A stretch of DNA of 64,000 bases from Candidatus Micrarchaeota archaeon (GTDB taxonomy: Archaea; Micrarchaeota; Micrarchaeia; Anstonellales; Bilamarchaeaceae). The position numbers were made by a program, and so were the translations under genes. Positions within the stretch are counted from its first letter, which is position 1; every line of letters begins with the position of its first letter. Positions 1 through 64,000 of the stretch are shown here, in pieces. Where the stretch lies: the NCBI GenBank assembly GCA_018812625.1, contig JAHJDH010000033.1, positions 3,622-67,621 of the forward strand. The letters are read 5' to 3'. The notes under the pieces are model-generated. The model was not told the DNA's origin, did no database searches, and worked only from the letters and a program-made list of their open reading frames with translations.

Positions 1-30
1 CCAGAAATTGCAAAGAGGTTTGAAGCATGA
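1..30 (+). CDS. C-terminal fragment of an ORF cut by the window edge (probably ribosomal protein uL4)
   Basis: Frame is open from base 1 (..PEIAKRFEA*) and its TGA overlaps the uL23 ATG (ATGA at 27-30). Identity is inferred only from the conserved L4-L23-L2 order. Confidence 0.3.
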   Translation, partial: PEIAKRFEA

Positions 31-278
31 TATTAATCGCACCAATTAAAACAGAAAAAGCAATTGGAAAGATTGAATACGAGAATGCCTTAACTTTCCA
101 TGTAAATCTTAGATCATCCAAAAAAGAGATCCAGGATGAAGTGGAAAAATTATTTAGTGTTAAGGTATACTCAGTCAATACTTTTGTTACTGCAAAAGGT
201 CACAAACACGCTCTAGTTCGACTCAATAAAGAGTTTAAGGCAGATGATGTTGCAATCAAACTCAAAATGATCGCATGA
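27..278 (+). CDS. rpl23: ribosomal protein uL23
   Basis: 83 aa with a typical short archaeal L23 sequence (..TAKGHKHALVRL..DDVAIKL). It sits immediately upstream of uL2 in the conserved order. Confidence 0.93.
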   Translation: MILIAPIKTEKAIGKIEYENALTFHVNLRSSKKEIQDEVEKLFSVKVYSVNTFVTAKGHKHALVRLNKEFKADDVAIKLKMIA

Positions 279-288
279 GGTAATATTT

Positions 289-1044
289 ATGGGTAATCGA
301 TTAAAACAACAAAAAAGAGGCGCTGGAAGGCCAAGGTATCTTTCTCCAGGTCATAGATTCAAAACTAATCTTCAATATCGACGCTATGATGATATTGAAA
401 AAACAGGAGTTTTGACTGGGACTGTAATGAGCTTTATTGATGATCCTGGGCGAACATCATTATTGATGAAAGTCAAGTATGATAATAACGAAACAGGAAT
501 TCTACTTGCTCCTGAAGGAATTTCTATTGGAGATCCAGTTGACGTTGGTGTCCAGGGAAGATTAATCCTTGGAAGCGTTCTTCCATTATATAGAATTCCA
601 GATGGTGCATACATTTTCAACATTGAAAGAAACCCTGGAGATGGCGGTTCACTAGTAAAAGCATCTGGTAATTCTGCAAACATTGTTGCAAAAGAAGGAG
701 GTATTGTTTATATCAAGCTTCCAAGCAAGACAACAATTGTTTTGTCGAGCGAATGCCGGGCGCAGCTTGGTGTCATTGCAGGAGGCGGCAGACTTGAAAA
801 ACCAATGCTCAAAGCAGGTAATAATCATTATAAGAAAAAGGCTCAGAACAGACTTTGGCCAGTAGTTCGAGGTGTTCATCAGTCAGCCTACAGCCACCCC
901 CACGGTGGTAAGCAGCACCACGTTGGTAAGCCAACAACAGTTGCAAGATCATCTCCACCTGGTTCTAAGGTTGGACATATTGCAGCAAGACAAACCGGAC
1001 GCCGTAAAGGTAAGAGAACAGTGAGTCCAACTAAGAAGAAATAG
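289..1044 (+). CDS. rpl2: ribosomal protein uL2
   Basis: 251 aa with the diagnostic C-terminal HPHGGKQHHVGKP motif. A GAGGT Shine-Dalgarno-like element lies upstream. Confidence 0.97.
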   Translation: MGNRLKQQKRGAGRPRYLSPGHRFKTNLQYRRYDDIEKTGVLTGTVMSFIDDPGRTSLLMKVKYDNNETGILLAPEGISIGDPVDVGVQGRLILGSVLPLYRIPDGAYIFNIERNPGDGGSLVKASGNSANIVAKEGGIVYIKLPSKTTIVLSSECRAQLGVIAGGGRLEKPMLKAGNNHYKKKAQNRLWPVVRGVHQSAYSHPHGGKQHHVGKPTTVARSSPPGSKVGHIAARQTGRRKGKRTVSPTKKK

Positions 1045-1052
1045 GTGAAATT

Positions 1053-1457
1053 ATGGTTAAGAAAGACGTATGGAAAGGTGTTGATGAAGATCATATAGAG
1101 AAACTATCTTTTGATGATTTTCTCAAGAAAGCAACATCCAGAGAAAGAAGGACACTCCAAAGAGCTTTGAAAAACAAAAACAAAAGACTCAAGGAATTTA
1201 TGGAAGAAGTTCGCACTATCAAAGCTGAAAATCCAAAAAAGCTAATCCGAACTCATGTAAGAGAGGCAGTAATTTTGCCTGAATGGGTTGGATTGACATT
1301 TGGAATTCATAATGGAAAAGAGTTCAAGAAGGTTGAGATAACTGTTGGCAAAGTAGGCAAACGCCTTGGAGATTTCTCTCATACAACTGGAAGAGTTGCA
1401 CACTCTGGTCCTGGTGTCGGAGCAACTAGAGGTTCCAAGTTCGTACCACTGAAGTGA
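1053..1457 (+). CDS. rps19: ribosomal protein uS19
   Basis: 134 aa with the GKEFKKVEIT..GDFSHTTGRVAHSGPG core. A GGTGA SD lies 5 nt upstream. Confidence 0.95.
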   Translation: MVKKDVWKGVDEDHIEKLSFDDFLKKATSRERRTLQRALKNKNKRLKEFMEEVRTIKAENPKKLIRTHVREAVILPEWVGLTFGIHNGKEFKKVEITVGKVGKRLGDFSHTTGRVAHSGPGVGATRGSKFVPLK

Positions 1458-1461
1458 TCTT

Positions 1462-2196
1462 ATGAAAGGTTATTCATCAAACATTCCAGAAAATTGTACG
1501 ACTGCGCGAGTTGAGGGAGTAAATGCTTCCTACAAAGACCTTTCACAGGTTTGCAGATCCATCAGATCAAAGAAATCTGATTGGGCAGTTTCTTTCCTTG
1601 AAAAGGCCGCAGAAGGCGAAGTAGCCGTACGCTACAAGACAAACAACAAAAGACTTGGGCACAGAAGAGAACTTGGCGGAAAGAAAGGAAGATATCCAAA
1701 AAAGGCTGCTAAGATTGTTCTCAAAGCACTTTTGAGTGCAATTGCCAATGGCAAAATCAAAGGTCTTGGTGATGTTTATACTGTTTTGATTGCAACTGCA
1801 AATAAGAAAAACAGGTATCCAAGAATTGCATCAAAGGGTAGATGGGCAAGGTCTTTCCTTGAAACATCCAGAGTAGAACTCGTTCTTCAAGGTCCAGAGG
1901 TTCCAAAAGGTGTTGAAGTAACTCCTCCAAAGAAAGCTGATAAACCAGTAGCAAAGAAAGAGGAAAAAGTAGACTCCAAGAAAATAACGCCCGAGCCTAA
2001 TAAAAAGGCAGAGTCTGCAAAAGAAACTACCGAGCCTAAAAAGAAAGCAGAGGATAAAAAGGAAGCTCCAAAACAACCTCTAAAACAAGAAGGTGCTACT
2101 TACAGCAAACACAATGATGTGGAGGAACCTCCACTTGATACTGAAAAGAGGAGAAAAGAAAAACCTCATCAACATGGAGAAAATAGTAAAAGGTGA
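1462..2196 (+). CDS. rpl22: ribosomal protein uL22 with a ~90-aa K/E/P-rich C-terminal extension
   Basis: The N-terminal ~150 aa look like L22 (ARVEGVNASYKDLSQVCRSIR..). The position between uS19 and uS3 fits. The tail is PPKKADKPVAKKEEK.. and low complexity. Confidence 0.9.
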   Translation: MKGYSSNIPENCTTARVEGVNASYKDLSQVCRSIRSKKSDWAVSFLEKAAEGEVAVRYKTNNKRLGHRRELGGKKGRYPKKAAKIVLKALLSAIANGKIKGLGDVYTVLIATANKKNRYPRIASKGRWARSFLETSRVELVLQGPEVPKGVEVTPPKKADKPVAKKEEKVDSKKITPEPNKKAESAKETTEPKKKAEDKKEAPKQPLKQEGATYSKHNDVEEPPLDTEKRRKEKPHQHGENSKR

Positions 2197-2202
2197 TTCA
2201 TA

Positions 2203-3036
2203 ATGCTTTATCAAGAAAAACTAATCGAAGAACCATTTGCCAAATATCAGGTTATGAAGTATTTGGAGAAAAGACTTGACCGCGCTGGTCTTGCCAGTGT
2301 GGATATTCAGAGAACTCCGCTTGTAACTAGGATTACTCTTGAAGTTGCAAATCCTGCCCGAATTATCGGTAAAAAAGGAAGACTCATCAATGAACTTACA
2401 GCTGATATCAAAAATGAATTTAATATCGAGAATCCACAGATCAGTGTTATTGAAGTTCGCAACCAGTTCCTAGAGCCAAGGATGGTTGGAAAAAGAGCTA
2501 CCAAATACATTGAAATGGGTAAAAAAGTCCGTGCTGTTTTGCACTATATGCTTCGTGAAATTATCCGTGCTGGTGCTCTTGGTGCTGAAATTGTAGCATC
2601 TGGAAAAATCGGAGCAAAAGGAGCTCGTGCAAAAAGCCTTCGTGTAAGTGCTGGTTATATTCCAAAAGCAGGAGAGCCATGCAGACAGATCAAAGTTGCA
2701 CATATTAACGCAAATACAAGATCTGGTGTTATTGGAATTCTTGTTAGAATTGTTCCTCCAGGAACCGTGTTCCCTGATAAAAAATCGACTCAGGCAGTTG
2801 TACTTCCAAAAGTGATTGCAGCTGCAACTGGAGTTGGAACTCGTGCTGGAGCAGATGGCGATCAAGGATCTGGTGGAAAACCTAGAAGTACTGGGCCTAA
2901 AAGAAACAGTTATGGCAACCGAGGCGGTGGAAACCGTGGTGGACCACGTGGCGGAAGCAGCGGCGGATATGGCGGTGGAAACCGTGGTGGACCACGTGGC
3001 GGAAGCAGCGGCGGAAACAGAGGTGGAAGGAGATGA
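2203..3036 (+). CDS. rps3: ribosomal protein uS3 with a C-terminal RGG-repeat tail
   Basis: KH-domain signature VTRITLEVANPARIIGKKGRLINEL and a GGTGA SD. The last ~60 aa are GNRGGPRGGSSGG repeats. Confidence 0.95.
   Translation: MLYQEKLIEEPFAKYQVMKYLEKRLDRAGLASVDIQRTPLVTRITLEVANPARIIGKKGRLINELTADIKNEFNIENPQISVIEVRNQFLEPRMVGKRATKYIEMGKKVRAVLHYMLREIIRAGALGAEIVASGKIGAKGARAKSLRVSAGYIPKAGEPCRQIKVAHINANTRSGVIGILVRIVPPGTVFPDKKSTQAVVLPKVIAAATGVGTRAGADGDQGSGGKPRSTGPKRNSYGNRGGGNRGGPRGGSSGGYGGGNRGGPRGGSSGGNRGGRR
2923..3015 (+). repeat. perfect 45-bp tandem duplication (period 48) encoding the RGG tail of uS3
   Basis: ggcggtggaaaccgtggtggaccacgtggcggaagcagcggcgga occurs at 2923-2967 and again at 2971-3015, separated by tat. 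Confidence 0.95.
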
Positions 3037-3200
3037 AGAAATACGAAATCCAAAAACTCACTCCAAAAGAATGTGGAGCCAAAATTGCCGAGATTGAAAA
3101 GGCAATTCTTGAACTTCGTGGAGAAGGCAGAACTGAAAAAATCAAACCTTTGAAGAAAACCATTGCAAAACTAAAAATGCAAAAAATGCAAAAAGCTTAA
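3033..3200 (+). CDS. rpl29: ribosomal protein uL29 (55 aa, below the ORF-track cut-off)
   Basis: Hand translation gives MKKYEIQKLTPKECGAKIAEIEKAILELRGEGRTEKIKPLKKTIAKLKMQKMQKA*. The ATG overlaps the uS3 stop (ATGA). It has the L29-like helical hairpin pattern and the conserved position after uS3. Confidence 0.85.
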   Translation: MKKYEIQKLTPKECGAKIAEIEKAILELRGEGRTEKIKPLKKTIAKLKMQKMQKA

Positions 3201-3225
3201 AAATTAACGAAGGAGAAGAATAATT

Positions 3226-3540
3226 GTGAATGCATTAATGGACAGAGATCCCATAACTGGGCTACCCAAGGAACTCGGGATTACCGAGGCCCTTGACAAA
3301 CAAGGAGCAACGAAGATCAAGGTATATACCACCAAGAAAAAATTCCGAAAACTAGTCACTATAATTGAAGGCGTTGATAAGTCTCAGCTAAACAAAACAA
3401 CAAAAGAGCTGAAGACTAAATTCGCCTGCGGTGGAACCTCAAAAGACGGAATTATAATTCTCCAAGGAAACCATAAAACAAGAGTAAAAGATGCTCTTAA
3501 ATCACTTGGTTATCCTGAAGACAATATCGAAGTGTCTTAG
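3226..3540 (+). CDS. sui1: translation initiation factor SUI1 / aIF1
   Basis: 104 aa with KLVTIIEG..FACGGTSKDGIIILQGNHK typical of the SUI1 family. GTG start, with AGGAG 10 nt upstream. Confidence 0.9.
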   Translation: MNALMDRDPITGLPKELGITEALDKQGATKIKVYTTKKKFRKLVTIIEGVDKSQLNKTTKELKTKFACGGTSKDGIIILQGNHKTRVKDALKSLGYPEDNIEVS

Positions 3541-4591
3541 CAACTTCTTCAATTTCTTTTTTTGTTATTCCAGGAAATATTGGCAGCGATAGCGTTGAAT
3601 CTGCAAACTTCTCTGCAACTGGATATTTTTCATTTCTGTCTTTGTATGGCGGCTGATGATGTATTGGAATTGGATAATGTGCATCACAATCAATCCCGCT
3701 ACCAAAAAGCTGTTCTTTTACTATATCCCTGTTCTTCAGTTTTATCGCATACTTGTTGAATACTGGTTTTATATCTGCAGTTTCAGCTGGTGGCAATAGA
3801 ATTTCATCAAACTCCTTGAGAATCTTATTGTAATGCCTTGCAGCCTCTCTTCGCTGTTCATTCCAGGATTCAATATGCTGAAGCTGCACTCTCCCAATTG
3901 CAGCATTTACGCTATTTATTCGCGAACTATAGCCTATGATCTTGTGCTCATGGGTGTAGATGCTCTCTCTTCCAGAATCAGCAATCATACGAACTTTTTT
4001 TGCCAGAGCCTCATCATTAGTAACTACCATCCCGCCGCTGCCGCCTACTGTCATATTCTTGAATGGATTAAACGAAAAACATCCGAGTTTTCCGATTGTC
4101 CCTACTCTGTTTTCATAGTAAAGCGCGCCATGCGCTTGAGCAGCATCCTCAATAACTGGAATATCTCCGGCAGCTTCCATGATTTCATCCATTTTTGCCG
4201 GATACCCGTGCAAATGAACTGGAATTATTGCCTTGATTTTTTTGTCGCGCTTTAGTGTTTTTTTGATTTGCTCTGGGTCAATGTTATTATCCTCTCCAAT
4301 ATCGCAGAATACTGGTTTTCCACGAGCAAGATAGGCAACATTTGCAGTTGCAACGTAGGAAATTGGAGTGGTAAGAACATGCTGATCTTTTACTCCTATT
4401 GCCAGAAGTGAAAAAAGAAGGGCATCAGTTCCAGAAGCTACTGAAATTGCATGGTCCGCGCCGCAGTATGCTGCAAACTCCTCTTCAAACAGCTTCACAC
4501 TTTCTCCAAAGAGCAGATCCTCATTTGCAAGAGCATCTGCTGCAGCATCAATCATTTGCTGAGTAATAATAATTTTCTCAAGAGGAATCAT
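3497..4591 (-). CDS. DegT/DnrJ/EryC1/StrS-family PLP-dependent sugar aminotransferase
   Basis: 364 aa with SGTDALLFSLLAIG, IIPVHLHGYPA, DAAQAHGA and the lysine region FSFNPFKNMTVGGSGGMVVTND. It is antisense to the flanking ribosomal genes. Confidence 0.85.
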   Translation of the reverse strand: MIPLEKIIITQQMIDAAADALANEDLLFGESVKLFEEEFAAYCGADHAISVASGTDALLFSLLAIGVKDQHVLTTPISYVATANVAYLARGKPVFCDIGEDNNIDPEQIKKTLKRDKKIKAIIPVHLHGYPAKMDEIMEAAGDIPVIEDAAQAHGALYYENRVGTIGKLGCFSFNPFKNMTVGGSGGMVVTNDEALAKKVRMIADSGRESIYTHEHKIIGYSSRINSVNAAIGRVQLQHIESWNEQRREAARHYNKILKEFDEILLPPAETADIKPVFNKYAIKLKNRDIVKEQLFGSGIDCDAHYPIPIHHQPPYKDRNEKYPVAEKFADSTLSLPIFPGITKKEIEEVAKTLRYCLQDNQVI

Positions 4592-4625
4592 GGTTTTAAT
4601 TCAGTCTGTTTATATTAAAACCCTG

Positions 4626-4895
4626 ATGATCACAAAAAAAAATCTTGTCTATTCAAGTTTCATTGGCCTTATGGTCGAGATAGTTAATAGCAGTCAGAGG
4701 GAACTTATTGGAGTTTGCGGAAAAATCGTTGATGAAACCAAAAATCTTATTGTGATTGAAAAAAAATCTGGAGATGAAGTTCGGATTCCCAAAGTTTCGT
4801 CTGTCTTCAGGTTTAATCTTGATAATGATGAATTTGTGGATATTGATGGAAGGATGATTGCATTTAGGCCTCATGAGAGGCCCAAGAAAGTATAG
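4626..4895 (+). CDS. rnp1: RNase P protein component 1 (Rpp29/Pop4)
   Basis: Core LIGVCGKIVDETKNLIVIEKK..IPKVSSVFRF..IDGRMIAFRPHERPKK matches the Rpp29 barrel pattern. The conserved position before uS17 fits. The track ORF begins at 4590; I prefer the internal ATG at 4626, so the start is uncertain. Confidence 0.8.
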   Translation: MITKKNLVYSSFIGLMVEIVNSSQRELIGVCGKIVDETKNLIVIEKKSGDEVRIPKVSSVFRFNLDNDEFVDIDGRMIAFRPHERPKKV

Positions 4896-5067
4896 TCCGT
4901 CGTATGGTTTATAAAGTCTTGTATCTGTAATATTGTAATCCGTATTGGATAAAGCTGATAAACACCTTTTCCTCATTAGAAAAGATTTATTTAGCATTAT
5001 ATAATTTCCTGCTCTAGCACTCGAATTTCCCGAGCAGGAATGATGAATTTAATAGCGGTGAAGCTAG

Positions 5068-5367
5068 ATGGCAGAACAAGATGTAAAATTCCAAAAAATT
5101 GATGGCATTGCTACGCGTGGTGGTATCCTTACTGGCATAGTCGTTAGCGATAAAATGAAAAAGACAGTCGTAATCGAGAGAGATGTTACTAAATACTTTT
5201 CAAAATACAAAAAGTATGCAAAAACAAATTCTCGAATTGTTGCTCATAATCCAGATTCTATTGGTGCAAAGGTAGGCGATCTTGTCACAATTGCAGAGAC
5301 AAGAAAACTTAGCAAAACCAAGGCTTGGATGGTAGTTGAAATTATCAAAAAAGGTGAATCATCATGA
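5068..5367 (+). CDS. rps17: ribosomal protein uS17
   Basis: 99 aa with GILTGIVVSDKMKKTVVIERD..VGDLVTIAETRKLSKTK. A GGTGA SD lies upstream. Confidence 0.95.
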   Translation: MAEQDVKFQKIDGIATRGGILTGIVVSDKMKKTVVIERDVTKYFSKYKKYAKTNSRIVAHNPDSIGAKVGDLVTIAETRKLSKTKAWMVVEIIKKGESS

Positions 5368-5762
5368 AGGGCGTAACAAGTAAGATTACAAAGACATTGA
5401 CTCTTGGAGCACTTATTCCATGTACTGACAACAGCGGCGCTAAAATCGTCAAGCTTGTTGGTGCTCTTAAATATAAGGGTACACGAAGAAGGAATCCAAC
5501 TGGCGGAGTTGGAGACGTTATTATTGCTTCAGTTCGAAAAGGAAAGCCCGATCTTGTGAAAAAGGTTATAAAAGCACTTATCGTAAGGCAGAAAAAAGAA
5601 TTCAGAAGACCAAACGGAATGAGAATTATGTTTGAAGACAATGCAGTTGTTCTTGTCAATGATGATTTTCTTCCAGTTGGAACCGAGATTAAAGGTGTAG
5701 TTGCAAGGGAAATTGCAGAGCGTTTCCCAAAAGTAGCAGCAATTTCAGCAGGTGTTGTTTAA
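5364..5762 (+). CDS. rpl14: ribosomal protein uL14
   Basis: 132 aa with CTDNSGAK..GDVIIASVRKG. The start overlaps the uS17 stop, and a GGTGA SD is present. Confidence 0.96.
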   Translation: MKGVTSKITKTLTLGALIPCTDNSGAKIVKLVGALKYKGTRRRNPTGGVGDVIIASVRKGKPDLVKKVIKALIVRQKKEFRRPNGMRIMFEDNAVVLVNDDFLPVGTEIKGVVAREIAERFPKVAAISAGVV

Positions 5763-6275
5763 ATGAAACCCGACACAGAAAGAAAAAAATATTATAGTGA
5801 AAAGCTTCACAAGAGAAAAAACAGGCTTCACTGTCATCTTTCAAAGGAACTTCGATCAAAACTCAAGGCAAAAAAGAGATCTCTACTTATTCACAAGGGA
5901 GACTCGATAAAAGTTTTGAGAGGCCCTGGAAAAGGAAAGACTGCAAAAGTGAGCAAAGTCAGTACACTCAATAGGAAAGTATATGTTGAAGGAGTCGTTG
6001 CCAAGACTGCCCGTGGAAAAGAAGTTCAAATGGCACTTGAAGTCTCTAACCTCATGTTGGTCGGACTTGAACCAACCAAAGAGAGGAAAGCAATCTTTTC
6101 TGAAGACATATTCATGAAAAAGGAGAAGCCAAAAAAAGCAGTGGCGCCAAAGCCAGATGCTAAAGCTGATGCGCCAAAAGCCGAGCCTTCAAAGACTGCT
6201 CCGGTTCTAAAGGCCGAAGCACCAAAGAAAGAGCCAAATATGGCAGACCCAAAGAAGAGTCAAAAAATGATGTAG
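5763..6275 (+). CDS. rpl24: ribosomal protein uL24 with a K/A/P-rich C-terminal extension
   Basis: KOW region IHKGDSIKVLRGPGKGKTAKV. The tail is KKEKPKKAVAPKPDAKADAPKAEP... Confidence 0.92.
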   Translation: MKPDTERKKYYSEKLHKRKNRLHCHLSKELRSKLKAKKRSLLIHKGDSIKVLRGPGKGKTAKVSKVSTLNRKVYVEGVVAKTARGKEVQMALEVSNLMLVGLEPTKERKAIFSEDIFMKKEKPKKAVAPKPDAKADAPKAEPSKTAPVLKAEAPKKEPNMADPKKSQKMM

Positions 6276-6298
6276 AAGATCAATAAGGTGATGTTACT

Positions 6299-7006
6299 AT
6301 GGGAAAAAGAGGAGCACCAAAACACATGAAGAGGATCGCTGTACCAAAATCAGTTCCAATTCATGACAAAAAAAGTAGAGAATGGATGATTAAATCATCT
6401 CCAGGACCACATTCAGGCGATTATTCAATTCCGCTTGGGGTCTTGATCAGGGATGTTCTAAAACTTGTCAGAACTTCAAGAGAAGTTGGAAGAATTCTCT
6501 CTAGCAGACTTGTTCGTGTAGATGGAACAGTTCGTGTTGATGAGAAATTCCCAGTTGGTCTTATGGATGTCGTTTCATTTGAAAAGAATGAAACACACTA
6601 CAGAATCATTCTGGATAAAAAAGGAAGACTTGTTCCAGCAGAGCTCAAGAAGGGCGATATCTCAACCAAGGTTGTTCGTATAGTAAAAAAACACATTCAA
6701 CCAAAAGGAAAGATTACACTTACTTCTAATGATGGAAGAACCATAATTGCAGACAATCATATCATGGTTGGAGACAGTGTTGTTGTTTCAATTCCAAAGG
6801 TCAAAATCAAAACTCATCTAAAGAGAGAATCTGGTGCAACATGCCTCATCATGGATGGAAAGCACGCTGGATTTATTGTTTCTCTAAAAGAAATAATCCA
6901 AAGAAAAGGTGGACAGGCTTCAGAGGCTTTGGTTTCACAGGGCGATAATGAGTTCATTACAGTTGCAAAGTATCTCTTTGTTATTAATGACGAGGTGTAT
7001 GCGTGA
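6299..7006 (+). CDS. rps4e: ribosomal protein eS4
   Basis: 235 aa starting MGKRGAPKHMKRIAVPK (S4e N-terminus). An AGGTGAT SD lies upstream. This protein is an archaeal/eukaryotic marker. Confidence 0.95.
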   Translation: MGKRGAPKHMKRIAVPKSVPIHDKKSREWMIKSSPGPHSGDYSIPLGVLIRDVLKLVRTSREVGRILSSRLVRVDGTVRVDEKFPVGLMDVVSFEKNETHYRIILDKKGRLVPAELKKGDISTKVVRIVKKHIQPKGKITLTSNDGRTIIADNHIMVGDSVVVSIPKVKIKTHLKRESGATCLIMDGKHAGFIVSLKEIIQRKGGQASEALVSQGDNEFITVAKYLFVINDEVYA

Positions 7007-7503
7007 GAAATATACTTATTGAAAAAGTTACTGTAAACATTGGTGTTGGAGAACCCGGCCAGACACTTGATCAGGCACGAGACCTTCTAGGCAGACTTGC
7101 TGGTGGAAGAAAAACTCTTGAGACAAGGGCAAAGAGAAGAGAGCCAACATTCAAACTCCGAAAAGACCTTCCAATTGGATGCAAAGTAACTATCAGGGGC
7201 AAGAGCGCTCAGGAATTTTTGGACAAAGCACTTATAGCAAAGAGGAAAGTCATAAAATCCTCTAATTTCGACAAGCAGGGAAACCTCTCATTCGGAATAG
7301 CAGAGTACATAGATTTTCCAGGAATCAAATACGATCCATCTATGCCAATGTTTGGTTTTGATGTTTGTGTTTCATTGACAAGACCAGGAAGGCGTGTACA
7401 GTTGAGAAAACTTGAATCTGCGAAAATCGGGAAATCGCACAAGATCACCAAAGAAGAGGCAATGGAATTTGTCAAGACAACATTTGGTGTAACTCTAGAG
7501 TGA
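7003..7503 (+). CDS. rpl5: ribosomal protein uL5
   Basis: 166 aa with KVTVNIGVGE..FGIAEYIDFPG. The GTG start overlaps the eS4 stop (GTGA), and a GAGGTG SD is present. Confidence 0.94.
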   Translation: MRNILIEKVTVNIGVGEPGQTLDQARDLLGRLAGGRKTLETRAKRREPTFKLRKDLPIGCKVTIRGKSAQEFLDKALIAKRKVIKSSNFDKQGNLSFGIAEYIDFPGIKYDPSMPMFGFDVCVSLTRPGRRVQLRKLESAKIGKSHKITKEEAMEFVKTTFGVTLE

Positions 7504-7508
7504 TGTTT

Positions 7509-7670
7509 ATGAAGATCTCAAAAGAAGAAAAAATGAAAGGAAGAGGAAAAAGAAAATGCAGAATCTGTGAAACTGCAAGGGGCCTCATTAGGAAATACGA
7601 CCTGATTATCTGCAGAAGATGCTTCAGGGAAGTTGGGGAATATATGGGCTTCAGAAAATACGGAAAGTGA
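7509..7670 (+). CDS. rps14: ribosomal protein uS14 (zinc-ribbon type, 53 aa, below the ORF-track cut-off)
   Basis: Hand translation gives MKISKEEKMKGRGKRKCRICETARGLIRKYDLIICRRCFREVGEYMGFRKYGK* with CxxC..CxxC. AGTGAT SD precedes it. An alternative ATG lies at 7503. Confidence 0.88.
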   Translation: MKISKEEKMKGRGKRKCRICETARGLIRKYDLIICRRCFREVGEYMGFRKYGK

Positions 7671-7674
7671 TATT

Positions 7675-8058
7675 ATGACCGATCATTTAGCTAACGCTCT
7701 CAATACAATAAAAACCCATGAAATCGTGGGTCAGGATAAGTGTACTGTACAAGCAACCAAGCTTATAGGCCAGGTCCTCGAGGTTCTAAAACAACACAAA
7801 TATCTAAAGGACTACAAAAAAATCAAAGATGGAAGGTATAATCTCTTTGAGGTCGAGCTTCAGGGAACCATTAATGACTGTGGGGTTATAAAGCCAAGAA
7901 TTCCGGTTAGAAGGCATGATTGGAACAAGACTGAGGAAGAGTTTATTCCTGCATATAATGTTGGTCTTTTAATCATCTCAACTCCTGGCGGAATAATGAC
8001 CAATGCAGATGCACGGGAAAACCGTACAGGCGGAAGACTCCTGGCATATGTATTCTAG
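7675..8058 (+). CDS. rps8: ribosomal protein uS8
   Basis: MTDHLANALNTIKTHE.. is a canonical S8 N-terminus. The track ORF (7633) extends upstream into uS14. The ATG at 7675 is preceded by AGTGAT. Confidence 0.93.
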   Translation: MTDHLANALNTIKTHEIVGQDKCTVQATKLIGQVLEVLKQHKYLKDYKKIKDGRYNLFEVELQGTINDCGVIKPRIPVRRHDWNKTEEEFIPAYNVGLLIISTPGGIMTNADARENRTGGRLLAYVF

Positions 8059-8064
8059 GTGATT

Positions 8065-8553
8065 ATGATGATCGAAATTCCAGACGGAGTAACATTCCAA
8101 GTTGATGGATCAAAAGTGTCTGCAAAAGGACCTCAAGGAGAAGTCGTAAAAGTATTCTCAAAGAACGCAACAGTCAAACTTGAGGGAAACAAACTCAGTG
8201 TTACTGCTGACAAAGCACTCAAAGGAACTATCGAGTCTCTTTTGAACAGCATGGCAATTGGAGTAAACGTTGGTTTTACCAAAAAACTCAAGGTTCTATA
8301 TGCGCACTTTCCAATTTCAATTGAAGTAAAAGGACAGAATATTACAATAAAGAACTTTCTTGGAGAAAGACAACCTAGAAAAACAGTTCTTGTTGGAAGC
8401 ACTAAGCTAGAGATCAAGGGGCAGAATCTAACTGTATCCGGTCCAGATAAGGAAGCTGTTGGTCAAACTGCAGCAAACCTTAGAACCAAAACCAAGATCA
8501 AAGATAAGGATGGAAGGATATTCCAGGATGGCATCTACCTTTCAGGTGAGTAA
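8065..8553 (+). CDS. rpl6: ribosomal protein uL6
   Basis: IEIPDGVTFQVDGSKVSAKGPQGE.. with the two-domain L6 pattern. Start is ambiguous (8059 GTG, 8065 or 8068 ATG) after a GGTGAT SD. Confidence 0.92.
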   Translation: MMIEIPDGVTFQVDGSKVSAKGPQGEVVKVFSKNATVKLEGNKLSVTADKALKGTIESLLNSMAIGVNVGFTKKLKVLYAHFPISIEVKGQNITIKNFLGERQPRKTVLVGSTKLEIKGQNLTVSGPDKEAVGQTAANLRTKTKIKDKDGRIFQDGIYLSGE

Positions 8554-8554
8554 T

Positions 8555-8950
8555 ATGGAAAAGAAAAACAAGCCAAAATTTAATGTTCTCAATGATGGTC
8601 ACCGTACGAAGGTAAAATCCAGATGGAGAAAGCCACGCGGTACCCACAACAAAAAACGAATGGGGATGGAATGGGCCGGAGCATCTCCTGCAATTGGATA
8701 TAAGAATCCAGCTGCAATAAGGGGGCTTCATCCAAACGGAACCAGAGAAGTTCTTGTAAATAACGTTTCAGAGCTTGATGGTCTTGATGGAGTTTCAGTA
8801 AGAATTGCTGCTGCAGTTGGTGCAAAGAAAAAGCAAGAAATTGAAACCAAGGCAAAAACAATGAAACTAAAGGTTCTCAATCCAAAGGAGAAAAAGCCAT
8901 TTGTAAAGGCGGCTAAAAAACCCTCAAAAAAGGGAGGTGAAAGTTCATGA
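8555..8950 (+). CDS. rpl32e: ribosomal protein eL32
   Basis: The internal ATG at 8555, preceded by GGTGA, gives MEKKNKPKFNVLNDGHRTKVKSRWRKPRGTHNKKR, typical of L32e. The upstream part of track ORF 8459 overlaps uL6. Confidence 0.92.
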   Translation: MEKKNKPKFNVLNDGHRTKVKSRWRKPRGTHNKKRMGMEWAGASPAIGYKNPAAIRGLHPNGTREVLVNNVSELDGLDGVSVRIAAAVGAKKKQEIETKAKTMKLKVLNPKEKKPFVKAAKKPSKKGGESS

Positions 8951-9468
8951 CTCTTGCAACAGTAAGAAGACTTGCAGCTGATATTCTTAATATTGGAAAG
9001 AGTAGAGTCAGATTCAGCCCAGATGGTCTTAAGGAAGCAGAAGGAGCACTTACAAGATCTGATGTAAAAGGTCTTATAGATAAAGGAGTAGTCAAAAAAA
9101 TCAAGGTTCTAGGAAGAGACAGCACCGCAAGAAAAAAGAGACGCGGAAAAGGAAGAAAGAAGGGAAGCCTTGGAGACCGGAAAAAACTCTGGATGCAAAA
9201 AGTAAGATCCCAGAGGAAACTACTGGTAATTCTTACTGAGTCAGGCACTCTTGCCAAAGAACACAAGAGATCCATATACGGCAAGGTAAAAGGAGGAATT
9301 TTCAAAAGCAAAAGAGCAATGCTTCTTTATCTAAAGGATAACGAACTGATTGCAAAAGATTATGAAATTCCAAAAAAAGAAATGCCTCCAAAAAAAGAAG
9401 TAAAGAAGACTCCGGCAAAAAAAGCACCGGAGAAAAAAGAATCCAAGAAGGAGGGTGAGCAAAAATGA
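8947..9468 (+). CDS. rpl19e: ribosomal protein eL19
   Basis: MTLATVRRLAADILNIGKSRVRF is a canonical L19e N-terminus. A GAGGTGA SD is present and the tail is K-rich. Confidence 0.95.
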   Translation: MTLATVRRLAADILNIGKSRVRFSPDGLKEAEGALTRSDVKGLIDKGVVKKIKVLGRDSTARKKRRGKGRKKGSLGDRKKLWMQKVRSQRKLLVILTESGTLAKEHKRSIYGKVKGGIFKSKRAMLLYLKDNELIAKDYEIPKKEMPPKKEVKKTPAKKAPEKKESKKEGEQK

Positions 9469-9953
9469 CAAGAGCAAAAGGCCCAAGTTATGTTGTTTAT
9501 TACAGAAGACGAAGAGAAGGGAAAACTGACTATAAAAAGAGGTTAGCCCTTGTTAAAAGCGGCAAAACCAGAATGGTTATTCGCAGAAGCAATAAAGCTC
9601 TTGTAATTCAGTTTGTTGATTTCTATCCAGAAGGAGATAAAACCTTGCTTACTATGAGTAGCAATCAGCTTTCAAAAGATTACAAATGGCCCGCAAAGAG
9701 AAATATCTGGACTGGATATCTCGCAGGTCTTATGGCAGGCAAGCTAGCACAGAAAAAGGGAGTTAAAGAATTTGTCTTGGACGTTGGAATGTATGGTTCA
9801 TCAAAAGGTTCAGTTATATATGCAGCGCTTCAGGGTGCAACTGATTCTGGCCTCAAATCCAATTTTGATTCCAAAATGATTCCTGATTTTTCAACTGTGC
9901 CTGACAAATACAAAAAAGCTTTTGAAGAGGTTAAATCCAAGCTCAACGGGTGA
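9465..9953 (+). CDS. rpl18: ribosomal protein uL18
   Basis: YRRRREGKTDYKKRLALVKSGKTRMVIRRSNK matches the archaeal L18/L5e N-terminus. A GGGTGA SD is present. Confidence 0.95.
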   Translation: MTRAKGPSYVVYYRRRREGKTDYKKRLALVKSGKTRMVIRRSNKALVIQFVDFYPEGDKTLLTMSSNQLSKDYKWPAKRNIWTGYLAGLMAGKLAQKKGVKEFVLDVGMYGSSKGSVIYAALQGATDSGLKSNFDSKMIPDFSTVPDKYKKAFEEVKSKLNG

Positions 9954-9958
9954 TTTTT

Positions 9959-10582
9959 ATGGTAGAGAAAGTTAGAAGTGTTAACATAGATAATTGGGAA
10001 CCGAAAACAGTTATCGGTAAAAAAGTTAAGGAAGGAGAAATCACTACTCTCGAGGAAATCAGGAAATCTGGCAAACCAATTTTGGAGTCAGAAATTATTG
10101 ATACTATTTTCCAAGACCTAGAATCTGAGACATTGGAAGTAAAGATAACTCAGAGAGTTACTGACTCTGGTAAAAGAATTAAGTTCAGAGTTGTCAAAAT
10201 CATTGGAGACCGAAAAGGCCATGTTGGTATTGGCGTTGGTAAAAGCGATGAGATCAAGCCTGCTATGGACTATGCAGTCAAAAATGCAAAAAAGAACATG
10301 ATTTCAATTACATTGGGTTGTGGAAGTTGGGAGTGTAGATGTCCAAACAAACACTCTGCAACAATTAAAACTCATGCTAGAGAAGGAAGTACAGTTGTAA
10401 CCCTCAGGCCAGCTCCAAGAGGACTTGGTCTTGCAGGAAACGACGTTGTGCGCAAAGTTCTTCTGCTTGCTGGAGTCAAAGATATTTGGAGCAATTGTGT
10501 TGGTGGAAAAAATGTTTACAACATGGCTTCTGCTACAACAAAAGCACTGAATAATCTAAATACATTCAAGAGGGCTGAGTAA
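9959..10582 (+). CDS. rps5: ribosomal protein uS5
   Basis: GKRIKFRVVKIIGDRKGHVGIGVGKSDE..VTLRPAPRGLGLAG. The ATG at 9959 lies 5 nt after GGTGA; the track start 9950 is a GTG. Confidence 0.94.
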   Translation: MVEKVRSVNIDNWEPKTVIGKKVKEGEITTLEEIRKSGKPILESEIIDTIFQDLESETLEVKITQRVTDSGKRIKFRVVKIIGDRKGHVGIGVGKSDEIKPAMDYAVKNAKKNMISITLGCGSWECRCPNKHSATIKTHAREGSTVVTLRPAPRGLGLAGNDVVRKVLLLAGVKDIWSNCVGGKNVYNMASATTKALNNLNTFKRAE

Positions 10583-10583
10583 A

Positions 10584-11015
10584 ATGAAATTAGCAATTTT
10601 ACGAGTTAGAGGTCGCAGGAAAATCAATTATAAAATTGAAGATACACTCAAAATGCTTAGGTTAATTCGACCAAACAATTGTGTTATTGTGGATGATACT
10701 CCACAAAACCTCGGCATGATCATGAAGGTAAAAGATTATGTTGCATACGGTCAGGTTGACGAGCTTACAATCTTCAAATTACTTTCAAAAAGAGGCAAAA
10801 AAGGAAGAATTGATCTTTCTACAGTCATGAAAGAAGACGAAATCAAGAAAGCAGCCTCTGAAATTTTCGGAGGAGCAAAACTTAAAGATTTTGTGAACCC
10901 TGTTTTCAAATTAAGGCCACCTTCAAAAGGTTATAAAAATACCAAGAAAAATTATCCAGAAGGAGATCTTGGTAAGAGAGGAGATATGACAATGCTTCTC
11001 TCAAGAATGATGTGA
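10584..11015 (+). CDS. rpl30: ribosomal protein uL30
   Basis: 143 aa starting MKLAILRVRGRRKINYKIEDTLKMLRL, with the conserved position after uS5. Confidence 0.92.
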   Translation: MKLAILRVRGRRKINYKIEDTLKMLRLIRPNNCVIVDDTPQNLGMIMKVKDYVAYGQVDELTIFKLLSKRGKKGRIDLSTVMKEDEIKKAASEIFGGAKLKDFVNPVFKLRPPSKGYKNTKKNYPEGDLGKRGDMTMLLSRMM

Positions 11016-11020
11016 TATTT

Positions 11021-11437
11021 ATGAAGAGACAAAAGAAACAAAAAGGTAAATTCCTCGCCCAAAGAACTCATGGAAGAGGAAATACAAAAAACCGCAGAGG
11101 AGGCGGTAACCGCGGTGGTCGTGGTATGGCAGGTGTTGACAAGCACAAGTGGAGCTGGGCAATGAATATTGATTCATTATACTTCAGCAAATGTGGTTTT
11201 GCATCTCCAAACAAAAAGAATGTCAAAAAAGTTAATCTTTATGAAATAAACCAAAAAGCAGTTACAGAAAAGCTTGAAAAGAAGGGCGACAAATTCCAGT
11301 TTGCATTTAAGGGCAAGATCCTTGGAATTGGAAACGTTACTGTCCCTCTTTCGATCAAAGCAATTTCCTGGAGCAAATCAGTTGAGAAAAAACTTAGTGA
11401 AACCGGCGGAGAAATCTCGAAACTAGAGGGCTCCTGA
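11021..11437 (+). CDS. rpl15: ribosomal protein uL15
   Basis: GRGNTKNRRGGGNRGGRGMAGVDKHKW is the L15 glycine-rich N-terminus. The ATG at 11021 follows GTGAT. Confidence 0.93.
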   Translation: MKRQKKQKGKFLAQRTHGRGNTKNRRGGGNRGGRGMAGVDKHKWSWAMNIDSLYFSKCGFASPNKKNVKKVNLYEINQKAVTEKLEKKGDKFQFAFKGKILGIGNVTVPLSIKAISWSKSVEKKLSETGGEISKLEGS

Positions 11438-11449
11438 AGGTGTTAACTA

Positions 11450-12943
11450 ATGGCTGGAATAATTGATATAATCCATTCGTTTCACAAGGTTCTTCCTACT
11501 GTAAAAGGCCCTGATAAGCCGCTTGGATCCAATGACAAATTACTTTGGACAGGACTTGCTCTTGTTCTTTATTTCATGATGTACCAGACCACAGTGTTTG
11601 GTGTTCCTCATACTACTGGCGGAGTTGATTTCCTGCAGACTATTACTGCAGCAAGAATCGGAAGTCTTCTTACTACTGGTATTGGTCCTCTTGTTCTATC
11701 GAGCATTTTCCTGCAGCTTTTCGTAGGTGCAGGTCTTATTAATTTGAATCTCAAAGACAAGAATGATAAAATAAAATTTGCAGAGACTCAAAAAGTTCTT
11801 GCAATTCTTTTGGCACTTGCAGAAGCTTTGATCTTCGTTGTGTTTACGCAGATAGTTCCTCTTGCTCCTGTTGCCGGGCTATCGCCAATGGTGGTCATGG
11901 TGCTTGTAGTGCTGCAGATTACCTTAGGTTCCATTCTTATCCTATTCTTGGATGAGATTGTAACCAAGTACGGAATTGGCAGTGGTATCAGTCTTTTCAT
12001 TGCAGCCGGTGTTTCCTTTGCAGTGTTTGCAGGAGTAATATCTCTTATATTCGGCGCGCAGGGAGTAATTGAAACAATATCAGGAGGAGGTGCTGAAGCG
12101 CTTCCAAACGCACTGCTTGTGCTCCTTCCATTTGCATTTACAATGCTGGTTTTCCTGGCAGTTGTATATGCAGAGGGTGTAAAAGTTGAAATTCCGATTG
12201 CATTTCAGCGTGTTCGTGGAATGGTTCCAAAACTTCCACTCAAATTCTTCTATGTTTCTAATATCCCGGTCATATTTGCCAGCGCTCTTATTATGAATAT
12301 CCAGCTGTTTTCTGGAGGAGTTCTTGCCGGACAATACTGGGCAGACCAGACAACAGGAGAAGCTATTGATCAATTCAATGATATTGGAGCTGGATATGAT
12401 TTTGACAAGCACGGATTCCTTCCTTTGGTTGGATATGTTGATCAAAATGGTCAGCTTCGAGACGGGCTCTTATACTTCTTTACTCCGCTTTATGCCGGCA
12501 GTGGCGGCACTGTTGCACAGTGGAACTTAGTTTCTGGAGGACACACTCCCATTTTAGGAATTCCAGAATGGATTCATGCTTTTTCATATGTAATCCTCCT
12601 GTCTCTTGTTTCCATAATATTCGGTTTGTTCTGGGTTGAAACATCTAACATGGATGCAAAAAGTGTTGCAGGCCAGCTCTCAGATTCAGGTATCCAGATT
12701 CCTGGTTTCAGGAGAGACCCGAGAATGCTTGAGACAATACTAAACAAGCACATATTCCCGCTTACTGTTATGGGTTCATTTGCTGTTGGTCTTCTTGCAG
12801 GAGTTGCTGATCTGACAGGAGCACTTGGTACTGGAACTGGTATATTGCTTACTGTAGGTATACTGCACAGAATGTATGAACAGCTAGAGCAAATGAAGGC
12901 TATTGACAGCAATCCGATGCTAAGTAAATTATTTGGAGGATAG
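11450..12943 (+). CDS. secY: preprotein translocase subunit SecY
   Basis: 497 aa, polytopic (about 10 hydrophobic spans), with the conserved position after uL15 and an AGGTG SD. Confidence 0.95.
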   Translation: MAGIIDIIHSFHKVLPTVKGPDKPLGSNDKLLWTGLALVLYFMMYQTTVFGVPHTTGGVDFLQTITAARIGSLLTTGIGPLVLSSIFLQLFVGAGLINLNLKDKNDKIKFAETQKVLAILLALAEALIFVVFTQIVPLAPVAGLSPMVVMVLVVLQITLGSILILFLDEIVTKYGIGSGISLFIAAGVSFAVFAGVISLIFGAQGVIETISGGGAEALPNALLVLLPFAFTMLVFLAVVYAEGVKVEIPIAFQRVRGMVPKLPLKFFYVSNIPVIFASALIMNIQLFSGGVLAGQYWADQTTGEAIDQFNDIGAGYDFDKHGFLPLVGYVDQNGQLRDGLLYFFTPLYAGSGGTVAQWNLVSGGHTPILGIPEWIHAFSYVILLSLVSIIFGLFWVETSNMDAKSVAGQLSDSGIQIPGFRRDPRMLETILNKHIFPLTVMGSFAVGLLAGVADLTGALGTGTGILLTVGILHRMYEQLEQMKAIDSNPMLSKLFGG

Positions 12944-12945
12944 CA

Positions 12946-14208
12946 GTGGTCCGGGTTTTTATTGAGACTTATGGCTGCACTTTGAATCAGGCTGATAGTG
13001 ACATACTCAAAGCCTTAGTACAAGAGCGGCACGAGATTGTCCTGAATGAGGATGAGTGCGAGCTTATAATTCTCAATACATGTACAGTAAAAGGCACAAC
13101 TGAGAATAAAATTTTTTCAAGACTTGAAACATTATCCAAAAAGTTTGTTGTATGCGGATGCATGGATGCAGAGCGAATTAGAAAATTTGCACCAAATGCT
13201 CCGATTGTCGGAACTTCTTCTCTAAATTCAATAAATGATGCAATTGATGATGCTTTAGCTGGAAAATCAACTATTTACAAAAAACCAGAGAGCAAAGATT
13301 ATCTTCCAAAACTTTTATCTGCTCCGATTATGAGAATTCCTATCAATGATGGGTGTCTTTCCTCATGCAATTTTTGCCAGACTAAGCTATCCCGTCCTTA
13401 TCTTCGAAGCTACTTCCCAAAAACAATTGTTAACTGGATCAATAAAAGTGTAGGGGCAGGAGCTCGCGAGATTCAGCTGACTAGTATGGATTCTGGGGCG
13501 TATGGACGCGATATCAAAACTAATCTCATCGAATTGCTTGATCTTATACTAGATGATAATAGCAGCACCAAATCCGAAGAAGAATATCTGATTCGTTTGG
13601 GAATGCTCAATCCAAATCATGCAAAAGAAATGCTTCCAGAGCTGATCCGGATTTTCAAAAACAGGAAATTCTATAAATTCCTTCATGTTCCTGTGCAAGC
13701 AGGATCTGAAAAAGTGGTCAAAGAAATGAACCGCGACCATAGTGTTGCTGATTTTGTTGAGATTGCAAATGCCTTTAGAAGAGAAATTCCTGAATTTGTT
13801 ATTTCAACAGATATTATTGTAGGCTATCCAACTGAAACTGAGGATGATTTTGAAAAGACTTTGGACCTGCTTCGAAATGTTCGCCCTGACATAATAAACA
13901 TCTCAAGATTCAGTCCAAGGCCAGGAACCAAAGCTCAAAAGCTCAAACAACTTCCAACGCAGGAACTGAAGCGAAGAAGCAGGGAAACAACTCTCCTCTC
14001 TAGCGAGATAAGGTCTCAAAGCAGAAGAAATTTAATAGGTAAAGAATATACTATACTGATCACTGAAAGCTACCCTGATTTTCGAGGAAGAAATGTCAAC
14101 TACCAGCAGGTGGTTGTAAAAGAATTTGGGGGCAAGCTTGGTGAAAGAGCAAAAGTAAAAATTATTGATGCGGACCAAAATTCGCTATTTGGAGAAATTA
14201 TAATATAA
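12946..14208 (+). CDS. MiaB-like radical-SAM tRNA methylthiotransferase (archaeal/eukaryotic CDKAL1-type)
   Basis: UPF0004 N-terminus FIETYGCTLNQADS, radical-SAM cluster motif CLSSCNFCQTK, and a C-terminal TRAM-like barrel (GERAKVKIIDADQNSLFGEI). Confidence 0.85.
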   Translation: MVRVFIETYGCTLNQADSDILKALVQERHEIVLNEDECELIILNTCTVKGTTENKIFSRLETLSKKFVVCGCMDAERIRKFAPNAPIVGTSSLNSINDAIDDALAGKSTIYKKPESKDYLPKLLSAPIMRIPINDGCLSSCNFCQTKLSRPYLRSYFPKTIVNWINKSVGAGAREIQLTSMDSGAYGRDIKTNLIELLDLILDDNSSTKSEEEYLIRLGMLNPNHAKEMLPELIRIFKNRKFYKFLHVPVQAGSEKVVKEMNRDHSVADFVEIANAFRREIPEFVISTDIIVGYPTETEDDFEKTLDLLRNVRPDIINISRFSPRPGTKAQKLKQLPTQELKRRSRETTLLSSEIRSQSRRNLIGKEYTILITESYPDFRGRNVNYQQVVVKEFGGKLGERAKVKIIDADQNSLFGEIII

Positions 14209-14221
14209 AGAGGATTTTGAT

Positions 14222-14752
14222 ATGATAATTGCAATGGGTCTTCCTGGAGCTGGAAAAACTACGGTTTTGAAGAATGTTAAGTCTGACTATGTGCTTGTTA
14301 ATTATGGGGATCTTATGTTTGAGATCGAGCAAGAGCATTTTGGAATCAAAGATCGGGATGATATGAGAAAGCTTCCAATTGAAAAACAAAAACAAGCACA
14401 AAAAATGGTTTATGAAAGGCTTGCTAAGATGGATGGAAAAGTGATTCTTGATACTCACTGCTCAGTAAATACTCCATCAGGTTTTTTCCCAGGCCTTCCA
14501 CTTGATTACCTTAAGATGCTCAAAGTAGATTCACTTGTTCTTATTACTGCAGATGTTGAGGAAGTAGCAAAGAGAAGAGCAGAAGATCCTACTCGAAAAA
14601 GGGATTCTGATGACGTGGCACTTCATGATAATATGAATAGAGCATTTCTTGCTGCTTACAGTGCTGCAACTGGCGCTCCTGCTGTGATCATCTTTAACAG
14701 GCAAGGAAAACTGGAAGAAGCAGTTGCACAATTTGAAAAAATACTTGGATGA
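14222..14752 (+). CDS. adkA: adenylate kinase, archaeal type
   Basis: 176 aa with P-loop GLPGAGKTT and ..LDTHCSVNTPSGFFPGLP.. typical of archaeal AdkA. The location near secY is usual. Confidence 0.9.
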   Translation: MIIAMGLPGAGKTTVLKNVKSDYVLVNYGDLMFEIEQEHFGIKDRDDMRKLPIEKQKQAQKMVYERLAKMDGKVILDTHCSVNTPSGFFPGLPLDYLKMLKVDSLVLITADVEEVAKRRAEDPTRKRDSDDVALHDNMNRAFLAAYSAATGAPAVIIFNRQGKLEEAVAQFEKILG

Positions 14753-14756
14753 TTAT

Positions 14757-16028
14757 ATGCTAGACATTCGCTTAATCCGTGACAATATTGAAAAAGTCGA
14801 AGAATCACTGCGCATCAGGCATTATGAAGGCGATGCAACAGATGCACTAGCTCGAATCAAGGATCATGATCTATCATGGCGCAAAGTAAAAAAAGAAGAT
14901 GATGAGCTTAGAGCAGAGCGCAATAAGCTCGGCCCAGAGATTGCAAAAGCGAAAAAAGCAGGAGAACCTGCGGATGATCTACTCAAGCGATCAACAGAAA
15001 TCAGCAACAAAATAAAAAATCTGACTCTTGAAACAAATACTCTTGAAGAAAAGATCAAAGATGAACTACTTTATCTGCCAAACATTCCCGATGATTCGGT
15101 TCCACATGGGAAAACCGAGGCAGACAATCCCGAGATTCGAAAGTGGGGCGAGATCAAGAAAACATCAAAGGATGTTCTCTCTCATTTTGATTTGGGTCAG
15201 AAAACCGGTTTAATCGATCATGAGAGGGGAGTAAAACTTGCATGCCACAGGTTTTGCGTTTTATATGGAGATATTGCCAAACTTGAGCGCGCTCTTATCA
15301 ACTTCATGCTTTCTGTACAAACTTCCCGTGGCTATCTTGAAGTTGCGCCACCGTATATTGTAAATACAAAAACAATGACAGGAACAGGCCAGCTTCCAAA
15401 ATTTGCCAGTGACCTCTACAAATGTGATGAGGATCTCTGGCTTATTCCAACTGCCGAAGTTCCACTAACCAACCTTTATTCAGGCGAGGTTCTTGAAGAG
15501 AAAAATCTTCCGATCAAGCTCGCTGCATATACTCCATGCTTTAGAAAAGAAGCTGGGGCATATGGAAAAGATATCAAAGGTTTGATCCGTCAGCATCAGT
15601 TTGACAAAGTGGAGCTTGTTAAGTTTTCTCATCCAAATACAAGCTTCCAGGAACTCGAAGCTTTGACAAAAGATGCAGAGAGGATTCTTGAACTCCTTGA
15701 AATTCCATACAGGGTAATTGAATTATGCACTGGAGACCTTGGCTTTGGAGCTGCAAAAACATATGATATCGAAGCATGGATTCCGTCACAAGATCGTTAT
15801 AGGGAAATCTCATCATGTTCAAACTGCACTGATTTCCAGGCAAGACGCGCCAATATAAAATTCCGAACTGGAGATCATCTTGAATATGTCCACACATTAA
15901 ATGGAAGCGGACTTGCAGTTGGAAGGACTTTGATTGCACTTCTTGAAAATCATCAGGAAGATGGACAAATTCTAATTCCAAAAGTTCTTCAGGACTTTAT
16001 GGGCAAGGAACTTATTGATATTCGGTAA
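14757..16028 (+). CDS. serS: seryl-tRNA synthetase
   Basis: N-terminal coiled-coil arm, then class II motifs FRKEAGAYGKDIKGLIRQHQFDKVE and TLNGSGLAVGRTLIALLEN. The internal ATG at 14757 is preferred over the track start 14724, which overlaps adkA. Confidence 0.93.
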   Translation: MLDIRLIRDNIEKVEESLRIRHYEGDATDALARIKDHDLSWRKVKKEDDELRAERNKLGPEIAKAKKAGEPADDLLKRSTEISNKIKNLTLETNTLEEKIKDELLYLPNIPDDSVPHGKTEADNPEIRKWGEIKKTSKDVLSHFDLGQKTGLIDHERGVKLACHRFCVLYGDIAKLERALINFMLSVQTSRGYLEVAPPYIVNTKTMTGTGQLPKFASDLYKCDEDLWLIPTAEVPLTNLYSGEVLEEKNLPIKLAAYTPCFRKEAGAYGKDIKGLIRQHQFDKVELVKFSHPNTSFQELEALTKDAERILELLEIPYRVIELCTGDLGFGAAKTYDIEAWIPSQDRYREISSCSNCTDFQARRANIKFRTGDHLEYVHTLNGSGLAVGRTLIALLENHQEDGQILIPKVLQDFMGKELIDIR

Positions 16029-16033
16029 TCCAA

Positions 16034-16759
16034 ATGGAAAAAAAGAAGAAGTTCTATTGCAAAAGCAGCGATGGGAATATCACTTATACTACTGACGGTA
16101 ATTTTATTTATGCAGAAGTTGGAAGCGACAGTATGAAGCTTGGCCTTTTTGATGGTCACTACTACAAGCTTAAGATTTACAAAAAGGTTCCAATTCTTGA
16201 AGTTGATGGGGTGCGGATGCATCTTATCAAAGATTTTGACAGCCCTCTTGATTATTCAAGAGAAGTTGTCAAAGAACTAAATATTCCATCAAAAGGTGAA
16301 CATTCTATTCTTGATACATGTATGGGACTTGGATACACTGCAATTGCCGCTGCAAAAAAGAAATATGTCAAGTCAGTTATAACATGCGAAATTTCTGAAG
16401 CTGTAATCAACCTTGCGCAATGGAATCCTCTTGGAGAATTACTATTCAAGGATAAAAAAATAGTTATTATGCGCGGAAGCGCGGCAGAGCTGATAACAAC
16501 TTTTTCTGCATCTACTTTCTCATTTATCATCCATGATCCGCCCAGGTTTTCGCATGCGCCTGAGTTATATTCAACTGAATTTTACAAAGAACTATTCCGT
16601 GTTTGCAAAAAAGGCGCTCGGATTTTCCATTATGTAGGTTCTGTTGGCAAGAAAAAAGGCCGCAACATAGAAAAAGAGGTTGAAAAAAGACTTCTCGAGG
16701 TCGGGTTTAAATCTATTAAATATTCAAAAAGGCTCCAGGGGCTTTTTGCCAGTAAGTAG
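16034..16759 (+). CDS. putative class I SAM-dependent methyltransferase
   Basis: ILDTCMGLGYTAIAAA (motif I-like) and FIIHDPPRF (motif IV-like DPPx). The substrate is unknown. Confidence 0.6.
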   Translation: MEKKKKFYCKSSDGNITYTTDGNFIYAEVGSDSMKLGLFDGHYYKLKIYKKVPILEVDGVRMHLIKDFDSPLDYSREVVKELNIPSKGEHSILDTCMGLGYTAIAAAKKKYVKSVITCEISEAVINLAQWNPLGELLFKDKKIVIMRGSAAELITTFSASTFSFIIHDPPRFSHAPELYSTEFYKELFRVCKKGARIFHYVGSVGKKKGRNIEKEVEKRLLEVGFKSIKYSKRLQGLFASK

Positions 16760-16793
16760 TCTTTTATAATATTCCTCATACTAACACATTATT

Positions 16794-17207
16794 ATGAAAA
16801 GAAAAACTCGCGGCAGTCCAACTGGTAGCAAAATTCTAGATCATATATCTGGCAAGAAGCTAGGCCCAGATCATCTCCAGACCGAAGATTCTTCTGCAAT
16901 GCTAATCTTTGCTCTTGATAATGATAAATCTGATGTTCGCATCATGGCAGTAAGAGGCCTTAGTGTAATTGCTCTTGCTTCTTCAAATGATGCTGTTCTC
17001 TCAAAAAGGTTGCTTGATCTACTGGAATTCCATGCAGTTTCTTCTGAACATGAAGATGTTAGGAAAGAATGCATTGATGCTCTTGCGCTTATAGAAGGAC
17101 CAGGGAGAATAAGCAAACTTAGTTTTGAAATTGGTTGTTTTGCAACTAAATGTTATCGCGATAAAGTGCTTCTTGAATTAGAAAAAGAAAGAGAAATGCC
17201 TAATTGA
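16794..17207 (+). CDS. hypothetical HEAT-repeat-like protein
   Basis: Repeated helical units with ..SDVRIMAVRGLSVIA.. and ..HEDVRKECIDALALI.., resembling PBS-lyase HEAT repeats. Confidence 0.45.
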   Translation: MKRKTRGSPTGSKILDHISGKKLGPDHLQTEDSSAMLIFALDNDKSDVRIMAVRGLSVIALASSNDAVLSKRLLDLLEFHAVSSEHEDVRKECIDALALIEGPGRISKLSFEIGCFATKCYRDKVLLELEKEREMPN

Positions 17208-17208
17208 T

Positions 17209-18771
17209 TTATTTTTTAATTAGAATCTTATCTTGCGATTGTATCATTCCGCCATAAATACTGCCAACTGTTCCATATCCAGATTCCAGGTAAATATCTC
17301 CAGATTTCATGCTTTGGCCTATATTGTTTCCTGATGTTCCAAGCACATCAATATACCCGCCATTCATACCAAGACCAAGGAAATCGCCCGTATCTCCAGT
17401 AATTATTATGGAACCTCCTTGTTTCCATGCGCCAGTACCATAACCTGCAGAACCCTCAACAATCATAAGTCCATTATCCTGCATCTCACAACCAGTATGT
17501 GATCCAAGGTTTCCAAATACTCTGATAATTCCATCATTTCTATATCCGAGCAAACTGACTTTTTTGCCAAGGCCCGTAAAATCAAAAGTGTGGAACATGC
17601 TTTCTCCGCCATTTACTAGCGCGCTGAGAAATATTCCTGCCTTTCTGCCAAACATGTGATCATTTTGGAAACACTCAATTGCTTTGCTGAATCGAAGCAG
17701 GTCTCTTCCACTATATTCGAGTGCGGTTGCCATTCCCAATATTTCATCATAGCTTCTCTCAATGTCAAAATTATCAAATCTAAAGAGCATCCATGCATCT
17801 ATCAAGTCCTTTAGTGTTTCATCCTCGCCATTTTTTACAAATGGATAAAGCTGCCGGTCTCCAATAAATGTTTCACCGCCCTTGCCTGGTTTGCCAAGTG
17901 TGTTCTCGAGGTCTTCTCTTACAATTATCACTCCTCCAGATCTTCTTGGGCCTACATAGCTTCCTCCGTATCCAACAGTGATAACCCCTCCTTTCTGAAA
18001 CAGGCCAATCAGAGAGCCTCCAAATCCATCAACATGGATTGTGCCTCCTTTCATTCTGCCTCCAACAATCATGGAGACATCTCCAATCAAAATCTTTTGC
18101 TGTGGGGTGCCTTGATGGACTACGCATATATGTGCCAAGCTGCCAACGTTTCCAAAGATGCGGATCATTCCTCCTTCCATGTCTGCTCCAACATGCCCGA
18201 AAACATTTTCATTAATGTAAATTTCTCCCCCGCTCATCCCATCTCCGACATTGCCATGTACGCTGCCTTCAACAGTAATGGATCCATCTTCCATCAAACT
18301 TGCAAGTCCGTCACCAACATCTCCTATTACTCTGACATTTTTGACGTTCTTGTACCCTAGCAATGTTAATTTTTTATTGTAAAGCGTAGTATTAACAGTA
18401 TATCCATCATCCATTCCAGAATTAATCATTGCACTGATAATCAAACCTGCCTTGTAGCTGAAATTCTCGTCTCTTTGGAACTGTTTGATCTGTTGGCAAA
18501 AATTTTCAACATCATGAACTGAATAATTGCTGCCACTACACAATTCATTTGCCTTACCATAAATTTCTGATAGTTCTGAGGATTCTACTTTTTTCCAGAT
18601 TGTAGCTGCACTAAGTTTTGGGGATTTAACCTCTCTAATATGACTTACTAGTCTGATGCCCTCTTCTTCTGGCCTTTTTCCGTTAAGTGGTTTTTTTCCA
18701 TCAAAACCATTAACCTTAGGGATACCCTTCTCTACCTTCTTCGCAACTTGTTGTGTTTCCATGATCGCCAC
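17209..18771 (-). CDS. tandem GXGXG-motif protein (GltB domain 3 / FwdC-like beta-helix, duplicated)
   Basis: Two halves, each a helical module followed by glycine-ladder repeats. The repeats read VIGDVGDGLASLMEDGSITVEGSVHGNVGDGMSGGEI and VFGNLGSHTGCEMQDNGLMIVEGSAGYGTGAWKQGGSI. Confidence 0.7.
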   Translation of the reverse strand: MAIMETQQVAKKVEKGIPKVNGFDGKKPLNGKRPEEEGIRLVSHIREVKSPKLSAATIWKKVESSELSEIYGKANELCSGSNYSVHDVENFCQQIKQFQRDENFSYKAGLIISAMINSGMDDGYTVNTTLYNKKLTLLGYKNVKNVRVIGDVGDGLASLMEDGSITVEGSVHGNVGDGMSGGEIYINENVFGHVGADMEGGMIRIFGNVGSLAHICVVHQGTPQQKILIGDVSMIVGGRMKGGTIHVDGFGGSLIGLFQKGGVITVGYGGSYVGPRRSGGVIIVREDLENTLGKPGKGGETFIGDRQLYPFVKNGEDETLKDLIDAWMLFRFDNFDIERSYDEILGMATALEYSGRDLLRFSKAIECFQNDHMFGRKAGIFLSALVNGGESMFHTFDFTGLGKKVSLLGYRNDGIIRVFGNLGSHTGCEMQDNGLMIVEGSAGYGTGAWKQGGSIIITGDTGDFLGLGMNGGYIDVLGTSGNNIGQSMKSGDIYLESGYGTVGSIYGGMIQSQDKILIKK

Positions 18772-18875
18772 ATTTTACTTTATTAACCCACTTTTATCTA
18801 GATGTGTTTATAAAGGTAACCTAGTGTGCATGAAATCTAGGCCGTGGAAGAAAAAAGAAGAGAAAATTTAAAAAC

Positions 18876-21068
18876 TTAATCCATAAAGAAGGTTACATCC
18901 GGAGCGTCTGGTTTTTCGCCTTTCCTCTCTCTGATTTGTCTGATTATCTTCTCTGTAAGATCTCTTGGAACCTGATGGTATCCAGCATATTCCTGATACC
19001 AAATGGCTCTACCTTGTGTTGCTCCTCGAAGGTCATTTGCAAATCCAAACATCTCGGCAACTGGAAGAACTGTTGTAATAACTGCATTTTCTCCTTCCTG
19101 TTCCATTGCCTCAAGAACACCGCGTCTTCCGTTTGTCATGTTAATGACATCTCCAGAATATTCTCCAAGAGTGTTGATCAGAACTTTTTGCTTTGGCTCA
19201 AGTAGTGCAATTTCTGCCTGGATCATACATGCATAGATTGGTCTTCTGATTGTTGGAAGCATCTGTGCAGGGCCTCTGTGGATGTTGTCTTCATGCAAAG
19301 TAGCATCAACAAGCCTTACAAGAACTCCAGTGACCTTTTCCTTTGCCTTTGGTCCCTGGTTCATACATTCTCTGAACCCCTGAATCATAAGCTCCTCAAC
19401 TTCATTTAGGTACTGAATACCCTTGGTTGCATTGATGAACATATTTCCATGATAGATGTCGTAGACTTTTCTAGCCTCGTCACGCTCAAGGCCAAGTTCA
19501 ATGAGTTTTTCATAATCCTCTCTGACCTTTGGCTTTCCATCTGCAATCTCTCCCTTCTGAAGTGCTTCCAGTAGTTCTGGATTAATTGCCTCAACAGTAA
19601 CCTTGAGTCTGTTGTGCTTGTTTGGAGATTTTCCTTCAACCGGGCCTCCCTTTCCTTTGATTGTTTCAGAATAAAGGACAATCGGAGGTGATGTGATGAT
19701 TGGAATTTTCTTCTCCTTCTCGATCTTGTACTCAATAATCTCAAGATGAAGTTCTCCATTTCCGCTTACAAGGTGTTCTCCAGTATCCTGGTTGAGTGAA
19801 ACCTTGATTGTAGGGTCTTCCTTTGAAATGCTTCGAAGCGCTTCAATAAGCTTTGGAAGGTCTTTCTGTTCTTTTACTTCAATGGATTTTGTAATGACTG
19901 GCTCTGAATAGTGCTTGATTTGTTCAAATGGAGTAATTTGTCTAGAAGAAACAGTTTCTCCTACATATACATCCTTAAGGCCAACAAGCGCTCCAATGTT
20001 TCCAGCTCTAATTCTCTCTGCAGCAACTCTGTCCTGCCCCATGAAGATACCAACTTGCTGAACCTTTGCAGTTTTTTTAAGTGATGCAATATACAGCTCA
20101 GTTCCTTTTTGTATGGTTCCAGAAAAGATACGGGCAACAGCAACTTCTCCAGCATGTTCATCGTAAACAACCCCGAAAACAACAGCTACTGGGTTTCCTT
20201 CAGGGTCACAGGCAAGCATGCTTTTTCCTTCATCAGTTTCAAGATCTCCGCCTTTCCAAAGAACTGGAGTTCTGTATGCCTGAGCAACTTTGGGGCTTGG
20301 AAGATGTTTGATTACCATCTCAAGAAGAACATCGTCAAGAGGACTCTTTTCAACCAGGAATTTGTGGTCTTCTTCTCTGCATTTGTCATAAATGTCCTTG
20401 AACGAGATATTGAATCTTTTCATTGAAGTAATTGAAAGTGCCCATTTGTTGTATGCAGTACCAAATGCAACATTTCCTTTTTCTACGCCGATAAGCCAAT
20501 CATCTTTTTTATCTGCAGGTGCATTTGCCGAAATGATTTTGTTAACCTGCGTAATGATTTTTATAAATTTTTCCTGCATTGCAGCAGAATCAAGTTTCAA
20601 TTCATTGATAAGTCTGTCAACTTTGTTAATGAACAAAATTGGTTTTGCTCTTTCTTTAAGTGCCTGTCTAAGGTTTGTTTCTGTTTGTGGCATAACTCCT
20701 TCAACAGCATCAATAACAAGACAAACACCATCAACTGCTCTCATAGCTCGAACAACGTGGAAACCAAAGTCAACGTGTCCTGGAGTATCAATAAGGTTAA
20801 TCAAATAATCCTGGCCTTCAAATTTAAATCCAAGAGAAATGTTAGCTGATTTGATTGTAATTCCTCTGGCTGCTTCCTGCTCATCAAAATCCATAACTCT
20901 CTGAGCACCGGCAAGTTCTTTGCTGATAAGTCCTGCACGTGCAACAAGACTGTCTGTTAGGGTTGTTTTACCATGATCAACGTGGGCAACAATTGCAACA
21001 TTTCTGATGTTGACTGAATTTTCCATCAACTTCTGTACTTCTTCGACTACAACTTCCTTTCGTGCCAT
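18876..21068 (-). CDS. fusA: translation elongation factor aEF-2
   Basis: 730 aa with GTPase motifs AHVDHGKTT, DTPGHVDF and NKVDR, plus the diphthamide-region HEDNIHRGPAQ. Confidence 0.97.
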   Translation of the reverse strand: MARKEVVVEEVQKLMENSVNIRNVAIVAHVDHGKTTLTDSLVARAGLISKELAGAQRVMDFDEQEAARGITIKSANISLGFKFEGQDYLINLIDTPGHVDFGFHVVRAMRAVDGVCLVIDAVEGVMPQTETNLRQALKERAKPILFINKVDRLINELKLDSAAMQEKFIKIITQVNKIISANAPADKKDDWLIGVEKGNVAFGTAYNKWALSITSMKRFNISFKDIYDKCREEDHKFLVEKSPLDDVLLEMVIKHLPSPKVAQAYRTPVLWKGGDLETDEGKSMLACDPEGNPVAVVFGVVYDEHAGEVAVARIFSGTIQKGTELYIASLKKTAKVQQVGIFMGQDRVAAERIRAGNIGALVGLKDVYVGETVSSRQITPFEQIKHYSEPVITKSIEVKEQKDLPKLIEALRSISKEDPTIKVSLNQDTGEHLVSGNGELHLEIIEYKIEKEKKIPIITSPPIVLYSETIKGKGGPVEGKSPNKHNRLKVTVEAINPELLEALQKGEIADGKPKVREDYEKLIELGLERDEARKVYDIYHGNMFINATKGIQYLNEVEELMIQGFRECMNQGPKAKEKVTGVLVRLVDATLHEDNIHRGPAQMLPTIRRPIYACMIQAEIALLEPKQKVLINTLGEYSGDVINMTNGRRGVLEAMEQEGENAVITTVLPVAEMFGFANDLRGATQGRAIWYQEYAGYHQVPRDLTEKIIRQIRERKGEKPDAPDVTFFMD

Positions 21069-21361
21069 AAAATTTCACCGATTTTACCATTATGTATATA
21101 TTACAGTGTCTATCCGACAATTAGTTGTTGTAATGGTAGTAGGAAAAGAATATAAAACCTGCTTTTGGTCCCTATCTGCGTGGTATGACTTGTTGAAAAT
21201 CGATTTTTGTATTTTTCTGATTCGATTATTTGATTTTTATTGGCTTTATTGTGAATTTCACTATTTTTCTCTCTTTTTTTATCTTATTTTTTGTGATTTT
21301 TTGTCTCATATTGTGTTCTGAGCATCTGTTTAAAAATCTTTATTACAAGAAGTGTATATAT

Positions 21362-22705
21362 ATGAGCAGAAAGTTGAGGGTGGCAGTATATGATTTAGCC
21401 AGAGCGCCCATGGAAACGCTCACAAAAAGGCTGAATTTATCTGGGTTATCTGTGTTATCAGATGAACCTATGCGTTTAACTGCTCAAAGCGCCAGGCCAG
21501 ATGCGGATGTCTGGCTAAATAAGTGGTCATTCAATCTAAAAGCTCCTTTTCTTGAATGTCACAAACCCAAGCTTGGAATTTTGACTATGACTGTTGGCAC
21601 TGACCATATTGATATGGATGCAGTTTCAAAACACGGCCTTCAAATAGAGACCTGTCCATCTTATTGTTCAAATTCAGTTGCTGAGCATGCTATTGCACTG
21701 GCACTTCGCGGGTCCTATAAGGATTCTGCTCTTCCACAACTTTCGCCATCTCAATTATTATTTACTAATCTTTCAGATTCCTTAGTTGAAGCTGCAGTTG
21801 CACAAATTCTCTTTAGAATTCGCCAGCTTGATAAAAGCATTGAACGTGCAAAAGCGTATGATTATGGTCCCTCTGAAATTGGTAGATATGCTGCTCCCTG
21901 GTCTAATCAGGAGCTGCTTGATAAGAGAATAGGAATTGTTGGTACAAATGGTTCTGCAAAAAAACTTATCAAAATACTAAAATCTGGTTTTGGTTCTCAC
22001 GTTCTTCTTCATCATTCCGATATTGCGCTTGAGTCACTTGGAGCAGTTCCTTTCACATGCTATGAAATTGGCAAGTCTTGCGCTTATGTCTTTCTTAATG
22101 ATGAAAATATTCACTTTTCTGACCTGCTGAAAATCGATGCACGACGTTTAGAGCCTTCTTCATATGTACTATCAGGTTCAAAAGTAGCAGTTCTTGGAGC
22201 AGGAAAAATCGGCTCAAGAATTGCTGAAATTGCAAAGCTTGGCTTTGACTGTGATGTAACTGTATTTAGCAGAACTGAAAAGCCAGAACTTTCTGAAATC
22301 GGAATAAATTTTGCTGCCAAGCTGCAAACTGCAATTTCAGATGCTCAGTTTATTTTTGTCGCACTTCCACTTACTGCAGAAACAACCAATATCATCAATG
22401 CTTCTGTGATTGCAGGCTTAGATCCATCAATTCCAAGAGTAATGGTTAATGTTACTCGAGATAAAATCATTGACAGCGAAGCACTTTATTCTGCTATTGA
22501 GAGCGGAGTTATTTCTGTTTATGCAACTGATGTTCTTCCAAATGACACTTCACTTTGGGTTGGAAATGAACCTGATGAGATTACAAGCAGATTTGCAGTC
22601 CATCCAAGAGTAATTGCAACTCCTCATGAAGCTGACAGTTCTGTTGATTCAGCAGAGCGACTTGCTTCTGAAGTTATTGAAAAATTAAAGACGTTTAAAA
22701 TGTGA
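21362..22705 (+). CDS. D-isomer-specific 2-hydroxyacid dehydrogenase family protein (atypical, with a central insertion)
   Basis: GTDHIDMDAVSKHGLQIE..VAEHAIALAL, NAD-binding VAVLGAGKIGSRIAEIAKLGF, NVTRDKIID and catalytic-His region ATPHEA. The track start 21230 adds a T-rich hydrophobic leader that I regard as promoter read-through. Confidence 0.7.
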   Translation: MSRKLRVAVYDLARAPMETLTKRLNLSGLSVLSDEPMRLTAQSARPDADVWLNKWSFNLKAPFLECHKPKLGILTMTVGTDHIDMDAVSKHGLQIETCPSYCSNSVAEHAIALALRGSYKDSALPQLSPSQLLFTNLSDSLVEAAVAQILFRIRQLDKSIERAKAYDYGPSEIGRYAAPWSNQELLDKRIGIVGTNGSAKKLIKILKSGFGSHVLLHHSDIALESLGAVPFTCYEIGKSCAYVFLNDENIHFSDLLKIDARRLEPSSYVLSGSKVAVLGAGKIGSRIAEIAKLGFDCDVTVFSRTEKPELSEIGINFAAKLQTAISDAQFIFVALPLTAETTNIINASVIAGLDPSIPRVMVNVTRDKIIDSEALYSAIESGVISVYATDVLPNDTSLWVGNEPDEITSRFAVHPRVIATPHEADSSVDSAERLASEVIEKLKTFKM

Positions 22706-22710
22706 TATAT

Positions 22711-25491
22711 ATGGCAGAAAAATTAATCAAGCCTCAAAATGTTCCAAAGAAACCAGAGCGGGCAGCACCAAAAGTTTTCCATGCTGGTAGGTATAAAGAT
22801 CGCGGAGAAGACGCTGCACAAATGTCAATTACAAATATTGGCGGAACTGATGTTGATAAAGTAATAGCTCCATACAAAGGAGACTCATCCAGAAGAATTT
22901 TGTATGGCAACTGGGGAGATCCTGTTCGCTATGGCCTTGGTCCATATGAAGGTTTTTTCCGCCACAAGGGTCGTATATTCTCTCTTGAAAAAGATCCAAC
23001 AACATTTACTAGTTACTGTCTTTCTGGAGATACTGATTTGAAAGAAATCCTGGCAGCTGGTTGGAGGGGCTCACCAAATCCATTTGCAGTTGACAAAGTC
23101 CAGGTTTATATCACTCCAGGAGTTGCAGGAGCACTTAAGCTGATTTGCCAGTCATTCCTCTTGCCTCCATCCCAGCCAAATCTCTCTCCTGCTTTAGATC
23201 TTCTCAGATCTTCTCTTGAGGGCATTTCAAATGGTCCTTCTGATTCATCGCTAGTAATGCCTGCACTTTTATCTATTCAAAAGATCGTACAAACTGAATA
23301 TGATCGCTGTTCTGTACGCGATAATGTGGTTGTTCCTCTTTGGACATATGTTTCGCATATGGCAAGCGTTTATGGTGCGCAGGGCCGTGTTAATGTCTGC
23401 GATATCCAAGAGGATGGACAGGTCGATCTTGATAGTTTTGAGAAAAGCATTGATAGAAACACCCGCGCTGTAATTTTTGCAACTGTTGGAAACCCTCTTC
23501 CAGTTGCCATGCATCCAGAAAAATTTGATGAAATCCTTCGAATTGTTGATCGGAAGATGAACCAATATGGCCATCCAATTCTTGTTGTTGCAGATACTAT
23601 CTATGAGCATTTTAGAAATCAAAAAATGAATCGTATTGATCCGATCCAAAGAGCAATGGTGCTTCAGAGACGTGAGGATGTGTTTGTTCCAATAATCGAT
23701 ATGTGCAGTTTCTCCAAAATGCTCGCTATGCCAGGTCAGCGTGTTGGATATGCAAGAATCCGCTGGGAAGATCGGCTTTTTCCGGAAGAGAGGCATGACT
23801 TTTTCCTTTTGATGAATGCGATCGAAGGAATTGCTCTTGGTACTGTGCCAATGGATACTCAAAGAGCTCTTGCTAAACTTTACACTTCAATCAATTTGCA
23901 CAGTCCTGTTGAGGAGGAGCTTGCACCTATTGCAACTGTGCTAAAAGTTCTTCAGGATTTGCCTTCTTCATCTCATGAACATACTGATGGCTATTATTCT
24001 GTAAAGAGAGTTACCAAAATGGTTGAAGATTTAGCAGTTAATACTCTCTCTGCTTACAAATTTGCAGTAACCAGGGGAAATATCCAAGAAATAGCAGAAC
24101 GTCTTGAAAAAGCAGGCATAATCGACATGCGATATATTGAGGACAGTTCTGGAAAATCAGTTCCTCATTTCAAACTAAGTATAGAATCTCTTCCAAAAAT
24201 TCCACAATCATCATCAGGAAAAATAGAGCTTGCTGATATTTCAAATGATCTTGCCTGGAGGGAGTTTGCAGAAATTACATATCCAGGCTTGATTGAGCGG
24301 GAAGACCTTCGCTACGATGCACACAAAGCCTTTATGCGAAGAGAATCATCCTCAAGAACAGTCGCATTTGCAGAAGGTGTTCTGTCCTTGCAGTCCATGG
24401 GCCGTCCAGTACACCTGCATCCAGCTTTGCTAGATGGCTCTCAACTTAACAGGGATAATCTCAGTGCATTCTATGTCCTGTTTAGTTTTGATCATTATCA
24501 GAGCTATCATGGTCCGGACTTCCCATCACAAGCAGCGCAAATTGCAAGCGAATGTATCAAATATAAGTTTCCGATTCCATATTGGGTTCCAGCAGAATTA
24601 TTCATTCCGCCAGACCTTAGAAGCGATGAGACTTCATATATACGAAACGTATCATTGCAAGGGTCAGATGAGATGGCAGAAATGCTTAATGTCATGGATC
24701 GACTGACCAGGCTTCCGACAAAAGGAATCCGTTCTGATCGTCTTCGTCAAATCAATGAACCTTCAAGGAAACTGCTCGAATCAATTTCCCCAGAAGTTCC
24801 AGCTATAATCTCCAGACTTTCAGATGCTTTGACTTATGAAGGAACTAGGCAGTCAGAGGCATTATCTCATGCTAAGGAAGAGCTGAGCGTATTATTTGGC
24901 CAGATACAGGAGGATTCTCTTAAAAGTCCAATTTCATCAGAAGTATCGCAGATGAGGGATTTGCTCTCTGCTGCTATCTCTAATCTTGAGCTTGCTGATG
25001 ATCTTTCAAATGCATCTGAGACCAGGGAAACAGTTGGTTCTGCAATAAGCACTTTGGAGAAAATTGCAGTATTTGAACCTAAACCAGATTCTGCTCCAGG
25101 CAAAATTGAGGAACATAACCGGGTTTTGATTATGGACGATTCTGTGGATGTAAGCACTGTGATGGGGAAGATATTCACAAAACTCGGATTGCGTGTTACT
25201 AAGGTTGCAAATGGTGAAGATGCAATTATTGCAGTCCAAGATGCAATAGCCAAGGGCAACCCTATAAGTACTATATTCCTTGATTTGAATATTCCAGATG
25301 AGCATATGGGAGGTAAGCAGGCTGCTCTGGAAATCCGGGCAATTGATCCGAATGTTCGGATATTTGCAGTTAGCGGCGAATCTGACCACGAGGTTATGAA
25401 GAATCCGACTGATCATGGGTTTACCGGCGCTCTTGGAAAACCATTTGTATATTCTGATGCACAGAAAGTTTTGGAACCAGATAAAAAATAA
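22711..25491 (+). CDS. fusion protein: class I/II PLP aminotransferase-like domain, long helical linker and C-terminal response-regulator receiver (REC) domain
   Basis: PLP-lysine motif CSFSKMLAMPGQRVGY. The C-terminus reads VLIMDDS..TIFLDLNIPDEHMGG..FAVSG..GALGKPF, which carries all the REC hallmark positions (DD, phospho-acceptor D, S/T, K). Confidence 0.75.
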   Translation: MAEKLIKPQNVPKKPERAAPKVFHAGRYKDRGEDAAQMSITNIGGTDVDKVIAPYKGDSSRRILYGNWGDPVRYGLGPYEGFFRHKGRIFSLEKDPTTFTSYCLSGDTDLKEILAAGWRGSPNPFAVDKVQVYITPGVAGALKLICQSFLLPPSQPNLSPALDLLRSSLEGISNGPSDSSLVMPALLSIQKIVQTEYDRCSVRDNVVVPLWTYVSHMASVYGAQGRVNVCDIQEDGQVDLDSFEKSIDRNTRAVIFATVGNPLPVAMHPEKFDEILRIVDRKMNQYGHPILVVADTIYEHFRNQKMNRIDPIQRAMVLQRREDVFVPIIDMCSFSKMLAMPGQRVGYARIRWEDRLFPEERHDFFLLMNAIEGIALGTVPMDTQRALAKLYTSINLHSPVEEELAPIATVLKVLQDLPSSSHEHTDGYYSVKRVTKMVEDLAVNTLSAYKFAVTRGNIQEIAERLEKAGIIDMRYIEDSSGKSVPHFKLSIESLPKIPQSSSGKIELADISNDLAWREFAEITYPGLIEREDLRYDAHKAFMRRESSSRTVAFAEGVLSLQSMGRPVHLHPALLDGSQLNRDNLSAFYVLFSFDHYQSYHGPDFPSQAAQIASECIKYKFPIPYWVPAELFIPPDLRSDETSYIRNVSLQGSDEMAEMLNVMDRLTRLPTKGIRSDRLRQINEPSRKLLESISPEVPAIISRLSDALTYEGTRQSEALSHAKEELSVLFGQIQEDSLKSPISSEVSQMRDLLSAAISNLELADDLSNASETRETVGSAISTLEKIAVFEPKPDSAPGKIEEHNRVLIMDDSVDVSTVMGKIFTKLGLRVTKVANGEDAIIAVQDAIAKGNPISTIFLDLNIPDEHMGGKQAALEIRAIDPNVRIFAVSGESDHEVMKNPTDHGFTGALGKPFVYSDAQKVLEPDKK

Positions 25492-25651
25492 GGTCCTCGC
25501 AATTGTTTTTCAATAGTGTTTTCCAAAAATGAAAAGGTTTTAGCTTGGAAAACGCTGGGCCCAAATACCGAATCGGTTTAAGGGCGACCACTCTCATGGT
25601 CCCGAAGGACAATAGTTGAGAATAACCATTTTGAACATGTTTGCGAGGATC
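25492..25651 (+). ncRNA. candidate structured non-coding RNA (~160 nt), family unknown
   Basis: Closing helix GGTCCTCGCAA (25492-25502) / TTGCGAGGATC (25641-25651). Inner helix 25516-25526 / 25545-25555. Each helix has one position that is a G-U wobble on the + strand but an A-C mismatch on the - strand. It lies between convergent genes. Confidence 0.4.
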
Positions 25652-25686
25652 AGGTAGCTAATTGCAACAATCATTTATTTACTTTT

Positions 25687-27084
25687 CTATGCTGCGCTAA
25701 AAGCTTCCTTGATCAGTTCATTCATTTTTTCAGGCGGATCAGTCTTGACATGTATAATAAAACTGAGGATATTTCCAACTGTGATATTGTCTGCATTGTT
25801 GAATATGTTCAGCGCATCCTCCAGTGGCATTGTCAATGTGAAATCTGCATCTGAGTATGATCCTTCTTTTACATTTACTATGTAGCCATCATCAAGCTTT
25901 GCCTTTAGTTTTATGTTCTCATCCCCTTCGATCCTAAGGTTTACCTTATCATATTTTTTCATTACTTTAACAAAAATCGGGTTGCTGTTGAAGAAAGAAA
26001 CAACTGCTTCTGCATTTATTCCATATTCAAGTCCAACATCTGTTTCAACAATTCTCTCTTCCTCTGGTATTTCTTCTGCCTCTTCAACTTTTACTATATC
26101 GGGGGCAATAGAATATTCTTTTGCGCATTCCGGAGAATCCAGTATGTATTCAAGTATCTCTGCATTGTCCTTGAAATATCCATCTTCGCATATTGTTATC
26201 ATACTGTATGACTGGAAATTGCAGTAAGTAATCTTTGATTCTATATGAAGTGTAAAGTTTTCATTATGCATCTGGTATGATATTTTCTTCTTGCTGGAGC
26301 TTTTCGAATCAAGCTCCAGGCTGTCATTTTCCTCTATGTACTTTTCTGTCCAGTCGTAAAGGGTTTCAGATGGTGCATTATACTTATTCAGCAGAACTGT
26401 GCATGCACCTTGACTTAGACTAATTATTGTTTCATTTTCTGCTTTGCCCTGGTTCCATTCCGGTATTTTGGCTGAATAATCCTCATCAATGAATGTGCCG
26501 TATTTTGTATCATCCAGATTCGGCATGCCGGGCTTTGCACTGTAGTCTGGCTCAGCATATTCTCTTGCGCATGCTACACTTGAAGTAAAATGTTCAAGAT
26601 CTTCTTCATATTCGTTCCAGTAGTCCTTTGCGCATGTTGCCAGAACTACATATGTTTTGTGATTGCAATAATGCATGCTTGTTACTGCCTTGAAAGTTAT
26701 ATTGTCAAAATCTGCAGCAAATCCCATTGAGTGCTTATCAATATCAACTTCATCCAAGCTCACATTTTCGTTTGCTGCTGTTGCATTTACTATCCAGTTG
26801 AAAAGCGGGGTTATTGGGGCATCATGCCGATCTACATTCAGGACACATAATGCATTTCCAATTGCAAGGATACTGGTATTCGTCTGATCTCTTGATTCCC
26901 ACTCCGGATATTCAAGAGAAAAATCATCATCAGTAAATTTTGAGAATTCTGTTTCATTGACTTCTGGCGTCGGTTCTTCTAATTTCTGCTCTTCTTCTGT
27001 TACTTTCTGCTCTACAGTCTGATTAGTACAGCCAAAGAGAATACTAAATACTAGTAATACTGCCAATATCCTTGAAATTTCCAT
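25687..27084 (-). CDS. hypothetical secreted lipoprotein with an internal domain duplication
   Basis: Signal peptide plus lipobox (..LVFSILFGC). Two homologous modules share PEW.., C.VL.N...AP....W and ..YCN..Y....C....CA.EY. Confidence 0.7.
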   Translation of the reverse strand: MEISRILAVLLVFSILFGCTNQTVEQKVTEEEQKLEEPTPEVNETEFSKFTDDDFSLEYPEWESRDQTNTSILAIGNALCVLNVDRHDAPITPLFNWIVNATAANENVSLDEVDIDKHSMGFAADFDNITFKAVTSMHYCNHKTYVVLATCAKDYWNEYEEDLEHFTSSVACAREYAEPDYSAKPGMPNLDDTKYGTFIDEDYSAKIPEWNQGKAENETIISLSQGACTVLLNKYNAPSETLYDWTEKYIEENDSLELDSKSSSKKKISYQMHNENFTLHIESKITYCNFQSYSMITICEDGYFKDNAEILEYILDSPECAKEYSIAPDIVKVEEAEEIPEEERIVETDVGLEYGINAEAVVSFFNSNPIFVKVMKKYDKVNLRIEGDENIKLKAKLDDGYIVNVKEGSYSDADFTLTMPLEDALNIFNNADNITVGNILSFIIHVKTDPPEKMNELIKEAFSAA

Positions 27085-27131
27085 AATTAGAATTCGAAAG
27101 AAATAATTAAATGAATATATAAAAAATAAAA

Positions 27132-27746
27132 TTATCTTGCGCTTCTAGCCATACGCTCTGTTTCGTCACGTTTTTTGATAGAGTAACTGGTTTGAACGTC
27201 TCCCTTTGCAGTTGAGATGATTTCGCTAGCAAGAGACTGTGCAAGTGATTTTGGCTTGTTGAATGCCCCCATAAGAGCAGAAAGTGAAATGTTTCTAAGT
27301 GCCATGTCAAGTCTTCTTGTTGCTGAAACATCTACTGCAATCTGGTAGCTAACTCCACCATGTGAAACACGTGTTACGTCCTCTCTTGGAGCTGAATTTT
27401 CAAGAGCTCTGATAAGAACCTGAATCGGATTCTCCTTGGTCTCTTTTTCAACTATGCCAAATGCCTCGTCAACTATTCGAAGTGATTTGAGCTTTTTCCC
27501 CTGCATTCTTCCCTTTGTTCGGATGACTTTTCCTGATGTTTTTTCACCAGTTCCTCCTCTCATCAGTTTGTTTGCAAGTCTCTCAACAATATTGACTTCC
27601 ATCTTACCAAGATTTTTTCTTGCATTTCTTCCAAAAGTGTGTGGAACTGCAATTGGTTTGAGGGAAATAGTTTGAGCAAGACTCAAATCTTTTATCTCAA
27701 GCTTTTCAAGTGAATATTTGCCAAATAGTTTGTCCATTAAAATCAT
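27132..27746 (-). CDS. rps7: ribosomal protein uS7
   Basis: 204 aa with ..[45 protein letters not shown]... Confidence 0.95.
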
Positions 27747-28180
27747 CTCTTAGGCTTTTCTTTCCTGCCCTTTCGAAGCATTTGAAGATCTGCTCCATTT
27801 ACAGCAACGACCTTGTACCTAACTCCTGGCATAGATCCCATCTGACCTCGTTGAGATCCTCCAAGACCTGCCAAAGTGACCTGGTCGTGCTCATCAATGT
27901 AAGTAATTGCCTTGTTTCTAGGTGCATGTGCACTGACAACTTTTCCATTTTTTAGAAGCTGGACCTTTACACATTTGATAAGTCCAGAGTGAGGCTGTTT
28001 CTGCTCGAGAACAATTTTTTCAAGTACAATCGCATCTGCTTGCGGAGCACCTTCTAGTGGATCATGCTTTTCTTTAAGCCTGAGTGTTCTTCGTTTCCAT
28101 TTCTTAGAGAGCCAGCGCTGACCTTTTCGGCGCCTTTTCATATTTCTTCCGGCGAATTCGCCATTTCCTCCTTTTCCCAT
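27743..28180 (-). CDS. rps12: ribosomal protein uS12
   Basis: 145 aa with ..[52 protein letters not shown]... Confidence 0.95.
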
Positions 28181-28268
28181 TAATACACCTAGTAATAAAA
28201 CTCAAATATGAGTAGAGACTATTGTAGTACTGAGAAGGTTTTATAAAGTTTATGACAGGGGTTCATTT

Positions 28269-29144
28269 ATGGTTTCCAAGTTTCTCTATTCGTTTTCGCT
28301 ATCGGATATGGCTCCGATTATTGAAATGCAACGTCTTGCGGCAAGCCAGATGGCAATTACTGCATTCAATGACAGAAGCACCATGCATGAGACTCTGATG
28401 AAACTGCAGGATGGCGCTCGGCAGGCATCTGTTATGGCCCAGGCTGAAACAGCATCAGTCTCATCTGATCTTCATAAGAATGCCGAAAACCAGTCAATTC
28501 GAACTTATAGCCTTACCTATTACAATCCAGAAACACAGGAAACAGAAGTCATCCAGGAACATGCAGATATACATGTTAAGGATTATGCCAAGGCAATGAT
28601 TGAAGAGTCTATGGGATCTGCCTCAGCAATTCCACTGTATCAATATATAGGAAGTCCAATTGTCCGGGAAGAAATAGTTCCATGGAAGCTTGAGAAGATT
28701 CTCTCTGAGCGTGAATATGGAACTCCTCCTTCTGCAGGAGGCGGGGCAGCAGTTGTTCCAATGCGCGTTATTATTCAAAAAACAGCTGAGCGCAAAATAG
28801 CAAAAGCCAGGGATGAAGAGATCAAGGCAGCAGTTGCCGAGGCAATTTTGAGAAAGGAATCCAGCGAATTAAAGATTGTCGAGGAGATCCTTCTTCTTGA
28901 AGATGCCATTGAAGCTCTTCGCAATGGCGAGGATATTGACAAAATTCTTGAAAAGCTGCCTGCACTTTCCCGAGCAAGGTATCTTATTGCACTAAAGAAA
29001 AAGCATTTTACAAGAAGACAAATAATCAATATGCTTCTTCGCGATGCTCTTTTCTTAAAGAAAATAAAGAAAAAACTAGAGTTATTTACCTTAGATGATC
29101 TTCTTGATATGGTAAAAATCTTAAGAAAAATGACTACTTCTTAG
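28269..29144 (+). CDS. hypothetical protein
   Basis: 291-aa ORF with coding-like composition and a TTTTATAAAG TATA-like box about 25 nt upstream of the ATG, suggesting a leaderless transcript. No motif recognised. Confidence 0.55.
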   Translation: MVSKFLYSFSLSDMAPIIEMQRLAASQMAITAFNDRSTMHETLMKLQDGARQASVMAQAETASVSSDLHKNAENQSIRTYSLTYYNPETQETEVIQEHADIHVKDYAKAMIEESMGSASAIPLYQYIGSPIVREEIVPWKLEKILSEREYGTPPSAGGGAAVVPMRVIIQKTAERKIAKARDEEIKAAVAEAILRKESSELKIVEEILLLEDAIEALRNGEDIDKILEKLPALSRARYLIALKKKHFTRRQIINMLLRDALFLKKIKKKLELFTLDDLLDMVKILRKMTTS

Positions 29145-29286
29145 ACCGAATTTCCTTTCTCTTTGGTCTGAGGTATTTTGAACCACAGCTTCGGCACTGT
29201 TTTACGCTTTTCTTATTCCTTGTTTTGCACCTGAGGCAAATCTGTGTTTGAGCAATTTCTAAATCAGCTTCTGGAAACTTTCCCAT
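29134..29286 (-). CDS. rpl40e: ribosomal protein eL40 (50 aa zinc ribbon, below the ORF-track cut-off)
   Basis: Hand translation of the minus strand gives MGKFPEADLEIAQTQICLRCKTRNKKSVKQCRSCGSKYLRPKRKEIRSKK*. It has CxxC..CxxC and the L40e-like PEA..ICxRC..C.KCG...LRPK pattern. Confidence 0.8.
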   Translation of the reverse strand: MGKFPEADLEIAQTQICLRCKTRNKKSVKQCRSCGSKYLRPKRKEIRSKK

Positions 29287-29373
29287 TGTGTACACCTAAT
29301 TAGTAGGTTGATAATTGTTATATATTGTTTTTAAACTTGCCCATTGCCATTAATTATTAGTTTTGGTGCAAAA

Positions 29374-29979
29374 ATGGAAGTAATTATACGAGGTTATCTC
29401 CCAGAAGATGGGGCTGGAATTGTCCGCATTTACAAAAATGCCCTTGAAACTTTGAGGAAAAGCAAGGGTGGAGATCATGATGATTATTCCATAGACAAAA
29501 TTCTTAGTGGATCAGATAAAAAGATATTATCTGATCTTTTTTGCAGAAATGATATTGTTCTTGTTGCTGATGCAGAGGGTATTCCAGTTGGCTTTACAAG
29601 CTTTTCAAATCGTTTGATTGACAAAATTCTCAAGAGTACTTATGGTTCCAATATCTATGTTGCCAAAGAGTTTCAAAGAGGGAAAATCGGAGTCAATGTC
29701 GGCAGAATGCTAGTTAGTGAAAGAAAGAGACTAATGAGTAAAATGAACTATCGGAAGTACTACTCATACTCAACTCCTGAATCTGTTGCATTTGGAAAGA
29801 AATGCGGAGTTAAATACTATCCAGCACACAATACATATTCATTGAACAGTTCCTTGGCACTGCACTATTATGAGTTTATATTGCGTCCAAGTTTTCTCAA
29901 TAAGATAAGAATTGAGCCTTATCTCTTTGAGCTTAGCATTTTGTTTGGGAAAGCACTTGGCAAACTTAAAGGAAGATGA
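29374..29979 (+). CDS. GNAT-family N-acetyltransferase
   Basis: Motif A-like YVAKEFQRGKIGVNVGRMLV. The ATG at 29374 follows GGTG; the track start 29344 is a TTG. Confidence 0.65.
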   Translation: MEVIIRGYLPEDGAGIVRIYKNALETLRKSKGGDHDDYSIDKILSGSDKKILSDLFCRNDIVLVADAEGIPVGFTSFSNRLIDKILKSTYGSNIYVAKEFQRGKIGVNVGRMLVSERKRLMSKMNYRKYYSYSTPESVAFGKKCGVKYYPAHNTYSLNSSLALHYYEFILRPSFLNKIRIEPYLFELSILFGKALGKLKGR

Positions 29980-29980
29980 C

Positions 29981-31249
29981 ATGAATCCTCTTGAAGTACT
30001 CTGGCAGTTTTTTATTCTTCGATCTGAACAGTGGAAAACTCCGGATGAGCTTGAGGTGATTCAGGCAAAAAAACTCAATCAAATCCTATTATCTGCATCC
30101 AAAACAGAATTTTACAAAAATCTGCTTTCTGGCGTTTCCCTAGATAATTTCCATGGGCTTCCCTTGACCTCCAAAGAAGATATTCAAAAAAATCCCAAAT
30201 CATTTCTCAATCCTGAAATTCCAATTGCAGCATGTACCAAAACCTCAGGCTCAACTGGAACTCCGATGAGTATATCCCTGGATAATGCCTCTGTAGTTCA
30301 TGCCATTGCAATGCGCGCTCTATCTACAACTGAATTTGGTTTTGGCCCTCTTGATAAATTTGCAATTTTTGGAGTTGACAGAAAGCCTGCTCCAATTTAT
30401 CGTTCTTTTCTCGGAACTTATCAGCCTCTTTTCTTCTCAATTTTTGATGATCCATCAAAGAACTACGAATATCTTCAAAAATCAAAAGCCAACATAATCG
30501 GCTGGTATCCTTCGACAATAACAAGCCTTGCCAGAATCAATGCCGAGTCTGAGAATCCGATCAAGCTCAAGGCAGCATTCTGCGGTGGCGAGCCTTTGAC
30601 TAATGCTGCCCGTAAATTCATCTCTGATTCATTTTCCTGCGAAGTGTTTGATCACTATGGACTTGCTGAATTTTCAACAGTGGCCTTTGAATGCCCGAAG
30701 CATAATCTTCATGTCAATACAAGTTTGCTGGTTGAAATTGCAGATCAAAATGGAAAACCAATCCAAAGCGGTGTTGGGCAAGTCGTGATCACTTCTCTTC
30801 ATAACAAGGCAATGCCTCTTCTTCGCTATGCAACAGGTGATTTTGCCAGCTTTGGAACTTGTTCCTGTGGCAGAGGCTCCAAAGTACTGAAATCTGTTCA
30901 TGGCAGAAAGGATGATCTGATTGTTCTTCCAAGCGGCAGGGTCTGCTCTGCTCTTAACATCAACAGGATGGATGATCTTACATATCTCCTTGAATTCAAA
31001 ATAATTCAGGAAAAGGAGGACCTCTTTGTCTTTCATTATGTTCCAAATGGTGAAGATATTTCTGCTTCCCAGAAAAAAGAAATCACTGATCTGATACAAA
31101 AAGGATGTTTGGGCGAAACAGTCTCTGTAGAATTTGAAAAATATATTTCTCTCAAAAAAGACAAATCCGGCAAACTGAGTACAGTTGTTTCCAAGATCGT
31201 TCCAAAGGAAAATGTTGAGTATAAAATATGGAATTCTGATGATCATTAG
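29981..31249 (+). CDS. PaaK/coenzyme-F390-synthetase-like adenylate-forming ligase, paralogue 1
   Basis: Phosphate loop TSGSTGTPM, CSCGRGS motif, and C-terminal DKSGKLSTV (ANL catalytic lysine region). It is closest to the copy at 52755-54014. Confidence 0.8.
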   Translation: MNPLEVLWQFFILRSEQWKTPDELEVIQAKKLNQILLSASKTEFYKNLLSGVSLDNFHGLPLTSKEDIQKNPKSFLNPEIPIAACTKTSGSTGTPMSISLDNASVVHAIAMRALSTTEFGFGPLDKFAIFGVDRKPAPIYRSFLGTYQPLFFSIFDDPSKNYEYLQKSKANIIGWYPSTITSLARINAESENPIKLKAAFCGGEPLTNAARKFISDSFSCEVFDHYGLAEFSTVAFECPKHNLHVNTSLLVEIADQNGKPIQSGVGQVVITSLHNKAMPLLRYATGDFASFGTCSCGRGSKVLKSVHGRKDDLIVLPSGRVCSALNINRMDDLTYLLEFKIIQEKEDLFVFHYVPNGEDISASQKKEITDLIQKGCLGETVSVEFEKYISLKKDKSGKLSTVVSKIVPKENVEYKIWNSDDH

Positions 31250-31304
31250 TGTTTTTAATTTTGTTATATTAACTCTGGTTAGACTATTTTTAATGGTGAA
31301 ATCT

Positions 31305-31796
31305 ATGGGAACAAAAGGAATTGAAATTGTTGGAATGGATGTTGGTGAGCTTATTGACATGCTCAACAAAGCTTTAGCAGATGAATGGCTTGCATATTAC
31401 CAGTACTGGGTTGGCTCTAAGGTAGTACAAGGACCAATGAGACCTCAAGTTGAAGCTGAACTTGTTGAACATGCTGAGGAAGAACTTAAGCATGCAAACA
31501 TGCTTGCAGAGAGGATAGTTCAATTGGGCGGAACTCCACTGCTTAGTCCTGATGAATGGAAAAAGAACTCAGGTTGCGGTTATGCAGCTCCAAGTGACCC
31601 TAATGTGAAAAAGATCCTTGAGCAGAACATAAAAGGCGAGCAATGCGCAATTGTTACTTATCACAAGATTCTTGAAGAAGTAAAATCAGGCAATGATCCA
31701 ATCACTTTCAATATGGTTCGAAAGATCATGGAAGATGAAGTTAAACATGAGCATGATCTACAAAGCATTCAGCAGGATATGAAAATATCCAGATAA
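31305..31796 (+). CDS. Dps-like / ferritin-like four-helix-bundle protein
   Basis: LNKALADEWLAYYQYW..EHAEEELKHANMLAERI..GEQCAIVTY..MEDEVKHEHDL carry di-iron ExxH-type ligands. The ATG at 31305 lies 5 nt after GGTGA. Confidence 0.85.
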   Translation: MGTKGIEIVGMDVGELIDMLNKALADEWLAYYQYWVGSKVVQGPMRPQVEAELVEHAEEELKHANMLAERIVQLGGTPLLSPDEWKKNSGCGYAAPSDPNVKKILEQNIKGEQCAIVTYHKILEEVKSGNDPITFNMVRKIMEDEVKHEHDLQSIQQDMKISR

Positions 31797-31815
31797 TTTT
31801 TTTTATTTATTTTTT
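31797..31815 (+). terminator. oligo-T tract, putative archaeal intrinsic terminator
   Basis: A T8 run directly after the Dps-like stop codon, followed by a T5 run. Confidence 0.35.
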
Positions 31816-31818
31816 AAT

Positions 31819-31902
31819 TGCAGGAAGAAGGATTCGAACCTTCGAAGGCACTAAGCCAATGGGTCCTAAACCCATCACATTTGACCGCTTTGTTATTCCT
31901 GC
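31819..31902 (-). tRNA. tRNA-Leu (anticodon UAG), class II with long variable arm, no intron
   Basis: The reverse complement folds as GCAGGAA-TA-ACA..TGT-G-ATGGG-TTTAGGA-CCCAT-(TGGCTTAGTGCCTTC)-GAAGG-TTCGAAT-CCTTC-TTCCTGC-A. Confidence 0.9.
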
Positions 31903-31917
31903 ATAGGAAACTCTTCT

Positions 31918-33021
31918 TTACTTGGAATCCTTTTTATATTGTTTCTCAAGGAACTCGTGAGCCTCATCACTTCCCTCAAGGAGTTTTTCAAAAAGTTCTG
32001 AGCTGTCAAAGCTGACTTTTCCTGAGGTTTTTGCACTGAGCTCTGCAAGCGCAATTTCTCTTATCGACAGGTTTTCTGCCCTTATGTTTCTTATTCTCTC
32101 TAACTTTGCACTAAGATCTTGGCTGTTTAGTTTGTTGTCTATGTATACATTTGAATATTCACTGAACCTAAGATCTGAACTAGTCAGTCCTTCTTTTAAT
32201 TTTCCTTCAACTTTTATTGAGATGATTGCAGCAGGATCATTGATTTCTTTGATCTTGTTTTCAATCGCCTCTCTAACCTGCATTTCTGTTGCATCCTCAA
32301 ATTCCAGTTTTTCATAAAAGAATTTTCTGGAGTTTATTGGAACAAATTCTGCTTTTTTTGAAGCAGTATCATATAGATAATATCCTTTTGGTGCTGTTTC
32401 TTCTTTTCTAAGCTGTGTTATTACTGTGCTTCCAGGTATTATGAATTTTCCCCCGAGTTTTGTTGTTGTCTCATGTATGTGTCCGTTTATTATCAGGTCA
32501 AATGGCAGCCTCTCTAAAAATTCAAGGGAAATCTCTTCATCTGAGCCTACCATTAATTCCTTGATTGACTGATGAAGCATAAGGATGCTGAAAGTTCCAT
32601 CTTCTTTTTGGAAATTTTCAAGTGATTTTTTGAGTGCAGTCTCAGCATACTCTTCCGGCACACTTCCCATTCCAAAGATTTGTACTTTTTCTCCGTTTTT
32701 CTCAAATGTTGCACTGTTTCCATGAAGAAGCCTGATACTGCTGCTTGCAGCAAGAAGGTGAACTGGGTTTACCATGTCCTTTGCCCGCCTCTCATGATTT
32801 CCAAAAATAGCAAAGATCGGAATGTTTGGTTTATTGAAAATATCAACTGCCCTCTTTAGAGTTTCCAGCTTTGGAATTTTAGTATCAAAAATATCTCCAG
32901 CACAAAGCAGCAGGTCTGCCTGCTCTCCTGCCTGGTTTACAATCATCTCTGCCTGTTTGTAGGAATCCTCTTCGAATCTTGGATAGCCCAGATGATTATC
33001 TGAAAAAATAGCAATTTTCAT
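31918..33021 (-). CDS. mre11: Mre11-type DNA repair metallophosphoesterase
   Basis: Phosphoesterase motifs I-V: SDNHLG, GDIFD, GNHE, MLHQS, GHIHE. Confidence 0.85.
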   Translation of the reverse strand: MKIAIFSDNHLGYPRFEEDSYKQAEMIVNQAGEQADLLLCAGDIFDTKIPKLETLKRAVDIFNKPNIPIFAIFGNHERRAKDMVNPVHLLAASSSIRLLHGNSATFEKNGEKVQIFGMGSVPEEYAETALKKSLENFQKEDGTFSILMLHQSIKELMVGSDEEISLEFLERLPFDLIINGHIHETTTKLGGKFIIPGSTVITQLRKEETAPKGYYLYDTASKKAEFVPINSRKFFYEKLEFEDATEMQVREAIENKIKEINDPAAIISIKVEGKLKEGLTSSDLRFSEYSNVYIDNKLNSQDLSAKLERIRNIRAENLSIREIALAELSAKTSGKVSFDSSELFEKLLEGSDEAHEFLEKQYKKDSK

Positions 33022-33055
33022 AGTATATACTAATTAGAAAAGAAAAAATAAAAAA

Positions 33056-33664
33056 TCAGTTGCAATCAAATGCCCGGTCAGAAGCCAAGGTTGCTGTACA
33101 GTTTTGGTCTCCTGAGCCATCATGGCTGCAAGGTTCTGGAGTTGTATGGCAAAGCTCAAATTTTGTCGGTCCAGTATCAGCAACTTCATGAGTTATCTGC
33201 TCTCCTACTTTTAAGAATATGAACTCTGGATTTACTGGCCAGTCATTCCAATAGTATCCGAATCTTGCTGTAAGCTCGCTATTTTGTGTAAGATCAGCAA
33301 GCATTAATGAAAATCCGCTGCAATCTGCAACATCTTCAGCCTCTTCAAGTGCAAATGTGTGCCTGTTTTCATGTCCTTCCGGATATTCCTCACATAAGCT
33401 TGGGCCTGGAGTATCACTGTCTGTGCCGCTATCAGTTGTTACATCAGAATCAGTTCCTGCATCTGTTGTAGTATCAGCATCATGTCCCCCATCATGCGTT
33501 TCACTTCCATTGCCGCAATTCATTGCTCCAAACGTTACTACTGCTGCAGTGATTGTAGCAATTACTGGAATCTTTAGCTTATCAATCATCCCCTTCAGCT
33601 TTGGAAATCGTCTTTCCTTTCCTTCTTTTTCCTTTCCTTCACCAACTGTTTTTCTTATTTCCAT
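33056..33664 (-). CDS. hypothetical membrane-anchored protein with a D/T/S-rich linker
   Basis: N-terminal TM (IPVIATITAAVVTFGAM), then the acidic TDS linker (DADTTTDAGTDSDVTTDSGTDSD), then a Cys-containing globular C-terminus. Confidence 0.55.
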   Translation of the reverse strand: MEIRKTVGEGKEKEGKERRFPKLKGMIDKLKIPVIATITAAVVTFGAMNCGNGSETHDGGHDADTTTDAGTDSDVTTDSGTDSDTPGPSLCEEYPEGHENRHTFALEEAEDVADCSGFSLMLADLTQNSELTARFGYYWNDWPVNPEFIFLKVGEQITHEVADTGPTKFELCHTTPEPCSHDGSGDQNCTATLASDRAFDCN

Positions 33665-33814
33665 CCAAACACCCCAATATAATTATGTAAAATAGTTCTT
33701 TTAACCTTACGTTTTAACATAAATTGACATAAATAGTTCCAAACGAGATATGAATAGTTTAAAAACTAACTGTTCAAATATCACTTTACACTTTATTGGG
33801 CCCGTAGCTCAGCA

Positions 33815-33863
33815 AGAAAACTTTTGGAAAAAGTTTTATCAAAACCCAGAAGTTATCCTGAAC
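33815..33863 (+). other. tRNA-Ile intron 1 (non-canonical, D-loop)
   Basis: Central 4-bp helix TCAG (33809-12) / CTGA (33858-61) is flanked by 3-nt bulges CAA and ACC. The inner helix is GAAAACTTTT / AGAAGTTATC. The outer helix is weak (relaxed BHB). Boundaries could shift by 1-2 nt. Confidence 0.65.
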
Positions 33864-33885
33864 CGGTTAGAGCGTTCGACTGATA

Positions 33886-33937
33886 CGAGCTTTTGGAAAA
33901 AGCTCGACCAAAACTTGCTTCCTAAAAGTTCTCGGTC
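33886..33937 (+). other. tRNA-Ile intron 2 (canonical 37/38 position)
   Basis: The anticodon stem TTCGA/TCGAA continues into the central helix CTGA (33880-83) / TCGG (33932-35). It is flanked by bulges TAC and TCA, followed by the helix GAGC / GTTC. This is a full hBHBh' motif. Confidence 0.8.
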
Positions 33938-33960
33938 ATCGAAAGGTCACGAGTTCAAAT

Positions 33961-33983
33961 CTCGCCGGGCCCATTTTCTTATT
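33961..33983. repeat. attL: 23-bp direct repeat covering the 3' end of tRNA-Ile
   Basis: ctcgccgggcccattttcttatt is identical to 47527-47549. Confidence 0.85.
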
Positions 33984-34012
33984 TTAAGGTCCAGTGTTAC
34001 GAGTTTTGTGTT

Positions 34013-34930
34013 GTGAAAAATACGTCAGAGTTCTTACCATACACGGAACCAGTTTTGGAAGTCCAAAACACAATATCTGATTTTGGCGGTCTATGGGCCC
34101 ATCTGAAATCAGATACCAAGCCAACAAGGCGCGAAACAAAACTAATGTGGCCAGAAGCAAAATTAATTTTGGAGTTCCTGGGCCGACATCTCCCCAAACA
34201 AAGATTGATCCGTGCACTGACGGTACTGAGCGACCATCGCAAGCGCAGATTCCTGCGCAGCAGGATTCCAAAATACGGATCTTTGAACAAAGGATTCACG
34301 GAAGATGAGCTTGTAAAGTTCCTGAATTGCGTGGATGATCATAAGGCTCTGCTACTATTCACTTTTCAGGCGGTTTTGGGCCTTCGGATCAGTGAAGCAG
34401 TGCAAATTCACGTCAAAGACATCAATCTCAAAACCAGGGAACTGAAGATCCACAATGTCAAGTGCGATCGTCTTGACGTTCTGCCAATCCCCCCACAACT
34501 TTTTGAACAAACAATAAAATACATCAGCGACTGGGAGGATGAAATCGTCAGGCACGAAGGCTACCTTTTCTACAGCGAGTTCTATCCAAGAAACAACAAG
34601 ACTCCCCATATCCGTACAGACTATGCAAGAGTATACTTCACCAAAGCACTAAACAAAGCCAAGCTTGACGAAACCTACGCAATTTCAACCGGTTCACAGC
34701 CCAAGCTCATGCACCGCCTCACCACTCACAGCTTGCGTCACTATGCCATCACTAACTTCGCAAAGAAAAACAACGGAAATGTCATGCTGACAAGCAAATT
34801 CGCACGCCATAGGAAGATCAATACGACGATGGTTTATGTCTACACCCAAAAAGAAGAACTTTACAGAAGCATAGATCTACTTCAGGATGGAACATTGGAA
34901 AAAATCCGGAAACTACAAGAGATCGAATGA
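34013..34930 (+). CDS. tyrosine recombinase / integrase
   Basis: Box I LGLRISEAVQI, box II HSLRHYAITNF, and catalytic Tyr region TTMVYVYT. GTG start; the true start is uncertain. Confidence 0.88.
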   Translation: MKNTSEFLPYTEPVLEVQNTISDFGGLWAHLKSDTKPTRRETKLMWPEAKLILEFLGRHLPKQRLIRALTVLSDHRKRRFLRSRIPKYGSLNKGFTEDELVKFLNCVDDHKALLLFTFQAVLGLRISEAVQIHVKDINLKTRELKIHNVKCDRLDVLPIPPQLFEQTIKYISDWEDEIVRHEGYLFYSEFYPRNNKTPHIRTDYARVYFTKALNKAKLDETYAISTGSQPKLMHRLTTHSLRHYAITNFAKKNNGNVMLTSKFARHRKINTTMVYVYTQKEELYRSIDLLQDGTLEKIRKLQEIE

Positions 34931-35017
34931 CTATTCTTTTCTTTCTAATAATGTCTTTAGATCTTTTTGATATGGATTCTCATTTAATACTAGAAAAGGT
35001 GAGATTGATTCAAAAGA

Positions 35018-35299
35018 TTACAGTGTGTAAATGATGCGCTTTGTTTCTGAGTCATATTTTTTGTTGACTAGCTGATTCTTTACTAATTTTTCAACAGCTT
35101 TATACGATGATCCTGAATATTTAACTAAACCTTCGCTGTTAAGTATTGAGTAAATTTCCTCATTTGTACGTGGTTTTTCTTCCAATAAGAGTAAAATTTT
35201 TAGGTGCATTCTATTTGACAATACGCAAAATTTTTTATTAAGATCCTCAAGATTGTCATAATTCAATTCAATTTGTGATAATATCATATAATCATCCAC
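35018..35299 (-). CDS. winged-helix (ArsR-like) transcriptional regulator
   Basis: 93 aa with VLSNRMHLKILLLLEEKPRTNEEIYSIL..AVEKLVKNQLV..KRIIYTL, the ArsR/wHTH pattern. Confidence 0.65.
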   Translation of the reverse strand: MDDYMILSQIELNYDNLEDLNKKFCVLSNRMHLKILLLLEEKPRTNEEIYSILNSEGLVKYSGSSYKAVEKLVKNQLVNKKYDSETKRIIYTL

Positions 35300-35317
35300 C
35301 GAGTATAATTTCCATGG

Positions 35318-35335
35318 AAGGAAAATTATTTCCTT
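35318..35335. promoter_or_regulatory. palindrome AAGGAAA-ATTA-TTTCCTT in the divergent intergenic region (putative operator)
   Basis: 7-bp perfect arms, located 19-36 nt upstream of the wHTH gene start and 46-63 nt upstream of the McrB-like gene. Confidence 0.35.
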
Positions 35336-35380
35336 TTATGGAAGAGAACTTTAATATTTTTAAATGTATATGTCTACTCC

Positions 35381-37660
35381 ATGCCCAACAATGATCTTCG
35401 TAAGAAAAAAGAGGAATTTGAACAAGATAATTTAACAATTTATAACGAAACAAAAGAAAAAGCACGAAACGAATGGACGAATTTTGATAAGAAGTTTGGG
35501 AAAGACAGTTTAACAAACTTGACATTATTGAGCTATTCTCTAGGTGATCCTGATTCTGATTCTTTTTCTAACTGGGTCGAAAAAAAGACCTCTTCTGTTG
35601 CAACGATTTCTGGTGGAAGTGCCGCAATGTTCTATGTCTGGTCTGAAAAAAAGCTCTATCCAACCAAATTTAAACAGGGAATGCTCGGGCACCATAACAC
35701 AAGGATTATTGACCGTAGTGTTGCTGAAATTGAATTTCAAAAAATCAAGAATACGATATTGAAAATTATATTGTTGGCCGAAAAAAATGATTTTAAATCA
35801 ATTGACGAATTAGATCTTCTTTCACCAGTTGTTAAGTCAAAAATATTGTACCTTTACTTCCCCGATAAGATTACTAGCATCATGGCTTCCACATACGTGG
35901 CTGAAGCATGTAAAATGATGGGCGTACTTTTTGATGATGATCATCCAATGGATTCGAATCACAGACTTTTAGCGAATATGAAAAAAAATGGAGAGTTTAA
36001 TGATTGGGATTCGCATAAAATCGGTTCTTTCCTTTTGTACTTGCTTGCCTATCGAACCCAGCCGAGCATTTTCATTGCTCCAAGACGGAGAGAACATAAA
36101 GGAGCTATAACAGAATCGACTGATGCGTTAGAAGGATATTCCTGGGTAGATGTCGAACCTTATCTAAACGATGATGAAAAACAGAAGTTAGAAGGAAGAA
36201 GTAGGTATCATATTTGGGGTAATAAAGGCGGAAGAACGCAAAAACAATGGCGAAAAATGCAAAAAGGGGATCTTATCCTTTTTTACGGCGACAACATCTT
36301 TTATGCAGCTGGAAAATTATATCATAAGACGCATAATAAGGCACTTGCTGATCATCTGTGGGACACAGATGAAGATGGGAGATCCTGGGGGTATACTTTT
36401 TTTGTTGAAAATCTAAAAACTATTTCAATCCCACTTCATCTATTGAAGCAACTTGCTCCTGAAGTTTATAGTGAGGGATTTCGACCACAACAATTCGTGG
36501 AGATGAATGAAAAATGTCTTGAAAAAATCCACCAGGAATTTGGATCAGTTGAAGGTTTCTTGGATAAGTACTCTGAGCCTCATATATTAAGAGAACTGAA
36601 AGCTCCAATAACTATTCAAGCTCCACAGAAATCAATGGAACAAGAAAATCCATGGAATATTACTCCGGAAATGTTAAATGCCGAGCTTCAGCACTTATAT
36701 TTTGATGAGCCTGATAGTTTTTTTAAAAACTTGTGTAATCTATTAAATTCTGGAAGTAATATAATTCTTGTAGGGCCTCCGGGAACTGGTAAAACCGAAG
36801 TGGCCCTAGCCGTTTCTAAGCTGGCTAAAAAATATGTGCTAGGAAAAGACGGAATATGTCATGTCTTTTCAACTGCAACTTCTGATTGGACAACTTTTGA
36901 TACGATCGGCGGTTATATGCCGACAAAAAGTAATGAGTTAGAGTTCAAAGAAGGACAGTTTCTTAGGGCAATTCGCGATGACAAAATTCTAGTAATCGAT
37001 GAAATAAACAGGGCAGAAATAGACAAGGCATTTGGACAATTGTTTACTGTACTTTCCGGACAAAGCGTTGAGCTGCAGTTTTTAGATGCTAACAATCTGC
37101 CAATAAAATTAGAATCATCCAAAGAAATCCTAAATAGTTTCAAAAAAGATAATAAATACATCATTGGCTCAAATTGGCGCATCCTTGCTACAATGAACAC
37201 CTTGGATAAAGCTGCTCTTTATCAGATGTCATATGCATTCATGAGAAGGTTTGCATTCGTCCATGTTGATGTCCCGATTAATAAATCTGAATGTCTGAAA
37301 ACAATCAACCGGCAAGACAATTATGATATGGATGATGCACTAATACAAAAAATTGGTATTCTGTGGGATTCAATAAGCAAATCCGAACAGGGAAAAGAAA
37401 ACCCAAGACAAATAGGTCCGGCTGTTTTTTCAAGCATTATCAAACTCGTAAAGAATAGCAATGTAGATCCTGCCGACGAAGATAAGCTGGATAAAATATT
37501 AGCCAGTGCAATAATCGCATTTGTCCTGCCACAATTCGAAGGTGCCACTGTCGAAACTGAACTGAAGCCATTGGCAAAGTCCCTTAAAAAATATGAGAAA
37601 CACCTAGCGAGGTTTTTTGAGGAAATGTTTGGAGAAGATTTTGGAAATCTTACGAGGTAG
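35381..37660 (+). CDS. McrB-like AAA+ (AAA_5) restriction NTPase with N-terminal sensor region including a PUA-like (EVE/ASCH-type) module
   Basis: Walker A LVGPPGTGKTE, Walker B ILVIDEINRAE, and McrB-type WRILATMNTLDKA..MRRF. The middle segment reads YHIWGNKGG..WRKMQKGDLILFYGDNIFYAAGKL, the PUA-like pattern. Confidence 0.8.
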   Translation: MPNNDLRKKKEEFEQDNLTIYNETKEKARNEWTNFDKKFGKDSLTNLTLLSYSLGDPDSDSFSNWVEKKTSSVATISGGSAAMFYVWSEKKLYPTKFKQGMLGHHNTRIIDRSVAEIEFQKIKNTILKIILLAEKNDFKSIDELDLLSPVVKSKILYLYFPDKITSIMASTYVAEACKMMGVLFDDDHPMDSNHRLLANMKKNGEFNDWDSHKIGSFLLYLLAYRTQPSIFIAPRRREHKGAITESTDALEGYSWVDVEPYLNDDEKQKLEGRSRYHIWGNKGGRTQKQWRKMQKGDLILFYGDNIFYAAGKLYHKTHNKALADHLWDTDEDGRSWGYTFFVENLKTISIPLHLLKQLAPEVYSEGFRPQQFVEMNEKCLEKIHQEFGSVEGFLDKYSEPHILRELKAPITIQAPQKSMEQENPWNITPEMLNAELQHLYFDEPDSFFKNLCNLLNSGSNIILVGPPGTGKTEVALAVSKLAKKYVLGKDGICHVFSTATSDWTTFDTIGGYMPTKSNELEFKEGQFLRAIRDDKILVIDEINRAEIDKAFGQLFTVLSGQSVELQFLDANNLPIKLESSKEILNSFKKDNKYIIGSNWRILATMNTLDKAALYQMSYAFMRRFAFVHVDVPINKSECLKTINRQDNYDMDDALIQKIGILWDSISKSEQGKENPRQIGPAVFSSIIKLVKNSNVDPADEDKLDKILASAIIAFVLPQFEGATVETELKPLAKSLKKYEKHLARFFEEMFGEDFGNLTR

Positions 37661-37662
37661 TA

Positions 37663-39039
37663 TTGAATATGGTTGAACTCAGAGAAGAAAGACCACTTAA
37701 AGATTATGACTCCGAATTTCTCGACAAACTTAGAGCAGACATTGGAAATGGAATCCTTCAAATATATCTCCATGAATACTCCGAATTACTACCTGAGCAA
37801 CGGAGATTAAAGGACGCGATAGGATCCAATTTTCTGGAACGCATTTGTGGTGCAGATTTAGAAAAATTAAAAAAAATTCATTATTGTATCCGTCGCTCAT
37901 ATGTCGAAGAGTTCAATAGAGAATTAGAAGCATATTTCAGAAATATTGTACATAAAACATCTAACAGAGTATATCCAAGAAAAGGATTTGTTCGTGGTAA
38001 AATTGAATGGAAACGTACTTTTGAAGGTCGACTCTGCCAGGGCAAAGATATGTCACTATTTTTTTGTAAAGAAATTGAGAAAGATTATGACCTGCCAGAG
38101 AATCTTATTCTAAAATTTTTGCTGTTAAAAATCGACTCATATATCTCAAGTTCTAAATTAGTTAAAGAAGGTGATGAAAATATTGAAGAGTGGAAGGTAG
38201 CACTAGCGAAATTAAAACATTTGATTGATAGGATAAAGAAAAATGTATATTTCAAAGAAATCGGCAAGAACTTATCACTGGGTGAATTGGAGCAAGCGAT
38301 CGGTTCCAGAACAGAATATTTGGCAAAAAATTCACGAAGTAAGTTTATCAGAGAACAACTCATTTCCCGTGCCTACGCCGAATATAAAATGCTCATGGTT
38401 TATAACTATTCCAACACACTTGATGAAGTTATCAAAAAAACAATCCTAAGTCCGAAAAACAATTCCCGTCTTTATGAATTATTCGCATTGAATTGCTTAC
38501 TACTTAATTTTATACAGTATACGAAGAAGGGCGACCTAAAACCTTTCAGAGGAACTGGGGATCAAATAGTTAGTTTTGAATTGCCTAAGTCAAATACTCT
38601 GGTATATATCTACGACAATACGCTTCCAACAAATTTCGTGGGAAAAGTTTACCCTAACTTGAAAAAGAGATATTTCCCAGGTACTGATCTAAATTCAGTT
38701 GACGAACAATCTAGAAGACCAGATATAATCATAGAACTAGTATCTACAAAAAATGGCACCGTTAAACGGGAATATATAATATTAGAAGTAAAATTAACGC
38801 GAGATAAGGGGTATATCAAAGAGTCTTTGTATAAAGTAATGGGGTATCTGTATGACTTTTATTTCAATGAAAAAGATATGTTCGCAAAACAGGCGATTCT
38901 TTTAGTTCATGAATGGGAAGAGCAAAGAAATATTGTAGATTCATCATACCCAATAATTTTGTTGAACTATATGAACTATAATGAGAGCATTAAGGAAATA
39001 GTTTTACATTTAACCCATAAACGTCTTAACATATTGTAA
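37663..39039 (+). CDS. McrC-like PD-(D/E)xK nuclease partner
   Basis: It starts 3 nt after the McrB-like stop. C-terminal RRPDIIIELV..YIILEVKLT forms a PD..ExK motif. Confidence 0.65.
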   Translation: MNMVELREERPLKDYDSEFLDKLRADIGNGILQIYLHEYSELLPEQRRLKDAIGSNFLERICGADLEKLKKIHYCIRRSYVEEFNRELEAYFRNIVHKTSNRVYPRKGFVRGKIEWKRTFEGRLCQGKDMSLFFCKEIEKDYDLPENLILKFLLLKIDSYISSSKLVKEGDENIEEWKVALAKLKHLIDRIKKNVYFKEIGKNLSLGELEQAIGSRTEYLAKNSRSKFIREQLISRAYAEYKMLMVYNYSNTLDEVIKKTILSPKNNSRLYELFALNCLLLNFIQYTKKGDLKPFRGTGDQIVSFELPKSNTLVYIYDNTLPTNFVGKVYPNLKKRYFPGTDLNSVDEQSRRPDIIIELVSTKNGTVKREYIILEVKLTRDKGYIKESLYKVMGYLYDFYFNEKDMFAKQAILLVHEWEEQRNIVDSSYPIILLNYMNYNESIKEIVLHLTHKRLNIL

Positions 39040-39070
39040 TATATTTGACTAGCAACGAATGCATTGTTCA

Positions 39071-40681
39071 CTATTGATTTTCTTCTATCTTTTTTTGAAC
39101 TAATGGTAAAAAGCAACTTTCGTAAATTCTTTTTGAAGCAGTAGATCCATAAGAATCTATTTTTGTCGGAAGTAATGTTTCTTTTTTGCTATAAAGTGCT
39201 TCAATGAATTTACCAAATGAACGTTCAAGATCAGACTGATTATCCTTGTAGAATTGTCGCAATTTTAAAAATACTCCAAATCCAGCATTTGATTTATAAA
39301 AATCTTCGAAATCCTTTTCACAAATATATTTCAAAGTTGCTAGATCAGATGAAAGTCCTTTAGAAAATTCAATTATTTTATTGTCCTCCTCCCCATTGTC
39401 ATTTATTAATTTTCTAAACTGAGGATCTGATTTTAAAGCGGTCACAAGACCAATAATTGTTGGTGTTTCCCTTGTCCTTTTTATGCCTACTGTCTTGTGG
39501 GTGTAAATTTGATTTTTTAGCACTGAGTCATTATTCATGTTCAAGTACAGTATGATTTTCGAAGCAATTTTTTTAGCAAAAAGTCTGTTTTTTCTGCTTA
39601 TCGACATTCCTATAAGAAGAACACAAACGAGATTCGGATCAACAGTTTTCTGAGTCGAATTAATATCAATGAACATTTGCATCTCATCTTCGTCACTCAA
39701 ATTATCAAAAATTACAACTGGTAATCTATTCCCTTCTCTTTGTTCAACTTTTAATTTTGCAAAGCCACAGACCCTATGCTGTCCATCTATTATCTTGAAA
39801 GATAGGTATGATTCTGGGACTCTAATTTTGACTGGAACTACGGGGTCATTTTCCTGTATGTTTTCACTTTCCTTAAGTTTTAAGGTATATCGACTTAATG
39901 CCACGTCAGATTTCAATATTATTGCATTTGGGAAAAGATGGTGGTGGTTGGAATTCTCGACATATTTCCAAATGTCCTTGATTTTTGATTCTTCTAAGAA
40001 TCTTTGATATCCTCCGATTTCATCTTCGAATGCCGATCTACGATGAACATATGCATTTTTTAAAAGGAATTCTGGTGAGAGAGATGCAACATAAAAAACA
40101 TGTCCATATCTATTCCTTATCTTTAATGCAGGTTCTGTGGAATTTTTTTCTTTAATTTTTTTCATTTTCATTGCTTTAAGTAGATTAAACCTGGCAAATT
40201 CCCCTAGAATCTTCTTATAATACATTAATTCATCTAATGATCCTTTGTTGAGTATGTAATTGTCATCATTTTCTAATACTCCTTTGTCGTCAATTTCTTT
40301 GCTTTTTTTCCAATAAATATCATCATACTTTAGGTCGACAAAAAGACGTTTAACCCTTAAAGTTTTTGGTATCTGCGGGTATTTTTCCAATACAGCTTCA
40401 AGGTATTCCTTTTTTGACCATTTTAGAAAAAAATCTTCTGCTTTAGCAAAACATTTTTCTTCCTGGTCTGTTACCTCCACAAGGATAATATAATCATCAT
40501 CACAAATGAAGATAGCGTCTAACTGGCCTACTGTTCTTCCTTTGTGGACAATGCTGCAACCTTTTCCACCGTCTAAGAAACCAAAACCAATTTCAACTAA
40601 AAATTCTGATACTTTGTATTCTGACAAAACATCAAAATCACTTTCAGAAAATTCTTTTTCTAAATACTTAGATCTTACCAT
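39071..40681 (-). CDS. DGQHR-domain (DndB/DpdB-like, ParB-fold) protein with an extra N-terminal domain
   Basis: Literal motif FKIIDGQHRVCGFAKL. The N-terminal ~100 aa (..GQLDAIFICDDDYIILVEVTD..) are weakly reminiscent of a restriction-endonuclease fold. Confidence 0.75.
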   Translation of the reverse strand: MVRSKYLEKEFSESDFDVLSEYKVSEFLVEIGFGFLDGGKGCSIVHKGRTVGQLDAIFICDDDYIILVEVTDQEEKCFAKAEDFFLKWSKKEYLEAVLEKYPQIPKTLRVKRLFVDLKYDDIYWKKSKEIDDKGVLENDDNYILNKGSLDELMYYKKILGEFARFNLLKAMKMKKIKEKNSTEPALKIRNRYGHVFYVASLSPEFLLKNAYVHRRSAFEDEIGGYQRFLEESKIKDIWKYVENSNHHHLFPNAIILKSDVALSRYTLKLKESENIQENDPVVPVKIRVPESYLSFKIIDGQHRVCGFAKLKVEQREGNRLPVVIFDNLSDEDEMQMFIDINSTQKTVDPNLVCVLLIGMSISRKNRLFAKKIASKIILYLNMNNDSVLKNQIYTHKTVGIKRTRETPTIIGLVTALKSDPQFRKLINDNGEEDNKIIEFSKGLSSDLATLKYICEKDFEDFYKSNAGFGVFLKLRQFYKDNQSDLERSFGKFIEALYSKKETLLPTKIDSYGSTASKRIYESCFLPLVQKKIEENQ

Positions 40682-40851
40682 TCTCTTTCCTCAGATGTTT
40701 TACTGTTGCTGATCTGTTATATTAGGCTAATTTCATAATGATTGTAAGGCTATATATAACTTATTATAATCCACTTCTATGACTTGTCAAATATGTTATT
40801 AATCAATGATTTCATGTGAAGTATTATTATCTTTTAGGCTGATTTCCCTCT

Positions 40852-41907
40852 ATGCGTTCTCCTGTCTCCAAATTTGACCATGTACAAGTTGTCAAATATG
40901 CTGGCAACAAGGCAAAATTATTAGGTCACCTGATCCCAATCATCACAAAAATTCTTGCACCAAATCAAACTCTTCTTGATCTTTTTGCCGGAACCCATGC
41001 TGTTGGTTATGCCCTTAAGACTAGAAATCGGATAATCGGCAATGATGTTCAAGCATATGGTTGGGCTATAGGAAAAGGAATATTGGAAAGTAATTATTCG
41101 CTCTCAACCGAATCAGCAAAAGATGAAATCTTAAGTATGTTTGATGATTTTGATTATGAAAAATATCATCTGTTTTCTGAAATATATTCAAATACTTACT
41201 TCGGTAAAAAACAATGTCTTGAGGTAGATAAATTAAAATTTGCGATTGATAACTCCAATATTCCAACCAAGAAGAAGTTTTCCTATTTATGTTGTCTTAT
41301 GTACTCTATGGGTCAAAATGCCTCTACTACTGGTTATTTTGCACAATATCTACCTCGAGAAAAAACAAAACAACAAAAATCTAGAAGTATCATAGACCAC
41401 TTCTTAAAAAAATGCAATTCTTTTAACCTTGTAAAAGGATCGTCCAGAAACATTTCTTTGAAATATGATTACAAAAAATTATTTTCTGATAAAAGACTTA
41501 CTCACTACATTGAAGATAGTGCTGTTATCTATGCAGATCCCCCATACTCTCAGGCGCACTATTCTCGTTATTATCATATTCTTGAAACGTTGGTTGAATA
41601 TGACTATCCAAAAACATCTTACAAGGGACTTTATAGGCCTGGACGTTTTCTGAGTGATTTTTGCAGAAAATCAACTGTTGAGAAAGAATTTCAAAGAATG
41701 TTTTCATCTATTGCAACTCATGACAAAAAACTTGTTTTGTCCTATGTCAATTCTGGAAGTGGTTTGTTGCCTGAGAAAAAACTACTTGAAATTGCATCTA
41801 CTGAATTTAGTAATGTTTCTGAGCCCATAAGATTTAACTATCACCATTCTCGGTTGGGCAATGGAAAACCTCTCAAGGTAGAGGAATATGTGCTTGTTTG
41901 TCATTAA
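40852..41907 (+). CDS. Dam-like (D12 class) N6-adenine DNA methyltransferase
   Basis: VKYAGNKAKLL (Dam N-terminal motif), LLDLFAGTHAVG (FxGxG) and IYADPPYSQAHYSRYYH (DPPY). Confidence 0.85.
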   Translation: MRSPVSKFDHVQVVKYAGNKAKLLGHLIPIITKILAPNQTLLDLFAGTHAVGYALKTRNRIIGNDVQAYGWAIGKGILESNYSLSTESAKDEILSMFDDFDYEKYHLFSEIYSNTYFGKKQCLEVDKLKFAIDNSNIPTKKKFSYLCCLMYSMGQNASTTGYFAQYLPREKTKQQKSRSIIDHFLKKCNSFNLVKGSSRNISLKYDYKKLFSDKRLTHYIEDSAVIYADPPYSQAHYSRYYHILETLVEYDYPKTSYKGLYRPGRFLSDFCRKSTVEKEFQRMFSSIATHDKKLVLSYVNSGSGLLPEKKLLEIASTEFSNVSEPIRFNYHHSRLGNGKPLKVEEYVLVCH

Positions 41908-41986
41908 TCCATAGTACTACTTTTTGACAGTCTAATCTTACACACATATCCAAAAATAGATACTTTTATAAATCATTTGTTGCATA

Positions 41987-42018
41987 TTAATGTCATTAGC
42001 AAAATGTTAATGTGATTA
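41987..42018. promoter_or_regulatory. two operator-like near-palindromic 12-mers spaced 20 bp, between a TATA-like box and the 77-aa gene
   Basis: TTAATGTCATTA (41987-41998) and TTAATGTGATTA (42007-42018). The core TAATG-T-CATTA is palindromic. TTTTATAAAT lies at about 41964-41973. Confidence 0.4.
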
Positions 42019-42019
42019 A

Positions 42020-42253
42020 ATGGTAAAACCAAGAGTTGAAAATGAATCTAAAAGCGATAAATTCAAAAGGATAGCCACTATGAGAACTAGGAAAATTATT
42101 GATGCCATTAGGCTTCTTGGAAATTGTTCGAATACCTCGACCTATGGGTATACTGATGAAGATGTGAAAGCAATCTACAACGCCATTGAAAAAGAGATTA
42201 AACGGACCAAGGTACTTTTTCAAAAGAAAGTTGATGATGATTTTTCATTATAG
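42020..42253 (+). CDS. small hypothetical protein (77 aa), possible controller/regulator of the downstream operon
   Basis: First gene of a tightly spaced operon, basic and helical, preceded by the operator-like repeats. No HTH motif confidently recognised. Confidence 0.5.
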   Translation: MVKPRVENESKSDKFKRIATMRTRKIIDAIRLLGNCSNTSTYGYTDEDVKAIYNAIEKEIKRTKVLFQKKVDDDFSL

Positions 42254-42262
42254 GTGATTTGA

Positions 42263-44032
42263 TTGACTAAAAAAATAAAGATTTTAGAAAAACCTACTGA
42301 TTCCCAAAGACAGGAGATATTGATGAGAATCTCCCAATTATATAATCATCCAGAATATGTCGTTTATGAATACATTCAAAACTCTATTGACAGTGCTTTT
42401 GAAATTAAGGACAAAGAACCTTCATATGATACAAGAAAAATATTAGTGCATATCGATTATTCTAAAAAACAGTTTATCATTCAGGATAACTGTGCTGGTA
42501 TGGATGAAGAAGAGATTGAAAACCTTCCAAATAGCGTCTTTCAATCTAGGAAAAAGAGATCTCCTTGGATAACTGGGGAATTTGGGTATGGAATTCAATC
42601 CTTTAGGGCTTGGTTCGACGAAATCCTTATTGTTTCAAAGGCAAGTGACCAATCAAAGGCAACAGCTATCATCTTTAATCAAAGTGTCGATGCTGAAATA
42701 GATGAAAAAAAGAAATTGCCTGATTTTGGAGCTGTTTACCCAGTTAGGGCTAGTTCAATAAACTACAAAAGACCGACCGGAACTGATGTTTGGATAAAAG
42801 GAATTAGAAAAAAATTACGGAAAAAATCTTTTGACTTTATTGCAAAAAACCTTTTTACATTGATCCCTATCCACTTTGAAGATGCTCTTGAATCTGGATT
42901 GGTAGAAATCCAGATTTATGACTGGAAACGTAGATCTGGAAAATTCTTTCCACGTGTTTACCAATTAAATCCACTGAGACTTTCAGATATCCCAGGAGAA
43001 GACATATCTGGAACTATAAATGATAACTCTGGTAAAAAACTTGCTAGTTATCACTTTAAAATTGTCGAACCTATCTACTTCAACAAAACACCAGAGATCA
43101 AGGATTACAAACCAAGGTTAAGTAGGCTTGGTACTGAACTCGGAAAACTAAGTCGCTTAAAAAGCCTCCAAGATTTTGGTAGATCGAACGATGTAGATCT
43201 ATTGATCTGGGATAGGCCTGAATTAATCGGAAAAATAAATATAGAAAGAAAAATCCCCATCCGCATTGACAGGACTGATTTAGAACCATCATTGGAAAGT
43301 CAAGTATTGTTTGATAAAATTGCAGAATTAACCCTCCAAATCCAAGAAAAATTTGATGAAATGGATAAAAGGAAACTCGAAGAACATGAAGAATCACTTT
43401 CAGAGATAATGTCCGATGTTTTTACTGACCTCTCAAAAGAGTTAGATGCTGATTTATTTGGACGAAAAAGAAAAATACGCAGTTCTAGCGGCTTAATAAC
43501 TTCTATGATAGAAACTGGTGCTGGATTTGTTCTTGGTAACAAAGATTTCCATGGAGACGGATCTCAAAAAGGAGACGTGTCTTCTCAAATTGATGATTCA
43601 GGAAAAGAAGGTATCGAATCAACTATATCTGATGAAAAAACCCCATCTCCTTCAGAAGAAGGTACTGGACAAATGCCATATAAAGATATAAAACAAAGAG
43701 GCATGGGCGTGGAATTCAAACCTCTTGGTACTACTCAACCTCCATCAAATGTTTGGGGAGATAGAATGATAGTAGTCAATACCGAACATCCATTTTACCG
43801 TGAAAGACTTACTGAACATAAGAGCAAAATTATTACAAAAAGACTTATAGCTTACCTAGCTATTGTAACTACTCCATGGTTCCTTGATAAATATTGGAAT
43901 AAAAGAGGTGTAGAGCCTGAAAGTACCGATAAAATTCAAAAAATTGTCGAGACGATAGCGAGAGTAGAAAAAATACTTTGGGATAAAAGAGAACTCATAA
44001 AGAAAAAAGTTGCAGAGGTAGAAGATGTTTGA
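42263..44032 (+). CDS. GHKL-superfamily (MORC/HATPase_c_3-like) ATPase
   Basis: N-box EYIQNSIDSA, G1 box QDNCAGMDEEE and G2 box GEFGYGIQSF. The remaining ~350 aa have no recognised motif. Confidence 0.8.
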   Translation: MTKKIKILEKPTDSQRQEILMRISQLYNHPEYVVYEYIQNSIDSAFEIKDKEPSYDTRKILVHIDYSKKQFIIQDNCAGMDEEEIENLPNSVFQSRKKRSPWITGEFGYGIQSFRAWFDEILIVSKASDQSKATAIIFNQSVDAEIDEKKKLPDFGAVYPVRASSINYKRPTGTDVWIKGIRKKLRKKSFDFIAKNLFTLIPIHFEDALESGLVEIQIYDWKRRSGKFFPRVYQLNPLRLSDIPGEDISGTINDNSGKKLASYHFKIVEPIYFNKTPEIKDYKPRLSRLGTELGKLSRLKSLQDFGRSNDVDLLIWDRPELIGKINIERKIPIRIDRTDLEPSLESQVLFDKIAELTLQIQEKFDEMDKRKLEEHEESLSEIMSDVFTDLSKELDADLFGRKRKIRSSSGLITSMIETGAGFVLGNKDFHGDGSQKGDVSSQIDDSGKEGIESTISDEKTPSPSEEGTGQMPYKDIKQRGMGVEFKPLGTTQPPSNVWGDRMIVVNTEHPFYRERLTEHKSKIITKRLIAYLAIVTTPWFLDKYWNKRGVEPESTDKIQKIVETIARVEKILWDKRELIKKKVAEVEDV

Positions 44033-44777
44033 TAAAACAGTTCTCGTAAAACTCCAAAAACTTGCAAGTGAATATAAAAGGGCGGATCTGCCAAATACTA
44101 AAATTAGCAAACTATGGGAAATTGGAGATTATCTTATAAAAATTGGTTTAACCTCACAAGGGGATTTTTGGAAAATTCAGAAACAAGACGTTTTTGTTAG
44201 TAGGGCCATCCTGCTTAGATCATATTGGGTCCGAAAAGCATTTACTAAGTCCGAAGTGGAAAAAATAAATCTAAATATCTCAAAAATTTTACCAGTCCTT
44301 CCTTATCTTGCTCCAAAATCAAAAAAATTATCTCCAAAGGAAAAACAAGTGATCAAGAAGAAAATATTACATAATGAAATCCCCACTGGAATAAAATTAG
44401 CCAAAAAATCTAAACAAAGAAAAATAGAAACTCTGGAACTTGTAAAAAGACTTAATCTCTTGATAAAAACTATTGAATCTGAAAAAATTAGTCTCTTTAA
44501 GAAACAATATCCAAAACAAAATTTTGAACATTTGAAGAGGCAAATTATTGATCTACTTCAGGGCGCTTTACCAACCGAAAAACACACAGATTCCTTAGAG
44601 CATGCAAAAAGCTTTGCCTTAAATATCGATCCTCAACTCTCTGAAATATTCGATATCTTATACATTGCAGCAAAAAAAACAAGGACGGACTCAAGACGCA
44701 TGCAAAAAAGAGTTTTTGACCCATATCTGATTTCTCCTTTTGTGGATCAACTCTTCTTCAAAAAGAAAGAAATCTGA
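44025..44777 (+). CDS. hypothetical helical protein, translationally coupled to the GHKL ATPase
   Basis: The ATG lies 8 nt inside the end of the ATPase gene. 250 aa, K-rich and helical, with no recognised motif. Confidence 0.55.
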   Translation: MFDKTVLVKLQKLASEYKRADLPNTKISKLWEIGDYLIKIGLTSQGDFWKIQKQDVFVSRAILLRSYWVRKAFTKSEVEKINLNISKILPVLPYLAPKSKKLSPKEKQVIKKKILHNEIPTGIKLAKKSKQRKIETLELVKRLNLLIKTIESEKISLFKKQYPKQNFEHLKRQIIDLLQGALPTEKHTDSLEHAKSFALNIDPQLSEIFDILYIAAKKTRTDSRRMQKRVFDPYLISPFVDQLFFKKKEI

Positions 44778-44834
44778 GAATCTTTCTCATCAATATGACT
44801 AAAAATTGTGACTTCTTTCATTTATTGTGATAAC

Positions 44835-45728
44835 ATGAATAACTATTGGATATTTGTGGTAAATGACTGGAAAGATTCATCTGGTCACAAGCACAAGGCA
44901 AATGAAATTTTTGATACTCTGAAAGTAGATAAAGTTTGGGGTATTGGAGAGCGTACTCCAAATAGAAAGAATTTGTCTTCTGGAGATAAAGTTGTTTTTT
45001 ATCAAGCAGGTTCAAATGGACAAAGATTTCTTGGTCATGGAACCTTATCATCTAAATGTAAACATTTTTCTAAAGATTCTCATTATTCTGAAAAAACTAA
45101 TAATATCATTTACGAATGGGGTAACATTGTTACATTCGAAGATTTTGATGCTTTTGAACAATCAAAACCTCTTTCAGATCTGGCCGAAAACTTGGATTTC
45201 ATTGTAAAAAAGGAAATGGCTGCGGCTTATTTTCAAAGTGGTGTCAGATCAATAACAAAGACTGATTTTGACATGATTGTTTCTGAAGATCTTGTTAAAA
45301 TATCTCAAAAAGGCCAAGAAGAAGGTATTGAAGATAAAGGTTTGTTCGTTCTTGAGAAATATCTCCAAGATTTTATTGTTAGTAATTGGGATAACATCGA
45401 TTTTGGTCAAAAACTTCGTATTTATCAAGATGATGATGGAAATCCTGGTCCGCAATATACTACTGATGTGGGTTATATAGATATCTTAGCAATTGATGAA
45501 AAAAATAATTTTGTTGTAATCGAACTGAAAAAAGGACGTGAGAGCGACAAAGTTGTAGGTCAGTTACTCAGATATATCGGCTGGGTAAAAAAGAATTTGG
45601 CAACCAAAGACCAAGGTGTTCAAGGAATTATAATCTGTAAAGATCTTGATGAAAAACTTGAATATGCCGTATCTGCAGTTTCAAACATTTCGATAAAACG
45701 GTATAGTATGAGCTTTAAATTACTCTAA
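44835..45728 (+). CDS. PUA-like (EVE-type) domain fused to a NucS/DUF91-type PD-(D/E)xK endonuclease domain
   Basis: N-terminus YWIFVVNDW..VWGIGE..LSSGDKVVFYQAGSNGQRFLGHGTL. C-terminus DVGYIDILAIDEKNNFVVIELKKGRESDKVVGQLLRYIGW, the NucS C-terminal signature. Confidence 0.75.
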   Translation: MNNYWIFVVNDWKDSSGHKHKANEIFDTLKVDKVWGIGERTPNRKNLSSGDKVVFYQAGSNGQRFLGHGTLSSKCKHFSKDSHYSEKTNNIIYEWGNIVTFEDFDAFEQSKPLSDLAENLDFIVKKEMAAAYFQSGVRSITKTDFDMIVSEDLVKISQKGQEEGIEDKGLFVLEKYLQDFIVSNWDNIDFGQKLRIYQDDDGNPGPQYTTDVGYIDILAIDEKNNFVVIELKKGRESDKVVGQLLRYIGWVKKNLATKDQGVQGIIICKDLDEKLEYAVSAVSNISIKRYSMSFKLL

Positions 45729-45736
45729 TCTCTCTC

Positions 45737-45809
45737 GGCAAAACGGATTTAATGCCCAAGCCTTGCCAGTTCGGTGCTTTGCACACGAAGACAATAAAAC
45801 CGTTTTGCC
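45737..45809. other. GC-enriched structured element A (long hairpin)
   Basis: A perfect 10-bp closing helix GGCAAAACGG / CCGTTTTGCC encloses the inner hairpin TTCGGTGC-TTT-GCACACGAA. It starts 9 nt after the nuclease stop codon. Confidence 0.4.
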
Positions 45810-45863
45810 TTGGTTTCCTGTCTTTCTTCAATTCTAATTTTCTAAATGCCTAGTTGAAACCTC

Positions 45864-45935
45864 GGAAGTTTACTCGCTTCATCATCAGCCCTGTAATGGT
45901 GCGGGCTTCGAGTGAAGCTCGCTTGAATAACTTCC
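45864..45935. other. GC-enriched structured element B (three stacked helices)
   Basis: Helices GGAAGTT/AACTTCC (45864-70 / 45929-35), GCTTCA/TGAAGC (45876-81 / 45913-18) and AGCCC/GGGCT (45887-91 / 45903-07). An alternative pairing is ACTCG/CGAGT. Confidence 0.4.
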
Positions 45936-46046
45936 TCGACAGGAGAGTTCGGGGAAGAGCAGGTGATGAAAAATGAATGTAGGAAATTTCGAAGGAGTTT
46001 GGGAAGGAGAATGTTATCGGTGCTGGTTTGAAAAGAAGGTGGAAGA

Positions 46047-46400
46047 ATGACGCAAAATTTCAAGAATCTGAAAGTATATGGAGAATCATTTAGATTATCT
46101 AAAGATCTCTACCTTTTCTTTCATGATAAAAAAATGTCTTTTAGAACAAAAGAGCAAGTGTTAGCCTCAGCTTCTTCAATCTGTGCAAATCTAGCTGAAA
46201 TGGCTGCATTTGACTCAAAAGGAGCAATCAAGCAGAAGGTTACAACTTGCATTGGAGAATGCAATGAAACTGAATATTGGCTTGATTTGATGCACGAGTT
46301 AAAGATTCTGCCTCAAAGAGAGCATATTGATTTTCTTGGGAGACTTGTGAAAATCCGGAGTATGCTCTTCAATTTGAAAAGAAGTGTGGAAGGTGGTTGA
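46047..46400 (+). CDS. four-helix-bundle protein (23S rRNA intervening-sequence protein / DGR Avd-like family)
   Basis: 117 aa starting NLKVYGESFRLSKDLY..RTKEQVLASASSICANLAEMAA..GECNETEYWLDL.., the characteristic pattern of this family. Confidence 0.7.
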   Translation: MTQNFKNLKVYGESFRLSKDLYLFFHDKKMSFRTKEQVLASASSICANLAEMAAFDSKGAIKQKVTTCIGECNETEYWLDLMHELKILPQREHIDFLGRLVKIRSMLFNLKRSVEGG

Positions 46401-46475
46401 ATGTAATAATCTGGAAATAATGAATGAAAACTCCCAAGGTTGCTCCTATGCTTTGCATAGCTGGTCAGGAAGATA

Positions 46476-47195
46476 CTATCGCTTCACTAGTGTTTTTGAT
46501 TCATCCTTGATGATCTTGTTCATTTTTCCTATCATTATGTCAATAATACTAATAGCTTCATCAAAGCCTTTATCATGACTGCTCAGAAAAGAAAGCTCTG
46601 CATCATTGATTATTTTATCTAATGATTTGTATCTTAGAAGTACTCTATCTAATATGGGTTCATCATATTTTACTCTGCGTCCAATTTTTTCATCCTTCAA
46701 CAATATATCCTGGAGTTCTCCATATTCTTGAGTAAGCTTTTCATTTACTTTTGAAAATTTCTTTCTCTCCTCCTCATTTATCTTTATGAACTTTCTTTGT
46801 TTTGCTATTGCTTTATCAACCATTTTTCTTAATTTAATTAAATTTTTCTTAAATGCAAGTAATTTCGCCCTATTAGATTTTGCTTCTTCAGGCGTGTACC
46901 CTCTATTAACCGCATTATTTTTTTCTTTGACAGTTGTTTTTTCTGTAAATTTCTTTTTAGGCTGCCCTTTTGTTTGTTCTCTTGTTTGACCTTTGAAAAA
47001 TGAAGGTATCTCTATTTTTTCAAACTTTTCTAGGTGTAAAGTTATCCCGCCGAAAATTATTAGTACGATCGAATAAATGCCATTTACTCCCAACTTACCT
47101 TCCACGAGTGATACTAGTAAAACTGCCACTCCCACAAGGAAGGTAATTATTGAAATTAGTACTTGCGACCATTCCTTAATTATTTCCAAATCCAT
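46476..47195 (-). CDS. hypothetical membrane protein with a long coiled-coil tail
   Basis: Two N-terminal TM helices, then a K/E-rich helical region. Confidence 0.55.
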   Translation of the reverse strand: MDLEIIKEWSQVLISIITFLVGVAVLLVSLVEGKLGVNGIYSIVLIIFGGITLHLEKFEKIEIPSFFKGQTREQTKGQPKKKFTEKTTVKEKNNAVNRGYTPEEAKSNRAKLLAFKKNLIKLRKMVDKAIAKQRKFIKINEEERKKFSKVNEKLTQEYGELQDILLKDEKIGRRVKYDEPILDRVLLRYKSLDKIINDAELSFLSSHDKGFDEAISIIDIMIGKMNKIIKDESKTLVKR

Positions 47196-47200
47196 TTACT

Positions 47201-47335
47201 CTACCTTGCAACCAATAAATAAAGTCCAATAAGCACAAGGCCTAATGGTACAACTGGCTCTTGTGTTTGTATATATACGACAATTCCACTTGTAACTATT
47301 AAGGCACCAATCACATGAATTGTAATTCTTCTCAT
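47201..47335 (-). CDS. possible small membrane protein (44 aa, below the track cut-off)
   Basis: Hand translation gives MRRITIHVIGALIVTSGIVVYIQTQEPVVPLGLVLIGLYLLVAR*. Its stop is 5 nt from the start of the downstream membrane-protein gene. Confidence 0.3.
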   Translation of the reverse strand: MRRITIHVIGALIVTSGIVVYIQTQEPVVPLGLVLIGLYLLVAR

Positions 47336-47442
47336 GCTTAACGAATTAGAGAAACTCTTTTTTAAATAGAATCAAATAACCTAATGTCATAAGGTGAAAA
47401 GAAATGAAATCTGCAAAAAAGAAGTTCAGAAAGCAGCAAAAC

Positions 47443-47526
47443 AAAACTGCAAAACTCGGAACAGAAAACTGCAGAACTCACGACGTAAAACCCACAACTC
47501 TAAACCCTAAACTCAAAACTGAATTG
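47443..47526. repeat. about four imperfect 22-nt tandem units (AAAAC..AACTC..) abutting attR
   Basis: Units start at 47443, 47465, 47487 and 47509. The first two share 16 of 22 positions (AAAACTGCA-AACTC--AC). Confidence 0.5.
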
Positions 47527-47549
47527 CTCGCCGGGCCCATTTTCTTATT
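47527..47549. repeat. attR: second copy of the 23-bp direct repeat (displaced tRNA-Ile 3' fragment)
   Basis: ctcgccgggcccattttcttatt is identical to 33961-33983. Confidence 0.85.
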
Positions 47550-47581
47550 ATCGGTTTGCAGTTTTGAGTATTGAAAAAACT

Positions 47582-48073
47582 TCAATGATCTTGTGCCAGA
47601 GCATCCATATCATATCGTATCCCATTAGATATCCTAATCTTACGTAAATCTATGATGATTTCTCTAACATATCTTTTCATAAGCTGAATCTCCTTTTCGC
47701 TAATTTCAATAGTATGACCTGGTTTAGAAAATACTTTTTTCGACAATATCTGAATTTCTCCATCAACTGACCGTGGTTCGCAGTGTGCAATCTCATTTCG
47801 AAATTCGACTATCTTTTTCAGTTTTTTATAAACATTATCACCTAACTTTTTATTTACTTTTTCTGTTTTGCAAATGGATGAGAAAATGGGGAGTTTTGGT
47901 CCAAAAGTCAACCTCTCAAAAAATGTTTCTCTAAATAACTGTCTTTTTTTATAATTTGATTGAGAAAAATAATCAAGAATGAAATTTTCTATTTCAGTTT
48001 CAGCAATGATTGAATATTGAATTATTTTTCCACATCTTATAAAAAATTCAGTATGTTTTTTAGGTTCCATCAT
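47582..48073 (-). CDS. hypothetical protein with a HEPN-like Rx4H motif
   Basis: 163 aa, helical, with ..IVEFRNEIAHCEP.. (R-x4-H). The assignment rests on this motif only. Confidence 0.4.
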   Translation of the reverse strand: MMEPKKHTEFFIRCGKIIQYSIIAETEIENFILDYFSQSNYKKRQLFRETFFERLTFGPKLPIFSSICKTEKVNKKLGDNVYKKLKKIVEFRNEIAHCEPRSVDGEIQILSKKVFSKPGHTIEISEKEIQLMKRYVREIIIDLRKIRISNGIRYDMDALAQDH

Positions 48074-48184
48074 TCCTAATTGTTTAGATATGAATAAAAA
48101 ACGGGTCTGGAAATAATTGATCTCGTATATTTATGATAATGTTAAATCTTTGATGATCCTAACATATTACGAGAGGTATAATCA

Positions 48185-48577
48185 ATGGACATGGACAAGA
48201 TTCTTTCTATCAAAAATGTTCCAACTGGCTGTATGATAATTGCAGCCCTAGCTATAACTGGCGGACTCTCACAACCAGAAAATCTTTTCATTTGGCTTTC
48301 AGTTGGAGGGGTTTCATTTGTTTTTGGGCTAATTACATTTGCGTTAAATTACCTAATTAGAAAACACGAAGCCGACCAAAAACTCAAAACAGAAAAAATT
48401 AAATCAAAAAGGCAAAAAGACCAATCAAGACACAGAGAAACTCAACTTAATAAAAAACTCACAGCCGAATCTCAAAAAACACAGAGAGAATACTTACGTA
48501 GAGAAAGGGCGCAGATGAATATTCAATCTACTAATACTGATAATGCTTGGAAAACAATAAGAGGTTTATTTAGATGA
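48185..48577 (+). CDS. hypothetical membrane protein with a basic coiled-coil tail
   Basis: Two TM helices, then a K/R/Q-rich tail. Confidence 0.5.
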   Translation: MDMDKILSIKNVPTGCMIIAALAITGGLSQPENLFIWLSVGGVSFVFGLITFALNYLIRKHEADQKLKTEKIKSKRQKDQSRHRETQLNKKLTAESQKTQREYLRRERAQMNIQSTNTDNAWKTIRGLFR

Positions 48578-48695
48578 AAAACATGGGAACTCCCAGAAAG
48601 AAGTTCAAAAAGCAGCAAGGTTCCTTGTATTTTTCCTAACTCGAAGCAGCTAAAAGTTAATAGCTATTGATGAAATTATCTATCAAGGTGAAAAT

Positions 48696-49103
48696 ATGAA
48701 ATATTTGATCATGTTTGCAGTTCTTTTGTTTGCAGGATGCCTGGGTGAGGCTTCAGAAGACAATACGAATGCTGATGCAAATGACAATACCCTGAGCGTG
48801 GGATCTGACAAAACAACCGAACCCGAGGATAAGAGCGGAACAATAACAACAGGAAGCTTTGAGCAGTGCATTGACCAATGCTCATCCGGAATTGGCAGTG
48901 GTGAATACTGCGAGGATGGCTGCAGATTCGAAAAAGCAGAAAATACCAAGGATGTATCCGTCTGCCATGAGCTTGATCAAAAAGACAGTATTCCAGAGTG
49001 CTATGGTACTGTTGCAATTGCAGCTGGAGACATTAAAATCTGTGATCAGTTAGCTGAGCAGGAAGATCGAAACCACTGCGTTGCAGCATTTTCCCCAAGA
49101 TAA
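48696..49103 (+). CDS. hypothetical Cys-rich lipoprotein
   Basis: Signal peptide plus lipobox MKYLIMFAVLLFAGC, with 9 further cysteines. Confidence 0.6.
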   Translation: MKYLIMFAVLLFAGCLGEASEDNTNADANDNTLSVGSDKTTEPEDKSGTITTGSFEQCIDQCSSGIGSGEYCEDGCRFEKAENTKDVSVCHELDQKDSIPECYGTVAIAAGDIKICDQLAEQEDRNHCVAAFSPR

Positions 49104-49129
49104 TTATTTTTTTCAATTTTTTCAGAATA

Positions 49130-49819
49130 TTACCAGTGTTTTAACTTGAATTTAATCAGACTAATACCCATCATAAATCCATCTCTAAGAAGATTGAATT
49201 TGGATGTTCCAGCTTCATTCCATTCAATTGGGATTTCTTTTATTTTCAGTTTCTTCCATTGGGCTCTAACTAAAAATTCAGCATCAAAGAACCATCTTTG
49301 ATCATCTATTTTTTCAAAAATACCAACTGCTTCTTTTCTCCTGAATGCCTTGAACCCGCACTGGTGATCTGAGATTTTTGACCCCAAAAGAAGGCGCACC
49401 AGCCAGTTGAAGCATTTGCTTGCAACATGCCTAAAAAAATCTCTTGATGTTTTTGATCCTTTAAGATATCTGGATGCAACTACAATGTCTGCTCCTTCTT
49501 TGATGGGAGCAATGAGTTTTTCCAGGAATTTAGGTTCTGATGCAAGATCTGCATCCATAAAGATTATGATATCTCCAGTTGCAAATTTTGCTGATCTGAT
49601 AATTGATGCTCCTTTTCCTAATCTTTTTTTACTATGAAGAAGCCTGATTTGCGAATTCTCGAGTCTTTTTGCAATCTCAACTGTTTTATCCGTGCTTCCG
49701 TCTTCACTGATAATTATCTCTGTTTTTTCAGGTATTTTGGCAAGTATCCGCTCAATCTGTTTAACTGTAGCCTCTAGTATTTTCTCTTCATTGTAAACTG
49801 GGAGGATTACAGAGATCAT
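49130..49819 (-). CDS. family 2 glycosyltransferase (dolichyl-phosphate sugar synthase-like)
   Basis: ISVILPVYNEE..IIISEDGSTDKT..FMDADL..QCGFKAF, the typical GT2/DPM1-like pattern. Confidence 0.85.
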   Translation of the reverse strand: MISVILPVYNEEKILEATVKQIERILAKIPEKTEIIISEDGSTDKTVEIAKRLENSQIRLLHSKKRLGKGASIIRSAKFATGDIIIFMDADLASEPKFLEKLIAPIKEGADIVVASRYLKGSKTSRDFFRHVASKCFNWLVRLLLGSKISDHQCGFKAFRRKEAVGIFEKIDDQRWFFDAEFLVRAQWKKLKIKEIPIEWNEAGTSKFNLLRDGFMMGISLIKFKLKHW

Positions 49820-49877
49820 ATGGTTATATCATTTGATTAGCCCTTAATAAATTGTCCGTATGCCATACCTCTCAAAA

Positions 49878-50645
49878 TCAGCTTATTTTTCCAAGAACTG
49901 TCGCAATGGTCTCCAAAGTCTTGAGAATCAAAATCCCTATCATAAGAATTGGCTTGCTATAGAATCTCTTATTTGCAAAAAACAATTTCAATCTATAAAA
50001 AACGCTTGTGTGTTTGGATCTTGTTGCAGTTTTTCCATAATAGTACTTTTTCTTGAGCCATTTTCCAAGTTTAAATCCTTCTTCGTGATGCAGTATTCTG
50101 GATTTAATTCTGGTTCTAACATCAAATCCAAGTTTTTCTATTTTATCAGGTAGGGCTGCTTCTTCAAAAAATATCACTTCCTCATCGAATCCGCCGGCTT
50201 TCCTTGCTGTTTCCAATCTGAAAAATCTTGCTGATTCAATTGTGCTTCCAGAATAAAAACTGCGTTCATAGTCTCTGACTTTGACCCAGAATGTTTTTCC
50301 AATACTTCTCTCTGGGATAACCACGCCTCCAGTTTTTGGGCTCATCCTCTCTACACATTCACTGATTACATGTTTCTCAAGTTCCATATCCGAGTCAATA
50401 AAAAAAATATATTCTCCTTTGGCATTAGCTATTCCAATATTCTTTGCCTTGGCTCTCTCTCCTTTATCCAGAATTAGTTTGGCAGAATATTTTTTTGCAA
50501 TTTTTCCTGTTTTATCATGGGAAAACTTATCAACAACAATAATTTCTATTTTATCATAACTTTGTCCTTTGATGGACTCTAGACATCTGGAAATTTCCTT
50601 CTCACTATTGAATGTAGGAATAACTACAGAGACAAGCTCTCCCAT
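49878..50645 (-). CDS. family 2 glycosyltransferase
   Basis: VSVVIPTFNSE..IIVVDKFSHDKT..FFIDSDMELE. Confidence 0.85.
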   Translation of the reverse strand: MGELVSVVIPTFNSEKEISRCLESIKGQSYDKIEIIVVDKFSHDKTGKIAKKYSAKLILDKGERAKAKNIGIANAKGEYIFFIDSDMELEKHVISECVERMSPKTGGVVIPERSIGKTFWVKVRDYERSFYSGSTIESARFFRLETARKAGGFDEEVIFFEEAALPDKIEKLGFDVRTRIKSRILHHEEGFKLGKWLKKKYYYGKTATRSKHTSVFYRLKLFFANKRFYSKPILMIGILILKTLETIATVLGKIS

Positions 50646-50696
50646 GATCAGACTTATGCTCCTGTTCTTTTAAAACTAATCTTGAATTATTACCCC

Positions 50697-51455
50697 ATGC
50701 CTAAAACTGATGAGGAAGCAATAACATTGTTTCTCAATGATTTTGTTAATCAGCTGACCTCTATCTATCCTTCTGAAATCCAATATATAATATTAGCTGG
50801 AAGCGCATCCAGGGGAGATTTTGTCTTAGGCAAAAGCGATCTTGATATGGGCATAATCATCAAGGAAACAAAAAATGTTGCTAAGGTGAAGAAGTCTGCC
50901 CTTGAAATCTTTTGGAAGCTTGATGCGAAGCAAAATATGAAATTTAAACAGTCTCTTAGTGTTCCAAATGGGCAGTATAAGCCTCCATTTGATGTTGTTG
51001 GGCCAGAAGGAAACCCAAAAAAAAGAGATCTGTTTGCACTAATCTCTCCATTTTTCGGGTATCAAAGGGCAATGCTCCAACATACGGTTCGCTATGGAAA
51101 AATTCTCTATGGGGATGATTCCGTGCTCAAGCTCTTCAAAAAAAGATATTCGAAATGGGGCCTATTCAAGATCCTCTTCTCATATGACTTGTTTCTCTCA
51201 ATATTTTCTGTTTTTTCTTTTTTCATAGATCCAGATCAATCACTAAGAAGATCAACGCGTGCTCTTCTCTATACTTTCGAGGATGATCTCTCCCACCCAT
51301 TATTCAAGAAAGCAAGTCTAACAAGGCTTAATTTTGACAAGATCATCAAGGAATGGTCTGTTTGGAGAAAGTTCTCATTTTGTCTATCTGTCCCGTTTAG
51401 TGTTCTCTCAAAAATAATCTCAGAAGTGTGGAAAAGGTTTAAAATTATTTTTTAG
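50697..51455 (+). CDS. nucleotidyltransferase-domain (Pol-beta superfamily) protein
   Basis: ILAGSASRGDFVLGKSDLDMGIII is the GS..x..DxD motif. A TATA-like TTTTAAAACT lies about 25 nt upstream of ATG 50697. Confidence 0.65.
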   Translation: MPKTDEEAITLFLNDFVNQLTSIYPSEIQYIILAGSASRGDFVLGKSDLDMGIIIKETKNVAKVKKSALEIFWKLDAKQNMKFKQSLSVPNGQYKPPFDVVGPEGNPKKRDLFALISPFFGYQRAMLQHTVRYGKILYGDDSVLKLFKKRYSKWGLFKILFSYDLFLSIFSVFSFFIDPDQSLRRSTRALLYTFEDDLSHPLFKKASLTRLNFDKIIKEWSVWRKFSFCLSVPFSVLSKIISEVWKRFKIIF

Positions 51456-51495
51456 GGTAGACTTTTATTAATCGTTTTCTCCTATTTTATCACTT

Positions 51496-52707
51496 ATGCG
51501 AATTCCTCATACTCTCTGGCGGATTCTTGAACTTAAAAGAAACCAGTGGAAAAGCCAGGATGAATTTGAAGAAATGCAGCAGGAGCAATTAGTAAAGCTT
51601 GCAGATCACGCTTCACTAAATGTCCCATACTACAAGAATTTGAAAATCCGGGATATTGATGATCTTGCAGATCTTCCATCTCTAACCAGATCTGATTTTC
51701 TCAAAAATAAAGACTCTCTTATCAGCAGGACTGCCAATATGAATGACCTGATTGTAAGAAAAACTTCCGGATCATCCGGAACACCAATGAAGGTTCTTAT
51801 TGATTCAAAAGAGAATACGTATAGAAGCGCAAATAGCTATTATGCATTTTCTGAAGCTGGCATGAACCTATTAGATGATGTGGTGTTTATCTCCCATGCA
51901 TTAAGTTCGCCGCCAAGGTCTGCTTTTGTCAATTATCATTTCTTTGATATTCTGGAAACTGAAAGGGATCTGCTGCGCCAAATAAAAAAAATCAATCCAA
52001 ATATCCTTTGGGCGTATCCAAGTATTTTGGTTCTTCTTGCAAACAGAAATCAGAAGGAATCTTTCAATATCTCAATACCTCGGATATTTACTCAGGCCGA
52101 AATTCTCTCAGCTCCTGCAAGAGAGCTGCTAAAGCGTTCCTTTAATTCAGAAATCAGCGATTTTTATGCTTCTATGGAATTTGGAAGAATTGCATGGGAA
52201 TGCGAAGAAGGAAGCATGCATCTTTTATCCGATTCAATGATTGCAGAGGTTCTGGATCCTAGCGGAAAACCAATAAAAAATGGAAAACCTGGGAGGCTGG
52301 TCCTGACCCAGCTCTTCAAATATGCCATGCCGCTAATTCGCTATGAAATTGGAGATGAAGTTTCTATTGGAACAAAATGCAAATGCGGAAGAGGATCTCA
52401 CATCATATCATCAATCAAAGGCAGGCTCAATGTTCATGTAGTTCTGCCCAGTGGAAATCTTTATCCAGCAACATTCGTAGATACACTTCTTCGAAACCTG
52501 CCAAACCTTCTTGAATTTCAAATAGTTCAAAAGTCCAGGGACCTTCTGCTCATAAATGTAATTGAATCAAAACCAATGGATCCCAGCCAAATTGCAAAAG
52601 CAATCAATCTCGCAATGCCAGAGCCCATGGATATAGAAGTTGCTTTTGTTGATTCAATCAAAAGGGACAGATCCGGGAAATTCACTCATCTTATCTCTGA
52701 ATTATAA
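51496..52707 (+). CDS. PaaK/F390-synthetase-like adenylate-forming ligase, paralogue 2
   Basis: TSGSSGTPM, WECEEGSMHLLSD, CKCGRGS and DRSGKFTHL. It is closest to paralogue 4. Confidence 0.8.
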   Translation: MRIPHTLWRILELKRNQWKSQDEFEEMQQEQLVKLADHASLNVPYYKNLKIRDIDDLADLPSLTRSDFLKNKDSLISRTANMNDLIVRKTSGSSGTPMKVLIDSKENTYRSANSYYAFSEAGMNLLDDVVFISHALSSPPRSAFVNYHFFDILETERDLLRQIKKINPNILWAYPSILVLLANRNQKESFNISIPRIFTQAEILSAPARELLKRSFNSEISDFYASMEFGRIAWECEEGSMHLLSDSMIAEVLDPSGKPIKNGKPGRLVLTQLFKYAMPLIRYEIGDEVSIGTKCKCGRGSHIISSIKGRLNVHVVLPSGNLYPATFVDTLLRNLPNLLEFQIVQKSRDLLLINVIESKPMDPSQIAKAINLAMPEPMDIEVAFVDSIKRDRSGKFTHLISEL

Positions 52708-52754
52708 TGCTCGGGCACGTCAGCGTTTTAAATTTCATCATTCATAGCCTAATT

Positions 52755-54014
52755 ATGGACTCCTCCTTTTTTCAAAGGCTGAAAATCTTTCTTTCTATAA
52801 GGCAGCAGCAATGGCAGTCCAAAGAAGATCTTGAAAAGATACAAATGAAAAAATTGCTTGAAACTCTGAATTCAGCTAGAAAAACCAAATTTTATGGAGG
52901 TGCTCTGGCCAAGTTCAAAAATAACGATCTTCTTGATGATTTATCTCACTTTCCAATAACCAGCAAAACAGATCTCTCAGCAGCACCAGAGGATTTCCTA
53001 AGAAGCAGTCTCGACAAATCAAAACTCATAGTAGAAACCACATCCGGCTCAACAGGAATTCCAAAAAAACTTTTTTTTGATTCGTATACTACTAATTATC
53101 GTGCTGCCCTTCTTGCCATGATACAGCTTGAATTCGGCAGAAGTCCATTTGATCTTTATGCAGAAGTCTCGCTAAAGACTCCGCCTCCATTTCCTCTTTC
53201 ATCACTAGGTCTTTATAGAAAATTATATCTTCCTCTTCTTGATGATGAAGAAAAGACATTTTCAACACTAAATGAAAAAAAGCCGGATATTCTTGCCTGG
53301 TACCCCTCAATGCTCACAATGATGGCAAAGATAAACGATGACAATGGAAATCCACTCAAGCTCAAAAAAGCATTTTCTGGCGGGGAACTACTAACAGGCC
53401 CATCAAGAAAGCTCATTGAAGATTCTTTTTCCTGCCAGGTGTTCAACCAATATGCTGCAACTGAAGTTGGTGCAATAGCATTTGAATGTCCGGAAGAGCA
53501 CAGTTTTCATATAAACTCAAATTCAGCTCTTGTTGAAATTGTGGATGATCAGGGAAATCCCAAAGAACAAGGGGTAGGTAGAATCATTATTACAAGCCTC
53601 ATTAATCAGTCCATGCCACTAATTCGCTATGATATTGGAGACCTTGGCAGCTGGGGAGGGGAATGTTCCTGTGGACGTGGTTTGCCAACTCTGGAATCAA
53701 TATCAGGGAGGGCCGATGACCTTGTTGTCCTTCCAAGTGGCAAAGTCAGATCAGCGCGTCACATCATTCCGCTGGATTTTCTGGACTCAGTAAAACAATA
53801 TCAGATTATTCAGGAATCTGAAGATCGCTTCACATTCAGGTATGTGCCAGCCAAATCTTCACTTTCACAGAAAGCACAGGAATATTTTGAAAATCAGATT
53901 CGTACCGGATGCCTTGGCGAGGATATTCATGTGGATTTTGAATCTGTGGATTCTATCAAACGCGGTAAAAGCGGAAAGCTGAGGAAAGTTATTTCTAAGC
54001 TCACAAAGAAATAA
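52755..54014 (+). CDS. PaaK/F390-synthetase-like adenylate-forming ligase, paralogue 3
   Basis: TSGSTGIPK, CSCGRGL and GKSGKLRKV. It is closest to paralogue 1. An alternative start at 52707 overlaps the previous stop (TAATG). Confidence 0.8.
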   Translation: MDSSFFQRLKIFLSIRQQQWQSKEDLEKIQMKKLLETLNSARKTKFYGGALAKFKNNDLLDDLSHFPITSKTDLSAAPEDFLRSSLDKSKLIVETTSGSTGIPKKLFFDSYTTNYRAALLAMIQLEFGRSPFDLYAEVSLKTPPPFPLSSLGLYRKLYLPLLDDEEKTFSTLNEKKPDILAWYPSMLTMMAKINDDNGNPLKLKKAFSGGELLTGPSRKLIEDSFSCQVFNQYAATEVGAIAFECPEEHSFHINSNSALVEIVDDQGNPKEQGVGRIIITSLINQSMPLIRYDIGDLGSWGGECSCGRGLPTLESISGRADDLVVLPSGKVRSARHIIPLDFLDSVKQYQIIQESEDRFTFRYVPAKSSLSQKAQEYFENQIRTGCLGEDIHVDFESVDSIKRGKSGKLRKVISKLTKK

Positions 54015-54060
54015 TATTATAATAAGGAAACCAGATAGTCTAGTTATCGAAGGTGGGCGA

Positions 54061-55269
54061 ATGCTGGAATTATCAATGATGCTTGCGAAGTTAAAGCTGA
54101 ATCAATGGAAAAGCGAGGATGAATTCAAGCAGATCCAGGAGCAGAAATTCAAGCAGCTTTTTTCCTATGCTAAAGAATATTCGCCTTACTACCGAAAAAC
54201 TCTGAAAGATTGCACGTTTTCTAATCTTGAGGATCTTCCTAATCTTCCACTAACTATGAAAAAATCACTACAGAGCGCTCCAGATGATTTTCTCAGCTCA
54301 AAATTTACTAAAAAATCTCTTATAAAATCATCGAGCTCAGGATCTACAGGAGTTCCAGTAGATATCTATCATGATAGGAGCGAGGCTCATTTTGGTCCTG
54401 GCTTTGAGCTTCATCAATTTACTGAAGCAGGAGTCAATCCCTTTGACAGCCAAATCCGCATAACCCACAATGACTACAAACAAAATTTCATCCAGAAACT
54501 TGGCATCTTCAGAAGAAAACACCTTCCGTTTTCCAATTCTCCGCAAAAAAATCTCCAAATCATAAAGCACGGACCGCAGAAAGTTCTGATTGGCTTTACA
54601 TCTGTTTTAGTTCCTCTTGCAAGAGCAAATCTGGAGACTCGCGCAAAAGCAAAAATAATCTTTACTTCTGGGGAAGTGCTCTCTGAATCTGATCGTAAAT
54701 TAATCAGCGAATCTTTCTCCTGCCCTGTCCGTGATATGTATGGATGCGTTGAAACTTCCTGGATCGCATGGGAATGCGAAGAAGGCAGCATGCATCTGTT
54801 TTCTGATTATCTGATTGCTGAAATTGTTGATGATGACTATCGTCCCACAAAAGGCTCTGGAAACATAGTAATCACTCCCCTCTGGAAACGATCAATGCCT
54901 CTTATCCGCTATTTCCTGACTGATCAGACTGCTATAGCAAAAAGGTGCAAATGCGGAAGGGGCTCTACTGTTATCAAACCAGTAATCGGAAGGGATGATG
55001 ATTTCATTGTTCTAAAAAACGGTTCAAAACTTTCTCCTGCTGTCATCTCATGCGCATTGAATGATGTTAATGTTAAGGAATACCAAATAGTGCAAAATGC
55101 AATTGATGATTTTGTCTTTAAGTATGTCCCGGCCAAGGGACTTGACCTTGTCAATCTCAAGAAAATTTTCAAAGATCAAATAGGCGATGCAAATATAGAA
55201 TTTGAGGAATTGGATAAAATTAGCTGTACCAGGACAGGGAAAAGGAAAAAAATCATTACCAGGATCTAA
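54061..55269 (+). CDS. PaaK/F390-synthetase-like adenylate-forming ligase, paralogue 4
   Basis: SSGSTGVPV, WECEEGSMHLFSD, CKCGRGS and TRTGKRKKI. An AGGTGG SD is present. Confidence 0.8.
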   Translation: MLELSMMLAKLKLNQWKSEDEFKQIQEQKFKQLFSYAKEYSPYYRKTLKDCTFSNLEDLPNLPLTMKKSLQSAPDDFLSSKFTKKSLIKSSSSGSTGVPVDIYHDRSEAHFGPGFELHQFTEAGVNPFDSQIRITHNDYKQNFIQKLGIFRRKHLPFSNSPQKNLQIIKHGPQKVLIGFTSVLVPLARANLETRAKAKIIFTSGEVLSESDRKLISESFSCPVRDMYGCVETSWIAWECEEGSMHLFSDYLIAEIVDDDYRPTKGSGNIVITPLWKRSMPLIRYFLTDQTAIAKRCKCGRGSTVIKPVIGRDDDFIVLKNGSKLSPAVISCALNDVNVKEYQIVQNAIDDFVFKYVPAKGLDLVNLKKIFKDQIGDANIEFEELDKISCTRTGKRKKIITRI

Positions 55270-56398
55270 TTTCTTCTCTTATCATTTCTTTTGTTTTTTC
55301 TGATCTTTTCCTCACCATCTTAAAATTTTCAGAGATCAAAATGCCAATTTCATTTCGCTTTTCTATTTTGCCCATTATTTTCTCAATATCTATTTCATCC
55401 ACTTTGCTCCAGCTATCTTTAGCAAAATCTCCAAGAACTTCTTTGAACTTGAATGTATTTCCAATTGCAAAGAAGGGCGTTGCGGAAAGTGTTCCAAGAA
55501 CAAGAGGATGCATCCTGCTGGATATTATGAATTCTGACCCTGCAACTAGTGCAGCAACCTCATCTGGATTCTGAACTATTCCAATTGACTTTGCATTGCT
55601 TTTTTCTGCAAGAATCTTGTTTATTTCAACATCTGCCCCGTTTGCAGGCATAAATACAACCTGAAATCCGGATTTTGCCACTTTTTTGCTAAGTTCTATC
55701 ATACTGCTGGCATATCTCTTGGACTTCACATTCTCAGCGCAAAATATCACTCTTTTTTCTCTTTTTGTTTTTTCTGGCTGTTTATATGTGAAAACAATAT
55801 CAGCTGTCAGTTTTGCTTTTTTCACTCCAATTTGTCTTAGAAGCCTGGCACTTTTCTCCTCACGAACAAAGATCAGATCAGCCATGTTCAAAAATAATGA
55901 AGCAAAGTTCCCATTCAAAAGCCCTTCGAAAGGCCCGAATGTTTGAGGAAGTATGATGATCTTCTTTTTTAGTATTTTTGCAAATAAAAACTCGCTAAAT
56001 GTTGTAACAAATCCGTATTTGGGACTTATAAAATCCCCTCCAGGACTGATCAAAACATCACAATTGAAAAATTCAATCAATGGTTTTTCAAATTCCCTGT
56101 TGAATAAAAAAAACTTTTTTCCGATGAAGCGGAAAACCAGTACTGATAGGATGTGAGATCCATATATGAACGGATAATTTAGTATGTCCAATCTGCTTTT
56201 CTTTTTAACTGGCCATGGCCATCTTTCAAGTTTTACATCCACTTCAGGGCATTTTTTTCTAGTGAATTTTGGATCTGATACCAATGCAGTTATTTCTGAT
56301 TTTGGAACAATCTCTCTCATCCATCTAATCGAAGTCTTGAGCAGTGCCATATCTCCGACATTTGGACTCCAAGAATGAGGTATGAGTATCTTCATCAC
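55256..56398 (-). CDS. polysaccharide pyruvyl transferase family protein
   Basis: N-terminus HSWSPNVGDMALL and C-terminus FIISSRMHPLVLG resemble the CsaB/WcaK family. It sits in glycan-locus context. Confidence 0.65.
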   Translation of the reverse strand: MMKILIPHSWSPNVGDMALLKTSIRWMREIVPKSEITALVSDPKFTRKKCPEVDVKLERWPWPVKKKSRLDILNYPFIYGSHILSVLVFRFIGKKFFLFNREFEKPLIEFFNCDVLISPGGDFISPKYGFVTTFSEFLFAKILKKKIIILPQTFGPFEGLLNGNFASLFLNMADLIFVREEKSARLLRQIGVKKAKLTADIVFTYKQPEKTKREKRVIFCAENVKSKRYASSMIELSKKVAKSGFQVVFMPANGADVEINKILAEKSNAKSIGIVQNPDEVAALVAGSEFIISSRMHPLVLGTLSATPFFAIGNTFKFKEVLGDFAKDSWSKVDEIDIEKIMGKIEKRNEIGILISENFKMVRKRSEKTKEMIREEIRSW

Positions 56399-56455
56399 TC
56401 GGTATTCTGGTTGCAGCTTTTAAATATCTTCGATGATAGTCTTTTCTGAAAATTT

Positions 56456-58090
56456 ATGGATGATCTATCTCACTACTCAAAAGAAGTTGCCAAGGGCAGC
56501 CTTTGGAGTATGGCTGGAAGTGTTGTTTTCTACACATCTTCATTCTTTTATGTCATTTTGATAGCTCATGCACTGTCCCAAAATGATATTGGTCTTTTCT
56601 TTCTTGCACTAAGTATTGTTTCGCTTGGAGCAACATTCGATAATTTTGGCCTGGGCACTGCACTCTCTCGTTATGTGCCTTATTTTGAAGGGAAAGACGA
56701 GAAAGGAAAAATCAAGCCTCTTCTGAAACTAAGCTATTTGGTAGTTACCTTATCATCCATTGTTCTCCTGGTCATCTTCTGGTTTCTTGCAGATTTCATT
56801 GCATCAATTTATTCAAATCCAGCACTTGCAGGAACGATCCAGACACTTTCCATATTCTTTCTCTTTAGCAATATTTTCAATATTAATATCTCTTATTTGC
56901 GCGGAAGAACCAACATTCGTGCCATGCAATATTCAGCCAATCTTCAAAATCTTTCAAAGCTTATCCTAACTGCGTTTCTCTTCTATTTCTATGAAGCATC
57001 TCTTCTCACTCTTATTGCTGGTTTCCTTTCATCTTATGTAGTGAGCATCATCCTCTCATCCTTTTTTGTAATCAAAGATACATTTACTCTTCCAAAGAAT
57101 GAAACTCATTTTTCCGTTTCCAATTTTATATCAGAAATTGTTCCATTTGGTCTGATGCTGAGTTTAATTCATTCTGTCGGAACAATCTTTTCTTCTGCTA
57201 ATCGTATGCTCCTTGGATATATGGTAGATCCAATAGAATCTACTCAGGTAATTGCAATATATGCTGTGGCATTCACACTTGCGAATGTTCTGATGGCACT
57301 GCCTAAATCAATAGGGGATATTTTCCTTCCACTAATATCCCGTTTGTACGGTAAAAAGGAACTTGGTAAGATTTGTTCAATTACAACTACTGCTCAGCGA
57401 TGGTCTCTTTTCCTGACTATTCCATTCGGTATAATCATGATATTGTTCTCAGGAGACATACTTTCCTTGATGTATGGAGAGTCATATCGAAGCGGAGAAT
57501 TAGTTATGTCCATTCTCACTCTTGGAATACTTTTGAGTGTCGTCTCCTATGTGTTCTCTCTTTCCCTGGCAGCGATGAAGCTTGTAAAAATTCAGCTTTT
57601 AATTGCAGTTGTCTCAGGTGCTATAAATCTTACTTCAAGTGCCATACTCATCATGATGTTTGGCATGGTTGGCTCAGCAATTGGTTCGTTTATTGGTTTT
57701 ATCATAAGTATCCTTTTGCTAAGTTATTATGCAAAGAAATACTTCAACTTCAAATTCTCTTCAAAAGTACTCAAATTGGCTGTTTCGGGAGTTTTGGTCA
57801 TGGTCATCATGCTCCTAATCCGTCCCTATTTGCTCTCATTCTTTGGCATTTTTCCAGAAACTGAGGCAATGGGAGTTGGTCTTTATATTTCAAAAATAAT
57901 CCTGATGGGCTATATGGCTGTTTTGGCAAGCATCTCAATGTTCTTCTTTTTGATTTTTGCTCTTATTCTGAAATGCGTTTCACAAGAAGACGTTTCTCTT
58001 TTAGGACAAGCAATGATGAAAGCAAGGGTGCCAAAACCACTTATCAAATTCACAAAAGATCTTGCATCCTATGGCGTCGGGGCGGACTAA
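56456..58090 (+). CDS. Wzx-like oligosaccharide flippase (MOP superfamily)
   Basis: 544 aa with about 14 predicted TM helices and a KGSLWSMAGSVV N-terminus typical of polysaccharide-biosynthesis (Wzx) proteins. Confidence 0.75.
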   Translation: MDDLSHYSKEVAKGSLWSMAGSVVFYTSSFFYVILIAHALSQNDIGLFFLALSIVSLGATFDNFGLGTALSRYVPYFEGKDEKGKIKPLLKLSYLVVTLSSIVLLVIFWFLADFIASIYSNPALAGTIQTLSIFFLFSNIFNINISYLRGRTNIRAMQYSANLQNLSKLILTAFLFYFYEASLLTLIAGFLSSYVVSIILSSFFVIKDTFTLPKNETHFSVSNFISEIVPFGLMLSLIHSVGTIFSSANRMLLGYMVDPIESTQVIAIYAVAFTLANVLMALPKSIGDIFLPLISRLYGKKELGKICSITTTAQRWSLFLTIPFGIIMILFSGDILSLMYGESYRSGELVMSILTLGILLSVVSYVFSLSLAAMKLVKIQLLIAVVSGAINLTSSAILIMMFGMVGSAIGSFIGFIISILLLSYYAKKYFNFKFSSKVLKLAVSGVLVMVIMLLIRPYLLSFFGIFPETEAMGVGLYISKIILMGYMAVLASISMFFFLIFALILKCVSQEDVSLLGQAMMKARVPKPLIKFTKDLASYGVGAD

Positions 58091-59349
58091 TCAATTCCAT
58101 ATCCTAATGTTTTTATGTTTCTACTTGAGATTATTCCAATGACAACCAGAAACAATGATGAAACTACAACTGATGGAACCAGAATCAGCATGATTAACAT
58201 TCCAAAAATTATGCCAATTTTTCCTCTGTCCTTGTATAGCTCATAAGTTTTTTCATCGCCCTGAAGATATGCGCTTTTTGCCATTAACATAATTGGCAAA
58301 TGAATCCTTTCATATCTCTTGACAAAGACTACTGTTTTCCCAAAATATTTTTTGAAGTCCTGGAAAAATAATAATGATTTCATGGGCCATCTTATTAGTC
58401 TTGGAAAACCTGCAAAAATTGAACCGTAGCGCAATTTGCTTGGATCTGAGGATTTATCGACAACTACATCCAAGCTTTTTTTCTTGTACTCTACTACTAT
58501 AACATCATCAGCAGCTGGGATTTTTTTATTGCCAAATTCCATCAGCGATCCATTTATCATTGCACTTACGATTCCCTTTGCACGTTCATTCTTCCTAAAT
58601 ATTAAGAAGGAAGTAGCGCCAGTCAGATGAAAAAAACAAAACAAAAATGCTCTTGCATAATTTCCAAGAAGCAGCCATGCTTCAAAACCACCGCGTGAAT
58701 ACAGATATCTTTTTTGTGTATTGTCTGTCAAGGGCATTTCCAATAGTTCATGGTATGTTGTTGCTTCAGTGTGCTCAACATTAATCCCCATCTTCTTTAT
58801 CCTTTCAATCATCTCTACATCGTCCCCTCCGAAAAAAAGAGGGTAGAATGGCAAGCCTGATTTTCTCAATATTTTTTGTGGGATGCAAGAATAATGGAAT
58901 ACATATTCATGTTGAATTTTTTCCTTGTCACGTCTCCATTTAGGTATGGCAATAGTATTTTCTTTTTGTACTCTGCGAACGAGTTCCTCAACAAGTGTTT
59001 CTGAAACAGGAAAACAATCATCGTCTGCAGAAATGATATTCTCATAGCCTTCATCAAGTGCAGTTTTCTGTCCAATGTAAAAAGCTCCTGCACACCCATT
59101 TCTCCCCTTTTCTTTTATGTGCAAAATATCCTCTGGAGCCCCGTCCAAAAAATTGTCATTTTCACCATAAACAATGATTATGTCGAAATCTTTGAATGAT
59201 TGTTTTTCAAGAAGATCAAGATGTTTTTTCAAAACTTCTGGATTCTGATAAGTAGCAATGACTATGGCTGTTTTTGCATGATTCCCCTTTCTCCTGTCAA
59301 TTTTTTTCGAGATGATGCTCTCCAGTTTTGGGGCTGATAAATCTTTCAT
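58087..59349 (-). CDS. family 2-like glycosyltransferase with a C-terminal membrane anchor
   Basis: AIVIATYQNPE..FDIIIVYGEND..ISADDDCFP, with a C-terminal TM. Confidence 0.7.
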   Translation of the reverse strand: MKDLSAPKLESIISKKIDRRKGNHAKTAIVIATYQNPEVLKKHLDLLEKQSFKDFDIIIVYGENDNFLDGAPEDILHIKEKGRNGCAGAFYIGQKTALDEGYENIISADDDCFPVSETLVEELVRRVQKENTIAIPKWRRDKEKIQHEYVFHYSCIPQKILRKSGLPFYPLFFGGDDVEMIERIKKMGINVEHTEATTYHELLEMPLTDNTQKRYLYSRGGFEAWLLLGNYARAFLFCFFHLTGATSFLIFRKNERAKGIVSAMINGSLMEFGNKKIPAADDVIVVEYKKKSLDVVVDKSSDPSKLRYGSIFAGFPRLIRWPMKSLLFFQDFKKYFGKTVVFVKRYERIHLPIMLMAKSAYLQGDEKTYELYKDRGKIGIIFGMLIMLILVPSVVVSSLFLVVIGIISSRNIKTLGYGID

Positions 59350-59664
59350 TTATTCCCTCTTTTGAATCAGTTCAATAAATAAACTTGCTATTCCAGCGAG
59401 CATGATCCAGTATGTTGCTATTGCAAATTCTTTGTTGTCTGTTATTACTGCAATTAAAAAAATCATAATTCCGATCCAAACTGGCTTTTTTCCATCCAGA
59501 TTTCTTTTATAAAAAATGAAAACAAGAACTGCAGATATGATGGCACTTATAATTTCGCTTTGAAACAAATTGATCATGAACCAGGCAATAGCTGGCCAGA
59601 TGTACTGTTCGTTTTTGTAAATCAAATCACGTATCTTTTTCTCTTCTATGATCATTTGTCCCAT
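59350..59664 (-). CDS. small hypothetical membrane protein
   Basis: 104 aa with three hydrophobic spans, abutting the flanking genes in the same operon. Confidence 0.5.
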   Translation of the reverse strand: MGQMIIEEKKIRDLIYKNEQYIWPAIAWFMINLFQSEIISAIISAVLVFIFYKRNLDGKKPVWIGIMIFLIAVITDNKEFAIATYWIMLAGIASLFIELIQKRE

Positions 59665-62027
59665 CTCTTCAGAACATAAATACTGCCAAGTATGACTGTC
59701 AGGATACTTATGCCCATTCCCATCTCAAATGAATCCTGGGAAGCGTATCTCATAGTGATCTCAAGCTCTCCAGTCTCATCTATCCAGTACCCATTCATCT
59801 GTCCGTATAATTTAATCGGCTTTATCACTTTGCCATTCATTCTAAGCTCCCAAAACTTTGAATATTTTTCCGCAAATCCAAGAAGGAATGGCTTTGACGA
59901 ATCAATTTTTACTGTCCAAAGTGTTGGGTTTATTCTTTCATACTCAATTATCCTGGCAATGCCAGTATTGTTTTGGAACTCTGGTTTTTCAGATAGGCTG
60001 ACAAAATCCAAAACAGAATGGTTTCCAATACTGATACTGAGGTTGTATTCTCCTTTTTCTAGCTGTATCTCTCCTCCATCAATATTTGCTAGGGATTCCG
60101 ATTCAAGATTCATGCTCCTATTAGATATGTCAACTTCGAAAGAACCCTTTCCATGTACCACAAGCTCATATGTGCCATTTCGCTCTATCTGAACTGTTCT
60201 TGAGATTATTATTGTTCTATTTGAACTCTCAATATAACTAGTATTTTTTCTATGTTTATTGTAATTAAAATCATATTCTGCTTCGAATAGGAAAATGGAA
60301 TATTGACTATCATTAGCTGATTTTGTTTTATCGCTAACTATGAATTTTGTGTGATTTTCTTCACTGGAAGTTATTGCAAAATTCTCTGGTTGGATCTTTA
60401 CAGCAGAATATATCTCTTCATCTGCTGCAAGGACAGTTCCTTCGTAAACTGAAAATGGCATTGTTTCTTTTCCGTCAGTACAAATTACAATGTCCTTATC
60501 AGCTTTACAATCCCAACCTTCATTCTTTGCATCATTGCCGAATCTTAAAATCTGATGAATATTCAATACATCGAGCAATTCATGCGGAGCATCTCTAAGC
60601 TCTTTAATGCTACCATATGTAGAGACCGTTCCTTCAAAATTTGGACGTGTTATCTGTTTTTTCTGGCCAAAAATATCTATTACAGGTACTTCTAAGTCTC
60701 CTCCCAGATAAAATACTACCTTGTTCTCTTTTGGTATCTCATCTATCATTTTCCAGTTTTCATCCAGATATGCTGCTGCATAATTTTCTCTAAGATATAC
60801 TGTACCAGGAGACAAAAGGATATTTACAAGCAGCATTACTAAGAATCCTCCAATCAAGATCTGTTTTTTTGGTCTTTGGATTTTGTTTAATCCGATTGTA
60901 ATTATAACTATCAAAAATGCCGGTATGATGATACTTATCCTTGCCCATTCTCTCATGGGTCCAAGAAGTTGTGCTAACCCAATCCCAGCAATAATATCAA
61001 TCATATATGATAAAATTTCATTATGGTGGCCTCTAGCTAGAAAAATCACGGCAAAAATCCCCATCATGAAAATCACCGATAATTGTTTCTCCTTACTGCC
61101 TAACTTTTGGTATGAAAGAACGAAAATTATGAAGCTGATTGCAAACAATCCAAATCCAGAATATCTAAATAATATATTTCTAAAAATCAAATAATCCGGT
61201 ACCTGCGGCCACCAATTATTTGAAAAAGCAAATAAATTCAGTATCTCTCCATGTTTTGATAGATATTCAAAACTGTCTTTTGTTACTGTTCTTGGGTATC
61301 CCAATTCCAGATCCTTAGCCAGTAAAAATGAGGGGGCATTTAGAAGTACAAAAATTACAAGAGGCACAAAAAAGAATTTTATTGTCTCTTTTTTATCTCT
61401 AAAATATGCATAGATGGTAATGCCAACGTGGAATACTAACATGTACAAAAACGAGTGCGGTAAAAATCCGAACACTCCAAATAACAAACAATACCCAAAC
61501 AGATGAACCATCTTCCTATTAGTCAGATACTGAAGGCCCAATTGGATAAACATAGGAAAAATTGCATATGTGTACCATATCCATATGTGGCTAATTCGCT
61601 CTACTGACCAGAGATTAAGGAAATAAAAAGGTATTAGCAAAATGATCATTATTGCAGACTGTCTATCATTTTTTTCAAAATGTCTTACTAATCGATATAT
61701 CCCAACACTTCCTATTATCATTGAAATCAGGATAAGTGCGCTTGTAAACTGCGCGTCTGAAAATTCAATAAATTCCGAGAGGATGCTCCACCCTCCAAGC
61801 AGCACAAATCTGTTTGTTGTCTGCCTTGTTCCCCCACCAAAAAAAGAGTATATGCTTATGTCCTTTCTTATCTCTCCTGATCCAGAGCCAACAATGGTGT
61901 TGATATCTCCATAAATGATCAAAAGTTCTGAATCCATTATCGGTGCTAGAACTGGATAAAAGTTGTAAATTACAAACATAAGTCCAAGAAAAAAAGCTAT
62001 GTAGCTAGCTTTATTCGAAAGTTGCAC
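59652..62027 (-). CDS. large polytopic membrane protein with an extracytoplasmic C-terminal domain (GT-C-like glycosyltransferase/polymerase candidate)
   Basis: 791 aa with about 12 N-terminal TM helices, a ~380-aa soluble domain and a terminal TM. No WWDYG AglB motif was found. Confidence 0.6.
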   Translation of the reverse strand: MQLSNKASYIAFFLGLMFVIYNFYPVLAPIMDSELLIIYGDINTIVGSGSGEIRKDISIYSFFGGGTRQTTNRFVLLGGWSILSEFIEFSDAQFTSALILISMIIGSVGIYRLVRHFEKNDRQSAIMIILLIPFYFLNLWSVERISHIWIWYTYAIFPMFIQLGLQYLTNRKMVHLFGYCLLFGVFGFLPHSFLYMLVFHVGITIYAYFRDKKETIKFFFVPLVIFVLLNAPSFLLAKDLELGYPRTVTKDSFEYLSKHGEILNLFAFSNNWWPQVPDYLIFRNILFRYSGFGLFAISFIIFVLSYQKLGSKEKQLSVIFMMGIFAVIFLARGHHNEILSYMIDIIAGIGLAQLLGPMREWARISIIIPAFLIVIITIGLNKIQRPKKQILIGGFLVMLLVNILLSPGTVYLRENYAAAYLDENWKMIDEIPKENKVVFYLGGDLEVPVIDIFGQKKQITRPNFEGTVSTYGSIKELRDAPHELLDVLNIHQILRFGNDAKNEGWDCKADKDIVICTDGKETMPFSVYEGTVLAADEEIYSAVKIQPENFAITSSEENHTKFIVSDKTKSANDSQYSIFLFEAEYDFNYNKHRKNTSYIESSNRTIIISRTVQIERNGTYELVVHGKGSFEVDISNRSMNLESESLANIDGGEIQLEKGEYNLSISIGNHSVLDFVSLSEKPEFQNNTGIARIIEYERINPTLWTVKIDSSKPFLLGFAEKYSKFWELRMNGKVIKPIKLYGQMNGYWIDETGELEITMRYASQDSFEMGMGISILTVILGSIYVLKRWDK

Positions 62028-62081
62028 ATCAGACTTCTTACAAATTCTTTTTTTTAAGCTTTAGTTATATATCAGTGTCAC

Positions 62082-63164
62082 ATGAAAATTGCTTTTTTTA
62101 ACTGGCGCGACATCAAAAATCCTTTTGCAGGCGGAGCAGAGGTTTATGTTCATCAGGTTATGAAGCATTTAACAGCACTTGGCCATGACGTTACTTTATT
62201 TACTTCCACTTTTCCAGGATCACCGGAGAAAGAAATTATTGATGGAGTTGTGCACGTTCGTTATGCAGGCAAATATCAGATTTTTTCCAATTCTTACTTT
62301 TGCTATAACAAATATATCAAAGGAAAATTTGATCTGATTGTTGAAAGCATAAATGCAATGCCTTTTTTCACTCCATTATTTGCTAAGGAGAAAGTAATTC
62401 CATTTATCCACCAGCTGACCAGGGAAAATTGGTATTCTGGAATCTGCTTTCCGATTGCTTTTTTTGGGTATCATTCAGAAGATCATCTTCTTCGTTTATA
62501 CAAAAAACTTCCAACAGTTGTTCCATCTGAATCTACCAGGGATGATCTTCGTTCGCTCGGGTTTCAAAATATTTCAGTAATTAAAGGGGCTGCAGATGTG
62601 CTGCCACATAAAGATTCCAAAGAAACCAATCCAACTCTTCTTTACCTTGGAAGACTTACATCATCCAAGCAAGTGGATCACGTTCTTCAAACATTCCGCA
62701 ATGTTCTAAATGATATCCCAAATGCAAAATTATGGATTGCCGGAAGAGGTCCAGAAGAATCCAAACTCAAGAAACTGGCAATTGATCTCAAAATTAATGA
62801 TTCTGTTAAATTTTTTGGATATGTCGATACGAAAAAAAAACCAGAACTTCTATCAAGAGCCCATATCATGCTTTTTCCTGCTGTTCGTGAAGGGTGGGGA
62901 CTTGTTGTTCTTGAAGCAAATGCATGCGGCACCCCGGTGATAGGTTATAATACATATGGGTTGAGAGATAGTATTATTGATGGAGTTAATGGTTTTCTGG
63001 TTGACAATGTCAAGTCCATGTCTGCCAAAGCAATTGAACTGCTCTCTGATACTAATAAAATAAATTCATTGTGCGAAAGTTCTTTGGAACACTCCAAAAA
63101 ATTTAATTGGGAAAAAACAACAGATGAATTTCGTTCTTTATTTGAAAGAGTGATTGCGAAGTGA
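62082..63164 (+). CDS. family 4 (GT-B, Glycos_transf_1) glycosyltransferase
   Basis: FFNWRDIKNPFAGGAEVY.. and the C-terminal FPAVREGWGLVVLEANACGTPVIG (E-x7-E region). Confidence 0.85.
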   Translation: MKIAFFNWRDIKNPFAGGAEVYVHQVMKHLTALGHDVTLFTSTFPGSPEKEIIDGVVHVRYAGKYQIFSNSYFCYNKYIKGKFDLIVESINAMPFFTPLFAKEKVIPFIHQLTRENWYSGICFPIAFFGYHSEDHLLRLYKKLPTVVPSESTRDDLRSLGFQNISVIKGAADVLPHKDSKETNPTLLYLGRLTSSKQVDHVLQTFRNVLNDIPNAKLWIAGRGPEESKLKKLAIDLKINDSVKFFGYVDTKKKPELLSRAHIMLFPAVREGWGLVVLEANACGTPVIGYNTYGLRDSIIDGVNGFLVDNVKSMSAKAIELLSDTNKINSLCESSLEHSKKFNWEKTTDEFRSLFERVIAK

Positions 63165-64000
63165 TTTTTTTGATAAAAAAGATTATAACATTGTCAATAT
63201 ATCTCATACTTTCTCTTCTGATAATATTCCCGATTCTGGGTCCGGGGTATTATCTTACTCTTGATATGCAATGGGGTCCTGAAACCTTTTCTCCTGATCA
63301 TTTTGGTAGCTTGTATGGCGAAGTATCCAACCCATATGGTGCATATCTCCCGTTTGAACTTGTTTTTGCAGCACTTGCTCAATTCGTCTCAGTTGAAGTT
63401 GTTCAAAAGCTATTGCTGTTATTTATCCTTTTTTTCTCTGGAGTTTCTGCTCACTATTCTTTGCCCTCGAAACTCGGAAACAATAGGTTTGTTGCTGGAT
63501 TTTTCTATTTATTGAATTCTTTTGTATTTGTCAGATTTCTTGCAGGGCATTGGAGTGTTCTATTATCATATGCATTTTGGCCATTTGCAATAAAGTACTT
63601 CTATGAATTTCTGGAAAAGCCTGGCGATAGATCTTCATTGGTAAAATGCGCACTTCTAACTTTCATTGCTTCAGTAAGCAGCCATGCACTTGCAATTCTT
63701 CTACTTGCATATGCCATTCTTTTCATTTTATACTATGTCATGAAAACAAAAGAACCTCAATTACTAATCAAAAGAACTGCGGCTCTTGGATTGATTATAG
63801 TTACACTAAACCTTTTCTGGATACTCCCAACCATCTTAACTTTTGATGAAACCTATTCTCTAACCAGCTCATCCTCTGATTATCTTGAAGATTTTGGCGC
63901 CCGTGCTAATGACATGTCTCTTGAACAATCTGTATTTTCGTTACATGGCTTTTGGAGAGGTGGATTTAGGCTTACAAAAGATTTTTTCGACCTTTGGTAT
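63161..64000 (+). CDS. 5' part of a polytopic membrane protein gene running off the window (second GT-C-like candidate)
   Basis: An open frame of 280 codons runs from GTG 63161 (overlapping the GT4 stop, GTGA) to the window end. It has multiple hydrophobic spans. It is absent from the ORF track because no stop codon is reached. Confidence 0.6.
   Translation, partial: MIFLIKKIITLSIYLILSLLIIFPILGPGYYLTLDMQWGPETFSPDHFGSLYGEVSNPYGAYLPFELVFAALAQFVSVEVVQKLLLLFILFFSGVSAHYSLPSKLGNNRFVAGFFYLLNSFVFVRFLAGHWSVLLSYAFWPFAIKYFYEFLEKPGDRSSLVKCALLTFIASVSSHALAILLLAYAILFILYYVMKTKEPQLLIKRTAALGLIIVTLNLFWILPTILTFDETYSLTSSSSDYLEDFGARANDMSLEQSVFSLHGFWRGGFRLTKDFFDLWY

Follow-up and report, generated by a model that had tools for sequence, protein, structure and literature searches.

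The locus analysed here raises the question of why an aminotransferase should end in a receiver domain, and what it does together with the dehydrogenase encoded just before it. It lies in a 64,000-nt stretch of DNA (the window) from a DPANN archaeon whose assembly is 1.27 Mb long and about 85% complete. We read the two genes as encoding a 2-hydroxyacid dehydrogenase (DH) and a class-I aminotransferase that work as a pair, the transaminase being controlled, in one small clade, by phosphorylation through its receiver (REC). We put the probability of this reading at roughly one half. The fusion protein is called AT-REC below, and the features are collected in Table 1.

Table 1. Features of the DH/AT-REC locus and the candidate kinases. 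Positions are those of the window unless a contig (C7, C13) is named; residue numbers refer to the encoded protein.
Feature	Position	Strand	Basis or remark
TATA-like box TTTAAAAAT	21329..21337	+	read from sequence; ~29 nt before DH start codon
Conserved AT-rich element, TATA box to ATG	21340..21364	+	alignment; consensus ATTRTAAnAAATGTATRTATATG
DH, D-isomer-specific 2-hydroxyacid dehydrogenase, 447 aa	21362..22705	+	Pfam matches; invariant catalytic residues
DH insert, residues ~120-262 (~140 aa)	21719..22147	+	in all 10 aligned relatives
Degenerate half-Rossmann copy in DH insert, residues 182-248	21905-22105	+	GIVGTNGSA in place of GxGxxG
AT-REC fusion gene, 926 aa	22711..25491	+	ORF and Pfam; alternative GTG start at 22702 overlapping DH stop codon
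Segment swapped for non-homologous-looking allele in close relative (L025/G002)	22677..25478		blastn, boundary alignments
Aminotransferase fold, first part, residues ~20-395, with PLP site	22768..23895	+	residue conservation, 3ele alignment, fold matches
PLP lysine K336 (SFSK)	23716-23718	+	invariant in 22 family members
Inserted winged-helix domain, residues ~396-530 (~135 aa)	23896..24300	+	AF2 model, PDB fold matches
Aminotransferase fold, second part, residues ~531-665: long interdomain helix and small domain	24301..24705	+	invariant R645, fold matches
Helical linker, residues ~666-800 (~135 aa), three long helices	24706..25110	+	predicted structure
REC domain, residues ~801-922	25111..25476	+	Pfam, PDB sequence matches, predicted structure
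Phospho-acceptor D858	25282-25284	+	conserved in all three REC-bearing proteins
1087-aa PAS/GAF hybrid kinase	C7:32154-35432		candidate kinase for REC, unlinked to locus
250-aa kinase	C13:44189-44947		candidate kinase for REC, unlinked to locus

The operon and its dehydrogenase

The two reading frames were found where the initial annotation had placed them, nearly abutting with a gap of 5 nt, and the coupling it had proposed between them extends well beyond the window: in 11 of 12 related loci, and also in the close relative L025, the gene directly upstream of the long aminotransferase is DH, in the same orientation. The pair is an operon specific to one Micrarchaeota lineage or family, situated in most of the loci examined between EF-2 and S7/S12, on the opposite strand. 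The TATA-like box is at the same distance from DH in 10 divergent loci and probably serves as the promoter; at ~29 nt from the start codon, it would imply a leaderless or very short-leader mRNA. Between this box and the ATG is a conserved AT-rich element, the core of which (TGTAT[AG]TATATG) occurs a single time in the genome, at the operon start; an initiator, an operator and a 5' element are all possible roles for it.

DH matches 2-Hacid_dh_C (PF02826; 124.5 bits, E 3.8e-36, above the curated cut-off) and 2-Hacid_dh (PF00389; 41.9 bits, E 1e-10), and has in common with SerA, GhrA/B, LdhA/D-LDH and PdxB the catalytic and NAD-binding domains, the GxGxxG motif and the catalytic Arg and His. Its GxGxxG is intact, and G279, G281, G284, R366, D395 and H422 are invariant among the aligned relatives. 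Unlike those enzymes, DH has the ~140-aa insert, and a large score gap separates its family from the ordinary members: relatives of 443-471 aa are found at E 1e-86 or better, while the next homologues are ordinary 300-340-aa enzymes at E ~1e-19. It belongs to a Micrarchaeota-specific subfamily. The insert, which had been described initially as an extra segment with a second, degenerate glycine motif, is confirmed as such. It repeats, in partial and degenerate form, the first half of the Rossmann fold that binds NAD, residues 182-248 aligning by hhalign to the half-Rossmann of residues 267-336 with a probability of 97.7% (E 2.3e-12). The acid partner of the catalytic His is Glu in most members of the 2-hydroxyacid dehydrogenase family; in DH its presumed counterpart is an invariant Asp, D395, in the DVxPxD position, as placed by motif and not by structure. 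After beta-B the residues are N/S-R-S/T instead of an acid, a hint that the cofactor may be NADP(H).

Domain anatomy of AT-REC

Residues ~20-665 of AT-REC are a class-I aminotransferase (fold type I), broken at ~396-530 by a winged-helix insert. The match to Aminotran_1_2 (PF00155; 57.5 bits, cut-off 19.7) is confined to residues 203-348, but Foldseek aligns the model to class-I aminotransferases of 380-420 aa over ~640 columns with a target TM of 0.7-0.82, and the alignment to PDB 3ele spans GNP, ADxxY and SxSK...R. N261, D295, Y298, S333/S335, K336, R344 and R645 do not vary across 22 family members. From its SYIRxV motif and its place in the model, R645 is the presumed alpha-carboxylate-binding Arg and counterpart of R386 of AspAT. 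The fold and the PLP residues are the same as in Pyrococcus AlaAT (1xi9), Thermus AspAT (1bjw), TyrAT, KAT and prephenate AT (subgroup I-beta/gamma), although the protein is only 10-14% identical to these, adds the winged-helix insert (~135 aa, up to ~250 aa) and has extra N-terminal segments. The ~350-aa helical middle region of the initial annotation therefore survives only in its last part: the aminotransferase fold, judged by R645 and the Foldseek alignments, reaches ~665 with the winged helix inside it, and the helical linker is limited to residues 666-800.

The insert was recognised by its fold. Modelled on its own with AF2, it reaches a pLDDT of 86, and its best 50 PDB fold matches (E 5e-3 to 5e-2) all have a winged-helix domain, with a target TM of ~0.5 for small proteins; they include PadR/LmrR, Orc1/Cdc6, TFE-alpha, RQC, plant O-methyltransferase and ROK repressor chains. 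By sequence, the matches of the insert to wHTH families were all below threshold, and a search for GntR and other HTH Pfam domains returned nothing at E <= 0.1 in AT-REC or at E <= 10 in the insert. The insert is positioned between the large domain of the aminotransferase and the long interdomain helix.

The linker that follows has no Pfam match and is confined to the REC-bearing proteins. The window protein and the allele found in L025 have the linker motif Q[MV]RDxLSAAxSN in common, but the pairwise similarity of the two linkers is borderline (E 8e-4, with 7 of 500 shuffles scoring as high). The REC domain itself matches Response_reg (PF00072) at residues 805-915 with 48.0 bits (cut-off 30.2, E 1.6e-12), has sequence matches in the PDB to Spo0F, CheY and the SLN1 receiver, and belongs to the receiver type carried by hybrid histidine kinases. 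The AF2 model predicts the (beta-alpha)5 pattern, with strands at 804-808, 828-832, 854-858, 883-887 and 906-908 and helices between them. All the motifs that had been quoted for the protein are present, namely SFSK (K336), MDDS (D809/D810), FLDLN (D858), AVSG (S888) and GKPF (K910), and the claim of a complete receiver stands: the five active-site residues, D809/D810, D858 (the phospho-acceptor), S888 and K910, are kept in all three REC-bearing proteins, whose RECs are only ~30% identical, as is the cis-Pro after the Lys.

Distribution, allele replacement and kinases

Receiver-carrying forms account for three protein clusters among 5.8 billion, and the aminotransferase with an intact REC is known from three genomes only. 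The long aminotransferase is itself patchy, being present in about 10 of 25 genomes of the genus. Most of its orthologues are without any REC, which suggests that phospho-control was a late addition to an older DH-aminotransferase pair; near these non-fused orthologues, no REC gene was found.

In the close relative L025, the gene has been replaced. The window matches L025 at 92% DNA identity over 13351-22677 and 25478-30516, while between these flanks blastn finds 185 nt only, at 68%, so that the borders of the replacement are almost exactly those of the AT-REC gene. The L025 allele, 987 aa long and 33% identical, derives from another clade of the same family, and it also ends in a receiver; the RECs of the two alleles are ~30% identical.

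We considered whether two genes might have been joined in error, by the assembly or by the gene calling. The reading frame is uninterrupted, and the fused ORF has been assembled repeatedly: the identical protein in three assemblies of one strain (one from NCBI, two from Logan), an 80% homologue in at least four other assemblies (JGI, ENA, NCBI) and the 987-aa allele in two further ones (ENA/NCBI, Logan). Between the window protein and the 80% homologue, dN/dS is 0.15 for REC, 0.19 for the linker and 0.06-0.09 for the aminotransferase core, and every part of AT-REC, the junction included, is under purifying selection. Because of the repeated recovery in particular, we regard an artefact as extremely improbable, and the initial description of AT-REC as one gene holds.

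A histidine kinase was sought in the window and, in agreement with the initial annotation, none was found; the sole HATPase_c-like match (~42263-44029, 22 bits) is below the cut-off, and the window has no HisKA match. The genome-wide search that had been proposed was more productive, yielding one hybrid histidine kinase, one small histidine kinase and four REC-only proteins. The hybrid kinase has orthologues, 86-88% identical, in the other two AT-REC genomes.

Phosphorylation control and its alternatives

The intact receiver tail suggests a rare case of a two-component system acting directly on an amino-acid enzyme. According to this proposal, DH and the aminotransferase would convert a 2-hydroxy acid, the corresponding 2-oxo acid and the corresponding amino acid into one another. 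In the clade of three sampled genomes, the aminotransferase has gained the helical linker and the C-terminal receiver. A kinase encoded elsewhere, possibly the hybrid kinase on C7 or the 250-aa kinase on C13, would phosphorylate Asp858, and this may alter the activity or the assembly of the obligately dimeric transaminase. Several observations weigh against it. The kinase is unlinked to the locus, and the choice of signalling partner is a guess; a hybrid kinase that is 88% conserved is an awkward match for RECs only 30% identical, if one kinase is to recognise both alleles. Most members of the aminotransferase family work without REC, the winged-helix insert is without an explained role in an enzyme, and the acid that, by motif, would pair with the His of DH is Asp where Glu is expected. 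Conserved PLP residues, moreover, are no proof of catalysis, as the MocR/GabR sensors also keep them.

Fusions of receivers to metabolic enzymes, each of narrow phyletic spread, have been described in archaea (PMC5847659). CheB, archaeal KaiC-REC, glycosyltransferase-REC, thioredoxin-reductase-REC and PPDK-REC combine, like AT-REC, an intact receiver with a standard enzyme (Galperin et al. 2018, PMC5847659); such enzyme-output response regulators and AT-REC are both of narrow, genus-level distribution, with a presumed direct phospho-control of the catalytic domain. AT-REC differs from them in having a class-I PLP aminotransferase as its output, a REC that is C-terminal behind a ~135-aa linker, and a DPANN host; an aminotransferase output is not listed in that census, where the word "aminotransferase" does not occur (PMC5847659). 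The initial annotation was right to call such a fusion uncommon, as it is genuine and very rare, although the C-terminal position is less unusual among archaea than among bacteria, as seen in FilR1 and LtrR (PMC5847659).

FilR1 and LtrR, in which an N-terminal wHTH is followed by a C-terminal REC as is typical of archaeal DNA-binding response regulators (PMC5847659), bring us to the idea that AT-REC is a PLP-dependent sensor-regulator, an archaeal analogue of MocR/GabR. Its aminotransferase fold would then take up PLP and an amino-acid ligand, and its winged helix would contact DNA or RNA, a possible target being the AT-rich element at the operon start, which is conserved and unique in the genome; REC would make the protein a true response regulator. 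MocR, with a wHTH and an aminotransferase fold in one chain, is a transcription factor (PMC4944035, PMC5320631); many of the fold matches of the insert come from DNA-binding proteins, and a helix of the insert (AKRTRKLAN) is strongly basic in most family members, with a net charge of +4 to +8. In the window protein, however, the same helix is degenerate (+1), and the L017/L018 clade has an acidic version of it (-5/-6), while most of the family has a neutral to acidic helix at the recognition position. Winged helices often make protein contacts and not DNA contacts, as the plant O-methyltransferase among the matches illustrates. The bacterial MocR/GabR proteins have an N-terminal GntR-type wHTH followed by the aminotransferase-like domain, whereas the winged helix of the archaeal AT-REC is internal and without a GntR or other HTH Pfam match, and FilR1 and LtrR are dedicated DNA-binding regulators without an enzyme fold, the likeness to them being one of domain order. 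With every catalytic residue invariant, the carboxylate-binding Arg included, and with the gene 5 nt 3' of a metabolic partner, an arrangement that the family has kept, we consider a sensor-regulator unlikely. We are about as doubtful that REC is something other than a phospho-switch, either a constitutive dimerisation or docking module resembling a pseudo-receiver or a phosphate sink for the hybrid kinase that leaves enzyme activity as it is. A cognate kinase is not adjacent, receivers of the hybrid-kinase type are often members of phosphorelays, and the divergence of the RECs of the two alleles would fit as well; but all five catalytic residues and the cis-Pro are retained in all three proteins and REC is under purifying selection, while pseudo-receivers are described in bioRxiv 10.1101/2025.06.23.661182 as usually losing some such residues.

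For the chemistry of the pair, the initial annotation had drawn an analogy to SerA/SerC. The chemistry of a serine module of this type (or of the PdxB/SerC type), a 2-hydroxyacid dehydrogenase followed by a transaminase, does fit, and phosphoglycerate dehydrogenase (TIGR01327) is nominally the top NCBIfam model for DH. Its 96.3 bits, however, fall far short of the cut-off of 454 and cannot be told apart statistically from the scores of glyoxylate reductase and D-lactate dehydrogenase, and all NCBIfam equivalogs, for DH and the aminotransferase alike, are far below their cut-offs (the best for the aminotransferase has 62.6 against 376). SerC is a class-V enzyme, while the aminotransferase is class I and scores 12.7 bits with Aminotran_5 (PF00266), below the cut-off of 21.5. 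A role as a redox sink, from amino acid to 2-hydroxy acid, is equally compatible with the pair, which is patchy within the genus. The analogy is not supported, and a serine module appears improbable; canonical candidates are encoded elsewhere in the genome, namely a 297-aa 2-hydroxyacid dehydrogenase, a 359-aa class-V aminotransferase and SHMT.

Architecture and reality of the receiver-bearing aminotransferase

All of the motifs that the initial annotation quoted for the aminotransferase with a C-terminal receiver (AT-REC) are present in its sequence (SFSK, with K336; MDDS; FLDLN, with D858; AVSG; and GKPF), and a Pfam profile search supports the assignment of the C-terminus as a receiver (REC) domain. 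The gene follows that of a 2-hydroxyacid dehydrogenase (DH), and the pair is adjoined by genes for archaeal EF-2, S7 and S12. All related loci are from Micrarchaeota MAGs; the window belongs to a 1.27-Mb genome assembly of about 85% completeness.

We considered the possibility that the fusion is an assembly artefact. The identical 926-aa protein is encoded in one NCBI and two Logan assemblies, all of one strain (DNA 100% identical), a 927-aa homologue with 80% identity and the same architecture is found in JGI, ENA and NCBI assemblies, and a third AT-REC, of 987 aa, was recovered from a further genome and, independently, from a Logan assembly. Because the fused reading frame has been recovered repeatedly, an artefact is ruled out. 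Comparison of the window with the 80% homologue gives dN/dS ratios of 0.06-0.09 in the aminotransferase (AT) core, 0.13 in the insert, 0.19 in the linker and 0.15 in REC, and of 0.16 for DH and 0.04 for EF-2; as dS is about 1, these values are rough.

The TATA box and AT-rich element upstream of DH are retained in loci that have only 40-47% identity among their DH proteins, and the core TGTAT[AG]TATATG has a single occurrence in the 1.27-Mb genome. The element could be an operator or the initiator of a leaderless operon. Between two convergent genes, directly after the stop codon of AT-REC, the stretch 25492-25560 is near-identical to that in L025, the equivalent locus of a close relative, and the inverted repeat within it is probably a bidirectional terminator. 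An Rfam scan of window positions 20500-27500 found no RNA family.

Features of the gene pair, its flanks and candidate signalling partners (nucleotide positions in the window unless a contig is named)
Feature	Position	Strand	Remarks
TATA box at fixed distance (~-29) plus AT-rich element	21312-21364		runs into DH start codon
Conserved AT-rich element, ATTRTAAnAAATGTATRTATATG	21340-21364		equivalent positions in related loci L013-L024
DH	21362-22705	+	447 aa; Pfam 2-Hacid_dh_C (E 3.8e-36) and 2-Hacid_dh, above curated cut-offs
DH insert			~140 aa; N-terminal to the real dinucleotide-binding motif
AT-REC	22711-25491	+	926 aa; starts 5 nt after DH
Aminotran_1_2 match in AT-REC	residues 203-348 only		Pfam E 1.7e-15, above curated cut-off
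Insert in AT-REC	residues 396-530		~135 aa; directly before long interdomain helix
Three-helix linker in AT-REC	residues 666-800		in REC-bearing proteins only
Response_reg match in AT-REC	residues 805-915		Pfam E 1.6e-12, above curated cut-off
Inverted repeat GTTTTCCAA...TTGGAAAAC	within 25492-25560
Hybrid kinase	C7:32154-35432		1087 aa; PAS/GAF-HisKA-HATPase-REC
Second kinase	C13:44189-44947		250 aa; with H-box
REC-only proteins	two on C42, one on C14, one on C43		four in genome

Domain structure of the two proteins

An AF2 model of AT-REC, built from a 22-sequence alignment (mean pLDDT 80), matches class-I aminotransferases of 380-420 aa over ~640 alignment columns with target TM of 0.7-0.82, among them Pyrococcus AlaAT (1xi9), Thermus AspAT, TyrAT, KAT and prephenate AT. 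From these matches the AT fold spans residues ~20 to ~665, so that the earlier map of an aminotransferase plus a receiver stands, while the separate helical middle region drawn between them does not. The cofactor-site residues N261, D295, Y298, S333/S335, K336 and R344 are invariant in 22 family members, as is R645 in the C-terminal SYIRxV strand, presumed to be the carboxylate-binding arginine. The extra length of the protein has three sources, namely N-terminal additions, the insert and the linker.

When the insert was modelled alone (AF2, pLDDT 86), a winged-helix domain was present in all 50 of its 50 best PDB fold matches by Foldseek, including PadR/LmrR, Orc1/Cdc6 WH, TFE-alpha, BLM RQC and an archaeal Lrs14-like regulator, with E of 5e-3 to 5e-2 and target TM about 0.5 for small proteins. 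A profile search of PDB sequences gave nothing credible for the insert, and its Pfam matches to wHTH families (PaaX, TrmB) were all sub-threshold, so the call comes from the fold search, the sole informative method. One AF2 model and modest Foldseek E-values are consistent with a winged-helix domain but are not strong evidence for it. One clade of the aminotransferases with this insert (loci L020-L025 and proteins P0011, P0012 and P0014) has a further helical insertion of ~90-100 aa within the wing region, at AT residues ~470-570. The linker was also considered as an HPt or DHp domain, which was rejected, as it has no Pfam match and the only histidine in its helix, in SHAKEE, is not kept in the 80% homologue.

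The DH falls in a distinct subfamily, with proteins of 443-471 aa found at E of 1e-86 or better and the next-best matches being ordinary enzymes of 300-340 aa at about 1e-19. The subfamily has an invariant canonical GAGKIG motif and invariant R366 and H422; the acid presumed to pair with the catalytic histidine is likewise invariant, as an aspartate. The second, degenerate Rossmann-like GxGxxG reported initially is genuine, because hhalign matches residues 182-248 of the insert with the N-terminal half of the NAD domain (267-336; probability 97.7%, E 2.3e-12); it is a partial tandem duplication with a decayed glycine motif (family consensus GIIGxDRSA). None of the NCBIfam equivalogs came near its cut-off for DH, with PGDH, glyoxylate reductase and D-LDH tied at about 90-96 bits.

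Distribution and exchange of the aminotransferase gene

We refer to the aminotransferases with the winged-helix insert, most of which lack REC, as long ATs. In 11 of 12 related Micrarchaeota loci, and also in L025, a long AT is immediately preceded by DH on the same strand; two of the loci are cut by contig ends, and one (L018) has no DH. In most loci with enough contig to check, the pair lies between EF-2 and S7/S12, on the opposite strand. The two subfamilies travel together, the DH one carrying a dead duplicated half-Rossmann fold. Long ATs are patchy within the GTDB genus (about 10 of 25 genomes), and 16 genomes from other families of its order lack them. A search of 1.84 billion representatives of 50% clusters gave only 41 matches at E < 1e-30, comprising about 17 full-length long ATs and a shorter sister family (435-560 aa), which has a paralogue in the window's genome (C14:50659) and as a clue to function gives sub-threshold generic AlaAT, TyrAT and PRK06836 matches only. 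Just two representatives exceed 850 aa, both AT-REC, and in a collection of 5.8 billion clusters the REC-bearing ones are P0001, P0002 and P0163 only. No separate REC gene was found within about 6 kb of the non-fused orthologues. Two long-AT matches in other genomes of the genus (G006:C113:598-2592 and G023:C8:18772-20721) have one in-frame stop each (TAG, TAA), and could be pseudogenes or sequencing errors.

L025 and the window share 92% DNA identity across window positions 13351-22677 and 25478-30516. The segment between (window 22677-25478, L025 9304-12288) has no DNA similarity except for 185 nt at 68%, and corresponds to the AT-REC gene alone, with one break point within the final ~10 codons of DH and the other at the stop codon of AT-REC. 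The L025 gene in this place encodes the 987-aa AT-REC, with 33% identity to the window's protein in the AT and 24-30% in the C-terminal part and REC. This is a clean natural case of allelic replacement of one gene between 92%-identical genomes of an uncultured symbiont.

A maximum-likelihood tree of AT cores gives the window type the REC-less P0168 as its sister (support 99/99) and places the L025 type inside a different clade of REC-less proteins, of 14 members with a longer insert (100/100). The two alleles may reflect two independent REC fusions, or one old fusion followed by many losses, or transfer of the C-terminal module. Both receivers are of the hybrid-histidine-kinase type, the tree of REC domains is star-shaped, and the linkers have one short motif in common, their similarity being borderline. 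That both alleles have a receiver, on AT backbones that differ, suggests that control of this step by phosphorylation has been selected for repeatedly or persistently.

Proposed function and candidate signalling partners

It seems about as probable as not (roughly 0.5) that AT-REC is a phospho-regulated transaminase working with the presumably co-transcribed DH. Phosphorylation of the receiver would control the transaminase, whose partner would be the product of the same predicted operon. The analogy to SerA/SerC drawn initially is dropped, since both proteins score below the cut-offs of the profiles for that pair (PGDH and class-V aminotransferase) and canonical candidates for the pathway are elsewhere in the genome. 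A redox-sink role, in which the pair would convert an amino acid into a 2-hydroxy acid, is equally possible. The matching lineage-specific inserts of DH and AT may be the sign of a physical complex between the enzymes. Complementary charges on the DH insert and on the basic helix of the AT were set aside as an indication of this, as the trend is weak (r = -0.40, n = 10) and the lineages are not independent.

The main rival, which we consider improbable, is that long ATs are not, or not only, enzymes, but regulators that sense PLP or amino acids and bind nucleic acids, as an archaeal protein type convergent with MocR/GabR. On this view, the forms with REC would make up a new response-regulator class, merging a metabolite signal, via PLP, with a phosphorylation signal. 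The winged helix favors this reading, as does its basic helix (AKRTRKLAN), with a strong charge of +4 to +8 in most family members, and the conserved, operon-specific element at the start of the same operon might be the target. However, the basic patch is degenerate in the window's own AT-REC (+1) and the helix is acidic in one clade, and the operon context is enzyme-like.

REC-enzyme fusions of narrow distribution have been described for archaea, where a C-terminal REC is common on HTH regulators (PMC5847659). An aminotransferase output is mentioned neither there nor in the other literature searched, and appears to be undescribed in the literature searchable. AT-REC therefore adds to this known kind of fusion, sharing its narrow distribution but differing in its output. 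The winged-helix-inserted class-I AT and the half-Rossmann-duplicated DH likewise appear to be two undescribed subfamilies. Receivers fused to metabolic enzymes show cells bypassing transcription and switching the enzyme directly. As this DPANN host has very few signalling proteins, namely two kinases and a handful of receivers, it should be feasible to trace the wiring.

As stated initially, there is no histidine kinase within the 64-kb window; the genome search proposed at that time found two outside it, on C7 and C13. The remaining HATPase matches in the genome are GyrB, TopoVI-B and one non-kinase. The last of these, a 569-aa protein at window 42263-44029 (C15:45884-47650), has a HATPase_c-like match of 22 bits, below the cut-off, and no HisKA match, and is not a histidine kinase. 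The REC of the hybrid kinase is 35% identical to that of AT-REC, and the two have the same distinctive C-terminal pattern (M..P...GF.G.L.KP). The other two genomes with AT-REC have orthologues of this kinase with 86-88% identity, although the three genomes are close relatives and the co-occurrence is thus not independent evidence. One of the REC-only proteins, of 162 aa, is encoded divergently beside the TopoVI-B gene (C14:24824-27060), and two others, of 147 aa each, are encoded in tandem at C42:97-1004.

Follow-up and report, generated by a model that had tools for sequence, protein, structure and literature searches.

The window analysed here, a 64,000-nucleotide stretch of a contig from a tiny, uncultured Candidatus Micrarchaeota archaeon, carries at 33798–33973 a tRNA-Ile(GAU) gene split by two introns, and its sequence, read directly, is as given in the original prediction. 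Deletion of the two introns restores a 75-nt cloverleaf, GGGCCCGTAGCTCAGCACGGTTAGAGCGTTCGACTGATAATCGAAAGGTCACGAGTTCAAATCTCGCCGGGCCCA, with the predicted anticodon loop CTGATAA, and ARAGORN calls the joined exons as tRNA-Ile(gat) (Table 1). In this call the spliced tRNA has a 7-bp acceptor stem, a 4-bp D-stem, the D-loop AGCACGGUUA, the anticodon loop CUGAUAA, a variable loop of 5 nt, the T-loop UUCAAAU and discriminator A. CCA is not encoded in exon 3. The T-rich trailer that follows is, to judge from its letters, likely an archaeal oligo-T termination signal; oligo-T tracts are generally known to act in archaeal transcription termination.

Table 1 Features of the split tRNA-Ile(GAU) gene and of the adjoining integrated element (window positions)
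Feature	Position	Strand	Description
Exon 1	33798..33814	+	Acceptor 5' strand, nt 8-9, D-stem 5' strand, D-loop A14-A17; ARAGORN; BLAST 1-17
Intron 1, 49 nt	33815..33863	+	D-loop, between mature nt 17 and 18 (Sprinzl 17/17a); relaxed bulge-helix-bulge (BHB)
Module in intron 1	33821..33845	+	Core CTTTTGGAAAAAG between AAAA/TTTT, then ATCAAAAC
Exon 2	33864..33885	+	Remainder of D-loop (C G18 G19 U U A21), D-stem 3' strand, G26, anticodon stem 5' strand, C32-A37 (anticodon GAU); ARAGORN, BLAST
Intron 2, 52 nt	33886..33937	+	Canonical position 37/38; strict hBHBh'
Module in intron 2	33890..33914	+	Same 13-nt core between CGAG/CTCG, then ACCAAAAC
Exon 3	33938..33973	+	A38, anticodon stem 3' strand, variable loop, T-arm (A49-C65 mismatch), acceptor 3' strand, A73; ARAGORN, BLAST
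attL, 23-bp core CTCGCCGGGCCCATTTTCTTATT	33961..33983	+	T-stem 3' strand, acceptor 3' strand, A73, 10 nt of trailer
T-rich trailer TTTTCTTATTTT	33974..33985	+	Read from sequence
Tyrosine integrase	34013..34930	+	305-aa ORF; Pfam Phage_integrase PF00589, E = 7.6e-17
attR, second 23-bp copy	47527..47549	+	Direct repeat

The unspliced locus escapes both tRNA finders. ARAGORN makes no call there, with or without intron mode, and Rfam reports no tRNA in a 361-nt slice of the locus even at E ≤ 10; the sole tRNA call in the whole window is a tRNA-Leu(UAG), found by ARAGORN and, as the same single tRNA, by Rfam at the gathering threshold. When the spliced sequence was compared by BLAST with the full assembly (1.27 Mb, 43 contigs, ~85% complete), the three exons matched collinearly at one place, and no other tRNA-Ile(GAU), nor anything else resembling a tRNA-Ile, was detected. 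The intron-less second copy that, according to the original prediction, would mark this gene as a pseudogene was therefore not found in the assembly. Since the sole gene is invisible to ARAGORN and Rfam, standard annotation would report the essential tRNA-Ile(GAU) as missing. An 88-aa ORF (33750–34016, plus strand) crosses the whole gene; this is an artefact, which a gene caller could label as a hypothetical protein if the tRNA were missed.

Intron 2 forms a strict 3-4-3 hBHBh' motif. The central helix H, 33880–33883 (CUGA; C32–A35) with 33932–33935 (UCGG), has 4/4 pairs including one G-U, and is flanked by the bulges 33884–33886 (UA/C, the stroke marking the splice junction) and 33936–33938 (UC/A). 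The inner helix (33887–33896 with 33922–33931) contains 8 uninterrupted base pairs, GAGCUUUU/AAAAGUUC, the 5-bp anticodon stem (33875–33879 with 33939–33943) serves as outer helix, and the cut falls at 37/38, so that BHB scoring bears out the textbook motif that had been proposed. At the level of sequence, the junction is fixed by comparison with intron-less orthologues, which read CTGATAATCGAA across it. When intron 1 alone was deleted, the intron 2 called by ARAGORN was displaced by one nucleotide in the 3' direction (loop CTGATAC), a placement contradicted by these orthologues and rejected here.

The motif of intron 1 is relaxed, with the same 3-4-3 arrangement and a long inner helix. Its central helix, 33809–33812 (UCAG; U12–G15) with 33858–33861 (CUGA), consists of 4/4 Watson-Crick pairs between the bulges 33813–33815 (CA/A) and 33862–33864 (AC/C); the inner helix (33816–33827 with 33846–33857) comprises 12 pairs with one A-A mismatch, and the outer helix is a single base pair, or 4 bp (U8–C11/G69–A72) with a 4-nt 3' bulge. 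BHB scoring and folding thus uphold the proposal of a D-loop BHB with a weak outer helix, while the exact junction is predicted from BHB geometry and is placed by orthologue comparison to within 1 nt. The register UCAG/CUGA with symmetric 3-nt bulges obtains the best BHB score in all 12 orthologues that carry the intron; these keep all of the central helix (CUGA, once CUGG), and shifted registers retain 2–3 of the 4 central pairs. This makes it improbable that the gene is functional with an intron 1 junction off by one nucleotide, i.e., with the D-loop AGCAAGGUUA and not AGCACGGUUA, or that the motif is a 3-4-4 with U8–C11/G69–A72 as outer helix. Such variants are favoured by three observations: U, C or A precedes G18G19 in intron-less orthologues, which leaves the nucleotide unfixed by comparison; the constrained fold prefers the 4-nt 3' bulge with the 4-bp outer helix; and broad-specificity endonucleases accept bulges of 1–4 nt (PMC3239211). 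With a 4-nt bulge, however, the cut predicted from the central helix stays the same.

The unconstrained minimum free energy (MFE) fold (−58.3 kcal/mol, z = −3.95) contains both inner helices and draws neither canonical BHB exactly: the central helix of intron 2 is off by one register, and at intron 1 C16–A17 are paired instead of U12–G15. Enforcing both BHBs gives −55.3 kcal/mol, a cost of 3.0 kcal/mol, and enforcing that of intron 1 alone gives a fold 1.1 kcal/mol above the MFE; formation of the intron 1 BHB competes with the D-stem. Between species the inner helices covary, i.e., their sequence changes and their pairing is kept.

Structure by itself is not decisive for a gene of this kind. 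A genome-wide brute-force search, in which up to two BHB-like segments were cut out between candidate acceptor/T-arm pairs, returned 137 'cloverleaves', most of them spurious; the tRNA-Ile locus scored 35, spurious hits up to ~33 and one other real two-intron tRNA 36. The finder was dropped, both for taking a census of tRNAs and for testing significance. What settles the reality of the introns is their presence and absence in orthologues. The 176-nt precursor was searched in 60 related genomes, and orthologues were found in most of the 36 genomes of the same genus, adjoining mre11 as in the window. Among these syntenic genes, both introns are present at 11 loci, the anticodon-loop intron alone at 11 and the D-loop intron alone at four, and one gene (G008) has neither. 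The gaps in the orthologues lie at the predicted intron edges, to within 1 nt for intron 1: G008 and G024 lack exactly query positions 89–140, which are the 52 nt of intron 2, this intron is absent also at L026 and L027, and ten species are without the D-loop intron. Genes that lack the D-loop intron have GCTCAG-CCTGGTG/CCAGGCTA-GAGC, or a close variant, at this place. The intron-less G008 gene matches the Rfam tRNA model with 76.1 bits (E = 7e-16), and the spliced product is identical to it at 68/75 positions, which agrees with the ARAGORN call of the spliced sequence.

In two species, G014 and G023 (L031 and L032), the D-loop of the tRNA-Ile gene is interrupted two nucleotides further upstream, at 15/16, by another intron. 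This intron ends in GAGCAAC, a copy in appearance of the 3' strand of the D-stem, and has the central helix GCUC/GAGC; the same ending recurs where D-loops of other tRNAs of the window's genome, among them Met and Lys, are split by introns.

The first pair of the T-stem is an A-C mismatch (A49-C65), as noted in the original prediction. The mismatch is real and is common to all five species of the window's clade, while elsewhere in the genus the 49-65 pair covaries (G-C, A-U, C-G). Because those five species include one without an integrated element, the mismatch is a stable feature; an origin in integration was ruled out, as G002 has the mismatch and no integrase.

Two proteins in the assembly match PF01974. 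One, EndA (G000:C22), comprises 389 aa with N-terminal and catalytic domains (Pfam), in the three-unit, single-chain layout of ~390 aa, and aligns end to end with the ARMAN-2 epsilon2 endonuclease (PDB 4FZ2/9W2K; E = 2.6e-131; residues 5–389 with 8–387 of 4FZ2_A, 441 bits). The catalytic residues Y233/H248/K279 align with Y236/H251/K282 of the ARMAN-2 enzyme, and Y157/K158 with Y160/K161 of its specificity loop (the ARMAN-specific loop, ASL); the K228/R275/W384 equivalents, the bulge-stabilising Lys, Arg and Trp, are kept as well. The roles of these residues are described for ARMAN-2 (PMC12397907). On this sequence evidence EndA is classed as a complete orthologue of the epsilon2 splicing endonuclease from ARMAN-2, the enzyme type that had been suggested for a genome with relaxed BHB motifs. 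The ARMAN-2 enzyme cuts strict as well as relaxed BHB motifs (PMC3239211), and by analogy with that orthologue EndA is predicted to act as a homodimer that cleaves relaxed motifs. The ligase RtcB (G000:C14; E = 1.6e-167) is encoded in the same genome.

The second, weak PF01974 match is a 162-aa EndA-like protein outside the window (G000:C26:25187-25420; L002:1450-1935, minus strand). Its catalytic Tyr is replaced by His and its catalytic His by Lys, so this paralogue is presumably non-catalytic.

Taken together, the locus is very probably a functional tRNA-Ile(GAU) gene, the sole one found in the assembly, with two BHB introns of one family that EndA would cut and with exons that RtcB would join. 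The precursor of ~176 nt would be transcribed with both introns, and each intron with its flanking exon would fold into a bulge-helix-bulge. EndA would cut each strand two nucleotides past the 3' end of its part of the 4-bp central helix and, whatever the order of the two splicing events, would release the 49-nt D-loop intron and the 52-nt intron at 37/38; RtcB would then join the three exons, and CCA would be added after transcription.

The alternative is a tRNA pseudogene, or a gene killed by the insertion of two small repeats and left unspliced, AUU/AUC being decoded by a copy outside the incomplete assembly. With 85% of the genome covered such a copy could have been missed, and the inserts do belong to a multi-copy repeat family, described below, that also occurs outside BHB contexts, beside tRNA-Gly and tRNA-Ser. 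The exons are nevertheless 75/75 identical in the three nearest species (G001, G002 and G026), including 17/17 in exon 1, while intron 1 is identical at 36–49 of 49 positions and intron 2 at 37–50 of 52–56; exons 2 and 3 are identical (22/22 and 36/36) in four related species. Five species of the clade have both introns in this gene, and compensatory changes maintain the BHB geometry. The mismatched T-stem, which might suggest decay, is common to these five species, the required enzymes, EndA and RtcB, are intact and no second copy was found. A dead gene is on this evidence highly improbable.

The tRNA-Ile gene was also proposed as the integration target of a mobile element, and the borders of this element support that proposal. 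A 23-bp direct repeat of the tRNA 3' end marks both borders (attL and attR in Table 1); a repeat search gave the positions 33960–33982 and 47526–47548 with 0 and 1 mismatch, 0 being expected by chance, and a tyrosine integrase gene adjoins attL. The integrated element is 13.6 kb long. The closest relative, G002, was searched for an empty site of the element: it is homologous to the window as far as 33985, at attL, and the downstream sequence does not resume after attR within the window. Integrases ~60% identical adjoin tRNA-Ile in G001 and G033, and the wider set of homologues next to tRNA-Ile(GAU), at L005 (G001), L019 (G033) and L012 (G024), is ~60–70% identical; since these homologues lie beside the same tRNA in other species of the genus, tRNA-Ile(GAU) is a recurrent integration hotspot. 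In the overlap of the att core with the tRNA 3' end and in the position of the integrase next to attL, the element resembles SSV-type and related archaeal elements with tRNA-targeting tyrosine integrases. It differs in that the target is an intron-split tRNA; as the core lies wholly inside exon 3, the introns give the site no protection and do not hinder its use.

The two introns are homologous along their length. Their alignment has 34 identical positions and a score of 42, compared with 20.4 ± 3.9 for shuffled sequences, and none of 2000 shuffles scored as high. They share a module, N4-CTTTT-NNN-AAAAG-N4' followed by (A/C)(C/T)CAAAAC, which in this genome is found in the introns of at least 10 other tRNA genes, in D-, anticodon- and T-loops. 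Module-bearing introns occur in the genes for Ile (twice), Asn, Thr, Glu, Val-GAC, Val-CAC (D- and T-loop), Arg-GCG, Arg-UCU, Met and others, and similar introns thus appear across tRNA species and positions within one genome, as in the Thermoproteales. RNAalifold on a MAFFT alignment of the modules found no structure, because length variation misaligned the module stems, and direct pair counting was used in its place. By this count, the outer four pairs of the stem occur in 20 complementary forms around a fixed 13-nt core among 32 distinct copies from this genome and the fetched loci of relatives. Longer introns (that of Arg-GCG in this genome, L015 in a relative and many of those in G285) have two copies that face each other, a 5' one in which CCAAAAC follows the hairpin and a mirrored 3' one in which GUUUUGG precedes it; short members of the family keep one end only.

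A pattern search of 401 genomes of the phylum gave 12 copies in the present genome, 0–40 per genome of the same genus and 14–51 in two other genera of the family, compared with ~0 in most other families; a reversed-pattern control was near zero. An Mre11 tree had too little resolution for a count of intron gains and losses. It contains three supported pairs of sisters with unlike intron states, and its well-supported branches, taken alone, do not require more than one change.

Several copies lie at other places in the genome, outside the window. The tRNA-Val(CAC) gene (G000:C25:5600-5860, minus strand) has module introns in both its D-loop and its T-loop. A perfect copy, CCGCCTTTTAGAAAAAGGCGGCCCAAAAC, identical to that in the Val-CAC T-loop intron, directly follows tRNA-Gly(GCC) (G000:C23:41151-41300), where a segment of 73 nt lies between direct repeats of 9 nt from the tRNA 3' end (GGTCGCATT); this has the look of an insertion that duplicated its target, or of what is left of an att site. 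At tRNA-Ser(CGA) (G000:C26:34100-34270), 18 nt around the 5' end of the gene (CACGCAGGAGTAGCGAAG) are duplicated 72 nt upstream, and each repeat copy is preceded by a hairpin, the upstream one being the intron module in mirror orientation. The copies beside tRNA-Gly (9-nt repeat) and tRNA-Ser (18-nt repeat) were rejected as BHB introns, as no BHB forms at any register. In G285, a genome of a related genus with 51 module copies, tandem modules lie just 3' of an archaeal SRP RNA match (L106:1500-1923, on G285:C2, minus strand); this match is short and below threshold (76.6 bits, 262 nt against a model of 317 positions), and the SRP RNA gene of G285 may be interrupted by an element of the intron family.

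Two introns are apparent in at least nine other tRNA genes of the assembly (Met-CAU, Glu-CUC, Arg-UCU, Val-GAC, Thr-GGU, Lys-CUU, one on C3 and others). As ARAGORN and Rfam combined detect no more than ~21–26 tRNAs, the tRNA annotation of this genome will have serious gaps.

Introns 1 and 2 are diverged copies of one clade-specific family and most likely arose through copying of an intron from one tRNA site to another, as has been proposed for the Thermoproteales. Convergence is the competing account: the likeness would then reflect a structural constraint, the sequence being the one that best builds an inner helix for the endonuclease, and not common descent by copying. In family members of 40–43 nt the CCAAAAC box is indeed the 3' strand of the BHB inner helix, paired with UUUUGG of the hairpin core, so that part of the conservation of the module is structural. 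Constraint of this kind does not explain why many introns at the same sites are without the module and still keep the BHB, why the module is limited to a few genera when the epsilon2 enzyme occurs far more widely in the Micrarchaeota, or why identical 29-mers stand at sites as unrelated as the Val-CAC T-loop intron and the 3' flank of tRNA-Gly. The invariance of the 13-nt core, while the flanking stem covaries through 20 versions, points the same way, and we consider convergence unlikely.

Descent by copying leads to a further reading, which we put forward tentatively and rate at somewhat below an even chance. Both introns would be copies of a clade-specific, self-propagating BHB-intron element that spreads at the DNA level and is tolerated through its removal by the epsilon2 endonuclease. 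Such an element would consist of the hairpin around CUUUU-NNN-AAAAG and the CCAAAAC/GUUUUGG box, placed at either or both intron ends in mirror orientation, and in a few genera of Micrarchaeota it would have colonised most tRNA genes, at their D-, anticodon- and T-loops, and apparently some other RNA loci as well.

Heavy interruption of tRNA genes has precedents, the closest in Candidatus Micrarchaeum acidiphilum (ARMAN-2/ARMAN-1; Fujishima 2011, PMC3239211; Hirata 2012, PMC3488258; Miyata 2025, PMC12397907). The tRNAs of ARMAN-2 are heavily disrupted by introns, sometimes twice per gene (PMC3239211; PMC4033280). The organism of the window belongs to another family and genus of Micrarchaeota, and whereas the named ARMAN-2 examples are T-loop introns (53/54, 59/60), the non-canonical intron described here lies in the D-loop at 17/18. 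The hairpin/CCAAAAC module of the window's clade is, in addition, essentially absent from most other Micrarchaeota families sampled. Two-intron, protein-spliced tRNAs are therefore already known for the lineage, and that both introns belong to one repeat family is the more interesting point.

The Thermoproteales, an unrelated phylum, share with the present genome many tRNAs with 2–3 introns, very similar introns across tRNAs and positions and an endonuclease of broad specificity, and their intron families have been read as the result of transposition (PMC4090602). Their enzyme is (alpha-beta)2, however, compared with epsilon2 here, and the unit shared among introns of the window's clade is a short, defined module (covarying hairpin, CUUUU-NNN-AAAAG core and CCAAAAC box) that is found at either intron end and mirrored. 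The tRNA genes of Asgard archaea are heavily interrupted as well (bioRxiv 10.64898/2026.10.13.758758); there, as here, introns are missed by standard tools, lie often in an enlarged D-loop and are revealed by compact orthologues. The Asgard introns form almost no families across tRNA types (bioRxiv 10.64898/2026.10.13.758758), whereas in the present genome such families are shared.

The locus is a clean, comparatively validated case of a double intron, in the D-loop and at 37/38, from a second branch of the Micrarchaeota with an intact epsilon2 endonuclease. Within one genus, the same tRNA gene occurs with zero, one (either) or two introns, and the module is limited to a few genera; this four-state snapshot is of the kind that reviewers of the field have asked for with respect to the gain and spread of archaeal tRNA introns. 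If the introns are indeed self-propagating elements, they would constitute, next to the Thermoproteales, a second and independent case of tRNA-intron transposition, and a better-defined one, and the living four-state polymorphisms at single sites would allow gains and losses to be reconstructed.

Follow-up and report, generated by a model that had tools for sequence, protein, structure and literature searches.

A 13.6-kb element occupies positions 33961–47549 of the window, the 64-kb stretch of Micrarchaeota DNA analysed here. The initial annotation, made without database searches, had proposed an integrative element in tRNA-Ile. The exact terminal repeat, the integrase and a presence/absence difference from the related contig L186 bear this out, and the element was indeed inserted at the tRNA-Ile 3′ end by an integrase. 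Features of the locus are as follows.

33798–33973, + strand: tRNA-Ile(GAU) gene, the integration target (ARAGORN on in-silico spliced sequence)
33961–33983, + strand: attL core, repeat copy 1, the final 13 nt of tRNA-Ile plus 10 nt
34013–34930, + strand: Int(C), putative C-terminal fragment of a split tyrosine integrase (PF00589, 7.6e-17)
35018–35299, − strand: small winged-helix regulator, weakly PadR-like (PF03551, E=0.0016, below the Pfam cut-off)
35381–37660, + strand: McrB-like type IV restriction NTPase (AAA_5, 9.2e-17; PD-T4-1, 6.4e-25; McrB, 5.4e-13)
37663–39039, + strand: 458-aa partner of the McrB-like gene, McrC-like by position only; its start adjoins the McrB-like stop
39071–40681, − strand: DGQHR-domain protein, DndB/DpdB family (TIGR03187, 6.6e-32; DpdB, 1.1e-21; DndB, 1.8e-11)
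40852–41907, + strand: D12-class N6-adenine DNA methyltransferase (PF02086, 4.9e-18; Type II MTase, 2.6e-31)
42020–44777, + strand: three co-directional genes encoding 77 aa, a 589-aa GHKL/HATPase_c_3 ATPase (PF13589, 3.4e-9) and 250 aa
44808–45728, + strand: EVE domain fused to a PD-(D/E)XK (NucS-like) nuclease (NucS_C, 3.2e-10; EVE, 2.4e-6; PADLOC PDC-S02, 1.2e-47)
45706–45960, + strand: degraded copy of the family's structured RNA (alignment, RNAalifold, covariation)
45973–46050, + strand: conserved 25-codon micro-ORF, MNVGNFEGVWEGECYRCWFEKKVEE, read from the sequence; an ATGA holds both its stop and the Avd start
46047–46400, + strand: Avd-like four-helix-bundle protein (23S rRNA IVP; PF05635, 9.1e-18; TIGR02436, 9.4e-18)
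46476–47195, − strand: 239-aa membrane protein, weakly 2TM/SLATT effector-like (PADLOC 2TM effector, 4.7e-5; SLATT_6, 0.063)
47404–47574, + strand: Int(N), putative N-terminal fragment of the split integrase, a 56-aa ORF crossing attR
47527–47549, + strand: attR core, repeat copy 2
47550–48620, no strand assigned: relic of an adjoining element from the same family; L186 homology begins again at 48621
47550–47575, within the relic: integrase-linker-like sequence, in frame with Int(N)
47582–48073, − strand, within the relic: weakly HEPN-like gene
48185–48577, + strand, within the relic: 130-aa TM protein
48574–48620, within the relic: remnant of an Int(N) start

The 23-bp direct repeat, CTCGCCGGGCCCATTTTCTTATT, is present as exact copies at 33961–33983 and 47527–47549. 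No third copy was found in the window even at ≤3 mismatches, and 100 shuffles of the sequence yielded 0 matches. The tRNA-Ile gene was missed by both ARAGORN and Rfam on the raw sequence. It contains two introns with approximate borders, at ~33814–33863 in the D-loop and ~33886–33937 at the canonical 37/38 position. Removing both in silico gave a 74-nt sequence that ARAGORN called as tRNA-Ile(gat), and an orthologue is present in the related loci L008, L182, L186 and L187. The tRNA part of the attL core comprises the T-stem 3′ strand, the acceptor 3′ strand and the discriminator. Repeat positions and overlap with the tRNA are as the initial annotation had given them, with the element inserted in the 3′ part of the tRNA and flanked by direct repeats. 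That annotation would have been undone by a second repeat copy belonging to another tRNA-related gene; the attR copy lies within no tRNA, and ahead of it comes a small conserved ORF. Among related elements, the targets are tRNA-Ile, two tRNAs that were assigned to Val by eye, and further tRNA ends. Composition, a check suggested at the outset, is distinct from the left flank: GC content is 0.346 inside the element vs 0.396, and the tetranucleotide distance between element and left flank is 0.247 vs a mean of 0.119 and a maximum of 0.144 for same-size left-flank chunks.

Int(C) can be read from a GTG at 34013, 30 nt past the repeat, where an integrase gene had been annotated. That ORF stands, but it probably represents only the C-terminal fragment of a split gene, and its reading frame is open from 33962, through the attL core. 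Catalytic residues R125, K150, H239, R242, H266 and Y275 are intact and invariant in a 30-sequence alignment that includes the window protein, giving the R, K, HxxR, H/W and Y of a tyrosine recombinase (PF00589) in the C-terminal domain. At each of the 56 columns invariant in the family alignment Int(C) has the conserved residue, and it is 60–69% identical to Micrarchaeota integrases. A search against archaeal integrase families, also suggested at the outset, placed the family as PF00589/XerA-like: all 30 aligned integrases match PF00589, 0/30 match PF16795 at E≤1, the best PDB profile matches are XerA, and no SSV integrase annotation is among the 10 PDB profile matches listed at E≤10.

At the other end, Int(N) has 41 codons ahead of the core (47404–47526) and a GGTGA ribosome-binding site upstream, and its ORF continues past attR into the relic integrase linker. 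Int(C) and Int(N) thus lie at opposite ends of the element, each abutting a core copy, as expected if attP lies inside the integrase gene. Joining the window ends in silico did not restore one continuous integrase ORF: the halves are one nucleotide out of frame, frame A stopping at a TAA right after the core and Int(C) lying in frame B. Support for a split gene therefore depends on relatives. The nearest ones are in frame on either side, L182 having frame A at attL and L186 frame B at attR.

The main competing reading, which we consider unlikely, is a classical pNOB8-type element. As in the initial annotation, the integrase would be complete, would start inside attL and would stay intact after integration; the small right-end ORF would be an unrelated gene or integrase arm-binding sites. 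Possible GTG/TTG starts of the window Int(C), its lack of frame with the right-end ORF and the XerA/PF00589-like rather than SSV-like integrase all fit this reading. So do the Int(N) codon-position values (0.297/0.277/0.340), whose third-position excess is weak; some of the Int(N) conservation may thus reflect DNA-level constraint, e.g., integrase arm sites. Against it, 23 of the 26 related Micrarchaeota elements having both repeat and Int(N) give one in-frame, open integrase ORF when their ends are joined in silico, the chance expectation being about one third. The joined attP is one continuous ORF in L008, L009, L012 and most of 30 genome loci. Int(N) homologues (n=14), very short at about 41–46 codons, all start with ATG, carry a ribosome-binding site and differ by in-frame indels only. 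Across the family the integrase frame is open leftwards through the core and tRNA end, and past the core no start is conserved among family members. One junction, in L170, holds an intact full-length 366-aa integrase gene whose product matches database protein P0097 exactly. The pNOB8-type (type II) arrangement places attP outside the ORF; the family ORF crosses the core and has its N-terminus at the other end.

The right-hand part of the element contains the most conserved features. Intact copies of the structured RNA are about 300 nt long, and the covariation test found 36 pairs changed on both sides vs 15.2 ± 2.5 in shuffles. The RNA has no Rfam match. It lies directly upstream of 47/48 Avd genes across all fetched loci, the sole exception being at a contig end. 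Peptides homologous to the micro-ORF product, with a WEGECYR.W motif, were found in L014, L018 and L012 by our own reading of the sequence. The Avd-like protein is the most conserved protein of the backbone, 75–80% identical to the copies in the first three related elements, whose integrases are 60–63% identical. Its gene is present in 13/14 sufficiently long genome loci (subclade ≥50% identical) and in about 30 metagenome contigs, and Avd-like clusters at ≥63% identity number about 105. The family backbone is structured RNA, micro-ORF, Avd-like gene and integrase. The initial annotation had listed everything between the repeats as accessory; this does not hold for the Avd-like gene and the RNA, which are invariant backbone parts. 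The RNA/Avd module may, at low confidence, be an RNA-protein complex maintaining or regulating an episomal form. A diversity-generating retroelement was considered, and no RT domain was found in the 14 element ORFs scanned.

The cargo is, by predicted function, mostly restriction and defence genes. The McrB-like protein combines an N-terminal PD-T4-1-like domain with an AAA_5 domain; its 458-aa partner has no McrC or other profile match in Pfam, PADLOC, NCBIfam or PHROGs. Searches including Pfam, PADLOC and PHROGs gave no match for the 77-aa (42020–42253) and 250-aa (44025–44777) proteins. The EVE-nuclease fusion is likely a modification-dependent restriction enzyme. The small regulator and the 239-aa membrane protein are cargo as well. 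Every class of content first listed for the element (regulator, defence genes, Avd-like gene, membrane protein and structured RNA) was found. So was the reported lack of capsid, replication and conjugation genes: element proteins match no such families in Pfam, PADLOC, NCBIfam or PHROGs.

The initial annotation had offered two interpretations, a defence island dependent on another element for mobility or a decayed provirus or plasmid. The cargo is mostly defensive, and no provirus hallmark genes were matched. We regard as very unlikely a provirus or integrated plasmid whose capsid or replication genes were lost or are unrecognisable among the hypotheticals. Three stretches hold ORFs without a profile match (37663–39039, 42020–42253 and 44025–44777), and archaeal virus proteins often go unrecognised. 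PHROGs and Pfam nevertheless gave no hallmark genes, and capsid and packaging hallmarks are neither matched here nor conserved among the elements compared. An all-against-all comparison of four elements found only integrase and Avd in common, where a virus or plasmid family would share capsid or Rep. Matches in IMG/VR were at 21–32% identity only, with no close relatives.

Integrase relatives in species-representative genome contigs gave 213 matches. Micrarchaeota or Micrarchaeia stands in the titles of most of the 79 loci listed, and the host assignment is based on such record titles of relatives. Some MAGs have as many as 5 family copies in a roughly 1-Mb genome. A wider survey of relatives covered integrase, Avd and Int(N). 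Repeats with tRNA ends and the same architecture occur at about 25 to 30 independent loci, in different tRNAs, and the cargo is completely different between elements. Remnants, tandem junctions and full-length integrase genes are all present in the family. The family is large and apparently undescribed so far, and is probably specific to Micrarchaeota (DPANN archaea).

L186 is a 215-kb contig, 91.5–93% identical to the window in both flanks. The tRNA-Ile and the 23-mer are shared with the window, but the second core copy follows after just 0.69 kb; L186 retains the two cores and Int(N) and lacks Int(C), cargo, RNA and Avd. The proposed search for an empty site in relatives revealed presence/absence polymorphism, though with a remnant in place rather than a clean empty site. 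In the window element's own population, only occupied sites were found. What occupies the tRNA-Ile site varies among relatives: L008/L014 have a 7.8-kb element unlike the one here, L187/L188 an element inserted the other way round, and L182 an orthologous integrase. At other loci, the pairs L121/L138 and L134/L158 share host flanks and carry different elements. A circular attP junction, for which a search had also been proposed, was not recovered: JGI metagenomes contained no exact attB or attP junction of the window element, and 0 contigs examined had the terminal overlap of a circular or free form. An immobile locus, in which the tRNA 3′ end was duplicated locally to give the repeat and the intervening genes belong to ordinary variable chromosome, would agree with finding neither a free form nor a clean empty site, but is highly improbable given a tyrosine integrase at the expected position beside the repeat, recurrence of the architecture at independent tRNA loci, presence/absence and replacement polymorphism at tRNA-Ile, and a composition differing from the flank.

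The window copy is itself probably stuck, because Int(N) and Int(C) are out of frame and the RNA copy is truncated. This RNA is cut at its 5′ end by the nuclease gene, has an internal deletion, and retains 47/75 consensus pairs; other copies have 66–75. The accessory DNA had been taken to end at 47549. It does not: a decayed neighbour element fills 47550–48620, L186 homology is back exactly at 48621, and a relative further removed is syntenic again only from about 51.5 kb.

The reading we favour, and hold to be likely, is that 33961–47549 is an integrated copy of a small Micrarchaeota-specific mobile element whose integrase is split by integration. The free circle would carry a contiguous RNA, micro-ORF, Avd-like gene and full-length integrase of ~350 aa, with attP in the 5′ portion of the integrase ORF. 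Recombination by this enzyme between attP and a tRNA 3′ end, here tRNA-Ile(GAU), would restore the tRNA, make the direct repeat and split the integrase gene. Int(C), with the catalytic domain, would come to lie beside the tRNA, and the 41 codons of Int(N) at the far end near the Avd-like gene. Exchangeable cargo would fill the whole stretch from the integrase stop codon to the RNA; in the window copy this would be a McrBC-like system, DGQHR protein, adenine methylase, GHKL ATPase and EVE-nuclease fusion. Because the gene is split on integration, excision would depend on full-length integrase supplied by a related element or tandem junction. An older, decayed element abuts the window copy on the right.

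To our knowledge, integrases that destroy their own gene upon integration have been described only in archaea. Known suicidal (SSV-type, type I) elements include SSV1/SSV2, pTN3, pT26-2 and TKV elements, in Sulfolobales, Thermococcales, Archaeoglobales and a few Methanosarcinales (PMC8371274, PMC7253208). According to a 2021 review, all known suicidal integrases belong to PF16795 (Phage_integr_3), have a single origin and come mostly from hyperthermophiles (PMC8371274). The Micrarchaeota family resembles them in its archaeal host, in having attP in the integrase ORF, so that insertion in a tRNA 3′ part splits the gene and leaves Int(N) at one end and Int(C) at the other, in a full gene that could be regenerated from tandem or related copies, and in relics and chimeras piling up at tRNA genes. 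It differs in its PF00589/XerA-like catalytic domain and its very short Int(N). Its hosts are DPANN Micrarchaeota, with many sequences from sediment and groundwater metagenomes rather than hyperthermophiles, and its backbone has a structured RNA and Avd-like gene instead of a replication protein. Judged by PF16795, membership of the SSV/pTN3/pT26-2 clade fails, with 30/30 family integrases in PF00589.

Archaeal XerA (PDB 4a8e, 5hxy) is the closest solved relative by profile (2e-11 and 2.3e-9) and has the same catalytic residues. The NCBIfam XerA score is nevertheless 57.7 bits vs a cut-off of 220, and unlike housekeeping XerA the Micrarchaeota integrases are multi-copy, tRNA-repeat-flanked, cargo-linked and split by integration. 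The Avd-like protein is a clear PF05635/TIGR02436 member adjoining a structured RNA, as with DGR Avd and 23S rRNA intervening-sequence proteins; unlike rRNA intervening sequences, the module lies outside any rRNA gene. Bacterial islands and P4-like satellites likewise have a small backbone, an integrase at a tRNA and a hypervariable defence-gene slot, but domain of life, integrase architecture and backbone genes all differ. We know of no helper virus for the Micrarchaeota elements. Thaumarchaeota cryptic elements are reported to have no signature gene besides the integrase; one of them, NitEve-E3, has a split SSV1-like integrase and also encodes MCM (PMC6563490). The Micrarchaeota elements are similarly small, tRNA-associated and integrase-defined, without virus or conjugation genes, but have the RNA/Avd module as a signature.

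A more far-reaching interpretation, which we put forward only tentatively and think doubtful, is a new class of DPANN element, with a self-splitting integrase that arose from a XerA-like recombinase independently of SSV/PF16795, and an essential RNA/Avd complex. Such a complex might serve Rep-less episome replication or maintenance, recombination direction, or cell-to-cell transfer.

If the split-integrase reading is true, this would be a second, sequence-unrelated family with a self-splitting integrase, and the architecture would have evolved more than once. With its remnants, tandem junctions and full-length genes, this large natural family allows the persistence of such elements to be tested. 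Standard tRNA finders do not see the multi-intron tRNA target, so such islands are easily missed. The covariation-supported structured RNA tied to an Avd-like protein is a new RNA candidate, and the elements appear to carry restriction and defence genes among very small DPANN genomes.

The description that best fits the 13.6-kb element at window positions 33961–47549 is that of a decaying copy from a large, apparently undescribed split-integrase family of Micrarchaeota, with a structured RNA and an Avd-like gene as backbone and defence genes as cargo. The initial annotation of an integrative element in tRNA-Ile was right in outline, and its finding is real. The perfect 23-bp direct repeats that it reported are two exact copies of CTCGCCGGGCCCATTTTCTTATT, at 33961–33983 (attL core) and 47527–47549 (attR core); no further copy exists in the window at ≤3 mismatches, and none in shuffles. 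The tRNA-Ile gene spans 33798–33973, and the first repeat copy comprises its final 13 nt and 10 nt downstream. No tRNA was called at this copy by ARAGORN or the Rfam tRNA model on the unspliced sequence because the gene carries two introns, one in the D-loop (~33814–33863) and one at position 37/38 (~33886–33937). After in-silico intron removal, ARAGORN called tRNA-Ile(gat) on the resulting 74-nt sequence. The D-loop intron position of this tRNA-Ile(GAU) is non-canonical, and the orthologous genes of relatives contain one intron or two. The second repeat copy is not tRNA-related and is preceded by a small ORF. Composition also differs between the element and its left flank: GC content is 0.346 in the element and 0.396 in the left flank, and their tetranucleotide distance is 0.247, compared with a mean of 0.119 and a maximum of 0.144 for same-size control chunks.

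Genes of the element, assigned by profile searches (Pfam, NCBIfam, PADLOC, PHROGs)
34013–34930, +, integrase (PF00589)
35018–35299, −, weakly PadR-like regulator
35381–37660, +, McrB-like AAA_5 protein with a PD-T4-1-like N-terminus
37663–39039, +, 458-aa partner, without profile match
39071–40681, −, DGQHR (DndB/DpdB-like) protein
40852–41907, +, D12 adenine methylase
42263–44032, +, GHKL ATPase between two unknown genes
44808–45728, +, fusion of EVE and PD-(D/E)XK nuclease
46047–46400, +, Avd-like four-helix protein
46476–47195, −, 2TM protein

As the initial annotation had it, capsid, replication and conjugation genes are not recognisable; these families and packaging families had no match in the element in Pfam, NCBIfam, PADLOC or PHROGs. 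In the window the McrB-like gene is a single 759-aa ORF; the annotation of L005, a near-identical contig, splits it into two (242 and 385 aa). Within the 2TM protein gene, 46557–46608 (−) weakly matches the sR12 family of archaeal C/D-box sRNAs (23.4 bits, gathering score 38, E=0.034), probably by chance.

The integrase gene does lie just inside attL, at 34013–34930, as the C-terminal part, Int(C), of a gene split by integration. A 56-aa ORF at 47404–47574 (MKSAKKKFRKQQNKTAKLGTENCRTHDVKPTTLNPKLKTELLAGP...) crosses attR, and related elements have a conserved homologue of it at their right end. In-silico attP sequences were built by placing one core between the DNA on the left of attR and that on the right of attL. 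Three related elements with tRNA-derived repeats of their own each gave a single uninterrupted ORF, Int(N)-core-Int(C), in which Int(N) is the N-terminal part: L008 (14-bp repeat, 7.8 kb, same tRNA-Ile site), L009 (15 bp, 7.0 kb) and L012 (20 bp, 9.6 kb). A continuous attP ORF is also present in most of 30 genome loci, including a distant subclade at 40–50% identity. Where the repeat and Int(N) could both be located, the junction was open and in frame in 23 of 26 elements, against about one third by chance. All 14 Int(N) homologues start with ATG and differ only by in-frame indels; their third-codon-position excess is weak (0.297/0.277/0.340). Database proteins of the family often extend leftwards through the tRNA end (e.g., “EIRGSIPRGP”), so the integrase frame runs through the core without interruption and lacks its own conserved start.

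Insertion at a shared tRNA 3′ end runs in opposite directions in two integrase subgroups (L134 vs L158; L187 vs the window), with Int(C) adjoining the full tRNA in one and Int(N) in the other. Two Int(N) genes, in L186 (reverse complement 11480–11535) and L018/L009, share the site of an in-frame insertion of 16–18 codons, between the TEN and THD motifs; by eye, that of L186 is imperfectly palindromic.

The family shares its gene-splitting layout with the SSV-type “suicidal” architecture (PMC8371274, PMC7253208). The two work alike, but the family falls outside the SSV type by protein-family membership. According to a review (PMC8371274), the known suicidal families (SSV, pTN3-like, pT26-2-like) have PF16795 in common and a single-event origin. 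PF00589 matched all 30 aligned members of the Micrarchaeota family, and PF16795 matched none of them at E≤1. The nearest solved structures by profile are archaeal XerA (4a8e, 2e-11; 5hxy, 2.3e-9), and none of the 10 structure matches listed at E≤10 is annotated as SSV integrase. Suicidal integrases have further been reported in Methanosarcinales (five) and, SSV1-like, once in Thaumarchaeota (PMC6563490). In the limited literature searched, no paper was found on suicidal integrases in Micrarchaeota or DPANN.

The initial annotation took everything between the repeats to be accessory. This holds for the defence cargo; the RNA and the Avd-like gene are constant backbone. Four elements compared all-against-all have nothing but Int(C), Int(N) and the Avd-like protein in common. 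Avd is the best conserved (75–89% identity between elements, 60–70% for the integrase). Of the 14 genome loci in the ≥50%-identity subclade with enough sequence, 13 have Avd after the integrase, as do ~30 metagenome contigs; Avd usually lies 0.2–1 kb upstream of Int(N). Relatives' cargo is also defence-like and includes type IIG restriction-modification enzymes, Mrr and proteases.

Alignment revealed a conserved region of ~300 nt upstream of every Avd gene. RNAalifold predicted 75 pairs in it, 36 of them changed on both sides. An independent count gave 92% of cells paired and the same 36 doubly changed pairs, compared with 15.2±2.5 in shuffles (0 of 500 reach 36) and 4–13 in slid controls. An invariant G-U pair places the RNA on the Avd strand. 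For 47 of 48 Avd genes in all fetched loci, an nhmmer model placed the RNA immediately upstream. The sole Avd gene without it and all unlinked full-length RNA matches lie at contig ends; the only other match is a 58-nt fragment inside L109. Rfam gave no match for the window copy at E≤10 or for three intact copies at E≤0.5. A role as guide to the element's own att site, as in IS110 bridge RNAs, was rejected: matches to the own attP are 7–10 nt, no longer than matches to other elements' RNAs (7–17 nt). Between RNA and Avd lies a conserved 25-codon micro-ORF (window 45973–46050; also in L014, L018 and L012) with the motif G.WEGECYR.W...EV. Its stop codon and the Avd start share bases (ATGA), so translation of the two may be coupled. 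From the order of the conserved parts, the backbone of a circular form would read RNA, micro-ORF, avd, int, and the cargo slot would run from the integrase stop to the RNA 5′ end.

Named integrase homologues (46–69% identity) are almost all labelled Micrarchaeota. A scan of one genome per species gave 213 relatives; of the 79 loci listed, most bear the title Micrarchaeota or Micrarchaeia, and 3–5 copies occur in several MAGs. Assignment of the window's host to Micrarchaeota relies on such relatives and on synteny with a Micrarchaeia MAG. The RNA is interrupted by a contig end in five metagenome contigs (L161, L175, L116, L163, L117), and many Avd homologues are on contigs of only 0.5–1.5 kb. 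The RNA/Avd module is probably a multi-copy repeat that breaks assemblies, and the elements are therefore likely under-assembled in MAGs. No IMG/VR virus contig matched in a single-sequence search; a profile found only 21–32% identity and no close relatives.

No empty site (attB) was found in the element's own population: every contig with identical flank proteins is occupied. GCA_018822695.1 includes a 97-kb contig (L005) that matches the window at 99.97% identity (5 mismatches and 1 gap over 20.6 kb) and is occupied, and matching short Logan contigs from two sequencing runs are likewise occupied. L186, a 215-kb contig 91.5–93% identical to the window on both sides, has the same tRNA-Ile and the identical 23-mer. 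There, only 0.69 kb follows the 23-mer and holds a membrane ORF of 141 aa, an Int(N) gene and a second core, CTGCCGGGCCCATTTTCTTAT; next comes a unique stretch of 1.2 kb. A close relative therefore lacks the 13.6-kb content, although a remnant is left at its site and no clean attB. At other relatives' tRNA-Ile sites, L182 (flanks 80% identical) has an orthologous integrase, L187/L188 (85%) have the RNA/Avd module in opposite orientation adjoining the same tRNA, and L008/L014 have the different 7.8-kb element. Different elements also occupy common host flanks in L121 vs L138 and, in opposite orientations, in L134 vs L158. The proposed search for a circular attP junction was negative: none of ~60 complete metagenome contigs had a terminal overlap, and a search of JGI metagenomes for the 23-mer gave no exact attB or attP junction.

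To the right of attR, ATCGGTTTGCAGTTTTGAG is integrase-linker-like and in frame with Int(N), 48574–48620 looks like an Int(N) gene start, and homology to L186 begins again exactly at 48621. Because of these ends, 47550–48620, with its weakly HEPN-like gene and TM protein, reads as a relic of a neighbouring element truncated by deletion. Compared with the more distant Micrarchaeia MAG L014, synteny returns only from ~51.5 kb, and GC content is low until there. Three tandem paralogues follow at 51496–55269 (403, 435 and 402 aa; CapK_C-like in a relative's annotation), single-copy in L014, and surface-polysaccharide genes come next.

The window's predicted attP is out of frame. In the Int(N) frame the core reads CTC GCC GGG CCC, with a stop TAA just beyond; the Int(C) frame is GGC CCA TTT TCT TAT TTT AAG. 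About 3 of 44 tRNA-proximal junctions of the window's orientation are off-phase. The nearest relatives are in phase by two different routes, L182 with a T-rich stretch one nucleotide shorter and the L186 attR with CTGCC in place of CTCGCC; thus, a single-nucleotide indel separates the window copy from an intact arrangement. The window RNA copy has its 5′ end cut by the nuclease gene and an internal deletion, and forms 47 of 75 consensus pairs (66–75 in others). Int(C) is intact and keeps all family-invariant residues.

Both out-of-frame elements break frame at TTT-TAA-G or TTT-TAG-G (window 33974–33990; L109 ~115–140), a context reminiscent of +1 slippage at a stop codon, and GGGCCCA encodes Gly-Pro in both frames. 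Their repeats (23 and 24 bp) are the longest perfect ones among examined elements with tRNA-proximal Int(C) (group 1). A programmed +1 frameshift is at most a tentative reading: one T inserted before AAG/AGG creates such a stop automatically, and L182 and L186 differ by plain one-nucleotide indels.

We infer that the element lost its mobility recently and persists as a defence island; if it can still be mobilised, this would take a related integrase. In L170, a chromosome-size contig, a full-length 366-aa integrase (9755–10861, identical to database protein P0097) is intact at the Int(N)-core-Int(C) junction, an arrangement to compare with the L186 remnant. An Int(N)+core remnant used as landing site can let a newly integrated element keep a full-length integrase gene. 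Landing on such remnants could be a way for “suicidal” elements to stay excisable.
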